Below are positions 1 through 64,000 of a stretch of DNA of 64,000 nt, piece by piece. The translations under genes and the position numbers were made by a program. The stretch covers positions 12,772,001 through 12,836,000 of the forward strand of contig CM114271.1 in NCBI GenBank assembly GCA_050084515.1, written 5' to 3'. The notes under the pieces are model-generated. The model did no database searches, was not told where the DNA came from, and saw nothing but the letters and a program-made list of their open reading frames with translations. Each line of letters starts with the position of its first letter. Position 1 is the stretch's first letter. Origin of the DNA: Blasia pusilla (Eukaryota).

Positions 1-2436
1 GTTGGTGCGACCATACCGCCGGGAGGCCATCAATGTCCTCATTGTCAGGTATCCTCTTTCAGCGTTGGAGTGTGTCATGCATACGTATTTTTCATTGTGT
101 ACGACTTTAGCTCTACGTCCGAGTAGACCAGGCTGGCAGTTCATGTTGGCTCCCATATTCATCCTATTATCAGTGCAATTCAGAGACACATCAAGGAGGA
201 TGTGGCAAAGAAAGTGGCCGAGGTACACAGAAACTCTCCGAGATCAAAGCCCGGAGTGATCAAGTTAACAATAACATTACAAATTTGTGAACAATTGCTT
301 GGAATCCCTGGGCAGGGCGAGATCACGGCTGTTGAGGAGAAACAACTATGGGGAAATCTTGTTGGTCCTAAATACTTACGGAACTTTCTGCGTCAAATAC
401 GAGTACTTGATGGAAAGACGGCCAAAATGACACCATTTCCATAATCAAGGCCAACTCCAGATTTCCATTTATTTAGAGATGGCAATTCATGGGCCAAGGA
501 GGTGAAGGATCGAGGGCTTATGTCTTCAAAATATCAACTACATGGCCGTCCAATGGCCTTGATCTATAAGATCGAGGCCACTCGACGAGGCCAAGATCGA
601 ATGAGGGAAGGGGAAGATCTCTACGGCAGATGAGTAAGCTTTGATATTTGCTACAGAGTGCTGAATGGATGGTTGATCATGGGTGCTCACATTTACAACC
701 ATGTGGAGAAGGGACTCAAAACTATATTTGTCTGTGAGGTAAAAGCAGAAGACGTTGGTAGTTTGAAGATGTGTTGGTTACTCTTATTGGAGGTGGTGAA
801 GGAAAACAAAAGGCCACTTGTGGAAATTTATGGATTCATGGCGGACAATTCACAACCTAGATGGATTGCTATCAAGGAAGGGTTCTGGGGTGGAGAGGTT
901 AAACTAGAGAGGGAAAGGTCGGATGCTTTCCATTGGCAACAGTCTATGACCCGATACACCAAATCTTCCATCAAGGAGAATAAGAGAACAAAGCATGTCA
1001 CTCTACTCCATTGCTCTCAGGACAACAAAACCTTGAAAAAGGCCATGGAGTGCCAAGAAGAACTTTATGGAAGGTGGAGGAAGCATGCAATTGAGGGGAA
1101 GTACAAAGAGTTGTGCTCTTGGCTCAGTGGGTGGACTGTACGAATGAGACATGTTGAGAATTTTTTGAAAAGCTCATGTTTCGAGCTAATGTTGAAAATT
1201 GTTTGAAAAGATGTAGCTAAAGTTGAGAAGCGTGGGAACTATAGGGATTTCAAACCGTAGAAACCAAACAACCCGTCGGATACGATTGGTTGTCTAAGTG
1301 TGCAACCCGTCAAAAACGGACACGTTGCATCAAGAATGTTTGTGCAACCCGATGGAACTTGACTAGTTGCATGAGTGTCACACCCGTCGGAGCCCGACAG
1401 GATGCATGAGGAATGTTTGTGCAACCCGTCAAAACCCGACTAGTTGTATGGATGTGCAACCCATCCAAACCCGGCGGGTTGCAAGTTGCATGTATACAAG
1501 GCTTGCAAATAGTTTGATCCGCATGGGTTGCAAGCCGCAAGGCTGAGATTTAACTCGCTCCGCAGCCCATCAGAATCTGACAAGTTGCGTCTGTCTGCAA
1601 CCTGTCGGATTCTGACTAGTGCGTTTGTATCCGAATCCTCACATTTAGACAGGTTGCGGCTGTCTCCAACTCCTCGCATCTAGACACGTTGCATCAATGC
1701 AAGTTAATTGGAACCCGTCGAATTCCGACAAGTTGCAAAGCTTCGTGTGTGGACACTTCTTGCAAGCCAACGGAATCTGACAGGTTGCACAAGGATTTTT
1801 GAGACCAGACCGGCCTGCTTCTCACAACCCGTCTAATTTCAACGAATTTTAGTAGCAGGTTCCTGGGTGTTGGGTTGCAATAAGAGGTTATTGGGACATT
1901 TCAGGGATGCCTACAACTTGTAACCCGTCTAAATCCAACGGGTTGCATTAGGTGGTTCCTGGGTGCTGAAACACGTCAAAAAATGGCGGGTTGCACAATC
2001 ATTCGTGGGATGCCTCGGATTTTTTCTTCGCTTATAAAGCTATATTCGTTCCTTTTTCAGATTTCCGTCGTTGCAGGGATTGAACATTCATGGAAATGGC
2101 CTGTGCCCTAACACAAGTGGAGCACAGAATGTTCATTCCTCTTGGAGGTCATGACAAGCATGCCAAAGAATTTCACTTGTGGAGGCATGCCAACAAGACC
2201 ATGCAAGAGCAATGCTACGGTCTGCACCATCCCATATCTTCCTCACAAAAGGCATAACTAAAGGAAAGGGGCCTTCGATTTACAAGCTCTATGTCAGGGC
2301 GACTGTAAGATCCGGTGATGAGAAACTCTATGTGGAAGCCTTCAATCGGTGCGTAGTAGGAACTTCCCTCGAGCAAGACGTACACATTGGTGGGGATATT
2401 CGTGGGCGTGTTTCAAGACGTTCCATACAGATGGTG
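1..2436 (+). pseudogene. MULE transposase copy A, N-terminal/central part (frameshifts and stops; intron about 1.17-2.06 kb)
   Basis: RLAVHVGSHIHP (WRKY/GCM-like HxH end), xVSFD, GFMADNS and SDAFHWQQS (DDE-core and CxxH-position motifs). After the acceptor TTTTTCAG at 2060 comes PNTSGA. Confidence 0.75.
1269..1995. repeat. Cluster of degenerate 27-bp palindromes in the transposase A intron
   Basis: Copies at about 1269, 1302, 1344, 1379, 1421, 1456, 1562, 1597, 1710, 1762 and 1920. Confidence 0.85.
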
Positions 2437-2856
2437 GAGGTGCGGTAAGAGGAGAGGAAGAGAGGAAGAGAGGAGAGAGGAGAGAGGAAACTACCCTCAA
2501 CCAAAAGAGATACTTTTTTTTTAAGAGAGATTCCTGTGATTTGAAGAGAGTTTCCGTTGGGTGGAAGAGAGGAAAATTTTTGTGTGATTTTTTTTGCACT
2601 TTTCTGCTCAGTTCTTAAGCACTTCCACAATTTTTTTTTTCTTCCACATTTTGGCAACCCCTCTGAGTCCGACGAGTTGCAAATTGCACAAAATTTAGAA
2701 ACTGAAAAATCAGTGGAATCATAAGTGCGGAACCAATCACTTTTTCCATCCAAGGTCTGAAAAAGTCTATCATTTTCACTTGGCTGAATAGAGTTTAAGC
2801 TCAAAGTGAAGGTTCTGGAAAAATGAAAGTACAATCTAAAACCTCATTTTGCTTCC

Positions 2857-5800
2857 TCAAAGTGGTTTGTTTAAAATACTTTGCACTTCTTTGAAGGACA
2901 GAACTGGTTGGTGGATTCCTACTCCTACCTCCGACTTTCTTAAAACTACAAGCAACACATAGTACATGTGCTTACAAGGGAAATACCTTTTGCCTCTTGT
3001 CTCTCTTTGGACAAAGTCAGCACATGAACATGTGGGAAAGCAACAGATGTGCACCACATACACCCATGTGACACTTGAATTTACAGTGTTGTTCGTGAAC
3101 CAATACATCCTTCCTATTCCATTGCCACTGTGGACATCTTTTGTGGCGATGATCTCCATTTTTGCCTCTCAAGCTGATGCAATTCGCTTTGCTCTCTCCA
3201 CCGTTGGCAGCCTGATAAGACTTGCGGAAAGCACAAGATTCATTTGGGCAGAAGAAGAACTTCAATTGATCCCCAGTCCTTGTGAAACGATCAAAGGTTG
3301 TGAGTCCCCAAAACCGAGGCAGTCGTCATCCAGTCCTTGTACAGTTCTTATTTAGGAAAGTTCCGCATACTCTCCTAATGCCATCAGATCCTTCCCTGCA
3401 AGTGGATCCACGTCCAGGGTTGCTCCAAATATATGCCACCATTTCAGATTGCAATCCACCTCCATGAACAGAATCCCATATTGTTGAGCCACCCCAGCGA
3501 TCGGATGTTGCGAACTTCCAGGAACGGAGGGCTTTTGAAATAAAACATTCATTGATTTTGGAGATGTAACTCCATCACAGATTTGGGAGCAATCCAGGGT
3601 CCCCGAATACTTGGGTGGCGCAATTTCCTCATCAAAATCAATCACCAGATTCGTTCCTCGATGCTGCCTCTTCACCTGCCTGAAGTCAAGATACTTATCT
3701 CGTCTCCACTAGTCTCGTTCGGACTACTCTACCACCATCTGTATGGGACGTCTTGAAACGTCTTGCTCGAGGGGAGTTCCTGCTACGCATCGATTGAAGG
3801 CTTCCACATAGAGTTTCTCATGACTCGATCTCACAGCCACCATGACATAGAGCTCGTAGATCGAAGGCCCCCTTCCTTTTGTTATGCCTTTTGTGAGGAA
3901 GATATGGGATGTTGCAGATTGTAGCATTGCTCTTGCCTGGTCTTGTTGGCATGCCTCCACAAGTGAAATTCTTTGGCATGCTTGTGACAACCTCCACGAG
4001 GAATGAACACTTTCTGCTCCACTTGTGTTGGGGCAAAGGGCATTTTCATGAATGTTCAATCCCTGCAACAACGACACTGTGAGAAGGGAACCAAAATAGC
4101 TCTATGAGCAAAGAAAAAAGCTATTGTCGAAACAACACGGGTTGCAAGTCGGAGGCATCCCATGAATGACTCTGTAACCCGTTGGTTTCTGACGTGTTGC
4201 AACAACCGGGAACCACATGGTACAACCCGTCGGATTTCGACGGGTTGCAAGTAAATTTGGCCATGCGACTTGCAACCCGTCCTTTTCTGACTGGTTGCAC
4301 TCTCAAGCAACCTGTCAACCCGTCTGATTCCGACGGGTTGCAAGTAAATTTGGCCATGCGATTTGCAACCCGTCGGCTTTCGAGTGGTTGCACACTCAGG
4401 AAACCCGTCAATAAGCGACGGGTTGAACACTGAGGGAGGCAACATGTCGCATCCAACAAGTTGTTTGGTTTCTTCGGTTTGAGATCCCTATAGTGCCCAC
4501 CCTTCTCACCTTAAGCTACAACTCTTCAAAAAAAATTCAGCGAGACAAATAAGTGAACTCACCTCCCGCATGAAGTTTCCCCATTGTCTCATTCGTACAG
4601 TCCATCAACTCAACCAAGAGCATAACTCTTTGTACGTCCCCTCAATCGCATGTTTCCTTCACCACCCATGAATTTCTTCTTGGCATTCCATGGCGTGTTT
4701 CAAGGTTTTGTTGTCCTTGCAGCGTTGGAGTAGAGTGACATGCTCCGTCCTCTTATTCTCCTTGATGCAAGATTTGGTATACCGGGTTATAGACTGTTGC
4801 CAATGGAAAGCATCCGACCTTTCCGGTTGAACCTCCCCACCCCAAAACACTTCCCTGATAGCAATCCACCCAGGTTGTGCATTTTCCGCCATGAACCCAT
4901 AAGTTTCCGGAGGTGGCCTTTTTTTTTCCTTTACCACCTCCAATAAGAGTAACCGGCACATCTTCAAATTGCCAACGTCTTCAGCTTTTACTTCACAGAA
5001 AAATATAGTTTTGAGTCCCTTCTCCACATGGTCATAAATATGAGCATCCATTGTCAACCATCCGTTTAGCACTATGTAGCAAATATCAAAGCTTACCCAG
5101 CTACCGTGAAGATCTTCCCCTTCCCTCATTCGATCTATAAGATCGAGGCCACTCGACGGACGTGTCGTTGATATTTTGAAGACATAGGCCCTGGATCCTT
5201 CGCCTCCTTGGCCCATGAACTGCCATCTCTGAATGAATGGAAATCTGGAGTTGGCCTTGATTCTAGCAATGGCATCCATTTCGGCCGTCTTTCCATCCCA
5301 TACCCGTATTTGACGTAGCAAATTCCGGAAGCATTCAGGATTAGCGAGAAATGCGAGATTTTCCCATAGTTGTTTCTCCTCAGCAGCGGTGATCTCGCCC
5401 TGTCCAAGGATTCCAAGAAATTTTTCACAAATTTGTGATGTTGTTGTTAGCTTGATCACTCCGGGCTTTGAACCCGGAGAGTTTTTGAAGACCTCGGCCA
5501 CTTTCTTTGCCACATCCTCCTTGATGTGTCTCTGAATTGCATGGGTCACAAGATGAGTGTGGGAGCCAACATGAACTGCCAGCCTTGTGTACTATGACGT
5601 GGAGCCCAAGTCGTGGACAATGGAAAATATGTATGCAAGACACGCTCCAATGTAGAAAGGGGATGCTTGAAAATAAGGACATCGATGGCCTCTTGGCGGT
5701 ATGGTGGCACCCACCTCATATGGAGTTTCTGCATTCTTGGGGGGGAATTGCGACGTATTGACCCGCCCGTTGCGCTCTATATACATGCATGATGGACTTC

Positions 5801-6569
5801 TATAATCCAAGGCTCCAACGCATTGGCGGCGGGAGACAATCCAAGGACCATCTGGAATTGAAGCACTAGTCCGTTGAAGCCTACACCATCGATGACAATC
5901 AGACTTTCTGTCCATATCCTTCAAGCGTCCTCCATCTTTCTTTTGAGCAAGAGCAGTAAGTGGAGGCAACTAAAAAATACAATTACCATCATACGTGGGC
6001 GGAAACTTGTCGACAAGAATGTGCTTGAACATTTTCAAGGCCAGAGACGATAGCAAACTATTTCTTGATATTCGCAAGAGGAACAAATAGGCAGACAAAG
6101 GGCCTGATTGGTGTTCGACCGATTCAATGAGATTGAAAACATCGGGAATTTCTTCAGGAAGTACAACATTGTAACGAACGTGTGAAGTTGGAGTCGATTC
6201 CGGATCTACTGAGCTAGGAGTTGCAAACGTAGAGCTCAGTGCACTAGGAAATTCTCAACCGTCTACTTGGGAAACAAAGGAATTCAGAGGCAAGCCGTTA
6301 ACTTTGTATTGACCATTTGCTAGAGGTAGGAGATTCCATACTTTATGGTCTGCAATTACAAGTTGGATTGTCTCAGCTATTCTATACTCTGTACCGTCCA
6401 CCCTAACATCCTTGGACACAAAGATGGTTCCAATTTGGAGAAGAAATCGAACTGAGAGAAAATTTTCATCCACAGGTATGAAAGACTCACGAGCTTGCGG
6501 TCGAACGATTTCTGATTGAGGAAGGGCCGCTAGATGACTGCCACAAGTGAGTTTCACATAATTATCCAT
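2857..6569 (-). pseudogene. MULE transposase copy B (Zn-finger DNA-binding region, DDE core, SWIM); 2 exons, disrupted
   Basis: ORF pieces 6255-6599, 5592-5969, 4659-5549, 3724-4077, 3352-3675 and 2857-3159 read as one protein. Motifs: WVSFD, FMAEN (D in copy A), AFHWQQS, NTSGAESVH (third acidic residue), PTCSC...PCKH. Intron 4562-4077 (AG|GTGAGT ... TCACAG). The start codon is tentative. Confidence 0.8.
4130..4430. repeat. Cluster of 27-bp palindromes in the transposase B intron
   Basis: For example 4222 ACAACCCGTCGGATTTCGACGGGTTGC; also 4272, 4315, 4365 and 4401. Confidence 0.9.
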
Positions 6570-6756
6570 TCCCAAAAGATTCCACCAGGAGGAGACCAAG
6601 AATAAGAATTAGGATAAGAATGGGTATGGGAATGAGAATGAGAATGAGAATGTTCAATTTATAGTGAATAGGGACTCAGATTCTCCTGACAAAATTTGAC
6701 TGAAAAGATGAAGATTGGTAGGTGAGATTGTTTGACATGATGGATTCAATTCTGTT

Positions 6757-7440
6757 GCAACCTGTCGGAGTCCGATGGGTTGCAAAATTTGGGAATCACA
6801 GACGTGGGTTACGAAGCACCCAATTCCGTTTTTTGTTTCCGTGTGCCAATGCAAATTGGAAGCCGTCAGAGTTCGTTGGGTTGGGACCCCCTTCATGCCG
6901 ACCAATGCTCTTTTGAGACGATTTTGCTAGCATCAAGCACAAGACATCGCTTGCATTTGCTAAGGTAACTAATCGCTGGGGACTATTACGGGATTGTCCA
7001 ACTCAAGGTAGACCTTGTGACCCGTCGGATTGCAAGAGGTTTCGTGGGAACTATCCGTTGTCGCATTGTTACCCGAGGAATAGAAAAGAGTGCAACCTAT
7101 CTGTAACCGACGAGTTGCCCAAGTACCTTGCCTATTACCCCAAGATGAGGGAAGCGTGCAACCTGTCGACCTCTGACGGGTTGCGCAAGTGCCTCGCCTC
7201 GTAACGCTTACATGAAGGAAGCGTGCGACCCGTCGGCCTCCGACGAGTTGCGCAGGTACCCCGCCTTGTTATCCCAAGACGAGGGAAGGGTACAACCCGT
7301 CGGTCTTCGACGGGTTGCGCGGGTACCTTGCGTTCTTCGCCCAAGACGGCAGAGGCGCGCAACCTGTCAGACTCCGACGGGTTGCTAAGACAGCTCGGCT
7401 AGGAGGGATGCCTCCAACCCGTCAAAGACCGTCGGGTTGG
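6757..7440. repeat. Palindrome cluster between the divergent genes, including a 67-bp tandem array
   Basis: Palindromes start at 6757, 7018, 7092, 7158, 7225, 7292, 7359 and 7414. The period is 67 bp from 7158 to 7359. Confidence 0.9.
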
Positions 7441-7529
7441 TGGTTTTCACGTACAGACCTCCATAACAGCCGACACGTCATCGTCGGAACGACGGTGCGA
7501 CCCAACGGTCAGCCCAACGACTCGAAAAG

Positions 7530-7537
7530 TATAAATA
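7530..7537 (+). promoter_or_regulatory. TATA box of the cargo gene
   Basis: TATAAATA, followed by a pyrimidine-rich stretch, about 250 bp upstream of ATG 7779. Confidence 0.55.
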
Positions 7538-7632
7538 GGCTAGGGTTCGCTCATTTCAGGTTTTTCGTTTCGCGATCTCGATTGCTCTTCAGCGCAGCAG
7601 CGGACCAGATACCAATGGGCGCCTTACACAAC

Positions 7633-7728
7633 GACTCATCGCGAGACTCATCCCAAGACGATTCAAGCGACTCATCAAGGTGACTCATCAAGGCAACTCA
7701 TCCGAGTGACTCATCAACGCGACTCATC
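7633..7728 (+). repeat. Seven (G/A)ACTCATC motifs, mostly 12-13 bp apart
   Basis: Starts at 7633, 7645, 7669, 7682, 7695, 7708 and 7721. Confidence 0.85.
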
Positions 7729-9020
7729 ATGCACAGAAAGTAATTTCGTTGTCGAGGAGGTGGCATTTTTCGGGAATAATGACGAGGAAAAAAAGTCAGG
7801 CAAGCAAGGCTGGGAGCTTCACTCCCAAGTCTAGGACTCGTGCGTCACCATCTCTAGGGCCTCATTCGGCCAATGAGATAAGGCAGCAAGAGATCAAGGA
7901 GCGCGAAAGGGAAGCGGAGATGCACAGGTAGGATCTTCTTGCAAAATGTGTTAAGGAGACGATTGAAAAACAAAACGCAGAGGCCAAGGCATCGCAGGCC
8001 TTGAAGAAAAGGATCTCCGAGGAGAAGCATGAAAAGAAGCGTGTGGACGTGTTGGTGAGGAGAGCGAAATTGACAAAATCTTGAAAGGAAAAAGGATGCC
8101 ATTGAAGAAAGCCCGCCCATCCAACCAAAACTGTTGAGATGCAGGAAATGTCTTCGATGAAGTCCGGGGAAACAATCAATATAAAATCGGCTAAGGAAAC
8201 GGGCAAAGTTCAAGTGACGAATGATGAGGTCATGAGGACCGCCTGCGTGGAGATGGTGGACATCTCTGAAGAAGCAGGAGAGCAATCTTCCTCGTCTCTT
8301 AGCCCCGGGGAAGAAATCGACCTCTATCAGATAGACGAGTTTCCACTGGACTTGCCAACTACTGTCCCAGAGCAATTGGCAGGCCAAGACACCAACCCAA
8401 TCTTCGAGCGGGTAAGATACGATCTTTGTTCTTTGAGTTATGTGAAGGCCCATGTTGCAATTCATTGGCAATTGAGTGTAGTTTATTGACCTTATCCCCG
8501 TTGTGATAGGTGGTAAAGTAGATGGCAATGATGGAGGGCCAAAACGCCCCGAGAATTCCACTTTTCCAATTGTAGACAATGGAGTACGTTTGCAAAATTC
8601 AATCTGACGAGGATATTGCGAAGCTGAAATAATCAGCAGCGACAACATCCTACGTTGATAGCTTCCCTACGTTCTATGTTCAGCATTACGATGAACATGG
8701 AACCCAAACGCTAGGTACGGAGGAGGACTTGGAAGCTCTCGAAACATTCTGGAGGATGAGAGATCAGGAATTCATAAGGGCGATTGAGGGGACGGAATTC
8801 AACTGGATGCGGAATCTGTATTTCTTCATCTGGGATGGAAACCACAAGTTCATGGCGTGGACCCAGTTTGCAGAGGAGCGCCAAAACTCATTGGAGGCGC
8901 ATTTCTGCGTGAAGGCAGTAGTGCTACATCCATACCCTCATCACATGGCGACGGTGGAGATGGCCATGTATACCATGAACACGGCTCCACCAACTCTCCT
9001 TTTCCTTTATTTTGATTGCT

Positions 9021-9667
9021 GCAAACCGTCGGACTCTGACGAGTTGTTTAACTAATGGTAACAAAACATCAGATGCCTTAAAGCAACTCGTCAAAGTCCG
9101 ACGAGTTGCTTGACTGGCTGCAATTTTTAGGATGTTTTAGGCTGAAAGCAACTCGTCGGAGTCCGACGAGTTGCTCGACTGGCCGCTGTTTTTATGATAT
9201 TTTTGGCCGAAAGCAACTCGTCCAAGTCCGACGAGTTGCTCGACTGGCCGCTGTTTTTAGGATGTTTTTGGCCGAAAGCAACTCCTCGGAGTCCAACGAG
9301 TTGCTCGACTAGTCGCTATTTTTAAGATGTTTTTGGCCGAAAGCAACTCGTCGGACTCCGACGGGTTGCATTCGTTGGCACGAGAAGGTGATCAGAGTAG
9401 GGGCGCTTGATTTTTGGCATCAAATTGCAGCTTTACTTGAAATTGGGCAACGTGTCGGACTTCGACGGGTTGACATGTTCACTTTTCCCGTGGAGACCAC
9501 TCTTTGAATACAAATTATCTGACAACCTTTCAGAGTCCAACGAGTTGAAACAAGGCAATCACAAATCTGAATGCAATCCGTCGGACTCCGATGGGTTGCA
9601 AAATTTAGCTCATAGCTACCATTCTGACCATGAGGTGTGACGACGTGTCGGAGTCCAACTGGTTGCA
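9021..9667. repeat. Palindrome cluster in cargo-gene intron 1, including a 5 x 65-bp tandem array
   Basis: Array palindromes start at 9083, 9148, 9213, 9278 and 9343. Further copies at about 9021, 9447, 9521, 9573 and 9640. Confidence 0.9.
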
Positions 9668-11789
9668 GGAACCCATGTAGCTTGCAAAATTTCTTATATT
9701 GAATTTGGATGTGCAAGATTGTATCCGAGGGGAATGTCACCCACCATTGGATACAGGATTGCGATCAGGGGAAGAAAGTGCTAACGATGCACCCGAAAGA
9801 GTACAAGGGGTTCTTGGGCAACGCCCTTGTAAATGAGATGCTGGCAAAGGGGGCTCAAATAAAAAAAAGACTTGGGCAAATAAATTTATTTCCCAAGATG
9901 CAGCTGTGACAATCCTTTGCTGGTCAAAGATACAGACGGCCAAGAAGAGCGCTTCATTGGGGTCGGAGCGGAGGTAGAAAGTGTATGTATCTGAGCGTGC
10001 TAAGTTCATCCAAGCTGCAGTATCTGCAACTACGAAGTACACTGCAAGAAAGATCCAGGGCTACATCGCCATTCTCAACCCCGAACTTGGCCTCGATTTC
10101 TACAAGGAGCTCAAGGCGATAATCAAGCGCCAGCGGAAGAGAGATGAAGATCCGTAGGGTCCGATTGGGGAGAAAGTGTCTCTCGACCGCGTCCATCGAT
10201 TTGCCTCGTCTGGAATTTCGGAATTTAGGAGAATCCGACTGATGAAAATCAGTCTCGAGGGCACAGAGGCCCAAAAGAGGGTGGCACACCATCCTCCGGG
10301 TGTCTCTGATCCAGTGATCTCCCACAGGCTCTGTGAATGGTCATTATGGGACGCGTTGCGGCTTCTCGAGAAGTCTATGCTCGTGGGTCTCCAAGCGAAG
10401 CTAAAAAAAATAGAGGCAGTTCCAAAGGAAGCAAACCTAGAGAGTGCTGAAGATTTTGAACTTTGGATGGATGACATCCAGGACAAGCTCATAAAAAATC
10501 CAGGCTTCATGACGATGTTCAAGGATCACATACTCCCTCATGTGGACCTGATGAAGAAATAGAGGCAAAGAAAAGGGATTTCGCAAAGAAAAAGTGAGAT
10601 CTTCAGGAGCAGGCGGCCGATGCATCTTGACTAAGAGCTGCCCGACGCATGGTGTTCAGGTACCTTGTCCATTGTAAGAATGCAGGTACGTGGCAAAAAA
10701 TACCGGCAGCCTCCAAATTGTGGGCTTCTCCACCTAATGGAGAGACATTTTCCATGTACGACGTGGAGATGGCTCAAAGCATCTCTGACTGGGAGGTGGA
10801 GAATTGCCCCATCTGGTTGGACTTCAACGACCCTGAGGACATAACCAAGAAAAATCTACGCCTGCTGATGCAGTGGCCGCAGGTAGGGACGACATCCCCA
10901 ATTTCGTGCAGCCTGAAGACTTTTTCGAAGGAGATGGGGAGAAGCAAGCCCTCGAGACAGCGGAGTTGGTGTCCAAGGTCGTCACCGCCAAGGACAAATC
11001 TACATCGGGTCTCAAAGCCAAGGCGAGGGGATCGAAGAATTCCGAGGCCAAGTCTTCCCAAAAAGAGGCTGAAAATTCAAGGCGAGAGGAAAAATTGTCC
11101 GGGCAAGTGGGGAGAGAGGGTCGGACCAGGTCCTCCGCAAAAAAAACTCCACCAAAGTCTGAGGTAATAGAGACCCCAACAACCCGACTGCAGACTCGGG
11201 AGAAGCGGAAGTGAGAGGCACCAGGTTTGTCCCAAGGAGTAGACAAGGATGTGGAATACACTCCATCATCCTTGGGAAGACATAGAGAAACAACGACCCG
11301 GACAAGCATCATCATTCACTGAACGAATCTTATGGATGAGTTGCAAAGTTTCAATTCCCAAGCGTTGACACCCGCCATCGACAAATTGACAATGCTGGGA
11401 CGTAAGCTTCAACGAAACGGGCACGCTCCCAGGACGGTCCATGGGGAGGTTGAGGAGGTGGCGGTGGATCTCCTCGTCGCTGATTTGCCCTTGGGATTGC
11501 GCTTGTGGGACGAGAATCCGTCCGACGGTGTCCTAGACTGGAATGTCACTCTTTCTTATGACCAGATCCCGCTCCTGATTTCCTTTGAAAACACTTATCT
11601 CAGTGACACGGGCTATTTTTTGGTCTTGACAGGAGGGAGCAAGGATGAGCTCTTCAACCTACAGTGCGTCAAGAGGTTGCTGAAGTGGAGGACGGCGCAA
11701 TCGTGGGTCATCAAGAACAAGTACCCACTCCGATCCGCGACGAGTCAAATCCGGGTAAGGGCTCTAAATCCATATCCAAATTGTCTTGC

Positions 11790-12110
11790 TCTCACGGGTT
11801 GCATCTCTGCATGCAACCCGTCCGATTTTCTGAGTTGAAGACTTCGGTGGTGCAATCTGTCTGAAAGCAACGGGTTGCAAATTTACCGCAAGTCTCCATT
11901 GGGTGAATGCAACCCGTCGGAACTCGACGGGTTGCAAGTGCGTATGCTTTTCCTTGTGTTTTTGGAATGATGCAACCCGTATGAATGCGACGGGTTGCTC
12001 TTAGCCAACCATGGGCTGCTCTAAGCCAACAACCTGTCGCCTTCCGACGGGTTGCTCATGGCAAAAAGAATCACTAACACTTGTAAAACAACCCGTTGGA
12101 CTCTGACATG
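11790..12110. repeat. Palindrome cluster in cargo-gene intron 2
   Basis: For example 11909 GCAACCCGTCGGAACTCGACGGGTTGC; also 11812, 11852, 11972 and 12029. Confidence 0.85.
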
Positions 12111-12788
12111 TAGCTCCAATGTTAGGACTATAACTAAGTTCTCTGGGGTTAAGCGAAGCTCTTTGGGAACAAGTTGCACATTGTGCCACCATTCTGATAG
12201 TATACCTTTCTTGTTGTTGCATACAGAAATTAGCACTTTCTTGTTGTTGACATTTTTTCCAACCTGCTTCTTTAAAGATGGACCACTCCTTTGTCTACAA
12301 TTTTGTAAGGCCTGAGCACAACTTCAAGTGTTTTAGATCCTTGATCTAGTGGATCCATGCTCCGATGGGTATAGCTTAGATAATTTATACAACCCCCCCC
12401 CCCCCCCCCCCCCGGGAATTTACATGCAAAATGGTACCCCCTTACTTGGAGGAAGGGAAAAGTCGCCAACGTTGATGCAAACACTCATCGAGCTCTGTTC
12501 AAGGCCGAGTGACTTGGTGTTCGACTTAGTGGGCCTTTCAAGGGCGAGTATCAGAGGCGCCTCGCAGAGTGGAAGAACATTCTCTGCCTTGAGGGAAGGC
12601 ATGAACTATTTGACCTTTGCAAAGGGGCAAAGGCAGATTATGACAGGCTAGTTGGGGCGTACAACTCTCCTCCGAAGCCGAGAGCTCCGGTTCCAGACCC
12701 ACCATTGGTAGTGATACCATCGTCACTTCCCACGATTTTGAAAATTGGGAGGGCAAGGCCGACAATAATTTTGGAAGAGCTCTCGGAC

Positions 12789-13890
12789 GATGACGAGGCA
12801 GAAGAATTCATAGAATAGATCAAATGTACAGTTCCGAGCTTCCTTCAGATGTAATAAAGGACAAGATTTTTTCGAACGATGATGGTGTTTGTAAAAGGTT
12901 GCTAAATATCTTTTTTGGTCTTGTCAATTGTGATTGTCTATGTACTCTGACAGTTCATATTGCAACCCGTAGGATTGCCACGGGTTGCAACTTTTCACTT
13001 TGTGACCACTGCACCTTTTTAACCACTTCCAAGCAACCTGTCGGATTCAGACAGGTTGGTTGCGTGAGTGATCAGACTCTTTCCCTGTTAGTCCAACTTT
13101 ACAGGCATTCTGGTGGGCTTCTTCACTTTGGCACCTTCCCCTAGTTTTTTCAAACAAGTCTTAGGCTTCCTCTCTTCTCTAAGACGTGTTGGATTCCTAC
13201 TACCTGGCTGAGGACATGATGGTGTCTCCAAGGACGGAGCACATATTGATACTTGATGGGTATAACCTTGCAGAGCGTACAAGATTTACTGCCGAGGAAG
13301 GCGGTGGGACTCAAATCAATTTACATGGGACCGTTATGGTGTACCTAGGGGGTTGCCAAGGCTCTCGAATTTGCCAACATTTTTATCCCCGTCTACAATC
13401 GGCCACAAGAGCCACTTGTATCCCAAGACATTCCTTTTGTATAGGAACCTAGGAGAGTTGGGAGTAAAGTTGTAGATGACGAGGCTGAAGAAATCATAGA
13501 CTAGATCACATGTATATTTCCGAGCTTCCTTTGGATGTAATAATGGACAAGATTTTTTCAAACGATAATGGTGTTTGTAAAAGTTTGCTGAATATTTTTT
13601 TTGGACTTGTCGATTGTGTTCGTCTAGCTACTCAGAATGTTTATTTTGCAACCCGTCTGATTCCGACGGGTTGCAACTTTTCACTTTTTCACCACTGCAA
13701 CTTTTTAACCATTTCCAAGCAAGCTGTCGGATTTTGACAGGTTGGCTGCTTGAGCGATCGGAATCTTTCCCTATGAGACCAACTTCTGAGGCATTGTGGC
13801 AGGATTCTTCACTTTTGGCTCGTTCCCCTAGTATTGTCAAACCAGTCGTAGGCTTATTTTCTTCTCTAAGACGTGTTAGATTCCTATTGC
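12789..13890 (+). repeat. Diverged direct duplication of about 410 bp (12789-13200 and 13475-13890), each copy with two palindromes
   Basis: GATGACGAGGCAGAAGAATTCATAGAATAGATC... versus GATGACGAGGCTGAAGAAATCATAGACTAGATC..., colinear through ...CTCTAAGACGTGTT. Confidence 0.85.
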
Positions 13891-14583
13891 TTGTCGGATT
13901 GCCATTTTGGATTCCCAATCATTTGGATCTTCGTGGGTGCAGGGTGGAATGGAATCACTTCTCAAAATCTTTCCTTTGTTATGGTGAGTTTGCTTGCAAG
14001 GGGTGCAAGCCATCTGATTCCGACGGGTTGCAAGAGTTGCAACCTGTAAAATTCCGACGGATTGGGAGGGATGCAGCTTCTCGGTTTCTCAGCTTTAGGA
14101 TCTGAATGAAGGAACATCAATTCCTCTTTACTCCAGACAGCTAACAATCTTTTGGTTCAATTATTGTCTCATGTGTACACATTTCACAAAGTTGGTCTTT
14201 ATTTGAACCTTTCATTGAGATGAGATTGCTACTTTTGGTCACATTATTTGCCAATGGTCCTCCAAAAAAATAGCCTTGGGCACAACTTAGTGTAGATTTA
14301 GACAGAAAATGTGAAAAAACTTAGGCTCACATGGAGAGTGATGGGAAAATGTTTGTAGTGGTCTTATGATGTCTACTAGTTTTTTGCCCCCTAGAAAAAG
14401 GAGGTTTCTTTAGGCCCGAACGTGGACCACTACCTACTCTCTTCTAAAGATTTCATGAATTTGAAAGCAAACAAAAATTTCAAATATGTCAAAAAGTTTT
14501 GAAAAGAGGAGGCGGATTTGGCCCTTTTTTTTAAAAAGAGACTCTCCTCTCTTCCTCTCTCCTGCCAGAATACCAGCCCCTGG

Positions 14584-15734
14584 GATGGTGGTAGAGCAGT
14601 CCGAGCGAGACTCGTGAAGACCATATAAGTATCTTGACTTCAGGCAAGTGAAGAGCTAGCATCAAGGAACAAACCCAGTGATTGATTTGGATGAAGAAAT
14701 TACGCCGCCTAGGTATTTGGAGACCCCGGATTTCTCCCAAGTCAGAGTAGAAGGAACTTCTCTAAAATCAGTGAATTTTTTATTTCAAAAGCCTTCCGTT
14801 GCTGGAAGTTTGCAACATCGAGTCTATGGGTTAGTTCAACAGTATGGGATTCCGGTCACCAAGGTGGATTGCAACCTCAAAAGGTTGCATATATCTTGGA
14901 GCAACCCTGGATGTGGACCCACTTGCAGGGCAGGATCTGATGGTATAAGGAGAGGATGTGGCACTTTCCTAATTAAGAACTGTACAAGGACTAGATGACG
15001 AGTGTGTGGCTTCGGGGAACTCAAAACCTTTGATCATTTCACGAGGACCGGGGATCAATTGAAGTACTTCTTATGCCCAAATGAATCCTATGCTTTCCGA
15101 AAGTCTTATCTGGCTGCCATTGGAGCTCTAGGGAATACCCCACGATTTGGCCCATTGCCACAGGTACAAATTGCACTAAGGACAAAGTGGACAATCTTAC
15201 AAGTGACTGTTTTAGACTCGTAGACGGAGGAAGTTCGATGCATGTTCGCATTACAGAGACCTTTGCATTTCGGATTCAACCCAAGATTGATGTCAACATG
15301 TATTCGGAGAAGGTGGATGATCTCAATCCACTATTTATGTTTGAGTCTAGAAATGGGATGAAGAGAAAGAGAATATGTAGGCCAACAGTGGAGAGAGCAA
15401 AGCAAATCGCACATCAGCTTGGGAGGCAAACATGGACATCATCGCCACAAAAGATGTTTAGAGTGGCAATGGAATAGGAAGGATGTAGTGGGTCAGGAGC
15501 AAAACTGTAAATTAAAGTGTCACAGGGATGTATGTGGTGCACATATGTTGCTTTCCCACATGTTCTTGTGGTGACTTTGTCCAAAGAGAGACAAGTGGGA
15601 AAAGGTATTTCCCTTGTAAGCACATGTTTTATGTGTTGCTTGTAGTTTTAAGACAGTCGGAGGTAGGAGTAGGAATCCACCAACCAATTATGTCCCTCAA
15701 AGAAGTGCCAAGTATTTTAAACAAACCACTTTGA
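14584..15734 (+). pseudogene. MULE transposase copy A, C-terminal part with SWIM zinc finger
   Basis: Homologous to the reverse complement of 3740-2857. PTCSCGDFVQRETSGKRYFPCKHMFYV is a CxC-xn-CxH SWIM finger. Stop at 15734. Confidence 0.8.
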
Positions 15735-16501
15735 GGATGCAAAATGAGGTCTTAGATCTGATTTTCATTTTCCAGAATCTTCACTTTGAGCTTGAACTCT
15801 ATTCAGCCAAGGGAAAATGACAGATTTTTTCCAGACCTTGGATGGAAAAAGTGATTTGTTCCACATTTATGATTCCAATGAATTTTCAGTTTTTTAAATT
15901 TTGTGCAAGTTGCAACACGTCGGATTCAGACGGTTTGTCGAAATGTGGAAGAGGAAAAAAATTTGTGGGAATGCCTAAGCACTGAGAATAAAAGTGCAAA
16001 AAAAATCACACAAAAAGTTTCCTCTCTTCAACCAAATGGAAACTCTCTTTAAAAAAAATCATCTCTTTGGGTTGAAGGTAGTTTCCTCTCTCCTCTCTTC
16101 CTCTCTTCCTCTCCTCTTACCGCGCCTCAAGTGTTGGGTAACTACCACTTGGGCTCGCCCTAGCGTCGACGGGACAAATCACTCTGTCTTGGGGTTTGGG
16201 GTGATCTTACTCGTGAGTGCATGAGTGAACTTAGTGACGCGCCTAAGTTGAATACGAGAGCGACCCAAAAGTAGTACGAATTGTGTACCATGTAAACAGG
16301 CGGGATGTTTACGAGTTGTGAGCCAAGAGAATTCTTAGGTAGCAAACTTAGTTAGCTTATTTGATAGGTTAGACCGGTTGAGAATTGGTCTAAGCTCATC
16401 GAAGAGGAGATGCTAAACGATGTTAAGTGTTGCACGCAAAAACCTAAGACTTAAGCCAAAAGAGGAATTTTAGGTTGGCTACTAAAATTAAGAAGGACAC
16501 A

Positions 16502-16925
16502 GAATGGATCGGGAGTTTTGGCATTGGGATTCGAAACCCAAACCAAGTCCAATAGAGTAGATTTTGGGGTCCCTATTGGATTCCAACTCGTGCCTCATAT
16601 TGTTGAGTCTCAGTTGGAGGCTCATGTGAGGTCCATTGGACAATTGGGACCGCTAGGCACGCAGACGCTGTTTTTGATGTCTGGACTAACCAAAAAGTTT
16701 GTCCCAAGTCTCGGAAGACTTTCCTTTATTGGGAGACTATGAATGAGGGAAGGTTGATCTTGATGAGGTGCCGAGTCGAGGACTTAGTGGGTTTGAAGGC
16801 TGCTTGACCCAAGCCACACTAATGTAAGTACATTTGGGTGTTGGTTGGTGATGAGAGCGTGTCCTATTGAACATACGCTTGTGCAACACTAAGATTGATG
16901 TTCGAGGGAAGAAGGCACACCAAAA
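16502..16925. repeat. Dispersed repeat (probably LTR-retrotransposon LTR sequence), homologous to 40425-40845
   Basis: Shared GAATGGATCGGGAGTTTTGGCAT...GGGATTCGAAACCC..ACCAAGTCCAATAGAGT, colinear to AGGCACAC. Confidence 0.7.
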
Positions 16926-18192
16926 ATAGGGGATGCCCCCCTTTTTTTCCACGCCGGTTGTAGCCTTCACATACTCGACTCTTTGAGTCCCCCCTTTTTT
17001 GTATTCCGTATGGGTTCTCAATCACCCACTTTTTATCAAGGTTGCTTGTTTTTCACATATCTTTATATCCAACCACCTTCAACCATCATCCGCTATTTGT
17101 TTGTCCAAACCAACTCTTAAGCGTGTTTGTATCAAAGGGGGCCTAATCCTAGCAACTACCCTATAGTGACTTCAATGTGAAGCCATGGTTAACTATGATC
17201 TTTGAATTTTTTTGGAGACATTTTGCTTAGTCACCAATTCGTATCTACCAAAATTTCTAAATATGATATTTCTAGGGTGTGTTAAAATTTATTTGCCTCT
17301 TAGAGTAAGGCTCTACTTATTGAGAATTGAGGTGTTTTGTGGTTTAGGTGTCACATCTTAGTTAGTAGATAGGTAGAGTTCTAACGCATCGAGGACATAG
17401 AGGGTCAACTAGTTGTTTGGGTGTAATTTTGTCTCGAGATATCGGATGAGGTTGGCGACAAGTCCGTTGTGTCAGGAGTTTTTTTGGGGGATGGCTATTT
17501 TTTTGGGGAAGAGCCTTTTGGCCCTTTGCAATGCTATAAGAGAGGGAGAGATGGATTTACCAAGCCATCTTTCTCATGTTGAGCCTTTGGAGCACCTCTC
17601 TAGTTACTTGTATGTGTGAGTTTATGAAGAAACTAGGGTACTAGCTTCTGGATTCCCTCATAGCAGAGGGTGGATGTGGCTCAATATGTCGATATAGATT
17701 TAGGAGTGGAGTTTCAGGTTGGGTCAGCCATTTTTACTCTGATTTTTTGTGCAGTCTCGGTGTATATGCATAAGTGTATTTGGTTTATGGGTGGATCAAC
17801 CCGTGTGTTGGTAAGATCGGTACTGTATGGTATGACGATATGACATGGGATGTGGATTGTGTAGCGATGTGTATACGCACGACAGGGATTTGATTTTGAT
17901 AATAGGGTGTCCTCTTGATTCTCAAATTCCTTCTTTAGCTTGTTTTGTTATTCAATAATGAAATGCCTTAAGATAATTGGATCACACATTTTGGGGTAAT
18001 AATAGATACTTATCATAAGCTAACAAGAAATAGGTTCATACTTGTTCATTTAAATTTTAGAGAATTTTACATGCATGGACATATGAGTTTTACAAGATTG
18101 GATCTCTTTAACATCCATACAATTTTTTACTAAGATAAGAGTTTTGACACCCAGTGAAAGAAAATGTACCTAGAAACCTCCCATAAATATTA

Positions 18193-18367
18193 CTAGTAAG
18201 GATCCGTAAGAGATTGAGCCATGCACAGGTCCTTATTCATTTATGATTCGCTTTAAAATGTCCCTCTCCTTACTTATATGATCCCAAAACTATTTTATAA
18301 GGAAGTAGTGCCACATGTCAAACAAAGAAGTAGCTTAAAAAATTGCATCCTACAATTAGTATATAGA
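18193..18367 (-). mobile_element. Short non-autonomous Helitron-like element
   Basis: Minus strand reads A|TCTATATACTAA ... CTAG|T. The hairpin is not clear. Confidence 0.5.
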
Positions 18368-18430
18368 TGAGAATATTTATGTGGATCTTAATTATTATTT
18401 AATTTTGTAGTGTTCTAAACTAAAAAAGTA

Positions 18431-18630
18431 CTAGTGTAGGCATGTGTAATGCACGAATTTAAATTACCTTCCATAATTAACTCTTAAAAATTGCCAAGTT
18501 TCATTTTAAACTAATTTTGAGCAAACTTTTTAGTTCAAAAGATAAGCGGTACCATTGGCTGAAAACGCCAAGTATCAAGAGGAAATGAGTTTGCAAAATG
18601 AAAATGCACTCTCCAATAATAAAGTATACA
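18431..18630 (-). mobile_element. Short non-autonomous Helitron related to the large Helitron 5' end
   Basis: Minus strand 5' TATACTTTATTATTGGAGAGTGC... resembles 18858 TCTATACTATTATGGGAGAGTGC. The 3' end is a degenerate hairpin CGTGCATTACACATG followed by CTAG|T. Relatives at about 27770-27915 and 38485-38698. Confidence 0.6.
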
Positions 18631-19079
18631 TATGGCATTTTGGGTGATTAATGTGTTAATCATAGCAACTAGTTGCATGTTAAGGTGCCAATCTATATTA
18701 TCATTGGAGAGTGCCAATTCGTTTTGCAAACTCCTCTTCTTTTGACATTTAGCATTTTCACCTAATGAGATGGCCTTTTGAATTTTTTAACTATTATAAT
18801 CATTCATTGATTTTAAATAAAACTTAAAAATTAAGTACGGGAGGAAATATGTAATCATCTATACTATTATGGGAGAGTGCCCTCAAAATTCGCAAATGGC
18901 TTAGCTAATGACACTTGGCGTTTTAAACCAATCAAGGAGGTTCATGAACGAATAGGGGTTCATGCGCTTAGGGTCTTTTGGTGCTATTATGCCGGCCATT
19001 TAAGGGTTTTGTTAGGTGCGGCGCAATATATTGTAATGGTATTTTAAACAAGGATTTGAATTTTTTCCTAGAGATAGTT

Positions 19080-21869
19080 AGGATTGTGAAGATACCGAGC
19101 AAAGTGTTTCCCCACCTCGAAGGTCGCTATAGGGTTTAAGATTTTTGGGCTACCGTATTTATACACTCTTCCCAACTTAGAAACTCCGATCACATACAGT
19201 GAGTAAAGCACCCACATGCTCTGAGCAACGACGTTGCAATTTTTTGTATGCAACCATACGACTCTTTATTCATGAGTCCGGTGTAACAAGTGTAAGGTTA
19301 CTTTAGGAGACCTAGAATCTCCATTCAAACATTTTTTCATTTAAGCAAATACAAATCTTTATTCATGTCTATGAACACCATTGCATTTGAGCTATCCTAG
19401 GCTACATGAAGCTCTCTACTTACAAACACAAGTGTTTGTGCTTTGCATGTATATCTTCAGGAGTAGCTCGCGGTTGCTGTTTGGCTTCAGAAACTTGACA
19501 CTTGAACTCTCGGTTGCTACTGAGAGTTGCGAGTTGCGAGTTGCAGGTATATCTTGCAAGAGCAGCTCCTAGTTGTTGTTCCGATTCAAAATCTGGGCAC
19601 TTGAACTCTCGCTTGTTGTTCGGAGTTGCGAGTTGAAGCAATCTCGGGTTCAGGTCCTGCTGGTTCCGAGTTGCCTTTTGAAGTCTCCGAGTGAGCTCCA
19701 CCTCCAACTGCTGCTCCCGAGTCACCTGTTGAAGTCTCGAGGTTAAGCTTTAGCTCTTGGTGCTCTCGACCACCTGCAGATAGCTTCATACAACTCCAAC
19801 TCCCATCTCTGCATACGAAATAGGTGAAGAACAATTCAATTGTGCATAAATACCATCATGGCAACTAGAACGACAACAAGAAAGTACACACAGGGGAAGG
19901 GAAATAAAGTTGTCGACGTCACTTCATCAAAGAAGCACTATGGTGTGAAGGAGGCTGATCTCGAACCATTGGAATGTTCCAAATGGTCTCCCATATTGGA
20001 GGGGAATTGGATATGCCTAAGCAAATGGAAAAGGTGCCACATTGGGGTAGGCCCTCCTTGGGGGGAAAAACTCATACGGGAGCATGCTTTGGGGTTTGAG
20101 TATGCTATAAAGGATTCTCTCCCTATTAGGGGAAAGCCAACATTATCAAATGAAGAATATTTTACTAAGCCAGTAGAGGGCTTGGAAAAATATGTTCGTA
20201 AAGCTGTGCAAGGTAGCCCAGAGTATCGCCTTAGGCAGTCTCGCAGTGATAGAGAGCGCGCATTCGAACGAGACTCTTCGAAGAAACGTATCAAAAAACC
20301 ACAACCCAAAGTGGAAGAACGAGGCTCGCCTTCAACAGGGAGTTCAAAACATGTCCCGGACCTGCCAATGAATTTTGTCCCAAAAGTGATAATGTAGATC
20401 CCTCACAAAGGGAAAAAGAGTGAGGGCGTGGTGGTGAATATTTAGATTACGTTGTAAGATCAGGGTAGGAATAGAATAGTCAGCGGACAGACATGTAAAG
20501 CTGAGAGAATGAATGGTCATCACGTGAATAAAAGTCGTATCTACATTGAAACAAGGTCTATGTCTATGGATGTTTCTTTGCACATTTCCCTTCCCTATCC
20601 TAAAGTGCTTAGCTTGAGCACTCTAGGATGGAACAATCCCGAGCATCTATCCAAGAGTATGCACCGTACGTACTCTCGACTGCAGAGAGTGAGGAGCCGA
20701 GACCCTGCTTACGTCTAGACCCGCCCTATTCTGTAGGAATTAGTTTCGGGACAACTCCAACTCCCATTAGTTTGGGCCCTCTCACCCTCCAGGGATTAGT
20801 TTAAGAACTCTAACTATGAGGAATTAGTTTTGGGCCTTTCACCGTGCACGCCCATTAGTTTCGGCCCTCTAACTCTACAGGAATGAGTTTCGGCCCGAAG
20901 AACTCAGAGATTCAGCAAGCTAGAGAGAAACCGGCTACGTCCAGCCCCACCCAAATCAAATGACTAACAATTCCTTTGAATTTAGCCCCTACGAATGCCA
21001 GAAAGAGAAACTTCACGCACACATAGCCCCGAGAGTAGACCAAACCCAGAAATAGACCAAGATCGACTACAATAGGTGCGAAAATCAAAACAAGGGATTC
21101 AAGAGAGTGCAGGATTCAAAGGAAAAAATCCACTCCAGCCACCCCACTCCATCCTATCCCCATATAGTCCCGCCAAATGGTTGCTCTGACTGAAATGGCT
21201 GCTTTGCATAAAATGTCTGCTCAAAGGGAAATAGCTACTCGAAGGACGCAACCAAAGGACAGCGTGTGGGGGCGGAAACATGAAATAGCGCGTGAGCAGG
21301 TTGGAGGCAAGAGAGGAGCAAGGCGGGGTGCATGAGAAAGCCCTCATGCGCTCCGCACAGAATCGGGGAGCGCGTGGGCAAAGAAGAGCAACGCGCAGGA
21401 GCGCGCGGGCGGGGCACATCGGAGCGCAGGAGCGTTGAGAGAGGAGAGAGAGTGCAGTGAAATGAGAGGTGGAGGTAAGGGGGAGGGGGTTAGGGGTTTA
21501 GGGCAAGAAAGTCAGCTTGGCAGTGGAAGCGCTCTTCCGCCATCCAATGGAAGATCTAACGGTGGAAGCGCCTAAGCGCTTTTCCGCCGTCCGATCTAAG
21601 ATCGGACGATAGGGATTCGTGGAGGCGGCGGCGGCACTCCCCGCTTTTTTTCCAGGTCTGGGAGCCAGGTAGGTTAGGGATAGGTTAGGGTTAGGGTCCG
21701 ATAAGTTATCAACCCTAACCCTAACCGAACCTCTCTCTTTTTTTAAAGGATTTTTTCTTTTAAAAAAATCAAGAAAATTAAAAAAAGGGAAAATAAAAAC
21801 CCCCTCCACCATTTTTCTTTCATTTTCTTTCTTTTCTCTCATTTTGTTTCATTTTCTCTTCTCTCGCCC
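19080..21869. mobile_element. Putative nested insertion of unknown type in the Helitron 5' region
   Basis: Flanked by near-identical CCTAGAGATAGTT (19067-19079) and CCTAGAGGTAGTT (21868-21880). Composition differs from the flanks. Contains an ATTAGTTT motif array (20738-20893), TTAGGG-like runs and a 185-aa ORF I do not recognise. Confidence 0.35.
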
Positions 21870-22841
21870 TAGAGGTAGTTTTTTTTTTTTTTCCTAATAA
21901 TTCATGTTATAATTGTCAAGTGTATTTAATAGTTTTATGGTGTGTTATGCAGATGGGGAGACTGCGGCATGGTGATATCACAAATACAACGATGTCAAGT
22001 ATGCATATGAACGTACAAAAGAACCCTTCTCCAATGTAAGCACCTCGCTTTACATTTGCATAATGATGACTTCTATGATACTTTTGTCATATATGTACGT
22101 TTATCATGTGTTCTAACCCATTCCATAAAATCCTAAGGATTTGCAAGACTATCGAAAATTGATGCGTGCAAAAGCACAACAAAAATGGTGTATCTGTTGT
22201 AAGGACATTCTACTGCAACAAACATGAAAGATGAACTCCTTGCCGAGACATCTCCAACGTAAGTCTACTCCACTAATCATCATTTAGCAAGCCCAAATTT
22301 ATATCTTCCATAGTCCCAACTTCTAATATTATTTGCTTTGTTTCTTCAATTGTTGTGTTATTCCAGACTTCCCATTCCATTGAATCCTATCGATATACGT
22401 GATTTCCGAAAGGTTGCACGTGGTGAGGCTTAAAAATGAAAATGTGCCATTTGTGCGGATAAAATGGAAGTTCTCAAAGAAAAAAAGAAGGAAAGCGCTC
22501 CATGTTCAAGTTGAGCCTTCTTTGGTAGTCGAGGCTCTTCCAACTATTCCAATTATGGAGATTTTGACTCAAATCATAAGGTATCTATCCTACTTTTTAT
22601 CCTCATTCGAAATCAGCCATATATGATTTATGTCTATTGTTTATAATATATGTTCATTATTTCTTCAGGCCTTCCAATGCGAATAGAGTGATGTTGGGAG
22701 AAAATCAATAAGTTCATCTTCAATCCCCAAAAGATATTTATGTTCCGCCAAGACCAACACTTCAATTATCTACCTTTGCATTCCATGAAGTTATTGAGAA
22801 TCCTTCTACAATCAAGCCAACTACTTATGTAACACCAAGAG

Positions 22842-25800
22842 TTGAGTTACCTACCGCTCTCCCTATTCCGGGTGAACTATTGGAAGGTGTACATGAAGTG
22901 CTTGAGAATACTTCCAGTCTTCCCCATCCTTGGGGATGAAGTAATGTCAAGAGTAGGTCATGTGTCTTCCACCTCTAATGGAGTTGTGTTACCTATAGAA
23001 AATACCCCACTACCAAATGCTTCTATAATTCACCAGGTGTCTAATGTTGATAGGATAATAAGGGTAAATTCCTTAATTAATCTTGTAAGGAGACCAAATT
23101 TCCAAGAAAGTGATATTAGGAAGTTGCGATTACACAAGAGTTTGAGTCCTACTAGTGGTCGTCATACATTGGGTTCTATGATAGAAATATGCCCATCATG
23201 TTGTGCCTTACATTGGAAATGTGAAATGGTGAAAGATACAAAGTTTATCGACTCACCATATGACATGTGTTATGGCCATGGGAGAATACATTTTCCCCTC
23301 TTGAAATTTTCTCCTATATTTCTGATTTCGGGTGTTGGTCCTAGAAGTCTTCATTTCCTTAAACATTCTCGAGCTTACAATTCCGTGCTTCAACTTGCAC
23401 CTTCTGGTGTGCACGTAAATGAACAAGTTGGTGGCATTGGACACTTCACGATCCAAGGAGGGATCTATCATTCTATTGGACCCTTACATCTTGATATAGG
23501 GGGGCATCCCCAATTTGCTCAACTCTATATTCATGATACTGCGAATGAATTGGAGAATCATGGAAGATTTATGTCTAGATCTTCAGATCTTAACATGGAC
23601 ATCTTGAAAGGGCTACAAGAGATGTTGCATGAGTGCAATCCATATGTGAAGATCTTTTGTCATATGGCATATGAAGCAAGTGATCTTAATATACAGATCA
23701 TTCTCAAGGCAAGTAAGAGAGATCTTGATGCAAAGCGTTATAACTTACCAACTACTTCTGAGGTTGCGGAAATTTTACCTGGTGATGGAAGTGAACACGT
23801 TGAATATCGTGATATCATTGTATGACAACATGGAGGAGGAGTGAAGTGCATATCTGACCTCAATGAAGCATATATTCCATTACACTTTGCTCTATTATCT
23901 ATCTATGGTGAGCAAGGTGACATGTTGGAATATCCTACGGGAGACTCGAAGGGACTCGAAGACCCGAATATCTAGGTCATGTCACTCATGGGGAAGAAGG
24001 ACACATTGACGCTTCAGATGATTTTATGTAGGAGGAAAGATTTGCTGTTGATAATGTTGAGGAAAGAAGGTCAAAGAGTGATACCGCCTTACAATTTGCA
24101 TGTTTTCGACTTCAAACGCGGATTGGAGGTTAAGATGACAATCGGTTATTGCGATTTGGTTACTTACTCAAGAATATATGGTCGAAACTTATGCCAATGT
24201 AGAGATGCAAAGATTATCATGGGTCAAATTAAATGAGAAGGAGTTGAGGGCTGAATTATATCAAGGTTTAAGGATGCCATCCATCAACATGTTGTTGATA
24301 GTAGAAGGTTTGGGAGATACATAGTATTACCCTATTCTTTTATTGGAGGGCCACGTCATATGCATCAATTGAATCATGATGCAATTGCAATCGTGAGACA
24401 GTTGGGAAAGCATGACAGTTGGGAAAGCCTGACTATTTTTTGACCATGACATGCAATCCAAAGTGGAAGGAAATTACATCTGCCTCATTACCCTATTAAT
24501 CAGCTGCGAACCGACTCAATTTGGTCGTGCGAGTTTTTTAGAAGAAAAAGAAGGAGCTATTACGACTTATCATCAAAAATAAAATATTAGGTCGAGTTTT
24601 CGGATGCATCAATGTGGTGGAATTCCAAAAAAGAGGTTTGCCACATGTTCACATTTTTATTATTTTAGGTCTTGAGGATAAACCATGTACCACTTTTGAT
24701 TATGATCGTATCATTTCAGCAGAAATCCTAGATCAGTCTACCCATCAAAGGTTGTATTCTACTATTGCTAATTGTATGGTTCACGGTCCACGTGGACCAT
24801 TAAATCCCAATGCACCATGTATGGATAAGGAAACAAAAAAGTGTACCAAAGGCTATCCTAAAGCTTTTGCAGCCAACATGACAGAGACGGAAGATGGTTA
24901 CCCGATCTATCATAGGTAAGGATATTTTGATCTTGGCTTTTGTTTCTTGTATTTTTATTGTAAGCCATATAACATCCATGTAATCATGATTTTTTATATA
25001 TATTCTTAGATTGGAGAATGGAAGGGCAGTAACTAAGCATGAACATTCATTGGATAATCGTTGGGTCGTGCCCTACAATCCTATGTTGTGCACACTCTTT
25101 GATTGTCATAGTAATTTGGAGATCACAAGTAGTGTCTATGCCATGAAGTATTTATATAAATATGTATATAAGGGGTTCGAGGCGGTGACATTTAACGTTT
25201 TGAAAGATATGGATACATCCATCGCATTGGGAGTCATTGATGAGAGATCGTCATATATTGATGCGAGGTATGATTCTACTAATTGATGATTTTTTGTTGA
25301 CCTATGTGTTTCTAAATATCTTTTAGAATTTGATTTAGGGTCTTCTAATATATTCGACATTTTTCTTCCAGATATATATCTTGTTCAGAGGCATGTTGGC
25401 GACTCTTCAAGTTTAGTCTACATGTTGAACTTCCAAGTATTGTGCAATTAGCTACTCTTCTTCCATAGCAAAAAATGGTGTACTTCAATGATGTTGACTC
25501 TCCCGCAGATATTTTGCAACTAAATAGAGAGACAACTCTAACACAATGGTTTGCAACTAATCTATCCGACTCCACAGCCTGACAATATATGTATGTAGAT
25601 TTTCCTTCATATTATTGTTGGACTAAAAAGAGATGGATTTAGAGGGTACAAAAAAGAAATGGTTTTGGCCATCCCATTAGCCGGTTATACCTTACTCATC
25701 CAGGTGAATACCCAACAATTTATCCTATGCTTTTTTCTTTACATTGGATTTTCCTCTTATATTCATTCATTTTAAAGTGAGTGAATGATTGTGGAAAGGG

Positions 25801-27643
25801 ATGAGCTGATTTATTTCACACATGTATAGGTGAAGGAGAACGTCATTGGTTGAGATTACTCCTCCACAATGTTCAAGGAGCAACTACATACAAATGTTTG
25901 AGAATTGTTGATGAAGTACTGTGTCTAACATTCAAGGAGGCTGCAATCCAATTGGGACTCCTTGAGGATGATAGGGAAGTATTCTCCTGCTTTGAAGAAG
26001 CTTTTATGATCCGTACGGGTTCTACACTTCGCCATCTGTTTGCAATTATTCTAGCTTACACCACATCGACTCAACCTGATACACTTTGGAGTCAATTCTT
26101 GAGTCTCTTGGTAGAAGATCTCTTAAATGAACGACGTGAGGTAAGAAATTATCACTATCACTCCTTACACCATTTGTTTCCTTCCTCAATAGTAACATAG
26201 TTTTTAATGAAGAAACTAACAATGATTTGGACATTTTCAAAACTTTGCCATTGCAAAAAACATGAGTTCCTAGTCTTCCCGTTGATGATGCTATAATTAA
26301 AACTACATTGTTGGAAGTCCACTATTACTTACAAGATCAAGGAAAGAGATTGTTTGACTTTCCTGACATGCCTCAAGCTAATTTCGAAAGCCTTCGTTCC
26401 TATTCATATTTAGAGGAACAAGAGCTATTATATGATATTGAGGAATTATTTGAGCGCATACAATTTGGAGAATTGTGTCTAAATGAAGGACAACGTGTTG
26501 TTTGGGATGCTATACATGATGAGCTTGGTAAAATATGTGTGAATGATCCATAATCTCCAAAAGTTTTTTTCAAAGATGGTCTAGGTGGAACGGGAAAAAC
26601 ATATTTATATAATCTTCTGCTTGCAAGTGTAAGGAGTGCAAGAGGTATAGCTTTAGCAGTAGCATCATCTGGAATTGCTGCTCTATTGTTAGATGGAGGA
26701 TGTATTGCCCATTCACGCTTCAAGTTCCCTATCAATCTTTATGAGAGCTCTACTTGCAAGTTAGTGCCATTACCTACTTTACATCAAATTCTATCAATAC
26801 ATATAATCTCTCAAAGTATTGAGAATTCTAATTTACTTCTCTGTATCGTTTGTAGTTTATCAGTCAATATTAATCAAGCACGCTTAATCCGTGATGCGAT
26901 ACTCATTATATGGGACAAAGCACCTCTGGCTCATCGTCATGCATTCGAGGCCGTGAATCGCACTTTACAAGATATCATGGGAATAGTCTCTGATGATCTA
27001 AGACAAATACCATTTGGTGGAAAACTCATGATATTTGGTGGTGACTTTCGTCAAGTTTTTTCTGTTGTTCGTCATGGGGATCGGCCGCGAATCGTGCAAG
27101 CCACTATAAAGAGGTCATCTCTTTGGTCTTATGTTAAGGTCATGAAGTTGAAAACAAACATGCGAGTTCAAAGGTTGGAAGGTCATTTGCGTATTGAACA
27201 ACAAGCTTTTGCTGATTGGTTATTGAAAATGGGAGAGGATTGTGTACATTTACACCCTCATTTGGGAGAAGACTTTATACATTTACCATCTGAAATTGTC
27301 ACTAAGAATAATAAGATATGCGATCTTATTGAAGAATATTGGAGATTGAGTTTTCATTCCACGTATCCCATTGATTGCATCTAATTGAGGTTTGCCATTT
27401 GATTTATGTAGGTTTCAATTCCCTACTCGTCCGACGTCTGCTATGACTATTAATAAATCTGAAGGTCAAATTTTGCAAAAAGTTGGAATTTACTTGCCTA
27501 CTCCCGTATTTTCCCATGGTCAATTGTATGTAGCATTATGTAGAGTAGGGAAGAAAAACTCTATCCACATTACCATTGGAAGTGACGAACATTCAAATGT
27601 AAAAGGTGATTGTACACGAAATGTAGTGTATAACGATGGATGA
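22842..27643 (+). pseudogene. Helitron Rep/PIF1-helicase (RepHel), multi-exon, with stops, frameshifts and an apparent internal deletion near 27340
   Basis: CPSCCALHW, PQFAQLYIHD, RYNLPTTSEVA, VEFQKRGLPHVH (HUH), KYLYKYVYKG, GLGGTGKT (Walker A), GGDFRQ, AMTINKSEGQ, FSHGQLYVALCRV. Confidence 0.92.
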
Positions 27644-30600
27644 AATAAATTACTTCAAAGGGCAAAGATCTCACTTGAGCACAATTTGTATGTTCACAAT
27701 TATTAAGAATGTACCAAAAACAAAACCGTTCACCTCTCCGGTGCATCGCACGGGCATCTTACTAGGGTTTAGGGTCAAGTGTCAAGAGCTAAACTAATTT
27801 CGAGCAAAATTTATAGATCAAAGTATAAGCGATACCATTGACTGAAAACGCTAAGTGTCTAAAGGAAATGAATTTGCAAAATGAAAAGGCATTCTCCAAT
27901 AATAAAATATATATATGGTGTTTTGGGTGATTATTGTGTTAATTATAGCAACTACTTGCATGTTTAGATGCCAATCTATATTATTATCCAATTCATTTTG
28001 CAAATTCCTCTTCTTTTGACATTTAGCATTTTCAACTAATGAGATGGACATTTGAATTTTTGAACTAACATAATCATTCCTTGATTTAAAATAAAACTTA
28101 AAAATGAAGTACGGGAGGAAATATATATGCTGATAAGCTGAATTCATGATCTCTCGACTACATTCTAGAATCATTCCTGGCATATTTGGAATCGAATGTA
28201 AGACAGTGGCCGCCTTTACTCCCCTCTTTTAGAAACATGTGAACGACGTCGCTAGATATCATTCTAGAAACTTACTTTTTACGTCTTCATTTTGTGCTCC
28301 GAACCAAAACGAGGGGAAGATCGTTTCGCCATGAGCCATGGTTCCGGAAGTGGGGACGACAGCTGGACCACAGCTGGAGTTTGTCAAATCTCGCCTGCTT
28401 ATTTCCAGGCCATGCGATGACTCTCAAAGCTGGCTAAAGAGGAATACTTTCCCACAAAGTCAAACTGAGCCGCGGATGAATTCAGAGGCCTCTACTGAAC
28501 TGATCGGGTTCTCCATTGTTGGGAACCATGGTATCTGCCGTTGTCCTTACCCTCCAGATGCTTACAATGTTTCGCTCTAGCGTTTTAAATTCGACTCCTT
28601 TGAGCTAAGATGTAGAGTTTAGGTGAGGTAGGATATTCTAAACTCCTGCGCATTGAAATAAACTTTCAAAAGTCAGTGGACAGCCAAAGTTTGTTAGCAC
28701 ACCGTACAAACGCTTGGCAATTGGGTTTTTTGGAATCACGCTTGTGGACTGAAATCTTGGCATCTATTCAATCTTAGGCTTCTCGCGTTTAAGCTACCCA
28801 GTTTCTTTGCCCTGGATAAGACGTAAATCTCAACATTACTAACCAGTGGAGTCACGGCGAGATTTTCGAATTCAGTCGAGTCAAACGTCAAGTTTTTAAT
28901 AGGCAGAAGATTGGCTGGCAGAGATCTGAACGAAAATAGTAGCTCATCAGTTCCTGCTGAAGGACTTTTCCCTCACAACACATATTACATTTTCTTACAA
29001 AGTAATGAGAAGCAAGAACTGAATAAAAGGGGATGAGAGATCTTACTTCCCTGGCGGCAGATGACGAGATCATCTCCTTTTTCCTGTCGACCTAATCTTA
29101 TCGTAACAGCTTCAAATCTGAGACTCGTCTGATACTTAGGGTTAAGGGTTGTTTTTGGAAGTTAACCAAATTCAGTAGTACGCGTTCTTCGGAATGGGTG
29201 GACATGAGTTGAAGCTCACAGGATCAATAGATCTTCACAGATAACCACTTGGAATATTGACCTGTTCACATATTCCTGGAAAGAACGCTTTGCGATGTTG
29301 TTGTTTTTTCGTCTCGATGGGCGCATGCGCAGGCAAGCCTTTCGCCGGCAGATCTCTTCATCCGGAAGCCGGAACGAGGGATAATTCCACATGGTCCCGA
29401 CAGAATTTTTTTTTTTGCTCTTGGATCAGTTCATGAGTCGCTAGCCATGCGAAAATCCGAAAGCTGCCAGACGTATGTCGTGAGATCTGCGTAGAATGTC
29501 CGTCCACAACTAAGTATCGAAGATGAGAAAATTCTACGTCCTGGACAGTCTTTCCACATTGTCGGCGAGAAGTTCGTCACGGCTAAGAGAAGAGCAGAGC
29601 ACAGGTGAAAACCGCTCGCGAAAGATCCGTGAGACCACAATTCAACCGTTGTGGAGCAGGTCGCGTACGCATCCCGCACATGGAGAAAACTGTAGAATAA
29701 TCGTGAGGTAGAGGTGCATATCCACGGAGCTCAAGAGCCTCACGCTCTGCCTCCGGCCGGTGCCGCCACCTCAGACCCCTTGACAAACTAGAGGATGGAG
29801 GCTGCGTGGATTCAGCTGGTAGGAGCCGAACACGTGGATTCAGCGCGGGGTACTCCTGAAGCGCGCCTCTCTCTGCGGAGTCTCTTTGCTCCCGCTCACA
29901 ACACCATCACCAACACGGCAAGAAAAGCTCAGCCGTGTGCAGGCACTGCAGGGACGGGTAATCATGAAGAACTTAATCATGATTATATCATTCGGTCAAT
30001 CCATCTGGACCGTAGGATGTCGAATCGACCAATGGGATACAAAGATTCGACGGAAGATGCCCTTACGGCGATTTATTACAGCTCCGATTTCATATCAATC
30101 GCTAATAGGATATCATTTTATGGAAGATCATGTTCCGGGACCGAGAACTATCGCAGGCTGAGGTGGGAGGAAACTTAATTTAGGCGCCATTCAGCCATAG
30201 GAGGCGCCCAGCAACCGTACTTGAACGAGGAGAATGATTCCACTGCGCATTGCGAGACGATTGCTCCCATCGTGGGCTGTTTGCATGCCCGATTGCTTGT
30301 ACACATTGGTGTGTTTCGAGCTCGATGAACGGTCGATTGTTGCGGCGTTTCGATCTGAGGTTCATGGTCAGAGAAAAACTTGCGGAAATTCGAGAGATTC
30401 GTGAGATATCGCCGCTGTTCTTTCGATCCTTTCGTTCTTGCTTCATTTCTTCGTAGCTACAGGTGCCAACGTCGAGGTATGGATCCTGTTCGCGGAGGGC
30501 GTCCTCCGCTTTGGCTACCCATATGTGGTAGATCTGTACAGCTCGAGACATCTCTGCGCAAACAAAACTTCTTTGGCAAGGACCGTCGCATTTTTGAAAG

Positions 30601-33545
30601 ATGCTTCTTGTGGGTAGGCGGGCAATTGCGCATGGAGAACTTTTGGAGCCCTGGAATCAGAATCTGAGACCGAGCATTGATAGTCTATTATCCTAATTTT
30701 CGGTTGTCAACGTAAAAATTTCAGAATCTCGTAGGTAGGAAGGCCAGCAAGGCACGAGAACTGTATATGTATTTTCCGCGAGCAATCTCTGCAGCTGGAT
30801 CATGGCTTGAATGCTGGAGAGCAGCTCATGCTGTGAAGCCCTTTAGCTCATTCTATGATTGCTTTTAACATTGTATGTTGTATCAAGAAGCAACCGATAG
30901 CTTAGTGCTAAAATCTCCTTTCAAGTTGCTGCTCCTTTTCATGCTTTGATACGGAGATGTTACAAAAGCATGCTCTTGCCACTCAACACTTGAAAAGTAC
31001 TGAGACAGTTTCCACGGTCAGGAGAGAAAAGCAGGTTGCTGAATCCGACCAAATTATCGTATCTGGCTTAGCGAATGCCTTAAGATCACATGGATTGTCG
31101 GCACAATTAAAATCCAACACCGTGGTAGTTCTCAGTGCCCTTGCTGTAGAAGGTGAAAGCAAGCTCTATGCTGTGCGCTGTATGGCTGGTGGCGAATGGA
31201 GTCTACAGACGCAGGCCGGTCTTCAAGCCTATGATCCTGCCGTCCATCTTGTAGTCATCAATCAGGTACTTGCATTTAGATCTGTGGCCCCCTCACCACC
31301 GTCACAGCCAGGCCCCATCTTACTTCAAATCTCCCTTTGGCTCTGTCCTAGAAATTATTCCTTCCGACGTAAATGGTAACCGCATTCTTTTGTCAATCTG
31401 TACCTTTCATCCGCTCTAGAGCCTTCAGCTCTACCATAATATGCTAGTTCAGTAGTAGTTCTTCACTGCACTTAAGTAAGGTTGCTTTGCTCCCTTGTGA
31501 TCATCACAATCTGGGATTACGATCATAATCTGCCTATTTATTCCCTTTAGAAGCCTCCAAGAGCGTTTTGAGAAGTTTTCTTGTTCCCCCGCCACATTTA
31601 TGGGTTAACATCTATGACGAGAAGTGGATGACACGTACGGCATATTGTGTCTCATTCAAAACACAGTCAAGGAAACAAATACGTAGGATGGTGGAAGCTG
31701 TGATAATAGCGCCATTGTAAGATAAAAAATTCCTCGATCATTGCAAAGTTCCAGGTTTATTCAATGATTTTCTGTCTTGCTCTTCTTGTGCCTTCTTCCC
31801 GGCTCTTTCTGTGCTGTACTCTGTAATCTGATGCTCATTTCACTCCCTTTTCCGTGACCTACTGTCTGAAGCTGATGAACTCACTGGGATTGTGATGCCA
31901 TTCTTTCTTTGACGTGAATGCCGTCAATGGTCCGTGCATTCATGATTAGCCTGCATCTAACACATACTCTCCATCACTCTTATTAACTGCTTCACGATCA
32001 AGTCCTTCCAGCGTTACCTGCTGGCTCCTATTTCATTAAGATCTGATGTCTCCTAGTTTCGTGTTCGATCCTGTGTAATCTGTACCGTAAATGCGAAAAT
32101 CTCTATGGCGATAGCCAGCAAACGTTGAAGTAGCTCTTCCGGTCCCTCTCCTGCTTCCTTTCATTCACTTTTGTCTTCTTCATCACTTTCAATCTCTCAT
32201 TCCCTTCTTCCTCTGTACGTGTGTTATTCATTTCCTTAGAAACAGCTCTCCTTCAGCATGGTTTTGTGCTTGCCGCCGATGATGACAATTCAGACGTTGC
32301 CCACTTCATGGGTTGCATAAGTCATATCTCTATTTTCTGAATGTGGAGCACTGGCAGAATCTACGGGTTAGGTTACTGCGATTCCCTCGAGCTATTTTTG
32401 GGAGCTGATGAAGTCCATAGGGAAAGTCCGAGTACGTAGCATTAACTGGTTTGTTGTTGATTAAGGTCTCTGGAAACAGGCAGTATCTTCACCACACTAC
32501 ATAGTCATGTTCTTCAAATTTCTTCGTTAAAAGTATCTGCTCTATCTACCCGTGGTCCACTCTGCCGACCACAAGATCACCCTTATCTCTTTCTTTAACG
32601 CAGGTTTTCCAATCCAACAAACTTTTGCTTTCTAGTGGTGGTACGGTTACCCTTTTGAGTTTGTGCGCGGAGTCATACCCTCAACCTTGTATTGTTTGTG
32701 AGTGGACTCATTTGTAAAGGTAATGTGGAAGAGTTCCTTGGAGATTGTAATTTTTGGTGCACACAGATTTTTGGATGTACTATGGACCAATTACAGTTAA
32801 ACTCAAACTCTTGTCGGAGTGACATCTCCACCTGAACCATGAGAATTTTTCATTTGGCACCGATCGGATTCAGCGAAATAAGCTGTATTTTGTTTGGAAG
32901 TTTTTATCAATTCTTAGTCGATATGACTGTGGCACGTGACAACATCGTAAAACTTATCAGAATCACCCTTACATTACCCACGCAGAATATAGCCTATTTG
33001 GTTCTGTCGACAAAACTTATAGCACGCGACCTAAACGCGACTTATACATGCGGTGCTATAAGTACTTGTCTCGTAGACCTTTTTAATTCGTATCTCTGCT
33101 TGCCTCATCAATGTCTTCTGAGCCCAGATTTTCGATTTCGGAGAAAGTTTATGATCAGGACAGAGAGCTTCAGTGAGCAGTGTGAGGCTTTTGGACAGCA
33201 GAGTTGAACAGTGTTCGGAAATAGCTGATTTTCTAGTGAGGACACTTCACACTTCATGCTCACGTGTTTGCCTGTGATAACGACAGAATGGGAAACTGGG
33301 GTTTCGATCTGCTATAGCAGAAGGCAGACTGCTTTGCTGCAATCATCTGTATCATCTGGCTTTTAAGCACTGGCAAATGGACTACCAGGAGGTCAGTCTT
33401 CGGATGCAACCGCGGGACAAACCTCACCCTTATGAGAATCACCGTGTTTAGTATATTGGGCTGATGTCACGCTAAGTCGAGCATCCCATTTCTCGAAGCG
33501 TCCAATTTGCTTCTCACAGTTCCGTGGATGGTGGACTTGTGACAG

Positions 33546-35184
33546 GCGTGGTGTTTGCGGGGATACTCTTTGGCGGACTGCAGTCTGCGCAATCAGAAGT
33601 ATAAACTAACTTTGAACGTAAGCCACTTCCTTCTTTGAGATTTTAACAAATGGAAGATAACTTGAGCCTAAAAGGCTCCAATTGGACGTCTAATGAGTGG
33701 ATTCATAAATGATGTTTGGACCTTCTCTCTTTGCTAGCCAGTAAATCGCATAGTTTGATTTCGATCAGTTGCACATCGCTTTACTTGCTTACTTCGTATC
33801 TGAGCTCACTACTATCAGTGTTTAAGTTTCATTGCCAACATGAGAAGTCCTACTTTGTGCGTAAATTCTTCGTTTATTAGTTTGAGTAATACCACTCATT
33901 CACACTGTGGGGCATTCATGAATTAGTGCAGGTTCGCATCACAGTGCTAGCGGAGCCCACAGATGCTCTCGGTAACACGCGGATCACACCCGCACTGCTC
34001 GCTAGTCCACCTCCGGTTTTAGACCCTGCAGCCCAGACCTTTAAGTCCCTTAAAGAGTTTCCGACCGATTCTAAGCGAAGATTGGAACATGAAGATAAGA
34101 ACTCGTCCAGCTTTTTATTCAAGTCGGGCACTCATAAAAATCCTTCTAGCGGTAATTCTGCATCCCTAAAAGATTTTATGATTACCAAACATGAAGTTTT
34201 ACCATCGGGCTTCTTGTTGAACCCAGCAACTCAAATCCAGCGTCCTTTCTACGCCGCAAGTAGTCAGAACGAGAACTTCATGTCGCCATATGGAGTTAAC
34301 AGCCATGTGTCCACATCATATCCATCGCCACGCCGTGGTGGTACCTATTTGGTACAGAACCTTCGGCAGGAAAGCGGGGCTATTGCTCCTGCTAAACTAG
34401 GGATGTCACGTGCTGAGGGTAGATCTGTAGGTATCAGGTACCGGCAGGAGAGCGTAACAAAAGGAGATGAAGCTACTTTTCCATCCCTCTCAGTGGACAC
34501 AGGATCTAACACACGAGAGATTTATCGGGGTGCTCGGCAGTCAAAATTTAACGATACTCAATCAAGAATTCCCGCACTACGGTCTTGCTATTTCCATACA
34601 TCTGTACAAACAAGGAGAATAAGAAGGTGGAAAAGAAGCACTGAGGTGTACGAGAAGCTGCTTCAGGTTGATCGAGAGGGAAGTAAACTACCTAACTGCG
34701 GCCGGAAGAGAGCCCAACCACATGGTATCTTTGACAAAGATGGAAATGGAGCAGTGATAGATGGTAGTCAAAGTAGTTCTGCAGGACCTTTAGGCTCCTC
34801 TGGCAAGGTGGTGACAAAGAGGCAGTCTGGGTATCGATCTGGAACGAATGACAAGTTTACTTGTCTTACAAATCCTGACAATTTGGAAGGGAATTCCTTG
34901 AGAAGCGACGGACATTTCTCAACGTTTTCAAAGAGTCAAGTTTTGGAGGCCAAACTGAACACGATGAAGGTCGACGCCGAACGAAAAGAAAGAGAAAAAG
35001 CGATCCACTGGAAACTGCAGGCAGCTGTTCGTCTGCTGAAATTGCAAACTCAACAAGAGCTTGCATCGGTCGCAAAGGTATGCTCTTTCTGTTTGCAAAC
35101 CCGAGCTACTGGCAACGTATTCTCTTATTGATGCTGTTTGGCCATGATGCTTTCAAAAATATGCAGGTTGATCATGCAGTGTGA
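33546..35184 (+). CDS. Part of an unidentified spliced gene (exons 33546-33617, 33932-35077, 35167-35184); upstream exons unresolved, may be degenerate
   Basis: A 401-aa open frame bounded by canonical AG/GT sites in consistent phase 0. Low-complexity S-rich body with a coiled-coil-like end. Confidence 0.45.
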
Positions 35185-36962
35185 TCAAGTGCCATCATCC
35201 AATTCTCTAATGCAAGTGATGATCTGTCAAGATAGACTGCGACTTCAGAAGCAATAAACAACACTGCTGATCCAGAAGTCAGGAGAAATACTGCGCACCC
35301 AGAAGCAAGAGGGAAAACTTTTCACCAAGAAGCAAGAAGGAATATTCAAAATGATAAAATGACGAGAGACTGCAAGAGAGAATTACCGATCTCTGTTGAT
35401 GAGATCTTGTGGATGGCAGCGGGTAGATGGAGGTTTCGGAAGAAGGTGAGCAAGGCGTGTCCAATACTCTGCACTCTGTGAAGATATGTACCAAAAGTCA
35501 CAAGGATTTGCGTTGAGTTTCTTCCTATCTGTTGGCAAAATCTCCTCCATACTCAACACTTGTGGGTTTTCATGGAGGCAAGTTCTTTCATTTTCAAGTT
35601 GCTATCGTATCTACTGCATCCTTTTTCATAGAGTAAGAAGCGAAAAGTCAGGTTTTGAATGAGTGTCTATCCCTGTTTTTCAAGGAGAATATGTGGTACT
35701 ATAGTTTTCATATTTGACTGGTCAGCTAACTCAGTTTTGCCCTGATTCTCTATGTCAGCATACTACTGTACACAGTACAAAAGAAAGACTTTTGCAACCA
35801 AATTTGGGACACTGGTATGAAGTTTTGATGCATTGGCTTTCAGTTCCTACCAAAAATTGGGCCTAAATTCGTTTTTGGCACTGTCGTGTTAGTTAACAGG
35901 TTTCTTTTCTTCCAATTGTCGATAGGAAACAGAAATGTTTACATGTAGATGTATCTTGCTGAACTCAAACCAAAATGAGTTTAGAATTTGGGTCATGCAA
36001 TGGTTTCCCTGGAAAATTGACAGAGATAGTAGTAGACTAGTAGATGATATATGTAAAATAAAATGAGGAGTAAACAAATACTGACTTTGATTACAGAGCT
36101 AATTTGTTTCTTCAAGCTCCAAGAAGTCACAGCAGATACATGGAATAGCTGCACAGATTTCAAATAGGAAAGGAAACTTTGTACTTACAAAACAATGAGA
36201 GAGATCTGATCAATCTACTGCTCATAAACTTCCTCCTTATAGGAAGAAGAGACTCTCTACATTATTGATGCCTCTTCAGGCGGCTCACTATTTCCTCCAG
36301 CAGCAGGTCCTCCCAAACATCAACTCCTTCTATCACAATAGGTCAGCCACCCACCCAAGCTGAGGGGCAGCAGTTGACAGGTCGAAGAGCTGGGGAAAGT
36401 AGAGAAGAAAATAAGAGTGCTCTTGTAAGCCTCTTGGTCTTATAGGATAGCCCCTGGCTATCTTAAACCCTAAAAGTCTTTAATTAAGACTAAAGGAGGC
36501 TATTATGAAACCCCAAAGGTTTTTAACTAAGACTGAAAGGAGGCTATTACGAAATCCTAAAGGTCTAGTTAATAATCCTAAAAATAGAACTTTATTTATA
36601 GATAAAAAAAGTAAATTTTCATAATAAAAAATATTATTTATTTATTTTTTTCTTATCTCACAGTTGCAATTTCAACAATATAATGAAATTTGAACCGGAA
36701 AACTGAGCTAGATCTAAATAATAAGCATCTAAATAATAAGCATAGGTCAGAAAGCAATTATCCAAGCAGAACAACGTTGTAGGTGAGAAGTAGACTCATG
36801 CGACTGTTCATGATCAGATTCATGGACCAGCATGACTGAGATTGGAAACAAGGCTCAAGTCTACTGGCCTCACCACTCAAGTAGTCCGCCACTGAAGTGG
36901 AGGTCTCCTTGTTTGCTGAGGTATGTCCATTGGAGGTAAACCTCAAGGAGACCTCCAAGTCC

Positions 36963-37011
36963 ATGAAGAGGAAGTTTGGTGCCAATTTTAGGCACCAAAC
37001 TTCCTCTTCAT
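36963..37011. repeat. Perfect inverted repeat, 21-bp arms with 7-nt loop
   Basis: ATGAAGAGGAAGTTTGGTGCC-AATTTTA-GGCACCAAACTTCCTCTTCAT. Confidence 0.95.
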
Positions 37012-39852
37012 CCTTTGTGAAATGTATACATACATCCTAAGAAAAGAGGGAAACGTAGAGATTGGCATGGTATGGTATCCGTCCTACCGACATGGGCCTA
37101 ATCTAAGGGCTAATCCTAGTTTAACGTAACTCTAAGAGTTTTAGATTAGACAATCACTGGCACGACTGCAGAATAGGGGCCATCTTGTCGTAAATTAGGC
37201 CATATGAGAATATGGAATGACTACTCAAGAGTAATAACAACTTCTTTGAATTTTTCTTAAGAATAACAAAAATGAGGTGCAAGACTCAAATTATCTCCTG
37301 CTTCGGATTTGATGCCCTAGTTGCTCTTGCAACATTTATGCCCAATTCTCACTCATCTGGAGACTACTTTGTGCAGGAACTATCACCTTAAACAGGTTAC
37401 GACCGGAGACGAGGTAAGAACTTCTCTGGACCTATTTTATACTCTGTTTACTAAGAGAAGTAAACAACTACGGCTGCACTTGTTATTGTTCGTCTCTACA
37501 ATCTGCAGGTTTACTCTGATGTTTTGTAATTATTGATACTTCTGACTTACTGTTTTTCTTTCCAGAAACACCAAGCATCACTCGTTTCTGCAATGACGAA
37601 AGACATATCATCACGTTTCCCTCTGTTTCTGAAACTCTGGTTATGGTTTCCGGTGCCACTAGTGGCACTTGCTTACCTGATATTAGTCTACCGACAGAGG
37701 AAAGAAGCGTCTTAATTTTTTCCACTTTCAGTTGTTGTAATATCATAATGGTTGGAGCTCATCAGGTAAATCAAACTATTTTTGAACTATACTGTTTGGA
37801 GAACTATTGTAGAGATGTCCAGTCTGATCTGCAGCATCAGGAGGGATAGGTAGGGCTTCATGGGGGCAGGATATACACCTAGAACCTTTTGCGCCGCCAA
37901 TTCAGCACCAATGAACTCCTTTTATGAAGCAGCTTCATGTAAGATCCTCTCTCCAAAGAAAGCATTGAGAAGGTTTTCTCGTCTATTTTCTGCCCCAGTG
38001 ATCTACAAACAGGACAGGCGAAATAGGATTTTTCTCCACAAGTTGGAAATGCTGATCAAGAGGAAAATTTGTCTGGGTTCACCGTCAATATGCAGTTTCA
38101 GTATGGGTCGTGGAGAACTTTATGTTTGTGTACTGAAGGTGTAACCTGTTCTGTTTGCAGGTTTTATTATTCGATGGTAACTCCAAATTTTATAGTCTCA
38201 AAGACAGGCAGATTACCAACCTGACATATTAAGACATTCTCCATTCAGATCCAGGTTATCCTCACAAACAACAGTGCGTTGTGGCCACAATGGCAGTTAG
38301 CTTCAAAACGCACATCAGCTAGAATGTGACTATCCTGTATTATTGATTCTTTTCCAATCCTCTTCGTAAGGTCAGCTTTGGCCAAAGTTGTAAGCACGCG
38401 AGCTCAAGTATGATCCGAAAAGCATGTGTAAATGAGTTCAATTGATAGCCCGAATAGAACTAGAGCACACATGCATAAGACGGAGTAGTGTAAGCCCTGG
38501 GTTTATATTACCTTCCTTAATTAACTCTCGGAAATCTCAAGTGTCATTTTAAATTGATTTTGAATGACCCTATTGTTTCAAAATAGGAGCGATACCATTC
38601 GTACTCAAGGCGGGCGATCGCATTGGTTGAAAATTCCAAGTGTCAAGAAGAGAGGAATTTGTAAAATGAAAGGGCATTCTCCAATAATGATTTAGACTAT
38701 TGAGGATTCATGCAATTTAGGTGCTCCCACATGGGACCTATTTGATATGAGAATTCCACCAGGATAGGTTAATAAGGCATATATTTGCTAAACACTTTTA
38801 CATGTGACATTGTAATAAATCATGTTGTTAAAGGATGATAACTTCACATTTCATTTATGTGCTAACAAATAATAGTGGTACAAATTTTTGGATGATTGTA
38901 GTTATCACAACTAGTTTTTCAATATGCTACAAGGAGTAGTCCTATTATCTAGCAAGCTTTCAATTCCACAAAGATATTCTAACATAAGCAGAATTTAAAA
39001 TACTCTCTATGTTTACCTTATGCATTCTAAGATACCTATGTTAGGGTTATGGCACAAAATGGTGAATGTTTCATCTACAAAAGAATTTTCGTTGGAGTTA
39101 CGCATTGTAAGTTGGTTTGTAAAAATCCTATTAGGATGGCTCAATGCACCCATTTTGGTGACTATGGCTCCAAATGTAGTGGAGAGGGAGACCATGATGG
39201 ATAGCAAGTATGTAACCCAACAAAGGCTGGAAATTTATTCGATTAAGCAAGGACGTGCAAAGTAATTTTGAAGTTGTCAGATTAAATTGAATTCAAACAG
39301 AAGCTAGGTTATATTTTAGGGAGTGTGGGTTACTCAACTAAGTTGTAAACTTTGTAAAAGTTATGAAGGTATTCTGTATTGAAGGCCAAGTTAGGTGAAA
39401 TCGGATGATTGGCATTGGTATCTACTACGGCTATTTAGTTGTAGGTTACATTAGTCGAAATATCCTCTGGAATAAATGTGACAACACAGTAAGGGAGCAC
39501 AAGTGCAAACATTGCAAGAGATGATTGTTGAAATGAGACACTAAGTGCTATGGAATTCAATAGGTTGAGAAATTGAATATCACTACAAATATTCCAAGAG
39601 ACAATTGTTGAAATGAGACGCTAAGTGGTATGGAATTTAGTAGGTTGAGAAATTGAATATCACTCGAGTGCAAGAAATATCTTGCTAAGAGTTTGCTTGT
39701 ATTGTTTGGGAGAAGTTTGGTAAATACACAACATTGTCGATGGCCACTTGCTAGTGTTGTTGTAGATTGAGTCGAACTAGCATTGAAAGTGATTATGGAA
39801 TGACTAGTTACATGAATAAAATAGAAATCATTGTCAATGGTGGTTGGATGGT

Positions 39853-40860
39853 TGTCACGATCCTCATAACCAAACGAGGGCCAAGCAGAACATCAAAATT
39901 CTAGTGGGTTCACACTAGAATGGTTTGCGTATTGGAGAGGTCTCTTGAAGGACTCAAGGAGACACAAGATATAAGACGTAAACAAGGTTGAGTGTTTCAT
40001 GCATTTATGGTCAAAACTAAGAAACCTAAACCAAATGTGAACGAAGACTTGAGAGAAGTCGAGTCTACGAAGAGTGGTTGCCAAAGAGGGGAGAATCGGA
40101 TTGGGAATATTTCTTTTTAGCCATGACTTTTAACTCTAATATGTGTTTGAGACAAGTAAGATGGAGTTAGAAAGCTTATGTAAATTCGGTTCCAACGCAC
40201 CAAAGATATCAGAAAATGCACAAGCCGAGATTGAGAAATGTTCTAAAAATGAATGTGTAGGGAATCGGGTCGAGAGCCAAAAAGAGGGGCCCGACAATCT
40301 TTTCCCAAAAGATAAGGGGAGGGTGGAGAACCCAAAAGTACTATTAAGGGGTAAAGTCTCCAACCAAGAGTGCTTGGGACTTGAATCCCCACTTTGGGGC
40401 ACCATAGGGCAAACCAAGGTCAAGGAATGGATCGGGAGTTTGGCATACGTTGGGATTCGAAACCCGAACCAAGTCCAATAGAGTGGATTTCGGAGGCCTC
40501 TTTTGGATTCCAATCCGCAACTCATTTAAGTGGATCTCGGTTAGGGGCTCATGCGAGGTCCACTCGACAATTGAGACCGCCAATTGTGCGAATGTTGTTT
40601 TCGATGCCTTGTCTATCTAGAAAGTTTATTCCAAGTCTCGTAAGACTTGCCCGTATTGGGAAGTGAGGAACTAGGAAGGTTGAGCTATATTAAGTGCTGA
40701 GTTGAGAACTCGGTGGGTTGGAAGGGTGATTGACCGAGAAAAGAGTGACGTGAGTGTGTTAGATCAATAGTAAGAGCGTGTTATACTGAGCGTACACTTT
40801 CGCAATATTAGACATTGACATTCAAGGGGAGTAGGCACACGAAAATGGTGATGTAGCAAA
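39853..40860. repeat. LTR-like repeat remnant
   Basis: Begins TGTCACGA (typical LTR start). 40425-40845 is homologous to 16502-16925. The right end is not defined. Confidence 0.4.
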
Positions 40861-41439
40861 GTGAGTCGCAGTAGCATGAAAAGTGATTCAAGAATGACTA
40901 GTTACAAGAATAATGAAGAAAATAATTTGGAGACGAGCATGAGATATAGAAAATGATTCAAGTCCAAGAAATAAAAGTGGAAAATTTGTGTATCCTTTAG
41001 AGACAAAAAGAGCATGTGGTGAATCTAACACTCAAAAGAAATAAAAAAATTAGAATTGGATGCAATGTGCCACTCAAATTAGGTTTTGCTGCATACCTCA
41101 TTGGTGGGCTAAGTAAATGGATTGCAGAAGGTAGAGTAGTTATTAGAATGGGTAGAAGAAAAAGCTTTGTATGTCATCACACCTATCATTGTGATCATAC
41201 GTAACATAAGTGGGAATGGAACGAAATGATGATGGTCTCCCAAGATTGAACGCTTTGTAGTCTATTATGATTATCATGCACATACACATTGTTACACATC
41301 ATACATCGTTGTAACTAATCAAAAACACAAACTCTAGATTAACTCAATCATCCATCAAACATAACCATGAAGGAAAATCATTGCCAAAATTTCTCCAATA
41401 AAATGGATGAAAATCTTGCAACACACAAAGATCCCATAG

Positions 41440-41603
<164 letters not shown>

Positions 41604-43290
41604 CGCCTTATTGTCTCATTGTCCGTTTACGTTCAACTAAACACTAGTGTTCTTTTCAGATTTGTTTCAAACTATCAAAACCCATTGATACGTGACGAAA
41701 GGCTCGTAGTTGAATAATTGGGGTTAGTAGCCCATCTCTAACCATTAACTTGCTTTAACTACTCATGCTATCGATGTGGGAGCACTAACTCCATTCCTTT
41801 GGGCTTTTGAAGAGCGGGAAAACCTTTTCGAATTCTATGAAAGAGTCTCGGTAGCCAGAATGCATGTCAGTTACATACGACCGCGTGGAGTGGCGCAAGA
41901 TCTGCCCTTGGGCTTAAGTGGTGTAACTCGTTGAATTGGTCGTTGGCTGCCATTTTATTTTTGCATTCCATTATGCATTTTTTGACTCCTCCTCTTTTCA
42001 GATGTCATTACATTTCTTTGTCTTCTTTTGAGGTTTGTTCTTACAATAAAGTGGGTTTTCCTTTGCATTACGGATTAATGATGGTAATTTGAATTTTCCC
42101 TCATTATGGGAAAAATATGACCAATAATTTTAAGTGACTATTTTGAAATCAATCAAAACTAAGAATAAATTTGGGGTCAATTACAAAGATAATTAGAAGT
42201 AGTAAAGATCCCTTATTAAAGCTCATATTTAACTCTCTCACCAATTTCTATACGACCTCCTTAAAATATCAAATGTATTTTTGAACGAAGTCCGCATACA
42301 AAGCTACAAAACTGCATCCTCAAGGGGTGTCTTCTAATCTCTTCACACTCTAGGGAGTTGCGGGGAGAGCGAATTTCACCGACAGAAAAGTTCCGGCGAA
42401 CGGGATTCGGTGGTCTACTCTATACTACGTTTAGCGAAGACCTATGTGTGGGTCTCTCAGTCCCGGCGGAATCTGTGCTCGCCAGTTCGTTTCCCCTTTG
42501 CCTGGATCGTGTTGAACGCATCGGCGAGACGAGAGACGAAAGGACAGCATGAAGCGCGTTAGGTCGACTGCGGATGTTTCTCCCAAGGCATTGCAGCACC
42601 TCGCGGACAAAGACCTAGAAACCACACAGTAGTAGCGTTTCGTCCAGGACCTTTATCGCGTTCCTTTGTGTTTGTTTTCTGACGTAGGGTCTAGTGCAGC
42701 TGCAAGATTGAGCGGGATATATCTCAAGCAGGACATTCGTATCCCTGGTCGAGGTAAGGTTTGTGCGGGACATTCGGGGAGCTGATGTACAGGTTTCTGC
42801 TCCTCGTGTGTAATGTTCTTAGTTTGTGGAGTTCCCTGACCAGGTTTCACATGTGGGATGGGGAAATTGTTCGTCGAGGGATCTGTGTGATTGTTGGTCT
42901 CGGTATCGTGTCGGATATCCCAGTAGTTTGGTAATGGTATTGGTGACTGTTTCCTAGTTCTTTAAGCAGTGTGATCGTTTCCCTGAGATTACTTGCTGCC
43001 ATTTAATTGGAAGTGATGCCGGAATGGAAGATGTTATTCAATTATACTAGAAATAGTCGTTTTCCGGCTTGTTTAGGTACTGGATTATTTGTTCCTTGAC
43101 GCCATTCGCCGCTGTATGATCGCAACTGATTGTGCAGATGAAGATGGAATCATGTTCATGTGTCACGCATTAGTTTGCCGCACTGGTTTCTGTCCAGGGA
43201 GAGCGGGTGAGTTCTCAGGTCATGCATGTGGCATCTTTACCTTATCCCCTCAAGGTTTAAGAATCGTTTTTTTCTCTTTCAGGTTGCAGA

Positions 43291-44636
43291 ATGGCGGATG
43301 TGTTGGACACTCCTCCAGAGTCCTTACCGCGTGACGATCGTCGAAGGGACCGTTCGGCTGAAAGGAAGGAAAAAGCTGTTTCTGAGGATCGACGACGTGA
43401 TCGAGAACCACGAGAGAGGAGAGAAACTCCAAGGGATGAGAGGGACGAGCGACCTCCTCGCCGCGATCACCACGAGAGACGAGCGGGCCAAGAAGTTTTA
43501 GGGACGGTGGCGGAGCGTCGAGAGCGTGATAGAGAATATAAGCGTCGAAAGAGTTCTAGTCCTCCTCCATTCCCTCATCGCGACCGTGACCGAAGACACT
43601 CCCCTCCTTTGCGACGATCTCCACCGTATAAACGGTCTCGAAGGGATGACGAGAGGGGGTCCCCCCCCCGTGGAGCACCTGCCCCTGGCGGAGACGCGTC
43701 AGCTTTCTCGGGTGACCGTAGGTAGCCTCACCTTGTCTCTAAACTACGCACTGAATTTCCATTCGCTGGTAATTATATTCTCCGTAGTTGTTCTCTTCGT
43801 GGTTCACAGGATTTACAGGGAATTAGTTTGCGTGCGTTTTCTGTGTGTCTTTCTCTCTGCCAGAGGTTCTGCGAGCTTTCCAGATTGCTCTGTATGCCAC
43901 GGTTCCGCTTGTGTTGTGAATCTTTGTCGAGGTTAATTTGTGCTGACTTTTTTCCATTTAATTGCAATCTGGATGGGAAAGGCATGAGATCTTCGCCTGT
44001 CCTGATTTCGCTTTGGTCCTTTCTATTAGCGACCAATGTCCAATAGTGTGCAACCACCTGTATTCGGATTCCATACTGTGTTACTTCTCATACACTACGC
44101 ATTTTTGCTACTGAACGTCCTGACCCAGGGAGAGGTTTTCGTAAAAACCCCTTCATATGCTAGTCTCTTGCTTGTGTCGTATCTCCCTTATTGTCAGTTC
44201 CTATCGGAACTTATAAAATTCGTGGTGATGGTTATTGCACTGGTTGGTCATTGGTCATTTTCCTCCTTCGTTATTCCACTCTACAGGATTCGTCTGTGGT
44301 AATGTTGTCCTTGCAGGATCATAGTTAGTGGGTAATTTAGTCAGACACTGACACCTCGATGTGGATACAGGCATCTGGATCAATTGATGATTGTGAGAGG
44401 ACCCTCTCCTCCTTTGCGAGGCTCATATTCTTCCTCTTGTGACACGTAAAATTTAGTTCATCTTGCGTGTCCATCAATCTGTGATACCAATTCAGGCTAT
44501 TGCCTGTTACACTCCAGAGAAGTAACTGAGTGCTTTTCTAGCAAAGACAATTTTCTCCTCATGGAATTTGTCTTTAGTGTGAGGATGCCTCCCAAGTATC
44601 ACACCTCAATGTTGATCCGCTCAAGAGAGAGAGAGT

Positions 44637-44668
<32 letters not shown>

Positions 44669-47600
44669 GGAGTGTAGGTTCCACTTGGCCACTCTCTGGA
44701 GTTGGATAATGGTTAGCCAGAGGCATCGTTGCTGAAATCGAATCAGTCTTGGCCGTCAGTACCTAAGCAAATATTAGGACGATCAGAGAGCATGGCGCCC
44801 AGCAAGAGCAATGAGAGGTGCCAAGCTACCGACCTCACCTGGTGAAGGTTCTGATTCAGGGCCTAATCAGGAGCCGTGCCCTCTGTATGTTTTCGTCTTC
44901 ATGGTTTACTGTGTGACTGGTTGAATGTATGACCTTGTTTCAAGATTGCATTTTCAAGATAATGCCTTTCCTGTGTCATTTGTCAGGGGTTTTTAGTTTT
45001 GAGATTGCAGTCCTACAATTTTCCCTAACAGATTTAGCTTGCAGGACTTATGTGAGGTTGTGAATGATTTGGAATCAAACCCTTGTGTAACTCTTGATTC
45101 GGGGTTATCCTTGTCGGTTGGTGTGTGACAGCTGATGTAACATTTATGCGTACTGATCTCTTGTCCTAGGTGGGAAATACAGCTGATGCACAGCTGCAAC
45201 AAGAAGTCCCCTCTCTAAGTAGATTCAAATGGATTGCAGGTACGGCTATGATGGAATGGGTCCATATGATGGACGTGGTGGGCAAGGAGGTCGAGGAGGC
45301 TATGGAGGGGATGAAAGGGGCCAGGGTCGACATGGACGCAACTTTCATGGAGGTCCACCTGGTATATTCCCAACCACTCATATGAGACATTTCCCATGTA
45401 GCTACAATTGGAAACCTATGGAAATGAAGAATACTTGTAGTTATTCAAAATTTAGGCTCTGATGGAGCTGAATGTTGCACGGATTTATATTGCAAAATTT
45501 TACAGTGCTTAGACATTTTCTGATACAGATGGTCAACAACCACAGTGATGTAATCTTCTTTTGTTTTGATCATGATTAAGTTAAAAAAAAATACTATTCA
45601 GGCATAGTTGAATTTTTGGTTGGGTTTAGAGAGAGATTGGGATATGTGTGTTTCTCTGGACCATATGTCTTGAGAACAAATGGGTAGCATTCTACGGTGT
45701 ACTAATACCTTCATTGAGGATCCAGGCTTGAGTCGTTCATAAAGATACTGCATGACATAGGGAGGAAGAGCAGGATTGCTGGTTGGAACTGTAGTATTAA
45801 GAACATTTGTTGTCTGGATCATGGACCAAGAGAATGAAGATCTCATGTTGCGTACTTCTTTTTGATTAATGAAGCAGATTGGCCTGGACCTGGCCGCACT
45901 GGATTTAGTGATGGCCCATTTTCAAGCATGTATGGTGGTGCACCATCTCGCCGGTATGTATTCAATGTCTTTGAAAAGCACACGTCTGTTAGCTGTGTCT
46001 CGCAGCACACTTTCTGTGTTGGCACCTTTTTTTATCATAACTTGGTAGGCTTTGTCAGCAGTGGTTGTCCCTGGGACAATGAAGAAATGTTTGTGGAAGT
46101 CCTTCAAAACAACCTTAATTCAATGCTACTTCTGGAGTGTGATTGCCAATTATACAGGCATAAGGTTGGAGATTCTAAGGTGTAGCTAGTCTCAAGTATG
46201 AATATTAAAGAACGGGTGGCCTACAATCCACATGAGGGGCTGGCAGGAAGTTAAAATTGGGTGTGGGGCTGTTGTCAATTGGGTCACATTAGAAGTGCAT
46301 AAGGAAGTTGCATATCTCCATTGAATCTCTACCACTGCAAAGTTAGCGATGGGGAGTGTAAAGGAAGAGAAAGATCAATTTCCCCCTGTTTTGAGCGTTG
46401 AACACTTTCACTTTAACAACTGTGATTTGATACTTACAGAGAGGGTTTAATGTCGTACAAGCAGTTCATCGCTGAACTGGAAGATGATATCTTACCTGCT
46501 GAGGCAGAACGGAGGTATGTGTACTCTATGAAAGGAAGTAGTTCAGCCCCGAATTTGGGCTCATGTTTAGCTCTAGGCATTGTTGATTATAAGTCACATG
46601 CTTGCTGGCTGACTCTAGACAGGTTTTCAATCAGGAACTTCACATGCACTTTATTTTTCTTGTGTATGCAGGTATGAAGAATATAAAGCAGAATTTATTA
46701 CGACTCAAAAGCGAGCATTTTTTGAACAACACAAGGATGATGACTGGTAGGAACTACCAACTAGCACTTTTCAACTTCATTGATTTTTCTTCCAAGGTTT
46801 ACTGTCTGTAATTGGAGTTTGGGTCTTTTGTAGGCCTTGAAATTTCTACTTGGAGGATTTATGTTCAAGAGATGGTTCATGAAGTCGAAGTTGGAAGAAT
46901 GTTACAGCTTCTGTTTTTCTTTGTGGCTGCAAGATTCCAAGGGTCCACTAAGCCAACATGGCTTGAACGGTGCATCATATATAAATTTGTATGCCTTGGG
47001 TTGAGAGATGACAAGAATTGCTATGGCTTATACCTTACATACTAGATACATACATGTGATTCTAGAGTGCTTCTGTAACTGTTGTGGTGGGCACCAAAAT
47101 TAAGTTAAATTTGTCTTGTTTTGTTCAGGTTGCGAGAGAAGTATGATCCCTCTCGACTGGAGGCTGTTCTATCCAGGTAATGTCTTTCTCACATTCGACA
47201 ACAAAGTGTTAAGTTATTTTTCTTGTTAGTTATACTTGCCATTATAGAGTTTATAGAGTTTGAACGCAATTTGGCCAATACATATATTGAGTGGTCTCTG
47301 CTATGTTGCTTGCACAGACGGAATGAAAATGCGAAGACACTGGCAAAGGACTTTCAGTCAGATTTGCAAGCTGGAAATCTAGACGTGTAAGTATCTAACT
47401 CAATCTAATTCCTTGTTTAATAAGGATTTATGAACTTTGTGGATGTCGTATGCTGGTGGAGGGAGAGAGCATGAGTATCTTACTTGGGGGGAAATTTTGA
47501 TTGTGCTATGATGTGTTTCAATATGTATATGTGAGCAGAGGCCCAAATGCTGTTGTAGCTCAGTCTACGATTAAAGATGGAGAACAGGGTTCTGAAGAGG

Positions 47601-50082
47601 AGACAGATGCCCATGGAAAGAGAAGGAAACCCTTAGCGGGTTCCTCCAAGGATCGGGAGTTTGATGCAGCCCCTAAGGCACCTTCTACGCTAGCAGATGC
47701 CAAAAGAGTTCCTAAAGACATTGAGCAAGCCCAAGCTCTCATTAAGAAGCTGGACAGTGAGAAGGGGATCGAAGGCAATATCTTACTGACTTCAGGAAAT
47801 TCAAATCTTGAGGGGGAGAAGTCCATGAGCGGGGTCTCTTTAGGTACAATTGTTATTATTCGGGGTGCCAATCAGGTTAAGGGCCTTGAAGGACTTGAGC
47901 TGATGGATGTTATGCTTACATATCTGTGGCGGGTTCATGCCCTGGATTACTATGGAATGGTGGAGCTGAAGGATGCACCAAAGGGTTTTAGACATGTAAG
48001 GGCTCCAGAGGTCAAAGGTGGAGATGAAAATGCAATGCAGTTAGCTGCTGTGGAGTGGGAAAAGAAACTTGATGCAAATTGGCAAAGTAGATTAACTGGC
48101 CAGGATCTAATTGAAGCTATGCTTGGGAGGGACAAACTTGAAGCGACAGCAAATGAAGCATTGGATCCATTTGTGAGGAAGATTCGGGATGAGAAATATG
48201 GTTGGAAGTATGGCTGTGGAGCAAAGGGCTGTACAAAGCTGTTCCATGGCCCAGAGTATGTGCACAAGCATCTGAAGTTGAAGCATTCAGAGCTTGTAAG
48301 TGATGTGGTGGCAAAGGCCCGCGAAGAGTTGTATTTCCAGAACTACATGAAGTAAGTATTTTGGTGAATGAGGTTAAATGAATGCATGTACCCGAAGAGT
48401 CTGGTTTTGGAGCTTCTGGGCTATGATATATTGTCCTCTATAAAATATAGACTATGTACTAAGGCTGAGTGTTATATGTGGTGTCTATGTGGTAGTGACA
48501 CAGATGCGCCTGGTGCGAATCAATCATTTTCTTCTCAGGGTGCGCCTGTAAGTAGATTTGTTCCTCTTGATTTTGTATTTGGAATTGAAGATGTTTCCTC
48601 TGATGCTACGAAGTGAAAAAATGTCATCCAATCTTTGTTTGCATTACTGGTCAACATACCTGTGGGTGTTGATTAGGTGTCAAAATAGTTTTCTTGACTA
48701 TCTATAATTATTGCCCAGCAGAGAGAAAAGAACAGAAGACGAAGGACTGGAGTTGCTGCCTCTGGAGTGGGTACGTTCATTGGTGTAGCTGAGCGGATGG
48801 CAACTGATCGGAACCCAAATGCTGGTCTACCACCTGGTGGATCTAATAGAGGGCCTCGGGATGGTAATGAACGGTTTGACAGAGGTGGGAATCGCGAGAA
48901 TGAGAGATCTGACAGAGCTGGTCATGATGAGGAGCAGCGCTTTGATAGAGGCGGCGATCACTCCCCTCCCAATCGGGACTTCGCATCTGCAATGGGTGGG
49001 GTCCCTCAGTTTGATGGAGGCCCTGGGGGACCGTTTGAAGGAGGTCCATCTGATACTCCTATGTTTGACCCTTTTAATGGACCCCCTCTGAGGGGTCCTC
49101 CTTTTGGGTCTGACATCCCTCCACCGCCTCCTGTGCTAATGCCAGTACCTGGTGCTGGGTAAGTATTCTGATGTTTGATCATCCTTGTCCCGAGTTGCAA
49201 TTTAACCATTTTGTTACAACATTGTTTATGCTGAAATAGGCTGTTGCAGATGTCATCACTTCAGTATGGGAACCATCAGATGGTGAAAATTCTGCTCGTA
49301 TGCCTGATATACTTGGAGTTCTTGTTTCCAAGTTGATGAAGCATCTCGATCAGTCCACTTCAATGTTGTTGATTATCTCTAAAGACATAGATCAATCAAA
49401 ATATGTTGGTGGGGAAGCTGACTTGACTCATCGGTGATTCAGACCTCTTGGTCCATTTGTACCAGCCCCACCAGAAGTGGCAATGCGGATGTTAAGAGAG
49501 CAAGGTGGCCCTCCACCTTTCCACCCTGGTGCATTTGATGGAAATTTTGATGGTGAGGGCAATGGTGGGGGTCCACGTGGGCGAAAGGGCCGGGGAGGTG
49601 TTGGGCATGGGATGGGTTCAGGCATGATGGATAATGGTCCCATGATGCTTCCTTTGTCACAATCTATTCGCCATGATCCTCGAAATGTTAGAAGGTATGA
49701 TTCTTTTTGTTTCACACTGAGGCCTATCGGCGCCAGCAGATGTTTCCTATGATATCATCTTAAGTCACTTGTGATGGTTGCCGCAAACATAGGGGACTTC
49801 TATGAGTTTAGAAAGACTCCTGATCCTTGTCCACCTGGAATGATGGCTTGTTGATTGTTTGACATAAAGCCTGTGCAGCCTTACATATCACAGTTTGTGT
49901 AACGTCTGATTTCTTGTGTAAAGAATAGCCTCCAGGTGTATCTATTATTTGACATTGTCTTACACTCCAAATTGTCTTGGTACTTTTGACATTATCTAAA
50001 TGGCCTCATATTTTGGTGCAGCTATCACGACCTTGATGCTCCTGAAGATGAAGTGACAGTGATTGATTACCGCAGTCTCTAG
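43291..50082 (+). CDS. SE: SERRATE / ARS2 RNA effector protein; coding exons 43291-43721, 45240-45361, 45878-45953, 46440-46514, 46672-46746, 47129-47176, 47318-47386, 47539-48351, 48496-48547, 48719-49158, 49443-49694, 50022-50082; 5'UTR intron 42753-43282
   Basis: RD/RE-rich N-terminus, GLMSYKQFIAELEDDILPAEAERRY, C2H2 finger KYGCGAKGCTKLFHGPEYVHKHLKLKH, PVLMPVPGAGPLGPFVPAPPEVAM and C-terminal SYHDLDAPEDEVTVIDYRSL. All junctions are GT-AG and in frame. Confidence 0.97.
44624..44672. repeat. (GA)n microsatellite in a SERRATE intron
   Basis: Directly visible. Confidence 0.9.
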
Positions 50083-51962
50083 TCCCAAAGTAAGAAGATT
50101 TGGACTTTGAATGCAAGTGGTGTGCTAGAAGTAGATGCTGCTTAACTCCATTTGAGACTAGTGTTACTAGTGTCTTACGCGGCCCTTGCCGATTGGGTTT
50201 GTGTGATCCAGTTATATCACTGTTGCCTTGAATTCTAAGCAGGACTACAGTCAAATTGAGAATTCTGGGCCAAGCAAGTTGTCAAGGAGTCGTGAGCATA
50301 AGGACCTCTATCATCTTCTGAATGATAGCATCTCAATCTCTGCCCAGTGGGTTTCTTTGATCCAGGGAGACCTTTGTTGCCTGCAATTTTGAGCAGTACA
50401 GTAAAATTGAGAGTTCTGGATCATTTAAATTGTCCTCCCAGAGTGATGGGCAAGTAGTGTTGAATTTGTGTGTAGCATCATTAATTCCTTTCGTTCACGT
50501 GTGATACACACTAATTGCAACATTTTTCTTACTTATCCTGCAACTCATTGGCATTTTACTAGTGGGCTGTAAAGTTGGTCCCGTTTGGTTACCATTTAAA
50601 GTGCCATGTCTCATCCATTTGGTTCCGGTTCCACTGTCTTGCGTGTGGTCACAAGATGCTGCTCTGGAAGAAAATCATGCCGAAAACCTGATGATAGTGC
50701 AAGTTGCAAGTCGGGGAGTAATTTTACTACTCCATGGGCATTCGCAGAGGTCGAGGCGACCCATTTTCGTAGAAACAGTTCACCAGGTCCGAATTATTTA
50801 CTTATAGTTTTTCTGTGAAATGGGTCTAAGAGGGCGCTAGATCAATTCTGGGTTTAAGGTCCGCCTTCTGGCTGGATCTACTCGCTGGCGGCGGCTTTCG
50901 AGCCGGTTCCTTCGAGTACCTTCCTCACTATAGGAAAGGGACTGAACAGACTTATTTTTTCGAATTCGTATCTTCCTCACAAAAGGAAAGGGACTGAACA
51001 GACTTACTTTTTCGAATTCGTATTGGAGGGGGGTTTGGGAGGGCGCCAAGCGAATTCGTGTTGGAGGGTGGTTGGGGAGGGCGCCGATATGCAAATACTT
51101 TCTTGCTAAAAAAAACTTAGGGTGGATGTAAACCAATGATTTCTTGCACAAATCTTCGATCCCGGCCATTTCAAAGGAGCATTTATTACCCCATGTAGAT
51201 ATGCTTTCACGACGGTTTAGGTGCCGAATGGACCCGGGCCTAGAACTCAGAAATCGGTGAGGCTGTGTCGTCGCCCGTAGCCGCTACCCTACGCGCAGGA
51301 AATCGACTCGGCCCTCCATCAAGAACGTCCCGAGGTTGCTACAGATAAAAATATAGTCTTCGGCAACAGGCGCAGTCACGTTGCGGTTTCTCGGAATGTA
51401 GTTTCCATTTCGTGTTAAAGTAAGGAGACAACGTATGGCACAAAGCCAAGAACCAATGCGGATCAAGATTCGGAAGCCAATCAGCGATCTTACGAAGAAA
51501 ACGAAACGCTTGACGGACGGACGCAATGAATCACCTATCTATCCGTCCGTCCCCAAATGCCCGCCGTCGCCGCCCCTGTTCCCAGAAGACTTGCAACCAG
51601 CAAAGATGCCGGCCAAGGAGCAATTGACGATGTGGAACATGCCGGTGCCCGGGCGCCGTAAGAAACGATGGAAAATAAAGGACAAAGGTCCGTCCCACTT
51701 ACAGAGGTACAGTGGCCGCTGCGCTCCGATTCCTGACTCGTTTGTCACTGGCACCACGTGCCGATCGGGCAGGCCGCCATATCCCTCACACTTGTTCGAA
51801 TTCTTTTTGGAATTCAAAACCTTCGGAGGCAGCAGTCTGTGTCCATTTGGCAAAAACATGGTCCTTAATGGAGTCTTTCTGAGGGGCCTGCGTGTGATGG
51901 TTGGAGGACCGAGTTGTTTTGCTCAAGCGCAGTGTCAAAAGAAGAAGAATGTTTGTGATGGC

Positions 51963-54900
51963 ATGATGGAGGGGATTGATGATGAAGGTAATTGGTATGC
52001 GGATCCGGAGACCATGTGGACGTACCAGACAGGCGATGAGAAGCGGAGAAATTTTTGGTATTTGAATGGACTGAGTTTCTGGGGTGTAAGAAACTATAAA
52101 CTCACTCTTGGTTCGTGTGGTTTCCGGTTTGGTTCTCTTTCTTCGTGTATCATGCGGTTTTTTGTTGCAATTCAGTTTTCTGCCTCTATCGCTGATTTTT
52201 GTTGGATGGCAGTTTCTGTGATGCTGCGTCGTTGCCTGATGTTGGGAGCGTTTGGAGTAGAGTACCTCTCGATGTGTCTTTCTCTGAGTCTTTGTACGTC
52301 GCTGATATAGTCAATCTTTTGCTATAGTTGAAGTACTACGCGTAGCGAATTTCATGCAATTACGATATTGGTGACCAGATTCTCCATCAGAAGAAAATCA
52401 AGATTGTCGCTGGACTGTGGTTCGAAAACTTTGAGCAGGACAAGAATTCCCTCACTTACCTTGATTATTTCTCTTGGAACAGGGTGTAGATCCAACTATA
52501 AATGGTGTTCTGTGCGGGTATGGCAATCTCAGTGGACGAGATTTAGTAGACAGCCATAAATTTCTGTTTGATTGCCTCAAATATCTAGTGCCGGATTATC
52601 GGCAGCGGCACACAGTGGCATTGGGTGAGTTTTTGCGAGTCTCAGAGCTTTAGTGGATTTTTCTCCTTCACTCCGAGAAATAACTTTCGTAGATTCCCGC
52701 TGGGTTCAGGTTCCTTGTTAGATTTTGGATGTATAGAGACGTAATCTTAGCGACCTCATTGCAGATTGCGGAGCTGGTATTGGCCGTGTAACGAAGAATC
52801 TGCTTGTACACTACGCTGATGAGGTTGGTTGGTAACATCTCTGTTCTAACTAACTCTAGAGTTGTATGTTTTACAATGATGTCGTCTCCCCGAAGTAGGA
52901 GCAACCTGCAGGTCCCTGCAACGATTGCGGGTCTCTGCGTCCAGGGCGCCCTCCTAAGTAAGCCGTGGCAGTAGTCAACCAAATGTGATAGGGTGAACTT
53001 GCAAGCAGGTCCTAGCTTGGGATGTGACCTGCAGCATACTTCACAAAGATTCCGCCTTCAAGACTGAGCTTATTCGAAGTTCTGCATCCGAAAATTTTAG
53101 TCACAGATTTTTTATAGTATGACGTGTTATGGCTAAAGTAGGATTCATTTGTCATGCATTTAAACAAAAGCTGCCAGATCTGCACATGGCTGGTTCCGGT
53201 GAATGTTTTTAATAGCTCTCTGAGACATTAGCATTAGCTATAGCATTCATTCAATCCTTCCTCCTGTTTTACATTCATATTCCTAGTGGATTGGCTACAT
53301 AACCATCCTAGGTTATATTTGTTGATAACTTGGACAGTGAGTGTTGTACATTAGTAAACACTGGAGTTTGAGCAGATGCCCGCAGCTGGTCCTTAGATTC
53401 ATGAGCACTGAGATTGAATAACTATGTTCGTACAGGTTGATCTCGTTGAGCCAGTTGAACACCTTCTGGATGCTGCTCGTGACGAGTTGCACTACGATTT
53501 TGTAGGCACCAAGCTAAGGAGTGTCAACTTTTACCATAATGCATTACAGGTTTGCTCACCAAAATTAGATGTGTTCATAACCGTGATCTGGAATTGAGTC
53601 TGTTTTGTACCTGTGTTTGGTGTCTTACTTTCAGCTGATTTGACTTAGAACTTGTGCTGCCACACAACCTCAATGGGTGGGTATGTAAAAGGCTGGAAAG
53701 TTCCTGTATGGATATTCTAGTGGTCTTATGCGTAGATTTCCGCTAAGCTGATTGTGGTTGGATAGCGTATTTTTTCGTTTTTGATCTCCGGAATGTTTTC
53801 TAAGTCATCTCACTCAGTCCATGTACGTTTGTCTCATGTGGGGAAATAAGGACTTTGTACCACCACCTGGAAGATATGACCTCATATGGATACAATGGTG
53901 CATAGGGCACCTGACAGATCCTGATGCTGCAGAATTTCTCCTTCGAGCCAAGGTAAGGAGATCTTAGCCTTTCTCCTAAAAGGCCTTGTAGATTAGTTTT
54001 GTGAATCTTAGATAGAGACATTGGTTTTCTTTCTAGCGGTCATATTCCTAGGTCATATACTAACTGAATGAGGGTGTATTGATTGTCTGGCAGTCTGGAC
54101 TCAAGCCGGGTGGTTTTATAGTGCTAAAGGAGAATATTGCAGTATCGGGTGAGTCTCAAGTATTTTGATTTGATCGATTTTATTCATTCTTCAAACTATC
54201 ATCCAGATGTAGAAATGAATCTGTCAATCAAAGGAATTGATTAGTAGACTGGATTTTTCCTGTTTCTAAAATGGAGTTTTATAAACAAGATGAATCCAGA
54301 AAGAATATTGGACTAGAGATCTTAGTTCGAATAAGTCAGAGATAGGCAACAATGTGAACTGTCTCACATCTGTATACAACGTAGTTGCCCATAAGTTGTG
54401 TTTCTGAAATGTCTGGGTGGCTTTGTCACTGGTTATTCTTTGAGGTCGTTCTAGGGATCCTTTATTTTCTTCTGAAGAGTATGAAATTTGAGTTTAAATT
54501 TTTCGTGGTATTGGAGATTCTTTTATTTAATCTTTTCATGGTCAGAACCATCGACTTTAGGAACGTCATGGTTCATTTTTTTTTCATAAATTTCAAGCTT
54601 TTACAGGTGGCTTATTAATATGTGACGAAAAGCCAAAGGGTATGTAGTTTGCTGATGAGGGGTTTATGTCTTCTAGGATTTGTATTGGATAGGGTGGACA
54701 GCTGTGTGACTCGATCAGATGCATATTTTCGAGATCTGTTCCAGCAAGCCGGACTATATGTTTATAAACATCGGGTATCTTCAACCAACCTTGAGCTATT
54801 TTTATGTGATGGCTGTGTTCCGCTTTACATCATTTCATAGGACTCTGGTGTGAATTAGGAGGATTCAGAGTAGAGTTGATCAAAAGAGAAGCGATTTAGT

Positions 54901-55269
54901 GAGGTATCTAAGTTGACAGTTCTCCATGTAGATGCAGTTTTGTGTTGAACAATAAGTGTTTTGAAATGTTGGATGGCTGCTAGTTTTATTTCATGCTAAT
55001 GAAGCAATGCTAGTTTGGGAATTTTTACTGTGTATTTTTGGAGGAATATAAGAGAACTTTAGCTGCTAGACGAGAAGAGTTCACTTGAAATGTCCACCAA
55101 GAACTAACATCTGTGATGTGTTTTACAGAGGCAAACTGCATTCCCTCGAGAGTTTTTTGGAGTGCAAATGTATTGTTTGACGACAGGATTCGTGAAGAAG
55201 CCCCCAAAGAACAAGAGGAATAAAGATGGGACCTGGCGAAAAGCGAAAAACCGTGCTGTTACCAAGTAG
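51963..55269 (+). CDS. NTMT1: Alpha N-terminal protein methyltransferase 1 (NTMT1/METTL11A/Tae1 family); exons 51963-52085, 52483-52624, 52765-52823, 53436-53549, 53851-53952, 54094-54148, 54677-54774, 55129-55269; start may be upstream at 51435
   Basis: GVDPTINGVLCGYG, ALDCGAGIGRVTKNLL, VDLVEPV, RYDLIWIQWCIGHLTD, GLKPGGFIVLKEN, FVLDRVDSCVTRSD. All junctions are GT-AG and in frame. Confidence 0.93.
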
Positions 55270-55740
55270 GCTCATTATGAGAAGTAGGTTGCGCTTTTTG
55301 ATGATTCCTAATATGTTGGAATATAATTAGCTCCTCACAGGTATGCAATTCTTCAATCTTGTTGACCTAGTTGTTCTCAAGTTCTGCTTTGATGCCTCAT
55401 TCTGTATTTTTTCTGCCTGAAACAAAGGGATTATGTGGTTGGATAACAGATCTACTGATGTGGCTGAAGCCTGTGTAAATAAGATCTGTGATTAGAATTT
55501 CTTCGATTTCCTGTGTATACGATAACAAGTTGGTTGAGGTAGCCTATTAAATTTGAAACTAGTTTTTGTGTCGAGAGTTGTTCCCCGAGATCCAGTAGTT
55601 TCTTCCAGCTGAACAACATCCAGTAGTGTTCTACATAGCATGGTTAGCTTTCTTCACACATTAGGTTTCTTTCCGGCTACAGGGATACATTTCGTCACGT
55701 TGTTTCCCGGCCTGCTCATTAATTATAGAAACATTCGAGC

Positions 55741-55743
<3 letters not shown>

Positions 55744-55778
<35 letters not shown>

Positions 55779-55785
55779 TATATAT
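55744..55785. repeat. (TA)n microsatellite
   Basis: Directly visible. Confidence 0.9.
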
Positions 55786-58297
55786 GTGAATTTATAGGGT
55801 ATGATGTATTTGGGGTTGGCTGGGATATAACAGATATGAATGTAAACCGTCAGTTTGATGAATCCAGGGGGGCAATAATTTTCTTGCAGGTCTGGGAAAT
55901 GGAAGCCAGACTGTGCTAGCTGTTTGGTGCAAAGGTGCAACTGTGGCCTTCTTACACTAATCTTGATTGCAGGATTAAGTATGTCGAGGGGCCAAGAGAC
56001 ATCGAGAACAAGTGCCTATGGGGTTGGGGTTGGGGTTCTGCCTTCTCAAAAGAAAATGAGGGTGCCCTGAGGAACGGGATGCAGCTTGTGGGTCGTCCTG
56101 TTGCGTTGGCCGCTTGCTCAGAAGCTGCATGGGAGACAGGTGGCTAAGCAATATAATGTGGAGGAGGAACGCTGGTGACGTCAACCATGGTAGTCTGCTT
56201 CGTGCAGGACATTCGATTCAGTGTGCTTGTTGAACTGAGCTGGTGGAACTCTTTTTGAGGTGGTGGATCTTAAGCCAGAGATCCGACAATGTCGACTTAG
56301 TTCTTTTCACGAATAAGTGGGAGTAGAAATATCATCGTTCTGTAAAGTAACCAAGGCCAGGGATCATACCTGTTAAATCAACCTTACGGAAGTGGGCTAC
56401 TCAGGTGAATCAGCTCCCGTCGTTTGCTGTGTCATCACATAGCATGTCGCTTTTATTGAACAATTGTTTCCATGGATGTTTGATACCAGATGTCTTGTGG
56501 AGTGCTCTACACAAGGCGTATCGTAATGGGATTGGGGATATTCCGTCTTTTAATAACGACAGTGCCAAACAGGAAAACTCTCTTGGTTTGTGATTGGTGA
56601 CCAGCTTGGTTCCTTTCCCCGGATCACCTCCAATTTCTAATTGAATCGAGTCGTGCAGATAGGTCTAATGCGCGCTGGGAAACCCTTCCCTAGGTTATTC
56701 GTAGAAGATTCAGTTGTAAAAAGATGATGGGAATGGAAGTTGTGAAGAAATGCTCTTGGCTAACTATCGTGTCAAGCTGTGCATGTCGGGTCCATTTAAG
56801 TCCCGATACAGGAGATAGATTTGGCCATGAATAAAAGATGGCAGCAGTATTTGCTTGCCCAACATGGGTTATCATGGATTAGAAGGTTTCCAGTGAAAGA
56901 GTCGATGTAGTGCTAAGGGGAGAAGCCAGCAAACTATGTATAATGGAAATACCGGCTCATTCTACTGTTTGGTACCTCGATTTGGAACAACAGAATAGTG
57001 GATAAGATGGAAATGACCGGTGGTGTTAGTTATCTGATCATAATTGGTCCATAAAGACTCTCGAACCACAAAGGTAGATGGGAAGGAAATGTTGAAATAA
57101 ACACAATGTTGACAATGTGTCAATTATTGTGTTTATGGCACATCTTACAAAATACAAGTTCTTTTTTGAATTCCTCAATTGTTCGATGAGATCTGATGTG
57201 ACTTTTTAGACGGTCGATTGAAATTTTCTTTCTTAATCAAATACTCCCATGTTTTAGTAGTCGTTAGTCCTTTCGTTCTTCTCCACGTTGTATTATTTTA
57301 GTTGTGTTGTGTTTGCCATGTTAATTTCATGTCGGAAGTACCATGGCAAGTAGAAGTATCGTCTTGCCTTCATTTCTTCCCGTAGTTTCCTCCGCCGTGT
57401 TAATATTACTCCTCAGAACCGTCTTTAAAAATCCAAACCTGCGCCCCTCAAGATATAATTTACCTCGGATGTTATGGCATCGCCCTCAATATCAGAGGTA
57501 TATAGAAGTGAGCCTAGAACGGGATAACTACAAAGCTATGACTTTTAGAGTAGAAGTTGATTACTCCTACGATTGATGGTAGATCTATAGATCGAAGATT
57601 GATGATAGGTCTGTAGGTTGGACATTATTTTAGAAATTATTTACAGTGGAAGTGTGATATGAAAACTTTCCCTCATGGATGTATCCAATTGGATATTTTC
57701 ATCCATGAAAATTTTTTTAATCTCTATTTTTTTATTAAAGACACTCCAATTATAATATAGATAACAAGTCCCAAAAATGGAGAACTATTATTTGAAGGCT
57801 TTGGGAATATGTTGCAATTCTATAATTTAACATGTAAAAAACTAACTTAAACAAAATTGTAGGTACATTTCTTGCATTTTTATAATGAAAAATTGAACTT
57901 GAAACCTTTTATTTGAAAAAATAAAAAACTTTATCACCTCTCATAATTAATTTGAAAAATAATTATTTTCATTTTTTTTTCAATTAAAATTTGGACTCTT
58001 TGGAAACTAAGTTTGATTGAAAACAAATCCTTTAAGAAAATAGTTCCTTTGTAGAAAATGGGGAAAAAGGAATATGAAAAAGAAACATGAGAAAATTACA
58101 CGGACCTTGGATTATTTTTTACTAGATTTTTTTTAGGACAAAAATTAATGAAGATGACCAAGGAAATTTGTAAAAATTGTGAGGGGGAATCAAGAAATAT
58201 TAAAGATATGAAAATGATGTAAATAGGAAAATTTAATTAATAACTAAACCTCTATCCCCTTTTTTCCATTCTCAACTTAGCTTAATATAGTGTAATA

Positions 58298-58488
58298 CTA
58301 GACAGTGCCTCGTGCTCCTTATGGTGAAAAACATCCGAACCATAGGAAGCATATGCTAATGGAGTTCAATCAGTGTTATGTTAATTTAATTGTCTATTAC
58401 ACGTGTTATAAGGGGAAGAGGCTAAAATACATATTTGTCATCACAGGAGGCAAGGGTTCTGAAACCCGTCCTCTTTTAGTAGTATAGA
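58298..58488 (-). mobile_element. Short non-autonomous Helitron-like element
   Basis: Minus strand reads A|TCTATACTACTAAAAG ... GCACGAGGCACTGTCTAG|T. Confidence 0.6.
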
Positions 58489-59623
58489 TTAAAAAAATCA
58501 AGTGTGAAAGGCTTCATAAGACAAACATAGATAACTTGTCAAGAAAGAGGCTAAACGCAAATACGGTTATGATTTTGGAAGAGTGGGTACATAATAAAAT
58601 AGAAGACATTGATTTTACATGAGTGAGTTAAGGCGTGATTCCATGGGCCATCTCAAATTTGCGACGTTGGAAGTTATGGTAGATCAAGGATATCTAATGG
58701 TTATTATTCCTTTGCAACGATGAGTGTTGGCACTTTCTCATCGACGTCCCTGATTTCTTACGGGGTCGTTGAGTTTCTTGCGACCAATAGTTTTGGGCGC
58801 AAGAAGGCTGCGGCTTCCTTGTACCCTACCATACCTTCCATGGTTAGTTAAAATTTGAAAGCAGACCGGTTCATCTGGAAAAATTGCACTATAGAATTTC
58901 TTGTTAGAAATTCTTGGGCGACCTTGACGAGGCATGGATAGAGGAGCATACACTTTAATTCTTATGAGCTTCTTGAGAAATTCTTGTGGATGATAACCAA
59001 CACGATGCAAGATAGGTAGCGGAGCCGAGTCCGTGTGTCACTGACTTATAAATGTTGTTTCTTGATTTGTGAAAAATTGACTTCACAATCATCATTGGCG
59101 CATGCGGCTTGACCATTGAGCGCTTTGTGGAGAAATTCCTGAGTAAAACCTATCGCTAATGGATGTGGAGAGAAGGAATGGGTAGATTTGGAATCTTTTT
59201 TAAGTTCGCATGGAGAATTTGCGAAGAAATGTGGGGTGAAAATAGAGACCTACAATTATAAGGTCATGGTACTGTAGGAGAGTATCAATATTTTCTATCA
59301 AGGTCTATGATTGTAGGATCCTTCATGACCTATCTTAGTTGGTAGGAAAGCACATACAATGTAGATGGATGTCAAATTTTCAACTCCTTGGGTGAAAGAG
59401 AAATACGCCCGTGTGAGTAAAAGCAAGCAAGCAGTTTGGGAATTGGAAAAAGAGGGCAATGCATATGTACAACAGTCTTATTTTAACTACATAGAACACT
59501 AGCCCAAGAATTCAGATCACAAAGATCTCAAATTCTGTAGATTCTATGAAAATATACTGAGCTGTCCTCACCGTGAAGCAATTGCTCAGAAGTTGTGGAC
59601 ATTGAGTAAGTGATGCAATCTTG

Positions 59624-60474
59624 GGAAATTTCCCACCCGTCTCGACAATAATCCGAGAGAGCAGACTTGGTCTATGGTAGAGTAGAGTACGGCGATGATG
59701 CGGAGACTGCAAGAATGCAATGCATCTCAACTCACAAAATATCACCTTCACATGAATATAAAATTGGCTAGCTATGAAGGTTGCACGCAAATAAGGAGTT
59801 CTCATATCCAGTGGTGAGGGTATTGGTAGGATTGCACACGAAAAAATTAAGGTCCGTCCCTAGGATAGACATGTCCGTGCGGGCCTGAATATCTGAGGCC
59901 CGCACCCAAGCCCGCTTGCCAAGCCTATAGCACACACTTGGGCTGGCTCAACCCGCACAAGTTTTTTGGCCCATGTGGAACCCGCACCAGCCCACGGCAA
60001 GCAAGCAGATGCAAATGATGAATGTTTTAATCAGAATTAGAAAAAATAGATGCTTTCTCAGGAAATTTCCCACCCGCCTCGACAATAATCGGAGAGAGAA
60101 GACTCGGTCTACGATAGAGTAGAGTACGACGATGCTGTGAGCACTGCAAAAATGCAATATATCTCAGCTCAAAAAAATCACCTTCCCATGAATATAAAAT
60201 CGACTAGCTTTGAGGGTTGCAAGCGAATAAGGAGTTCTTGTACCTTGTGGTGAGGGTATTGGCAGGGTTGCACACGAACGAATTAAGGTCAGTCCCTAGG
60301 ATGGACATGTTCGTGCGGGCTTGAGAACCCGAGAACCCGAGGCTCACACCCAAGCCCGTCTGCCAAGCCTGTAGCGCAAACTTGGGCTGGACGAGCCCGC
60401 ATCGATCTTTTGGCCCACGGGCAGGCCGCACCGATCTTTTGGCCCACAGGCAGCCCGCACTAGCCCACGGCAAG
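59624..60474 (+). repeat. Diverged tandem duplication (period about 437 bp) containing GCCCGC/CCCACGG-rich DNA-transposon-like ends
   Basis: GGAAATTTCCCACCCG.CTCGACAATAATC at 59624 and 60061. TAGGAT.GACATGT.CGTGCGGGC at 59861 and 60297. Confidence 0.75.
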
Positions 60475-60589
60475 CCCGTAGCCAAGTGCTCAAGGCGGGT
60501 TGGGCCCAGCCGCGGGGCTTGTGTGGGATGGGCTCAGCCCAAGGGGAACCTAGCCCGCCTTGGGCAGTCTCGCCATACTTGGGCAGTCT

Positions 60590-61048
60590 TCAAGATTAAC
60601 CTTAAGCTTGAAAAATCCGAATAGCCCAATGCCTACCAAAACGGTTCAGGTAGTGGATAGGGGCGAGATTCGAGGAGATCAAGATAGCATGGTTGATCAA
60701 GTGAGACACCCTTGGACTTCTTGGTGTGGAAAACTGCTAAACAAGCATAACTGGTGGAAAACGGCTCTCATACACACACACACACACACACACCACCATG
60801 GAGAACAAAATTTGCAATGAGAGAATGAGTGGAGGCTGATCCTCTTCTCAATTATATAGGGTATATACAAGCAACCCTAAACCTACCCTTAATCATAGTC
60901 TCGAGTTAGACTAACTATGATTAACTAACCCTAGTTAAGATAATCGTGCTTAACTGACTAACCAAGATTAAGCTTCCCTACTTCGTGTGAGTACCAAATG
61001 TAGCAGTTCAGGTGTCTCATGAGCTTGACTGTAACTCAATCTTCAATA
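60590..61048 (-). mobile_element. 3' LTR of the Ty1/Copia element
   Basis: Immediately follows the polypurine tract GAGGGGGAG (minus strand, 61049-61057). The distal boundary is approximate. Confidence 0.6.
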
Positions 61049-64000
61049 CTCCCCCTCAAGCTCATATCGATATCTCTAATGCCTAAATCCTTTCTAAACA
61101 TCTCAAACTTATCTCTAGATAATGCCTTTGTAAAGATATCAGCAATTTGCTGATCTGTACCTATATACACAAGATCAATTTCTCCTGCAAGCACTTTCTC
61201 TGTGATAAAATAATAGTGCACCTCAACATGCTTTGTACGAGCATGAAACACAAGGTTATTAGCAAGTTTGATGCTACTAATATTGTCTGCATATATTACA
61301 CTAGGTCCTAAGTTACTAACACCAATCTCAACAAGTAATCGATGAAGCCACACCGCCTCACATGCTGCACTGGTTGCTCCTCTATACTCAGCCTCTGTTC
61401 AAGATAAAGCAACTGTAGGTTGCTTCTTTGAAGCCCAACTTATAGCTACGCTTCCCAAAGTAAATGAATAACCAGATGTGGAGTGTCGATCAGACACGCT
61501 TCCTGCCCAATCAGCATCTGTGAATCCTTGTAATTGAAAACTCGGAGAAGGTTCAAATAGAAGCCCGAATTGAATAGAGAATTTCACATACCGCATAATC
61601 CTCCCCATAACATCAAGGTGAGGTTTTCGAGGTGCTTGCATAAATTGGCTCATTAGGCCAACAAAATAGCTCAAATGTGGTCTGGTTATAGTCAGTTAGA
61701 TCAAACTTCCAACCTTGCGCATGTATATATTAGAATCTGTAAGAAACTCTCCTTTATCCACTCTTAGCTTCACGCTCTGGTCCAATGGTGTAGAGATTGG
61801 CTTACAAGCCGTCATACCATATTTTGAAAGCATATGAAGAACATATGCTCTCTCCAACCTTGATAAACTCAATACCAAGGAAGTACTTGAGTTCTCCAAA
61901 GTCCTTCATATCAAATTCTGCTTATAACTTAAGCTTGACTTGTTGTACCATTTCTTCAGTACTCCCAGTAATCAAGAGATTATCAATATATAACACAATG
62001 AGAACTGTATGATCTTGTCCTCTCAAGACATATAACGTGGAGTCAAAATCACATACTCTAAAACCCAACTCTTGAAGGACGTATGTAATCTTGCCATACC
62101 AAGCTCTTAGAGCTTGTTTGAGCCCGTATAGAGCTTTCTTCAACCTGCATACACGAAATGGAAACTTGGGATACTCCTATCCAGGTGCTTGAGTCATATA
62201 TACCTCCTCGTATAGATCTCCATTCAAGAAGGCATTCTTGACGTCCATGTGATGTAATCTCCACTTCTTACTTATTACAACTGCAACCACTGTTCTCGTA
62301 GTCGCCATCTTTGCAACATGACTAAATGTTTCCTCATAATCGATACCATATTGTTGTGCATAGCCCTTAGCCACCAAACTCGCTTTGTATATGTAAATTG
62401 TACCATCTTGATTGCGCTTGATTTTGTAAATCCATTTGCAACCAATAGCTTCCTTAGCGGAAGGTATATCAACCAGCTCCCATGTTTGTTGATGTCTTAA
62501 TGGAGCAAGCTCTTCCTCCATAGCTTCAATCCATTCGGCTTTACTCATAGCTTCTTCAAAACAACTCGGCTCTTGCTCTTGAAGGGTAGTCATCATATAT
62601 GCATGATGTGTCGCAAGGAAACCTTCATTTATGAATCTATAAACTGGATATGTAACTCTACTTGATCTACAAAGTTGTTGTTCAAAGGTAGATGCCTCTG
62701 ACACCTGACTCGAGTTCTGTCTAGTGTTAACAGATTGAATATGTACTCTTCTCATCCATGGACTTACAGATTTAACCGATGAATCTAGGACCTCTCCTAA
62801 TCCTACACTAGTACTTAGGGAAGTTGAAGACAATGTCTGTTGGTTTAAAGTCATATTCTCCATGGAACAGACAAGTTTAGAGGTGGAATAGGCTTAGATG
62901 GAGCATAACATGACTTTAGCTGATCAAAGACAACATCCCGACTAATAATAAGCTGCTTAGAGGATGGAATGTAGCACTTATATCCTTTAGTTCCATCAGC
63001 ATAGCCAATGAATATACATCTTTCAGACTTGGGGTCTGATTTTTGACGTCTCTCAGAAGGAACATGAGCATAAAAAATACAACCAAATACTTTCAAGAAG
63101 GAAAAATCAGGTTTACTTCCTGTGAAGACTTCGAATGGAGTTTTATCATGAACTTCTGCGGTTGGAGTTTGGTTGATTAAGAAGACTGCACATGCTACAA
63201 CCTCTGCCCAATACACCTTAGGCATGTTCTTCTCATTCAACATAGCTCGTGCCGCTTCAGCAATTTGTTGATTCTTCCTCTCAGCCACTCTAATTTATTG
63301 TGGAGTGTAACGGCAAGTCACTTGACGTTGGATGTCATTCTGACGTAAATAGTCATCAAACTCTCTTGAAAGATACTCTCCTTCTCCATCACAACGTAAT
63401 TTTAGAATGTGTTGTCTAGTCTGCTTCTCTACTAGAACTCTAAATGTTTGGAACACTGAGAATACCTCTGACTTGGCTTTCAGATGGTATACCTATATAT
63501 ACTTAGAGAAGTCATCAATAAATGAAACAAAGTACTAGCAACCACTAAGGTTATGTTGTGATGTTGTCCACACATCAGTGTGGATCAATTCCAATATCTT
63601 GGATGCTCTTCTACCTTGCTTTGGAGAAGGAAATCTAGCTTGTTTTCCAAATTGGCAAGCTGGACATACCTCTAACGTAGCAGGACTCGCTAATTTAGGG
63701 AGTCCTACTACTATATTAGATGATAAAAGATTATGTAATCTTTGAAGATTCATATGTCCAATTCTTTTATGCCACACATTTAGATCTGTGATTTGTTGGC
63801 CGGTTTGACCATACATTGCTATTTGAATCTCTGGCATAGAAACATCTAATTTGAACATTTTGCTAGATCTATTTTTTTGGCTATCATAGTCTGGTCATCT
63901 ATTATTTCAATGAAACAACCATTTGCATTAAACTTCACTTGATAACCATGTTCTACTATGTTTCCTACAGAGATCTGATTTCTTGCAATGGTAGGAACAT
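61036..64000 (-). mobile_element. Ty1/Copia retrotransposon pol (integrase-RT-RNase H), degenerate, continues beyond the window
   Basis: [53 protein letters not shown] (decayed YVDD), FTDADWAG and HARTKHVEVHY in Copia domain order. Several frameshifts and stops. Confidence 0.95.

Follow-up and report, generated by a model that had tools for sequence, protein, structure and literature searches.

A 27-bp palindrome occurs 54 times in the 64,000-nucleotide stretch of Blasia pusilla DNA analysed here (the window; contig CM114271.1, positions 12,772,001 to 12,836,000), and all copies lie within two nested, decayed copies of one Mutator-like transposon. The palindrome may well be the cis-acting recognition site of a DNA-binding protein that the family itself encodes, sequence-specific and probably dimeric, and the palindrome arrays look like docking sites of the transposon's own protein, by analogy with self-recognising transposons. 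The anatomy, the conservation statistics, the nesting and the decay of both copies are established directly, and binding by a protein, the identity of that protein and the effect of binding are what we infer.

Scanning with the consensus at up to 9 mismatches in 26 positions identified 54 non-overlapping copies, all within 1268-15938 and none in the remaining 48 kb of the window, and five shuffled controls gave 0-1 copies. An earlier note, made by eye, had reported more than 40 degenerate copies restricted to 1-16 kb; the scan raises the count, confirms the restriction and recovers the same clusters (Table 1), whose density is 10-18 sites per kb. The full pattern with at most 3 mismatches gave 15 matches (2654-14031), and matches in none of 100 shuffles. 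The outer arms alone (GCAAC-N17-GTTGC, at most 1 mismatch) gave 39 matches between 1302 and 14031, against 1.55 expected. In a weight-matrix scan, all 54 windows scoring at least 10 bits fell in the first 16.5 kb, and a cut-off of 8 bits added a single weak match at 50540. Half-sites are nearly always paired: full palindromes contain 60 of the 62 matches, and two stand alone. Regarding coding-supported sequence, all eight clusters of 2437-16127 fall in the 58% of that interval outside it, for which simple arithmetic gives a chance of about 0.013 (0.58^8). Two of the 39 palindromes in A and the 3' stretch of B (4174 and 11776, the latter the weakest copy) reach the border of a coding-supported block, so the earlier claim that exons hold none stands as avoidance and not as strict absence.

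Table 1. Features of the transposon region (positions in the window; B, older copy; A, inserted copy)
Feature	Position	Strand	Remarks
Copy B, 5' part	1..2436	+	runs past the window's left edge; transposase reads on +; broken by the A insertion
Array, B transposase intron	1268..1994	.	15 degenerate sites, mean 6.7 mismatches; between homology-supported coding blocks 1-1257 and 2068-2355
Target-site duplication, left	2430..2436	.	GATGGTG, possibly 8 bp; arose as A entered B
Element A	2437..14583	.	12.1-kb Mutator-like element within B; bounds from target-site duplication and break in B homology
Single subterminal palindrome, A	2654..2680	.	1 site; 217 bp from transposase-side terminus; counterpart of 15912 in B
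Transposase pseudogene of A	2857..6608	-	MULE-like; C-terminal SWIM-like finger 2857-3168
Array, A transposase intron	4174..4426	.	6 sites; 93-bp higher-order period
Array, divergent intergenic (promoter) region	6757..7440	.	9 sites, 5 as 67-bp tandem array; fills the region
Accessory ('cargo') gene region	7614..12818	+	ORF map; start codon uncertain
Cargo ORF blocks	8106-8489, 8633-9000, 10158-10562, 10631-11214, 11323-11780, 12337-12818	+	ORF map
Cargo block with ParB-N-like lead	8633..9000 (or to 9055)	+	...WDGNHK... stretch
Array, first presumed cargo intron	9021..9666	.	10 sites, 5 as 65-bp tandem array
Array, second presumed cargo intron	11776..12114	.	6 sites; spacing 57-76 bp; spacers unrelated
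Cargo block with N4/N6 DNA-methyltransferase matches	12337..12651	+	sub-threshold; residues 41-96
3' non-coding palindromes, A	12962..14065	.	6 sites as 3 pairs: 12962/13033, 13648/13719, 14005/14039
Copy B, 3' part	14584..16127	+	starts with right target duplication 14584-14590; ends at B's transposase-side terminus 16127
Single subterminal palindrome, B	15912..15938	.	1 site; counterpart of 2654 in A

The region is composed of two nested copies of one Mutator-like transposon, element A having inserted into the older copy B; the target duplication and the break in B homology replace the single element of the earlier description. The 7-8 bases at the left border of A are found again at its right border, and A's own equivalent of the insertion site (3732-3759) is uninterrupted. 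Self-BLAST aligns both parts of B with A in reverse complement: on the 5' side 4-1311 with 5711-4417 (82%) and 2020-2381 with 4119-3758 (89%), the homology extending to 2436, and on the 3' side 3205-3739 with 15119-14584 (84%) and 2540-3208 with 16053-15381 (89%). At the transposase-side terminus, position 2437 of A matches 16127 of B, and the terminal inverted repeat of A is weak. Element A holds 38 of the 54 palindromes and is laid out as a transposase pseudogene (minus strand), a divergent intergenic region, an accessory gene (plus strand) and a 3' non-coding region. The two transposase introns and the two subterminal sites listed earlier do carry palindromes, and are in fact the same intron and the same site in B and in A; the intron array of A aligns with part of that of B, with 6 copies against 15.

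Among the neighbours of the transposase in the Atlas are proteins bearing MULE and ZSWIM1-3 domains, and phmmer returned 135 relatives (top identity 37%); a word-index search found no homologue. With these relatives, tblastn covers 4530-6479 and 3778-4188 in A, and 1-1257 and 2068-2355 in B. The SWIM match (E 0.0077) falls short of the Pfam cut-off. Both copies are dead pseudogenes: A's transposase has three in-frame stops in 4659-6608 and in the cargo gene the ORF map shows the frame broken at least once, near 12590, so the observed state is that of a relic.

Exons and introns of the cargo gene were assigned from ORF structure only, and its introns are presumed. Word-index searches with the cargo blocks found no homologues, and three blocks gave no sequence match at E <=10 to solved chains (a set that postdates VANC21 entry 9LNK and may include it). 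The gene has no Pfam plant-mobile-domain match, and two single-sequence structure models (pLDDT 53 and 40) were too poor for use. A language-model neighbour list and a motif read by eye point to a ParB-type N-terminal domain: the Atlas neighbours include a cluster of ParB N-terminal domains at rank 11 (0.93) and DUF6551 at rank 20 (0.92), and the block has no match in Pfam, PDB, PHROG, NCBIfam or PADLOC. Sequence is generally read in canonical ParB by a part other than the N-terminal domain. All domain calls in the gene are under curated thresholds, and the putative methyltransferase was matched from three separate libraries: PHROG DNA methyltransferase (E 0.0046, 0.079 and 0.32), PADLOC MTase_II (E 0.004, 0.0086 and 0.049) and Pfam PF01555 (E 0.19; 12.1 bits, the cut-off being 26.7).

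The palindrome is a sharply bounded unit of 27-29 bp, flank information being 0.36 bit at +/-1 and at most 0.16 bit further out. In the flanks, the signal is limited to a leading T and a trailing A, which extend the palindrome to effectively 29 bp and form no direct repeat. Conservation is mirror-symmetric across the unit, with A3, A4, T9, A19, G23, T24, T25 and G26 conserved at 91-98% and the centre N14 at 37%. The better conservation of the outer arms noted earlier is borne out, with 0.11 mismatches per site (positions 1-5 and 23-27) against 0.27 in the centre (10-13 and 15-18). CpG transitions make up 69 of the 263 mismatches and CpG decay accounts for part of the weaker centre; at non-CpG sites only, the values are 0.11 and 0.26. 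Per-position conservation is far from flat (chi-square p = 3e-10 over 18 non-CpG positions and 2e-5 over A/T positions alone), with significance overstated because many of the 54 copies are tandem duplicates and therefore non-independent, and base-specific mutation alone does not explain it. The flanks differ among clusters, as had also been noted: between clusters, palindromes are 84% identical and spacers 28%.

These sharp boundaries and unrelated flanks would also suit a tiny independent mobile element (micro-MITE) inserted repeatedly into the transposon. Such an origin is very improbable, given that the 54 copies carry no target-site duplication, the flanking T and A extending the palindrome instead, and that the 48 kb beyond the transposon copies contain none of them. 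In public collections, scans yielded single matches at chance level and no arrays (93 metagenome loci, four with a second weak match, and four viral loci).

Passive internal minisatellites, in which a hairpin-prone palindrome spread by replication slippage and local copying with no protein or selection involved, are an unlikely source of the arrays, though several features agree with them. The tandem arrays are regular (periods of 65, 67 and 93 bp), A and B differ in copy number, and as single strands of DNA the best copies form stable folds (-14 to -16 kcal/mol). The mismatch spectrum, with 148 transitions and 115 transversions, resembles ordinary decay (242 and 204 in paralogous flanks). Weighing against a protein site itself, the palindrome is not significantly better conserved than its surroundings between adjacent units of young arrays (Fisher p 0.08 for the 67-bp and 0.65 for the 65-bp array). 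Nor is there added conservation since the A/B split: the counterparts 2654 and 15912 carry different bases at 5 of 27 positions within a match that is 89% identical, and the two site pairs of a 411-bp direct duplication (12962/13033 and 13648/13719) show 7 differences in 54 positions, their flanks 26 in 160. As the sites diverged as fast as their flanks after both events, the dead copies bear no sign of selection, and the earlier suggestion that selection maintains the palindrome is not supported for this period. Minisatellites leave unexplained, however, the same 27-mer in seven separate compartments with unrelated flanks (28% identity), the position-specific conservation and the avoidance of coding-supported sequence. 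They also leave unexplained how palindromes persisted beside randomised spacers in one array (71% against 24% identity in the second cargo intron); in the 67-bp array the values are 78% and 48%.

Many sites lie in presumed introns, where they would be transcribed, and are able to fold, which might suggest RNA or DNA hairpins such as intronic small-RNA precursors or structural signals. This is the least probable of the readings considered. Compensatory change between the arms is absent (pairing 75.6% against 76.4% in shuffles, 448 of 500 shuffles being equal or better), so the conserved thing is not a hairpin, and the symmetry is a property of the consensus, which is what two half-sites contacted by a dimer would show. 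Moreover, a stem of 12-13 bp is short for a Dicer substrate, no Rfam family matched in 1-17000, and some sites are found in promoter and subterminal DNA that looks untranscribed.

Each half of the palindrome contains CCGAC, which we take to be the DRE/CRT core bound by DREB/CBF factors, and CCGAC/GTCGG cores are visible in the consensus. Host transcription-factor sites recruited as enhancers would fit the densest regular array, which lies between the divergent genes just upstream of the cargo gene's TATA box; the intergenic array stops about 90 bp short of the TATAAATA box at 7533. We consider this quite improbable: conservation is highest in the outer CAAC/GTTG and at T9/A19 and lower in the CCGAC core (C16 70%, C17 67%), a fixed 27-bp inverted pair is far longer than a typical host-factor site, and introns and the 3' region, not promoters, hold most sites.

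The palindromes could instead be the transposase's own sites, serving assembly of the transposition complex or self-regulation with the accessory protein uninvolved, a reading that we regard as unlikely. In both copies one palindrome lies about 190-217 bp from the transposase-side terminus. According to a 2026 preprint, AtMu1 transposase alone activates cognate copies sequence-specifically, and binding of the element's proteins to arrays of subterminal motifs is classic in Spm. However, 36 of the 38 sites in A are more than 500 bp from either end, many of them 4-7 kb inside, and none is within 500 bp of the cargo-side end at 14583 (the nearest is 14039-14065). The extreme termini have GA-rich tracts at both ends instead of the palindrome.

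Recognition by a protein of the transposon itself is the explanation that we prefer. The earlier note had favoured a dimeric protein site over passive satellite DNA, and the discrete unit, the uneven positions, the palindromes that outlast their spacers, the paired half-sites without covariation and the avoidance of coding sequence argue for it, binding itself being presumed. In active ancestors, tandem duplication would have multiplied the sites in every tolerant compartment (transposase intron, divergent promoter, two presumed cargo introns, 3' non-coding region and one subterminal position), and through the dense clusters (10-18 sites per kb) the transposon's own protein would have recognised the element as 'self'. 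The accessory product is the foremost candidate for this protein, with its ParB-like lead and sub-threshold N4/N6 DNA-methyltransferase matches. Its likely use would be self-directed regulation or epigenetic modification (anti-silencing), comparable to that of VANC in Arabidopsis VANDAL elements.

The earlier likening of the palindrome to parS or an operator is unexpectedly echoed by the ParB-like lead, the sub-threshold methyltransferase matches and the parallel with algal transposons. Like the palindrome, bacterial parS is palindromic, often multi-copy and read by a dimer, as we suppose for the present site, and the adjacent gene offers a lead to a ParB-type domain. In contrast, parS is 16 bp and not 27 bp, and the present carrier is a eukaryotic chromosomal transposon; the likeness is limited to the form of the site and the ParB-type lead and does not include segregation.

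In Spm/CACTA elements, TnpA needs dense motif clusters, isolated motifs elsewhere are unbound, and motifs diversify with element lineages (bioRxiv 10.64898/2026.08.24.746577). Specificity through dense clusters of an element-specific motif would be shared, whereas Spm belongs to another superfamily, with 8-10-mer motifs concentrated at its ends, and the protein that binds them is a helix-turn-helix protein derived from a transposase.

The closest parallels are the ParB-like accessory genes and inverted-repeat arrays of giant algal transposons and the VANC motifs of VANDAL elements. In red-algal Plavaka elements, tandem arrays of inverted repeats adjoin a ParB-like accessory gene (PAG2 and PAG3 in Bostrychia), and the authors propose that they are binding sites of the accessory protein (bioRxiv 10.1101/2025.02.11.637652). 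Sola1 of Ectocarpus encodes a ParB-like and DNA-methyltransferase protein on the strand opposite to the transposase (PMC12477816). Element A is similar in its opposite-strand accessory gene, in the ParB-like N-terminal and PF01555-type parts (here sub-threshold) and in tandem inverted-repeat arrays near this gene, the likeness of the accessory proteins being one of description and not of sequence alignment. It differs in that the carrier is a 12-kb Mutator-like element, not Plavaka/EnSpm or Sola1, the host has a plant-type SERRATE gene, and arrays occupy all non-coding compartments and not just the vicinity of the gene.

VANC21 binds a 9-nt motif, tandemly repeated in intron, intergenic and terminal non-coding parts of VANDAL21, and the target repeats of VANC shift in copy number between related copies (Hosaka et al. 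2017, PMC5735166; see also Sasaki et al. 2023, PMC10398659). According to PMC13547354, which also cites VANC21 entry 9LNK, VANC is specific to dicots. As in VANDAL, the present transposon is a plant Mutator-superfamily element with weak or absent terminal inverted repeats, an accessory gene adjoining the transposase and arrays whose copy number changes fast among related copies (15 against 6 in the same intron). Unlike the asymmetric 8-9-mer of VANC, for which binding and loss of methylation were demonstrated, the present site is a 27-bp inverted repeat for which sequence points to binding.

The 27-bp palindrome is repeated in the window far more often than chance allows, as the earlier note had claimed. 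A consensus scan allowing up to 9 mismatches in 26 positions identified 54 non-overlapping copies, compared with 0-1 in each of five shuffled sequences. The full pattern with at most three mismatches gave 15 matches (none in 100 shuffles), and the outer arms GCAAC-N17-GTTGC with at most one mismatch gave 39, where 1.55 are expected. In a weight-matrix scan at 10 bits or more, all 54 of 54 matches fell within the first 16.5 kb; one additional weak match, at 50540, appeared only at 8 bits. Tandem Repeats Finder called three of the clusters tandem arrays, with periods of 93/50, 67 and 65 bp. We give about an even chance to the reading that the palindromes are recognition-site arrays for a dimeric DNA-binding protein encoded by the element, most likely its accessory (cargo) protein, and would let the element recognise itself, for regulation or for epigenetic modification.

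The earlier note had placed the sites in one element; the target duplication and the homology junctions reveal instead two nested copies of the same Mutator-like transposon, an inner copy (A) and an older copy (B) that hosts it. From its beginning right up to position 2436, the window is homologous to the transposase gene at 5711-3732, in reverse complement. This homology breaks off there and is picked up again at 14584, and GATGGTG(G) is present at both junctions. Target-site duplications of Mutator-like elements are about 8-11 bp long, and the one found here is exact over 7-8 bp, or 9 bp with two mismatches. Because of the break in homology, the duplicated GATGGTG(G) and the uninterrupted sequence at A's own equivalent of the insertion point (3732-3759), we conclude that A, 12.1 kb in length, was inserted into the transposase gene of B, to which it lies in opposite orientation. 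The transposase-side termini of the two copies agree (2437 in A, 16127 in B), and the cargo-side end of A has only a weak inverted match, plus a GA-rich tract. A self-BLAST reading as a single element with 1.3-kb terminal inverted repeats and a neighbouring fragment was rejected in view of the target-site duplication and because the paralogous site is contiguous. Such repeats are a false appearance produced by the opposite nesting, which thus corrects the annotation: no 1.3-kb terminal inverted repeat exists here. It follows that the two transposase introns of the earlier note, which do hold sites (15 in B, 6 in A), are one intron seen twice, and that its two subterminal sites, both present, are the same site in A and B. 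GA-rich octamer tracts occur at every element terminus, 15-50 bp to the inside, even at the cargo-side end of A, which is otherwise dissimilar; they may be the real terminal recognition feature.

Coordinates of the features in the window
Feature	Positions	Strand	Remarks
Copy B, left part	1-2436		cut off at the left window edge
Element A	2437-14583		
Copy B, right part	14584-16127		
Target duplication GATGGTG(G)	2430-2436; 14584-14590		
GA-rich octamer tracts	2452-2489; ~14540-14565; 16083-16113		(GAGAGGAA)n or complement
Palindrome copies	1268-15938		
Subterminal site	2654 (A); 15912 (B)		
Transposase gene of A	2857-6608	-	
SWIM finger PF04434	2857-3168	-	
650-codon transposase frame	4659-6608	-	
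Alignments of transposase relatives (tblastn)	A: 4530-6479, 3778-4188; B: 1-1257, 2068-2355		
Intergenic palindrome array	6757-7440		
TATAAATA box	7533		
Cargo gene	7614-12818	+	start codon uncertain
13-bp tandem repeat, 5.2 units	7663-7729		serine/aspartate-rich start of the cargo gene region
Cargo block with ParB_N neighbours	8633-9055	+	
Cargo block where the catalytic motif is expected	11323-11838	+	
Cargo block with methyltransferase matches	12337-12651	+	matches at residues 41-96
411-bp direct duplication	12789-13199; 13475-13886		85% identity, 3' non-coding region of A
Dispersed 320-bp repeat	16493-16809; 40416-40735		77% identity, just outside B, unrelated to the palindrome family
Helitron remnants	24542-27381		Helitron_like_N, E 1e-8; PIF1 helicase, E 1e-61; helicase block matches Helraiser in the PDB, E 4e-37
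SERRATE/ARS2 core, long open block	47501-48352		
Copia-type retrotransposon fragment	62180-63894	-	gag-pre-integrase, SH3-like domain, RVT_2

All 54 of 54 sites lie in intron, intergenic or terminal non-coding regions of A and B, and none of the 54 copies is found in the 48 kb of the window outside the two elements. Between 2437 and 16127, 42% of the bases are coding-supported (the transposase by homology, the cargo by ORFs only), and the 39 sites of this interval form eight clusters, all within the remaining 58%, an arrangement with a chance of 0.58^8, or about 0.013. The claim that no site occurs in exons therefore holds for all eight clusters, with the reservation that two of the 39 sites, at 4174 and at 11776 (the weakest copy), reach the edge of a block. 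Direct reading of the sequence shows no stop codon in any frame of the palindrome, so its absence from exons is not explained by stops. Site density in the introns and the intergenic region is 10-18 per kb. Transposase and cargo genes are on opposite strands, and the intergenic array nearly fills the gap between these divergent genes, ending about 90 bp short of the TATAAATA box; arrays of the inverted repeat thus stand upstream, inside and downstream of the cargo gene, the layout of the algal type. A position between divergent genes could suit enhancer sites for a host factor, an explanation that we consider quite improbable. The 411-bp direct duplicates in the 3' region of A each hold a palindrome pair 71 bp apart. 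A CRISPR-like array, suggested by 27-bp repeats with unique spacers of 30-40 bp in the second presumed cargo intron, was discarded, given a within-cluster spacing of 34-104 bp. The eukaryotic host also counts against it: the neighbouring SERRATE gene is plant-type, since the Arabidopsis match (E 7e-89) is far stronger than the human one (E 3e-8).

The palindrome is a discrete 27-29-mer, because information in the outward flanks, pooled over the 54 copies, is confined to the +/-1 positions (0.36 bit; T before and A after, 65 of 108) and is at most 0.16 bit further out. Positions A3, A4, T9, A19, G23, T24, T25 and G26 are conserved at 91-98%, compared with 54-70% at positions 11-12 and 16-17 and 37% at the central N14. 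Mismatch per site is 0.11 for the outer arms and grows to 0.27 further in (0.11 versus 0.26 at non-CpG sites alone), in agreement with the earlier observation that the outer arms are better kept than the centre. Position-by-position conservation, which that note had set as a test, is not flat: heterogeneity gives p = 3e-10 at non-CpG positions and p = 2e-5 at A/T positions alone, values that are generous because the copies are not independent. CpG decay contributes to the mismatches, of which 69 of 263 are CpG transitions and many more replace G by A or C by T in a CCG/CGG context; CpG is depleted in the window (observed/expected 0.66). Half-site matches occur almost exclusively inside full sites (60 of 62). 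No covariation between the arms was found over the 54 copies: they pair in 75.6% of cells versus 76.4% in shuffles, and double changes are not in excess. What is conserved is the match of each half to the consensus, rather than base-pairing. The best copies do fold as single-stranded DNA, like any palindrome. No Rfam match was found for the region; together with the lack of covariation, this leaves a functional hairpin hardly probable at all. An origin as an independent micro-MITE is very improbable: none of the 54 copies has flanking direct repeats of the kind expected of a target-site duplication, and none is dispersed in the 48 kb of the window beyond A and B. Metagenome collections yielded 93 loci with the degenerate pattern, about the number estimated by chance; under a looser whole-site criterion 67 of these have one site, 22 have none and 4 have a second weak match, and none holds an array. 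In viral contigs the pattern gave only 4 single matches, at chance level.

Comparison of the palindromes with their spacers, defined as the next 30 nt after each palindrome, bears on the possibility that the arrays are passive minisatellites prone to slippage. Between clusters, using the best copy from each of nine, identity is 84% for palindromes, a value somewhat inflated by the choice of best copies, and 28% for spacers, so the flanks do differ between clusters, as previously noted. The corresponding values are 71% and 24% in the second presumed cargo intron, 78% and 48% in the 67-bp array, and 89% and 59% in the 65-bp array. Fisher tests on adjacent units are not significant (p = 0.08 in the 67-bp array, p = 0.65 in the 65-bp array). 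Since the split of A and B and the 411-bp duplication, divergence has gone at the same pace in palindromes and flanks: comparison of the sites at 2654 and 15912 shows 5 differences in 27 positions, within a surrounding match of 89% identity, and the duplicated palindrome pairs differ at 7 of 54 positions versus 26 of 160 in the flanks. Tandem periodicity and this equal decay would suit slippage, the spacer divergence between clusters would not, and we regard the passive reading as rather unlikely. For recognition sites, equal decay is expected if constraint acted in the active ancestors and ended with the death of the copies. RIP-like mutation was rejected separately, as differences between paralogues comprise 242 transitions and 204 transversions, with no context bias.

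Both copies are relics, as indicated by stops in the transposase and a frame break near 12590 in the cargo gene. The 650-codon transposase frame has three in-frame stops, and relatives align straight across them, so it is a pseudogene rather than an intron structure. In Atlas, a list of language-model protein neighbours, a 310-aa transposase block has neighbours with PF10551 (MULE) and ZSWIM1-3 domains, and its ten best family-bearing matches all belong to one family or clan. A library of 1.84 billion proteins holds 135 relatives of this block, the best with 37% identity. Pfam at E <=0.1 matched neither the block nor 10 of 11 relatives, the eleventh matching unrelated families only, and a word-index search among longer proteins found no homologue. 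The SWIM finger match (E 0.0077, 16.2 bits) is under its 19.6-bit cut-off. The palindromes could be binding sites of this transposase, a prediction with a low probability in our estimate; the available part of bioRxiv 10.64898/2026.08.24.746577 describes the AtMu1 transposase as able by itself to activate cognate copies.

The cargo gene, preferred here as the source of the proposed binding protein, has no Pfam family at threshold in the scanned blocks, a plant-mobile-domain match included, and nothing was found in NCBIfam. One block matches PHROG DNA methyltransferase (E 0.0046, 0.079, 0.32), PADLOC MTase_II (E 0.004, 0.0086, 0.049) and Pfam PF01555 (E 0.19; 12.1 bits against a cut-off of 26.7), so that matches from three libraries point, weakly but concordantly, to a putative methyltransferase. 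The block where the catalytic motif is expected gave no match in profile libraries or PDB sequences, and no homologue by word-index search among longer proteins. A third block has among its Atlas neighbours a ParB_N cluster (rank 11, 0.93) and DUF6551 (rank 20), the sole support for a ParB assignment, HMM libraries and the PDB giving no ParB match; one stretch of it we take, by eye, to resemble a ParB 'DGxHR'-type strand. The same block has no word-index homologue among proteins of near length. A PDB sequence search with three cargo blocks (E <=10) found no credible solved chain: two blocks had no match at all, and the third matched two chains, both unrelated (E 0.46 and 1.2). AlphaFold, given single sequences, produced poor models for two blocks (pLDDT 53 and 40), and a fold search with the first returned noise only (best Z 2.5), which speaks neither for nor against any fold. 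A cargo block had no match in viral contigs. Gain or loss of units in the 13-bp tandem repeat at the start of the gene region would alter the reading frame, 13 not being divisible by 3.

A more specific proposal, unlikely though by no means negligible, is that a plant Mutator-like family carries a bacterial-type protein with ParB-like and N4/N6-methyltransferase parts, which would bind as a dimer to parS-like palindromes scattered over all non-coding parts of the element, mark or shield its own DNA and so escape silencing. Such a protein might, for example, write 6mA or 4mC, or block 5mC at the four CpGs that each site contains. If true, plants would have a second self-recognising system against silencing, evolved independently and made of prokaryotic parts. 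The broader self-recognition reading would illustrate how a transposon can create marks of 'self', namely by copying a binding site into any place that its coding sequence leaves free.

Recognition and modification of a transposon's own DNA is known from only a few systems, namely VANDAL/VANC and Spm/TnpA, with the algal ParB-type accessory genes as a predicted case. In the available part of PMC5735166, VANC21 binds a 9-base motif in vitro and VANC6 another motif, the targets are tandem repeats that differ between related elements, and VANC proteins have variable regions with tandem repeats; the available text of PMC10398659 repeats the motif-binding account, and that of PMC13547354 describes VANC as dicot-specific and MAIN-like. 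Spm TnpA requires dense motif clusters (bioRxiv 10.64898/2026.08.24.746577, available part). Regarding ParB-type proteins, a limited literature search found no Mutator-like element of land plants that carries a ParB/methyltransferase gene or has palindrome arrays in its introns; as far as the accessible portions of the sources go, only algal cases and a survey of fused adenine methylases turned up. These are Bostrychia Plavaka PAG2 (PF01555 methylase and SET) and PAG3 (ParB-like and 2OG oxygenase; bioRxiv 10.1101/2025.02.11.637652), the 1104-aa ParB-like and DNA-methyltransferase protein of Ectocarpus Sola1, on the strand opposite the transposase (PMC12477816), and the ParB-HTH/adenine-methylase fusions of chlorophytes and chytrids (PMC4738411, Aravind-group survey). 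VANC proteins bind their motif and strip DNA methylation from cognate copies. The Blasia locus resembles VANDAL elements in its layout of sites, but VANC (MAIN/plant-mobile-domain-like) homology of the cargo failed at the sequence level. With the algal accessory genes the likeness would be in the candidate protein type, although the domain matches here are sub-threshold. Overall, the locus unites a VANDAL-type site layout with a candidate protein of the algal type; its carrier is a Mutator-like element, and its genome has plant-type SERRATE and CpG depletion. It supplies both a clean candidate site (long, symmetric, with the importance of its bases mapped) and a candidate protein.

Follow-up and report, generated by a model that had tools for sequence, protein, structure and literature searches.

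A nested, inactivated and probably Mutator-like transposon of Blasia pusilla carries a methylase-like second gene and element-specific palindromes

The 64-kb stretch of DNA analysed here (the window) contains a transposon, copy B (positions 2438–14582, ~12,145 bp), which lies inside an older member of its family, copy A (1–2428 and 14592–16128; Table 1). Aligned with the homologous stretch of B, which is uninterrupted, window sequence ending at 2436 resumes at 14584. B is therefore inserted into a family member of the opposite orientation, copy A, which is interrupted exactly at this place. The two copies are ~85% identical (85.3% in a global alignment, 2732 of 3203 aligned bases). The left part of A is homologous in reverse orientation to B 5714–3758 and contains 10 of the palindromes described below, at 1268–1994. 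The target-site duplications flanking B are identical at 8 of 9 positions, and the first 45 nt of its left terminal repeat are 98% complementary to the right end of A. The insertion point, terminal repeats and 9-bp duplication bear out the first-pass annotation of this DNA, which had proposed a bounded element of ~12.1 kb with coordinates that are right to 1–2 bp; the nesting in copy A had been missed. B is the only complete copy visible within the window, and it carries a second (cargo) gene beside the transposase gene.

Table 1. Positions of the features of copies A and B in the window.
Feature	Position	Strand	Content or basis
Host copy A, left part, transposase region	1–2428	+	inverted-repeat pairs; blastn 81.6–81.7%; cut by window start
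Left 9-bp target-site duplication, AGATGGTGG	2429–2437		uninterrupted homologous site in B
Left GA-rich terminal inverted repeat of B	2438–2540	+	inverted-repeat pairs, end alignments
Decayed transposase gene	2860–6608	-	reading frames, stops
Palindrome array 1	4174–4426		6 copies, spacing 35–50 bp; between transposase ORFs, presumed intron
Palindrome array 2	6757–7440		7 copies with a 67-bp period; region separating the two divergent genes
Cargo (accessory) gene, approximate span	7710–12815	+	multi-exon, decayed; collinear tblastn blocks to Riccia proteins
ORF with DGNHK motif ('ParB-like' part of the first-pass annotation)	8633–8990	+	candidate member of cargo gene and ParB fold
Palindrome array 3	9021–9599		8 copies, period 65 bp; presumed cargo intron
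Conserved cargo middle region, no known family	9903–10834	+	common to Riccia P0001 and P0002; tblastn E 2e-07 to 1e-09
Exon, N-terminal half of methylase-like domain	11323–11754	+	strand-4 motif D-L-P-L; GTAAGG donor at 11755
Palindrome array 4	11852–12055		4 copies; inside the intron between the methylase-like exons
Exon, C-terminal half of methylase-like domain (motif X-I region)	12337–12648	+	after TTTTAG acceptor
3′ non-coding region	12789–14065	.	6 palindromes and a direct duplication
Right terminal inverted repeat of B	14483–14582	-	imperfect; GA-rich core common to left end
Right 9-bp target-site duplication, GGATGGTGG	14583–14591		end alignments
Host copy A, right part	14592–16128	+	inverted-repeat pairs, blastn 84–87%; own terminal repeat ends at 16128

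The first gene of B looks MULE/SWIM-like and would encode a DDE transposase of the MURA type with a SWIM finger at its C-terminus. Its long reading frame (6608–4662) is broken at 6255, 5970 and 5592 by in-frame stops; 4101–3727 and 3708–3355 are further ORFs, and an exon with a SWIM-type CxCxnCxH motif spans 3168–2860. The assignment as a MULE DDE/SWIM transposase, made in the first-pass annotation, agrees with this motif and with the ESM Atlas, where a 310-aa transposase ORF falls among MULE clusters with a score of 0.93 and the best ten family-bearing matches all share one family or clan. Pfam does not agree to the same degree: the SWIM match stays under its cut-off (E 0.0077; 16.2 bits, with 19.6 required), none of the ORFs of the element matches MULE at E≤1, and for none of them does any family reach its gathering cut-off.

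The cargo gene appears to be transcribed divergently from the central region. It would encode an accessory protein consisting of a conserved middle region and a C-terminal domain that resembles circularly permuted, beta-class amino-methyltransferases of the PF01555 type. Seven in-frame stops are present (7929, 8082, 8103, 9975, 10155, 11212 and 11320) and, as both genes are thus interrupted, B is a pseudogene copy that makes nothing. Over 9903–11793 the cargo is collinear with Riccia proteins, while the middle region has no match in Pfam, PHROG, NCBIfam or PADLOC. Profile searches found no SET or 2OG similarity, and the two AlphaFold models are unusable (pLDDT 41 and 53). An overlapping frame at 12513–12815 leaves a frameshift possible. 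The direct duplication downstream consists of 12789–13199 and 13475–13886, which are 85% identical at a spacing of 687 bp. The only relatives of the cargo found are three annotated 'hypothetical proteins' on chromosomes of the liverwort Riccia (P0001, P0002 and P0004), ~30% identical to the window ORF; P0002 and P0004 are mutually divergent paralogues from the same species.

The two exons of the methylase-like domain are separated by an intron of 582 bp (11755–12336), and their order, motif IV and then motif I, is that of the permuted methyltransferase class. Exhaustive phmmer searches with the first of them retrieved P0001 (1.9e-09), P0002 (1.2e-08) and P0004 (7.7e-04), that is, Riccia alone and no algal protein. 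This half of the domain goes undetected by HMMER (-2.2 bits), and hhalign sets it on the DPPY region with E 0.016 and a probability of 2.8%. In place of DPPY, the strand-4 motif reads D-L-P-L in B and D-[LI]-P-x in the three Riccia relatives; D54 and P56 of D-x-P are invariant in all four sequences, and the second proline and the aromatic residue are absent from all four. The last exon has weak matches to PF01555 amino-methyltransferases, in their motif X-I region, in four libraries, Pfam, PHROGs and PADLOC among them (Pfam PF01555 E 0.19, phrog_3008 E 0.0046, PADLOC MTase_II E 0.004). Among the 60 tblastn matches listed for this exon against phages, 42 fall under annotated methyltransferases from many unrelated phage groups and 15 are chance matches to a mycobacteriophage minor tail protein. 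A methylase of a Loktanella phage shares 13 of 23 residues with it between the KP motif and the D of motif I. Against a three-phage profile the exon scores 28 bits, a value that is inflated because the phages were chosen as its best tblastn matches. Two glycines of the SAM loop are replaced by L and R in B; having been seen in one decayed copy only, these substitutions may be damage that followed inactivation. Of the N4/N6 methyltransferase-like motifs announced in the first-pass annotation, a weak similarity in the last exon is thus retained, and the canonical catalytic motif is not there.

The ParB similarity proposed for the ORF at 8633–8990 comes down to its DGNHK motif. Pfam ParB_N has no match at E≤1, and DUF1015 is matched below the cut-off (E 0.014). 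The ESM Atlas offers ParB_N (11% of one cluster) and DUF6551 as leads. By tblastn nothing was found in phages and only two chance matches in plasmids, and neither a PDB sequence match nor a fold match was obtained. The first-pass annotation had itself named an absence of such similarity in profile searches as evidence against its reading, and this is what was found.

A palindrome of 27–29 bp, TGCAACCCGTCGGA-N-TCCGACGGGTTGCA, which contains four CpG, recurs in the intergenic region, in introns of both genes and in the 3′ region. With up to three mismatches, GCAACCCGTC-N7-GACGGGTTGC occurs 36 times in the 64-kb window against 0.00 expected, always between 1302 and 15938 (29 in B, 7 in A). Allowing four mismatches gives 43 occurrences (32 in B), of which 42 have the 7-nt spacer, and 67 of the 69 half-sites with at most one mismatch lie within 1–16000. 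None of the 32 palindromes in B overlaps a homology-supported exon, so the earlier description of dozens of palindromes confined to non-coding DNA is upheld. Information content is 1.45 bit in the arms and 0.14 bit at flanking positions. Since spacing and unit sequence differ between arrays, it is the palindrome motif that has been kept and not one repeat unit. The presence of the same palindrome in the transposase half and the cargo half speaks for a cargo that has long been an integral part of the element. B can be described, as it had been at first, as a single transposable unit with a transposase and a divergent second gene whose C-terminal part is amino-methyltransferase-like, each of its non-coding compartments containing palindromes specific to the element.

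The reading that we favour, with modest confidence, is that B is an inactivated old two-gene Mutator-like transposon of a land plant, whose accessory protein is probably a pseudo-methylase and a candidate palindrome binder. The methylase-like domain, whose motif throughout the family is D-[LI]-P-x and not (D/N/S)PP(Y/F/W), is most likely a pseudo-enzyme retained for DNA binding or scaffolding, and not an active 4mC/6mA writer. The palindrome is most likely a binding site of a dimeric DNA-binding protein encoded by the element, for which the accessory protein is the best candidate. Bound along the element, the protein would mark it as a whole, either for protection from silencing or for assembly of a transposition complex. 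This marking is modelled on VANC of the VANDAL elements and on the ParB-like/methylase accessory proteins of algal transposons. VANC of Arabidopsis VANDAL21 is reportedly an anti-silencing factor that acts by inducing 5mC loss and has no methylase-like domain, and the VANDAL motifs are said to be short, amplified in the non-coding regions of the element and bound by VANC. VANDAL21 is the best functional analogue, being a MULE with extra genes and a short motif amplified in non-coding regions; the protein is, however, unrelated, and the VANDAL motifs are not 27-bp palindromes. The comparison with VANDAL drawn in the first-pass annotation is apt.

It is also conceivable, but rather unlikely, that the palindromes have nothing to do with the cargo and are sites for transposase binding or transpososome assembly, or hairpin minisatellites that amplify themselves where coding selection is absent. 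CACTA and hAT elements commonly have subterminal repeats to which element proteins bind, and one palindrome ~220 bp from the left end of B has a conserved counterpart in copy A (2654 and 15912). The palindromes are, however, spread along the whole 12 kb and not just the ends. The regular periods of the tandem arrays (50, 65 and 67 bp) would fit slippage or unequal exchange, but the unit sequence varies between arrays while the palindrome is kept. As single strands the palindromes fold into stable hairpins (-12.9 to -16.3 kcal/mol, z -5.2 to -7.9). Changes that preserve base pairing are nevertheless not in significant excess: pairing holds at 428 of 588 positions, where shuffles average 420 and 206 of 2000 attain the observed value, so that selection for the hairpin as such is unsupported. 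Most of the 19 compensated changes trace to a single tandem array and a single duplication.

Returning to the pseudo-enzyme reading, its direct competitor holds that the cargo is an active, ParB-fused N4-cytosine/N6-adenine methyltransferase which loads on the palindromes and self-marks the element against 5mC silencing, as the first-pass annotation had suggested. The resemblance of the last exon to the SAM-binding region of PF01555 enzymes and the element-specific palindrome with its four CpG speak for it. KsgA/Erm-type enzymes have N-[IL]-P-Y, so some amino-methyltransferases tolerate a non-proline second position. A function of this kind is proposed, in the descriptions given, for accessory proteins of Ectocarpus (PMC12477816) and red algae (10.1101/2025.02.11.637652). 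However, ParB is unsupported by the searches above, the cargo of B has its seven stops, and the D-[LI]-P-x motif, without second proline and aromatic residue in all four sequences, together with the lost SAM-loop glycines makes active 4mC/6mA self-marking the less likely reading; we consider it improbable.

That the second gene was captured from the host, as in Pack-MULEs, or is a one-off chimera, with no role for the element, is very improbable: MULEs are described as frequent captors of host genes (PMC6431247), the Riccia proteins, its only relatives found, may be host genes, and a single cargo-bearing copy is visible in the window, but the element palindrome fills at least two cargo introns, the 3′ region and a transposase intron, which implies long residence of the cargo in the element, the whole unit with its ends transposed into copy A, and ~30% identity with divergent paralogues in one species resembles a dispersed TE-borne family and not one orthologous host gene.

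The belief, expressed in the first-pass annotation, that such a cargo is undescribed is out of date. ParB-like/methylase accessory proteins with inverted-repeat arrays have already been described for transposons of brown, red and green algae, and the setting here is a land-plant, MULE-like element. The Ectocarpus transposon Sola1-1_Ec32 is described as a big TIR transposon in which a large gene, opposite in strand to the transposase, encodes a ParB-like/DNA-methyltransferase accessory protein with a prokaryote-type amino-methyltransferase domain; the proposal is that this protein binds to and modifies the element that carries it (PMC12477816). Compared by description, it differs from B in being a Sola1 element of a brown alga, and both of its domains are reported as recognisable, whereas in B ParB is undetectable and the catalytic motif non-canonical. 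Red-algal Plavaka elements are described with two accessory genes, PAG2 (PF01555 and SET) and PAG3 (ParB-like and 2OG oxygenase), which also occur on Mutator, Zisupton and Fanzor-bearing elements of Chondrus crispus (10.1101/2025.02.11.637652). According to that description, they share with B a PF01555-type domain on giant DNA transposons, Mutator included, tandem inverted-repeat arrays that adjoin the accessory gene and are proposed as binding sites, and the degeneracy of most copies; the SET and 2OG partners of the two genes have no counterpart by similarity in B. The ParB evidence given there is also weak (HHpred E 0.29).

Inactive methylase domains are described in DIRS1 elements and METTL14, where catalytic and substrate-binding residues are disrupted and the fold is retained for binding or scaffolding (PMC4738411), as we suggest for the cargo of B. 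In that description DIRS1, a retroelement, has a PCIF1-derived (group-2) domain, unlike the DNA transposon with a permuted PF01555-like domain seen here. No link was found between the cargo and Marchantia DN4MT1 or bdelloid N4CMT. The bdelloid enzyme is reportedly a host gene with the bacterial-type N6_N4 fold, the canonical TSPPY motif and demonstrated 4mC activity. DN4MT1 resembles the cargo as a bacterial-type N6_N4 methyltransferase fold in a eukaryote, a liverwort; it is described as a host gene with demonstrated 4mC activity and canonical TSPPY (10.1101/2021.02.12.428880), where the cargo of B has D-L-P-L.

Repeat analysis of the first 20 kb and a blastn comparison with the whole window reveal that positions 1-2436 and 14584-16128 belong to a single sequence split in two, whose halves are reverse-complement homologues of positions 5714-3758 and 3739-2437. 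Because the halves match the intervening DNA in reverse, the 12.1-kb stretch between them is an insertion (element B) into another copy of its own family that lies in the opposite orientation (copy A). Judged against the homologous site that lacks the interruption, B extends over 2438-14582 and is flanked by a target duplication of 9 bp, AGATGGTGG (2429-2437) and GGATGGTGG (14583-14591), identical at 8 of 9 positions. Copy A is truncated by the window start and consists of the parts 1-2428 and 14592-16128. The left end of B is 98% complementary to the right end of copy A over 45 nt (inverted-repeat pair I18), and the two ends of B itself match imperfectly, with a GA-rich core in common. The nesting in copy A, the 9-bp duplication and the terminal repeats bear out the bounded 12.1-kb element proposed in the first-pass annotation. 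Sequence identity between A and B is 85.3% over 3203 aligned bases, with 264 transitions and 207 transversions, and the differences include 55 CpG-to-TpG/CpA changes; both copies are old. A blastn search of B against the 64-kb window found no third copy of the family. The insertion of B into copy A suggests that the family was once abundant or that it preferred its own sequence as a target.

The minus-strand transposase frame of B runs from 6608 to 4662 with three in-frame stops (6255, 5970 and 5592), and more ORFs follow down to 2860. D...D...xxH motifs are visible by eye. In the language-model Atlas, a 310-aa ORF falls among MULE/ZSWIM clusters (score 0.93, a lead and not a proof), and its ten best family-bearing matches share one common family or clan. 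Another ORF, at 3168-2860, carries the CxCxnCxH pattern of a SWIM zinc finger, and its sole Pfam match is PF04434 (E 0.0077, 16.2 bits, under the cut-off of 19.6). A target-site duplication of ~8-11 bp is among the features that define Mutator-like elements, in which a C-terminal SWIM zinc finger is common but not universal; the terminal inverted repeats and the target-site duplication of B both agree with this definition. Thus, of the MULE DDE/SWIM transposase annotated earlier, the Atlas lead and the CxCxnCxH pattern stand, whereas the SWIM similarity is sub-threshold and neither the Pfam MULE model (PF10551) nor any other transposase model matched at E≤1 in the 11 ORFs of the transposase region (seven from the inserted copy, three from copy A and the SWIM ORF). 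Although no Pfam transposase profile matched, we accept ‘Mutator-like’ as the best assignment for B on the combined strength of the 9-bp duplication, the terminal repeats and the Atlas and SWIM leads.

Both copies contain many examples of one palindrome. The motif GCAACCCGTC-N7-GACGGGTTGC with up to 3 mismatches is found 36 times in the window against 0.00 expected from shuffles, and all of these matches, 29 of them in B and the other 7 in A, fall between 1302 and 15938. Allowing up to 4 mismatches raises the number to 43, of which 32 are in B, and the spacer is 7 nt long in 42 of the 43. Half-sites with at most 1 mismatch are similarly confined, 67 of 69 falling within the first 16 kb, with the other 2 in the remaining 48 kb. 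The full consensus, TGCAACCCGTCGGA-N-TCCGACGGGTTGCA, is palindromic over 29 nt. Its arms have an information content of 1.45 bit per position, part of which is due to ascertainment, compared with 0.69 for the spacer, which was not selected on, and 0.14 for the flanks. The dozens of palindromes in non-coding DNA reported from the first inspection are real, and the 32 in B have no overlap with homology-supported exons. Most are grouped in arrays, listed below, whose periods and unit sequences vary from array to array.

Location of palindromes within element B (window coordinates)
Feature	Position	Copies	Context
Palindrome	2654	1	Near left end of B
Palindrome array	4174-4426	6	Between transposase ORFs
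Palindrome array	6757-7440	7	Between the two genes
Palindrome array	9021-9599	8	Presumed cargo intron
Palindrome array	11852-12055	4	Cargo intron 11755-12336
Palindromes	12962-14065	6	3' region

Departures from the consensus arms number 95, of which 56 are C-to-T or G-to-A, a bias that is as expected for the decay of methylated DNA. Single copies of the palindrome form stable DNA hairpins when folded. Pair-preserving changes in these hairpins show no significant excess, and a single tandem array and a single duplication account for most of them. Four tandem palindromes at 9083-9304 share a C-to-T change in the left arm together with a G-to-A change at the complementary right-arm position, which leaves the symmetry perfect; since this is one inherited event, it is not by itself evidence of selection. 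Six metagenome contigs containing the exact palindrome were rejected as chance matches, as each carries one isolated copy with neither degenerate copies nor similarity to the ORFs of the element.

The second (cargo) gene of B looks like an integral accessory gene and not a recent capture, as the same palindrome occupies non-coding DNA in the transposase half and the cargo half alike and the whole unit, ends included, moved into copy A. This copy of the gene is a pseudogene; its plus-strand ORFs at ~7710-12815 occupy few frames, which are broken by single in-frame stops at 7929, 8082, 8103, 9975, 10155, 11212 and 11320. Four proteins were returned at E≤0.001 when the 171-aa ORF at 11323-11835 was searched exhaustively with phmmer. 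Three of these come from the liverworts Riccia fluitans and R. sorocarpa and are annotated as ‘hypothetical proteins’ (E 1.9e-09, 1.2e-08 and 7.7e-04; accessions of the three genes KAL2653794.1, KAL3687003.1 and KAL3676856.1), and no algal protein is among the matches. The fourth, from a metagenome and 3044 aa long, was set aside as an artefact of beta-propeller repeats. The Riccia proteins are collinear with 9903-10418, 10634-10834 and 11419-11793, contain no Pfam family, and their gene models end upstream of the last cargo exon. A canonical GTAAGG donor (11755) and a TTTTAG acceptor whose last base is 12336 are predicted to join the exons 11323-11754 and 12337-12648 in phase. Word-based protein searches returned no match for ORF 11323-11835 among longer proteins, no match for exon 12337-12648 among proteins of near length, and only the query itself for one of the Riccia proteins (P0002); a metagenome scan with peptide patterns of the cargo exons gave 101 stretches, 0 of which were confirmed. 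The last exon contains a run of ~22 C (12391-12413), read as a proline run, which separates the two halves of the methylase-like domain; this tract may be prone to slippage or reflect an artefact of the assembly. The end of this exon is overlapped by a 101-aa ORF in a different frame (12513-12815) that resembles the segment following motif I and finishes with an acidic tail; this copy may contain a frameshift.

Similarity of the last exon to DNA methyltransferases is recurrent, always weak and always in the motif X-I region. It was obtained with four libraries, among them Pfam (PF01555, E 0.19, 12.1 bits, below the gathering cut-off of 26.7), PHROGs (phrog_3008, E 0.0046, and two further PHROGs) and PADLOC (MTase_II, E 0.004, 0.0086 and 0.049). 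The fourth library was phage sequence, in which tblastn gave 86 records at E up to 10; of the 60 matches listed, 42 coincide with genes annotated as methylases in many unrelated phages, 15 with a single mycobacteriophage tail protein and 3 with unannotated sequence. The last exon was compared with three of these phage enzymes that are genuine PF01555 members: it retains their K, I, S, P, D, D and GR, and between the KP motif and motif I it is identical to the enzyme of a Loktanella phage at 13 of 23 positions. In place of the F, G, G and T of the SAM loop, the last exon has V, L, R and S, as read from one decayed copy; these replacements may be damage specific to this dead copy, and inspection of the nearby sequence by eye found no alternative frame with a canonical FxGxG. 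The phage methylase most similar to the last exon, that of Bacteroides phage BT-TP2 (10672-13890), lies two genes upstream of the terminase and recalls the phage methylases of ParB-terminase loci described in PMC4738411.

The preceding exon, 11323-11754, has no Pfam match and was not detected by HMMER. In a weak hhalign alignment (E 0.016, probability 2.8%), its V-D-L-L-V-A-D-L-P falls on the phage DPPY strand and its G-Y-F-L-V-L on the strand that follows. The corresponding strand-4 motif is D-L-P-L in the window, D-L-P-K in the Riccia protein P0001, and D-L-P-T and D-I-P-T in P0002 and P0004, which come from one species. D and P are thus invariant, and the canonical (D/N/S)PP(Y/F/W) motif is absent from all four. 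The order of the motifs, with a IV-like exon (11323-11754) before an X-I exon (12337-12648) and a predicted in-phase GT-AG intron between them, fits the permuted beta class. Our reading of these alignments is that the C-terminal part of the cargo protein represents a real, highly diverged PF01555-type fold whose catalytic motif is non-canonical family-wide, and that the protein is probably not an active base amino-methyltransferase. The N4/N6 methyltransferase-like motifs first noted here survive as the weak X-I similarity of the last exon, but not at the PF01555 cut-off nor as a DPPY motif. The active, self-marking methylase suggested on the same occasion is not supported, given the D-[LI]-P-x motif and the replaced glycines of the SAM loop. 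Searches with tblastn of ORF 11323-11835 against phages gave helicase matches alone, by chance, and PDB sequence searches with the exon profile and the last exon gave nothing relevant. A structure model built from the exon and the three Riccia rows (pLDDT 41.4) was discarded.

The other bacterial feature ascribed to the cargo, a ParB-like domain, was not borne out. It was based on a plus-strand ORF (8633-9052) with W-D-G-N-H-K, which is reminiscent of the ParB/Srx DGxHR box. The only Pfam match of this ORF is to DUF1015, which we take to be a member of the ParB clan (E 0.014, 14.8 bits, under the cut-off of 25.8), and its Atlas leads are ParB_N on 11% of one cluster and DUF6551. Pfam ParB_N (PF02195) did not match at E≤1, and PHROGs, NCBIfam and PADLOC gave no ParB match; tblastn gave 0 matches in phages and 2 in plasmids, the latter by chance, and a PDB sequence search gave nothing relevant. 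No loci of use came from a control search for ParB_N. A single-sequence model of the ORF was of low confidence (pLDDT 53.0) and was discarded; Foldseek of this model against the PDB had a best E of 1.1, with ParB absent. The ORF is only a putative part of the cargo gene, since the Riccia gene models begin downstream of it. Its ParB identity is a motif-level lead.

A long perfect palindrome is a classic site of a dimeric DNA-binding protein. In the most likely scenario, a protein encoded by the element, with the accessory protein as the first candidate and the transposase as the second, would coat the palindrome arrays across the element, and such coating would shield the element from silencing or aid its transposition. 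The most far-reaching version of this idea, which we consider unlikely as a whole, is that a bryophyte-type Mutator lineage of land plants has, over a long evolutionary span, retained a bacterial-type amino-methyltransferase that lacks catalytic activity and recognises, in a sequence-specific way, a CpG-rich 29-bp palindrome which the lineage has spread through its own non-coding DNA. It would thereby have made a methylase fold into a VANC-like means of anti-silencing or self-recognition. The Riccia proteins would then be further copies or domesticated descendants.

Comparable systems have been described in algae. According to the Ectocarpus study, a 1104-aa protein with ParB-like and DNA-methyltransferase parts is encoded opposite the transposase in a 21.5-kb Sola1 element (PMC12477816). 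The Bostrychia preprint describes PAG2 (PF01555 and SET) and PAG3 (ParB-like and 2OG oxygenase) along with tandem inverted-repeat arrays, and locates PAG2/PAG3 on Plavaka, Chondrus Mutator, Zisupton and Fanzor-bearing elements (10.1101/2025.02.11.637652). Iyer et al. report methylases fused to ParB-HTH in chlorophytes and chytrids and, in DIRS1, methylase domains that are inactive (PMC4738411). The cargo and palindromes of B match the published description of the algal ParB-like/methyltransferase accessory proteins (PMC12477816, 10.1101/2025.02.11.637652). The cargo had at first seemed unfamiliar; the general idea is already published for algae, but our literature search, with subscription journals mostly outside its coverage, did not turn up any land-plant MULE described with such cargo. 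The first-pass annotation is largely upheld. B is a land-plant MULE variant represented by one dead copy, and its present value is as a lead towards a genome-wide family survey, not as a demonstrated system. Intact members, if they exist, would bring land plants and MULEs into the range of a class of transposon accessory proteins recognised only recently (prokaryote-type methylase or ParB-like proteins with inverted-repeat arrays), so far found in brown, red and green algae, and would provide a methylase fold seemingly devoid of catalysis yet with a role retained. This would bear on the ways in which transposons escape or manipulate silencing by the host and on the origin of odd amino-methyltransferase-like genes in plants.

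Three other features are present in the window. Plus-strand ORFs at 22833-27384 probably belong to a Helitron-type element; ORF 26554-27384 among them strongly matches a PIF1-like helicase (PF05970, E 1.1e-61), and a 330-aa ORF upstream of it has no Pfam match. The ORF at 47501-48355 contains an ARS2/SERRATE domain (PF04959, E 3.4e-25) and is probably an exon of a host SERRATE-like gene. On the minus strand, 62177-62893 is a fragment of a Copia-type reverse transcriptase (RVT_2, E 3.1e-30).

Follow-up and report, generated by a model that had tools for sequence, protein, structure and literature searches.

Organization of the locus

The window analysed here is a stretch of 64,000 nucleotides from Blasia pusilla (contig CM114271.1). 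It contains the remnant of a large gene on the forward strand, with a putative start at ATG 7779 and a last frame closed by TAG 12816-12818. It is embedded in a block of about 16 kb containing palindromes and inverted repeats. The features are as follows (no sign is given for those without strand).

2452..3739: left inverted-repeat arm (I1, I5, I7, I9-I14, 82-92% complementary), whose outer end bears a (GAGAGGAA)n tract (2452-2489)
4223-4411: tandem array (Tandem Repeats Finder)
4659..5591 (-): 310-aa unclassified open frame, with a shorter inverted duplicate at 634-1203 (+)
7107..7385: tandem array of palindrome units just upstream of the putative start (Tandem Repeats Finder, period 67, 4.2 copies; palindromes at 7093-7439)
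7779..8411 (+): putative N-terminal charged region, from ATG 7779 to GT 8412-8413, with stops at 7929, 8082 and 8103; may be non-coding
8633..8982 (+): ParB-like exon (Pfam DUF1015 match below cut-off, language-model leads)
8828-8860 (+): IWDGNHKFMAW, with GNHK at 8837-8848
9022..9598: palindrome array in the first long intervening stretch (9080-9369, period 65, 4.5 copies, Tandem Repeats Finder)
9903..10562 (+): conserved middle region, part 1 (tblastn, P0001 E 2e-7 and P0002 E 1e-9), one frame through TAG 9975 and 10155
10565..10880 (+): conserved middle region, part 2, in a different frame (tblastn, P0002 residues 200-273, 39% identity, E 6e-9), with TGA 10595 and 10628
10881..11322 (+): charged low-complexity linker in the frame of the MTase-like exon, with TGA 11212 and 11320
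11323..11754 (+): MTase-like module, N-terminal half (HMMER relatives P0001, P0002 and P0005; hhalign; profile rank 2 of 2138)
11464-11496 (+): VDLLVADLPLG, with the motif IV equivalent DLPL at 11482-11493
11755..12277: intervening stretch from GT 11755-11756 to AG 12276-12277, with four palindromes at 11853-12054
12278..12588 (+): MTase-like module, C-terminal half (profile rank 1 of 2138; Pfam N6_N4_Mtase E 0.19; three DNA-methyltransferase PHROGs); the frame changes near 12335, and 21 consecutive C occupy 12393-12413
12457-12549 (+): EKSPTLMQTLIELCSRPSDLVFDLVGLSRAS, the KSP...LIELCSRPSDLVFDL VGLSRAS stretch, motif I equivalent
12591..12818 (+): C-terminal tail, shifted in frame by one base; its end is acidic and closed by TAG 12816-12818
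14584..16113: right inverted-repeat arm (inverted-repeat search; last palindrome at 15913-15937)

The original prediction had correctly located the three motifs (IWDGNHKFMAW, VDLLVADLPLG and the KSP-VGLSRAS stretch) on the + strand. The protein of the intact ancestor was most likely about 1000-1120 residues long (conceptual length about 1004-1124), with a ParB/Srx-like N-terminus, a long family-specific middle and a C-terminus derived from a beta-class N6A/N4C DNA MTase.

Methyltransferase-like module

In beta-class enzymes the catalytic motif precedes the SAM-binding motif. A beta-class amino-methyltransferase-like module with this order (motif IV before motif I) and non-canonical motifs was moderately supported here, in keeping with the original prediction. 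An independent HMM built from 41 viral YhdJ-like N6_N4 methyltransferase ORFs ranked 12337-12648 (+) first and 11323-11835 (+) second among the 2138 six-frame segments of the window, and both were collinear on the profile (positions 205-242 and 41-128, respectively). Their E-values were individually weak (0.41 and 1.6), and the probability of both pre-named segments taking the first two ranks by chance was about 2.5e-4, counting just the 90 segments of at least 100 aa. When read through with X at the breaks, the sequence aligned as a single domain to positions 41-246 of the 278 of the profile (11.0 bits, E 8.8e-6 with Z=1), a score attained by none of 200 shuffles. Likewise, hhalign comparison of a four-sequence family alignment with the alignment of the 41 MTases returned a probability of 85.5% (P 5.8e-6). 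The reversed template gave 0.3%, and none of 29 valid column shuffles reached 85.5% (best 19.6%). All three PHROG matches were DNA methyltransferases (best E 0.0046), and N6_N4_Mtase was the sole Pfam match of the C-terminal piece (E 0.19).

Within motif IV, D54 and P56 were invariant in the four family sequences, position 55 being L, L, L or I and position 57 L, K, T or T. Because D-[L/I]-P-x occurred in all four, its presence in place of DPPY is, according to this alignment, a trait of the family and not just of a decayed copy. The FxGxG SAM loop of the gene copy is gone. In view of this loss and of a tetrad lacking its aromatic residue, the MTase-derived domain is less likely to be an active methylase than a module that binds DNA or acts as a scaffold without catalysis.

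ParB-like exon and relatives

The fusion of ParB/Srx and MTase parts, as originally proposed, held better for the second part than for the first. The ParB/Srx assignment of exon 8633..8982 is weak and was suggested by one sub-threshold Pfam match to DUF1015 (E 0.014, 14.8 bits for a cut-off of 25.8), together with language-model leads to ParB_N and DUF6551 clusters (0.92-0.93). In GNHK, K occupies the expected position of the P-motif arginine. The exon did not match PF02195 in Pfam, nor was it supported by PDB sequences, phage tblastn or comparison with a phage ParB-like protein. The ParB-like and MTase-like parts appear to lie in one gene, on the sole basis of adjacency and common strand.

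HMMER uncovered only three relatives (P0001, P0002 and P0005) among 1.84 billion representative proteins, a scarcity that fits sequences masked by annotators as repeats. One of them comes from Riccia sorocarpa, a liverwort, where its annotation is simply that of a hypothetical protein. The long middle region is eukaryote-only and common to a liverwort protein. The gene models of the homologues terminate 3-21 residues past the point equivalent to 11754; the three reach neither the ParB-like exon nor the second half of the MTase part, and none of the relatives found covers the N-terminal charged region.

Decay, copy number and transcription

The gene exists in multiple copies, and the one at this locus has decayed and is non-functional. 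Ten in-frame stops (7929, 8082, 8103, 9975, 10155, 10560, 10595, 10628, 11212 and 11320) and at least four frameshifts were recorded, and stops 9975 and 10155 fall within same-frame tblastn alignments to P0001 and P0002. The frame changes near 10560, 10880 and 12335 accompany the one placed near 12588 by the original prediction, where one base is indeed missing (about 12588-12590); the repaired reading is ...GRTFSA / EGRHELFD (12591-12614). The extent of the breakage had been overlooked in that prediction. It had also opposed a decayed copy to an altered family, and both turned out to be true: stops and frameshifts make this copy a pseudogene, and the motif IV change is carried by all four family sequences.

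In the genomic reads the locus shows the behaviour of a repeat, with many copies 95-99% identical (1328 of 1381 reads; the other 53 at 99% or above), although the run was matched by species label only and some 95-99% reads could derive from a divergent individual instead of paralogues. Partial fits only were recorded for 1093 reads, and bin depth ranged from about 1 to 56. At position 8244 all 71 reads disagreed with the window, and upstream of 8226 most other copies diverge (64 loose-end reads). The other copies differed from the gene copy by 16 non-synonymous and 3 synonymous changes at 19 listed sites, drawn from 40 displayed differing sites, with 144 further sites outside the display. In 13 genomic reads from other copies a GTAAGT-type donor begins at 8983, and the length of the 9022..9598 array varies among copies (joint 8983->9148).

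RNA was near-absent at the locus in three RNA runs, apart from a few reads of run X15 at 12425-12858, and no splice joints were seen. The proposed junction 11754/12278 has its GT and AG dinucleotides, yet none of the three runs contained a supporting read. Spliceosomal introns had been taken as a sign of long residence in a eukaryotic host; this view is not borne out, given the missing splice joints, the multi-copy repeat behaviour and the fact that palindrome arrays, which also fill the flanks, make up most of two out of three long intervening stretches.

Palindromes and surrounding block

The 25-nt palindromes, partly in tandem arrays, were confined to about 16 kb around the gene: 38 matches (0.01 expected by chance) all fell within 1303-15937, with none in the other 48 kb. 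Inverted repeats of 1.3-1.5 kb occurred on both sides of the block. No transposase domain was recognized inside it, and ORF 4659..5591 (-), a possible transposase candidate, matched nothing in Pfam up to E 10 and had no PDB relative. On its left side the putative element runs beyond the window.

Comparison with known systems

The closest system, as far as its description goes, is Sola1-1_Ec32 from Ectocarpus, in which a 1104-aa ParB-like + N4C/N6A methyltransferase gene lies opposite the transposase and whose authors propose that this accessory protein binds and modifies the element's own DNA (PMC12477816). The order of the two parts, the size (about 1004-1124 conceptual residues here), the large repeated element and another ORF on the opposite strand are comparable. 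The Blasia gene differs by its plant-like host with a liverwort relative, its unrecognized transposase, its D-[L/I]-P-x tetrad and its dead copy. In Plavaka elements of the red alga Bostrychia, PAG2 is described as N6A methylase + SET and PAG3 as ParB + 2OG oxygenase, the ParB-fusion gene adjoining tandem arrays of inverted repeats (10.1101/2025.02.11.637652). By that description, the traits in common are a ParB-type domain (ParB-like here) fused to a nucleic-acid-modifying domain on a giant transposon (a probable one here), with arrays near the ParB part (7107-7385 and 9080-9369 here); yet the partner of ParB in Plavaka is an oxygenase and the methylase has a gene of its own, whereas here both parts appear in one gene.

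ParB-N6_N4 methyltransferase fusions and a ParB-terminase locus are reported from phages and prophages (PMC4738411; 10.1101/2025.10.10.680097). They display the same order of ParB and beta-class N6_N4 methyltransferase, and the alignment to viral YhdJ-like enzymes spans motifs IV to I. In contrast, the present gene has about 600 residues of family-specific middle between the modules, intervening sequences and a eukaryotic genome around it, and does not keep the P-motif arginine, DPPY and FxGxG.

Bdelloid N4CMT is reportedly a bacterial-type N4C methyltransferase in a eukaryotic host. Marchantia DN4MT1a/b keep TSPPY and are described as highly expressed late in spermiogenesis; the main text of that preprint does not contain the word 'ParB' (10.1101/2021.02.12.428880). 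Like these, the Blasia module is a bacterial-type amino-methyltransferase in a eukaryote, one of the lineages being a liverwort; unlike DN4MT1 as described, its family has many copies, no such tetrad and hardly any signal in three RNA runs. Dam-type (D12 class) methyltransferases with a conserved Asn-Pro-Pro triplet are reported in DIRS and LTR retrotransposons (10.64898/2026.05.21.726589), which is likewise co-option of a prokaryote-type DNA adenine methyltransferase by eukaryotic transposable elements, but of a different class, inside retrotransposon polyproteins and, in that account, devoid of ParB.

Origin of the gene

A pseudogenized paralogue of a host gene family, derived from a single bacterial or phage acquisition followed by intron gain and duplication, with the palindromes as unrelated satellite or MITE insertions, would agree with the annotation of the Riccia protein, the candidate GT...AG boundaries and the donor at 8983 in other copies, homologue models finishing near 11754, and a block where Pfam identified no transposase. 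We consider it unlikely, since the differences between copies look neutral and the many 95-99% identical fragments have varied flanks, which fits repeat dynamics better than a host gene family; the restriction of the palindromes to exactly the 16-kb block and the mere three relatives also speak against it. The least probable origin is an endogenized large DNA virus, whether a giant virus or a virophage-like element, of which a piece with a phage-type ParB-methyltransferase gene would be left, even though giant-virus contigs (GVMAG) with YhdJ-like beta-class methyltransferases are present among 74 viral loci and ParB-N6N4 methyltransferase fusions are described as frequent in phages (10.1101/2025.10.10.680097). 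No viral hallmark domain was found in 12 scanned ORFs of 154-413 aa, neither the metagenome scan with the MTase-like exon nor phage tblastn with the ParB-like exon yielded a relative, and donor-like sites together with the eukaryote-only middle common to a liverwort protein misfit a recent viral insert.

Chance motif matches in an unrelated fold, for the ParB-like and/or the MTase-like part, are improbable overall. They would be consistent with PDB sequence searches giving noise only, with curated families of which none passed its threshold, with language-model leads of the MTase exon below 0.9 for every named family and with two failed AlphaFold predictions (pLDDT 34.1 and 47.3, unusable for fold). 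For the MTase part, however, six-frame ranking, one-domain collinear alignment, hhalign and PHROG agree, being partly independent and with clean controls; for the ParB part a chance match remains a live explanation.

Most probably the locus holds an accessory gene, now decayed, that a large DNA transposon carried in a plant-like, probably bryophyte, genome; its counterparts would be the ParB-like + MTase gene in Ectocarpus Sola1 and the genes with fused ParB in Plavaka of red algae. Reasoning by analogy with the algal genes and with ParB proteins in general, the ParB-like part and the middle region would recognize the 25-nt palindromes arrayed through the element, and the MTase-derived domain would thereby be brought to the element's own DNA. 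By the same analogy, this would be a kind of gene already reported in algal giant transposons, here with an altered active site and a liverwort relative, for which a transposon accessory gene seems a better frame than a DN4MT1-like host enzyme.

Structure and decay of the gene copy

The ParB-like and methyltransferase (MTase)-like parts of the locus at 7779-12818, together with the motifs read in them from the window sequence, are as follows.

Parts and motifs of the locus
8633-8982, + strand, ParB-like exon
8828-8860, + strand, IWDGNHKFMAW
9903-10880, + strand, middle region
11323-11754, + strand, N-terminal MTase half
11464-11496, + strand, VDLLVADLPLG
12278-12588, + strand, C-terminal MTase half
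12457-12549, + strand, EKSPTLMQTLIELCSRPSDLVFDLVGLSRAS

All motifs named in the original prediction were present on the + strand of 7779-12818 at the positions claimed. The frameshift it had proposed was also found: at about 12588-12590 the frame shifts by one base, and translation continues as EGRHELFD. The observation itself was thus confirmed, and its interpretation as an intron-containing fusion of ParB/Srx with a beta-class MTase of atypical motifs was right in part. Within the 64-kb window, the coding parts occurred only once.

The locus is a dead copy. Its motif-bearing frames were interrupted by in-frame stops at 7929, 8082, 8103, 9975, 10155, 10560, 10595, 10628, 11212 and 11320, and more frame changes were located near 10560, 10880, 12335 and 12588. 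Since the stops at 9975 and 10155 fell within same-frame tblastn alignments to homologous proteins, they are lesions of coding sequence and not intron signals. Likewise, 10837-11757 formed one frame, unbroken except for two TGA codons, so that an intron is unnecessary in that stretch.

The C-terminal MTase-like exon further contained a run of 21 C (12393-12413) that reads as a proline run; 12383-12424 was masked as a repeat in read mapping. A 300-nt direct duplication (12789-13088 and 13475-13774, 86% identity, 686 nt apart) starts within the last codons of the gene; together with the pair 13127-13211 and 13814-13898, it reveals a tandem duplication of the 3' flank.

The window, eukaryotic and rich in repeats, also contained a PIF1-like helicase ORF typical of Helitron Rep/Hel proteins (26554-27381, + strand, Pfam E 1e-61), preceded on its 5' side by a long ORF matching no family (22833-23822, + strand), an ORF with an ARS2 (SERRATE-type) domain that probably belongs to an ordinary host gene (47501-48352, + strand, Pfam E 3e-25) and a copia-type reverse transcriptase fragment (RVT_2; 62180-62893, - strand, E 3e-30). 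Rfam and tRNA scans of the 64 kb returned nothing.

Protein relatives

When exon 11323-11757 was searched with HMMER against 1.84 billion representative proteins, five matches reached E 1e-3 or better, three of them true relatives. The remaining two, a DUF5122 repeat protein (P0003) and a TPR protein (P0004), are both long and were set aside because their matches were judged repeat-driven.

Relatives of the MTase-like exon found with HMMER
P0001, 305 aa, E 6e-9
P0002, 488 aa, E 2e-8, hypothetical protein of the liverwort Riccia sorocarpa
P0005, 228 aa, E 5e-4

P0001 and P0002 were 39% identical across the MTase-like half and 32% identical across the upstream region. The relatives also aligned to the middle region of the window copy (9903-10562 and 10631-10834), which therefore belongs to the family. 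None of the three covered the ParB-like exon or the C-terminal MTase half. P0001 and P0002 ended only 3-21 residues beyond the point equal to 11754, which suggests a conserved boundary there.

No Pfam, NCBIfam or informative PHROG family was matched by P0001, P0002 or P0005; NCBIfam matched none of six queries, and Pfam at E 10 none of the four members of A1 (the alignment of the window copy with its three relatives). Word-index searches of the ParB-like exon and of P0002 against longer proteins yielded nothing, and at near length P0002 retrieved only itself. Metagenome scans with the MTase-like exon of the window and with P0001 produced no relative. Sequence searches of the PDB with the family alignment, the C-terminal piece, the ParB-like exon and the opposite-strand ORF gave only noise.

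The methyltransferase-like module

The C-terminal piece (12337-12651) scored 12.1 bits against Pfam N6_N4_Mtase (PF01555; cut-off 26.7, E 0.19), its match falling where expected on the profile (positions 165-189 of 221), and it matched three PHROGs, all of them DNA methyltransferases (best E 0.0046). The N-terminal half and the three homologues did not match PF01555 even at E 10. Because the curated libraries remained below threshold, an independent profile was built from viral MTases, comprising 41 of 45 ORFs from 74 viral loci related to E. coli YhdJ (ORFs outside 220-370 aa were dropped); PF01555 was present in 5/5 of the profile ORFs checked.

Among 2138 six-frame segments of the window, this viral profile ranked 12337-12648 (+ strand) first and 11323-11835 (+ strand) second, in collinear order. 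When read through with X at the breaks, both halves formed one domain on profile positions 41-246 of 278, with a score of 11.0 bits (single-target E 8.8e-6) that none of 200 shuffles reached. Alignment of A1 with the viral alignment by hhalign gave 85.5% (P 5.8e-6) over the region from motif IV to strand 5, against 0.3% for the reversed template and 19.6% for the best of 29 valid column shuffles. The beta-class order put forward in the original prediction held, as the motif IV equivalent (11482-11493) precedes the motif I equivalent (12523-12543) in one domain. Language-model look-alikes of the MTase-like exon were the Rossmann methyltransferases AviRa, UPF0020 and MTS (0.83-0.89), which serve as a lead only, and the AlphaFold2 model from the four sequences of A1 was unusable (mean pLDDT 34.1). 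On the basis of these sequence comparisons, we trace the module to a beta-class amino-methyltransferase with moderate confidence.

Its catalytic tetrad (D/N/S)-P-P-(Y/F/W) was absent. The window copy reads DLPL and the homologues DLPK, DLPT and DIPT, and hhalign placed all four on the DPPY column block. Within A1 the aspartate and the second proline were invariant, the first proline was replaced by L, L, L and I, and the aromatic position was occupied by L, K, T and T. In amino-methyltransferases, the aromatic residue of the tetrad stacks on the flipped base and its loss usually abolishes activity; METTL14 has EPPL in place of DPPW. The FxGxG SAM loop was not kept either (DLVGLSRAS in the window copy versus dpfmGsgtt in the profile), this region being read in the dead copy only.

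These motifs bear on the choice, left by the original prediction, between a decayed copy and a catalytically altered family. Both descriptions hold: stops and frame changes show that the copy is dead, and D-[L/I]-P-x, being present across A1, is a family trait and not a result of decay of the window copy. The SAM-loop region is covered by this copy alone.

The ParB-like exon

The best Pfam match of the ParB-like exon was the sub-threshold DUF1015 (E 0.014, 14.8 bits versus a cut-off of 25.8). DUF1015 has been related by Foldseek to the serine kinase SerK, which is described with a ParB-CTPase fold (10.1101/2025.10.10.680097). Protein-atlas leads for the exon (0.92-0.93) included clusters carrying ParB_N (11% of members) and DUF6551. 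PF02195 did not match the exon, nor did tblastn searches of phages at E 10 return anything for it. During an attempt at a diverse ParB profile, PF02195 was missing in four large viral records; a scan with a prophage ParB-like seed collected 80 near-identical loci to which jackhmmer added nothing, and phmmer detected no similarity between the exon and this seed. The candidate P-motif is G-N-H-K (8837-8848), with lysine in place of the GxxR arginine required for nucleotide binding, as seen in the window copy only. Single-sequence AlphaFold2 modelling of the exon gave an unusable model (mean pLDDT 47.3). The likeness of the exon to ParB/Srx is weak.

Palindromes and inverted repeats around the gene

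A 25-nt palindrome, CAACCCGTC-N7-GACGGGTTG, occurred 38 times with at most three mismatches, versus 0.01 matches expected by chance. All 38 lay within 1303-15937 and none in the other 48 kb of the window. Some formed tandem arrays with periods of 50/93, 65 and 67.

Tandem arrays of the palindrome
4223-4411, array
7107-7385, array just 5' of the gene
9080-9369, array directly 3' of the ParB-like exon

The second and third arrays flank the ParB-like exon, and four further palindromes were found in the stretch 11755-12277. The palindromes translate in several frames into recurring pseudo-peptides, which could mislead ORF reading.

Inverted repeats of 1.3-1.5 kb (2452-3739 versus 14584-16113) border the repeat block, which is at least 16 kb long. 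The block also contains a second palindromic arrangement over 1-5714, in which 1-1295 is inverted relative to 4437-5714, and 2020-2381 relative to 3758-4119, around a 1.3-kb core (2474-3739) that is present again in inverted orientation at 14584-16098. The arms of this arrangement duplicate an unclassified ORF (634-1203, + strand; 4659-5591, - strand), for which Pfam and the PDB gave no relative; its - strand copy, opposite to the gene, encodes 310 aa. Neither a transposase domain nor element ends or target-site duplications were identified at the block.

Genomic and RNA reads

In a genomic run bearing the same species label as the window, bin depth across the locus was uneven (about 1 to 56). 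Most reads (1328 of 1381) were at 95-99% identity and 53 at 99% or more, 1093 fitted only in part, and all 71 reads at position 8244 differed from the window. Such a pattern marks a family with many diverged copies, and a divergent individual could contribute to it. Of the differences listed in the inferred frames, 16/19 were non-synonymous, hence no sign of constraint.

Other copies displayed a GTAAGT-type donor from 8983, after the ParB-like exon, followed by a shorter array. The strongest hint of at least one real intron among the intervening sequences comes from this donor. The claim of spliced introns was not borne out in RNA, as 49 reads from three runs (13, 27 and 9) on 6.5 kb contained no splice joint; most of these reads fell on palindromes and a few on 12425-12858. 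In RNA run X16, 21 reads ended at 9144 and continued into sequence unlike the window, and 16/16 reads at position 9181 carried C for G. These reads (9144-9186) suggest transcription of a related palindrome-array copy located elsewhere in the genome.

Comparison with known systems

For the Ectocarpus Sola1-1_Ec32 family (21.5 kb), a 1104-aa gene for a ParB-like plus N4C/N6A methyltransferase protein, located opposite the transposase, has been described in a survey that cites Iyer et al. 2011 for green-algal cases (PMC12477816). Among the accessory genes of Bostrychia Plavaka elements, a ParB-2OG-oxygenase fusion adjoining tandem inverted-repeat arrays is reported, and the fusion protein is proposed there to bind its own element (10.1101/2025.02.11.637652). 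By these published descriptions, the window locus resembles the algal accessory genes in size (about 1004-1124 residues here), copy number and the order of its modules, and in having repeat arrays and an ORF on the opposite strand; tandem inverted-repeat arrays, which here lie beside the ParB-like exon, are shared with the red-algal Plavaka.

The Marchantia DN4MT1 host enzymes keep TSPPY (10.1101/2021.02.12.428880), unlike the family of the window locus, which also differs from the Dam-type methylases of retrotransposons (10.64898/2026.05.21.726589) and from the haptophyte and chlorophyte clades of Iyer et al. 2015 (PMC4738411). In the literature searched, such a gene was reported from neither bryophytes nor ferns.

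Interpretation

We consider it fairly probable that the locus is a decayed copy of a transposon-type ParB-like/MTase-like accessory gene whose family lost the canonical catalytic tetrad. A more far-reaching view, which we hold to be rather unlikely, is that bryophyte-lineage land plants harbour giant DNA transposons with a plasmid-like self-recognition module, made of a ParB-like head, a non-catalytic DNA-binding MTase pseudo-enzyme and, dispersed over the element in tandem arrays, dozens of 25-nt palindromes resembling parS. The protein would then load on the palindrome arrays, serving to mark, tether or shield the DNA of its own element but not to methylate it, and the putative pseudo-enzyme might be likened to METTL14.

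ParB-fusion accessory genes of giant transposons were noted only recently, in brown, red and green algae, and to our knowledge nobody has tested their function. For annotation, the locus should be treated as a dead repeat copy and not as a candidate 4mC/6mA enzyme of the Marchantia DN4MT1 kind. Given the palindrome arrays and the loss of the tetrad throughout the family, the module might act by binding the DNA of its own element sequence-specifically, whether or not it also methylates. A related family in a plant-like genome, with a relative in a liverwort, would extend the ParB-fusion class towards land plants.
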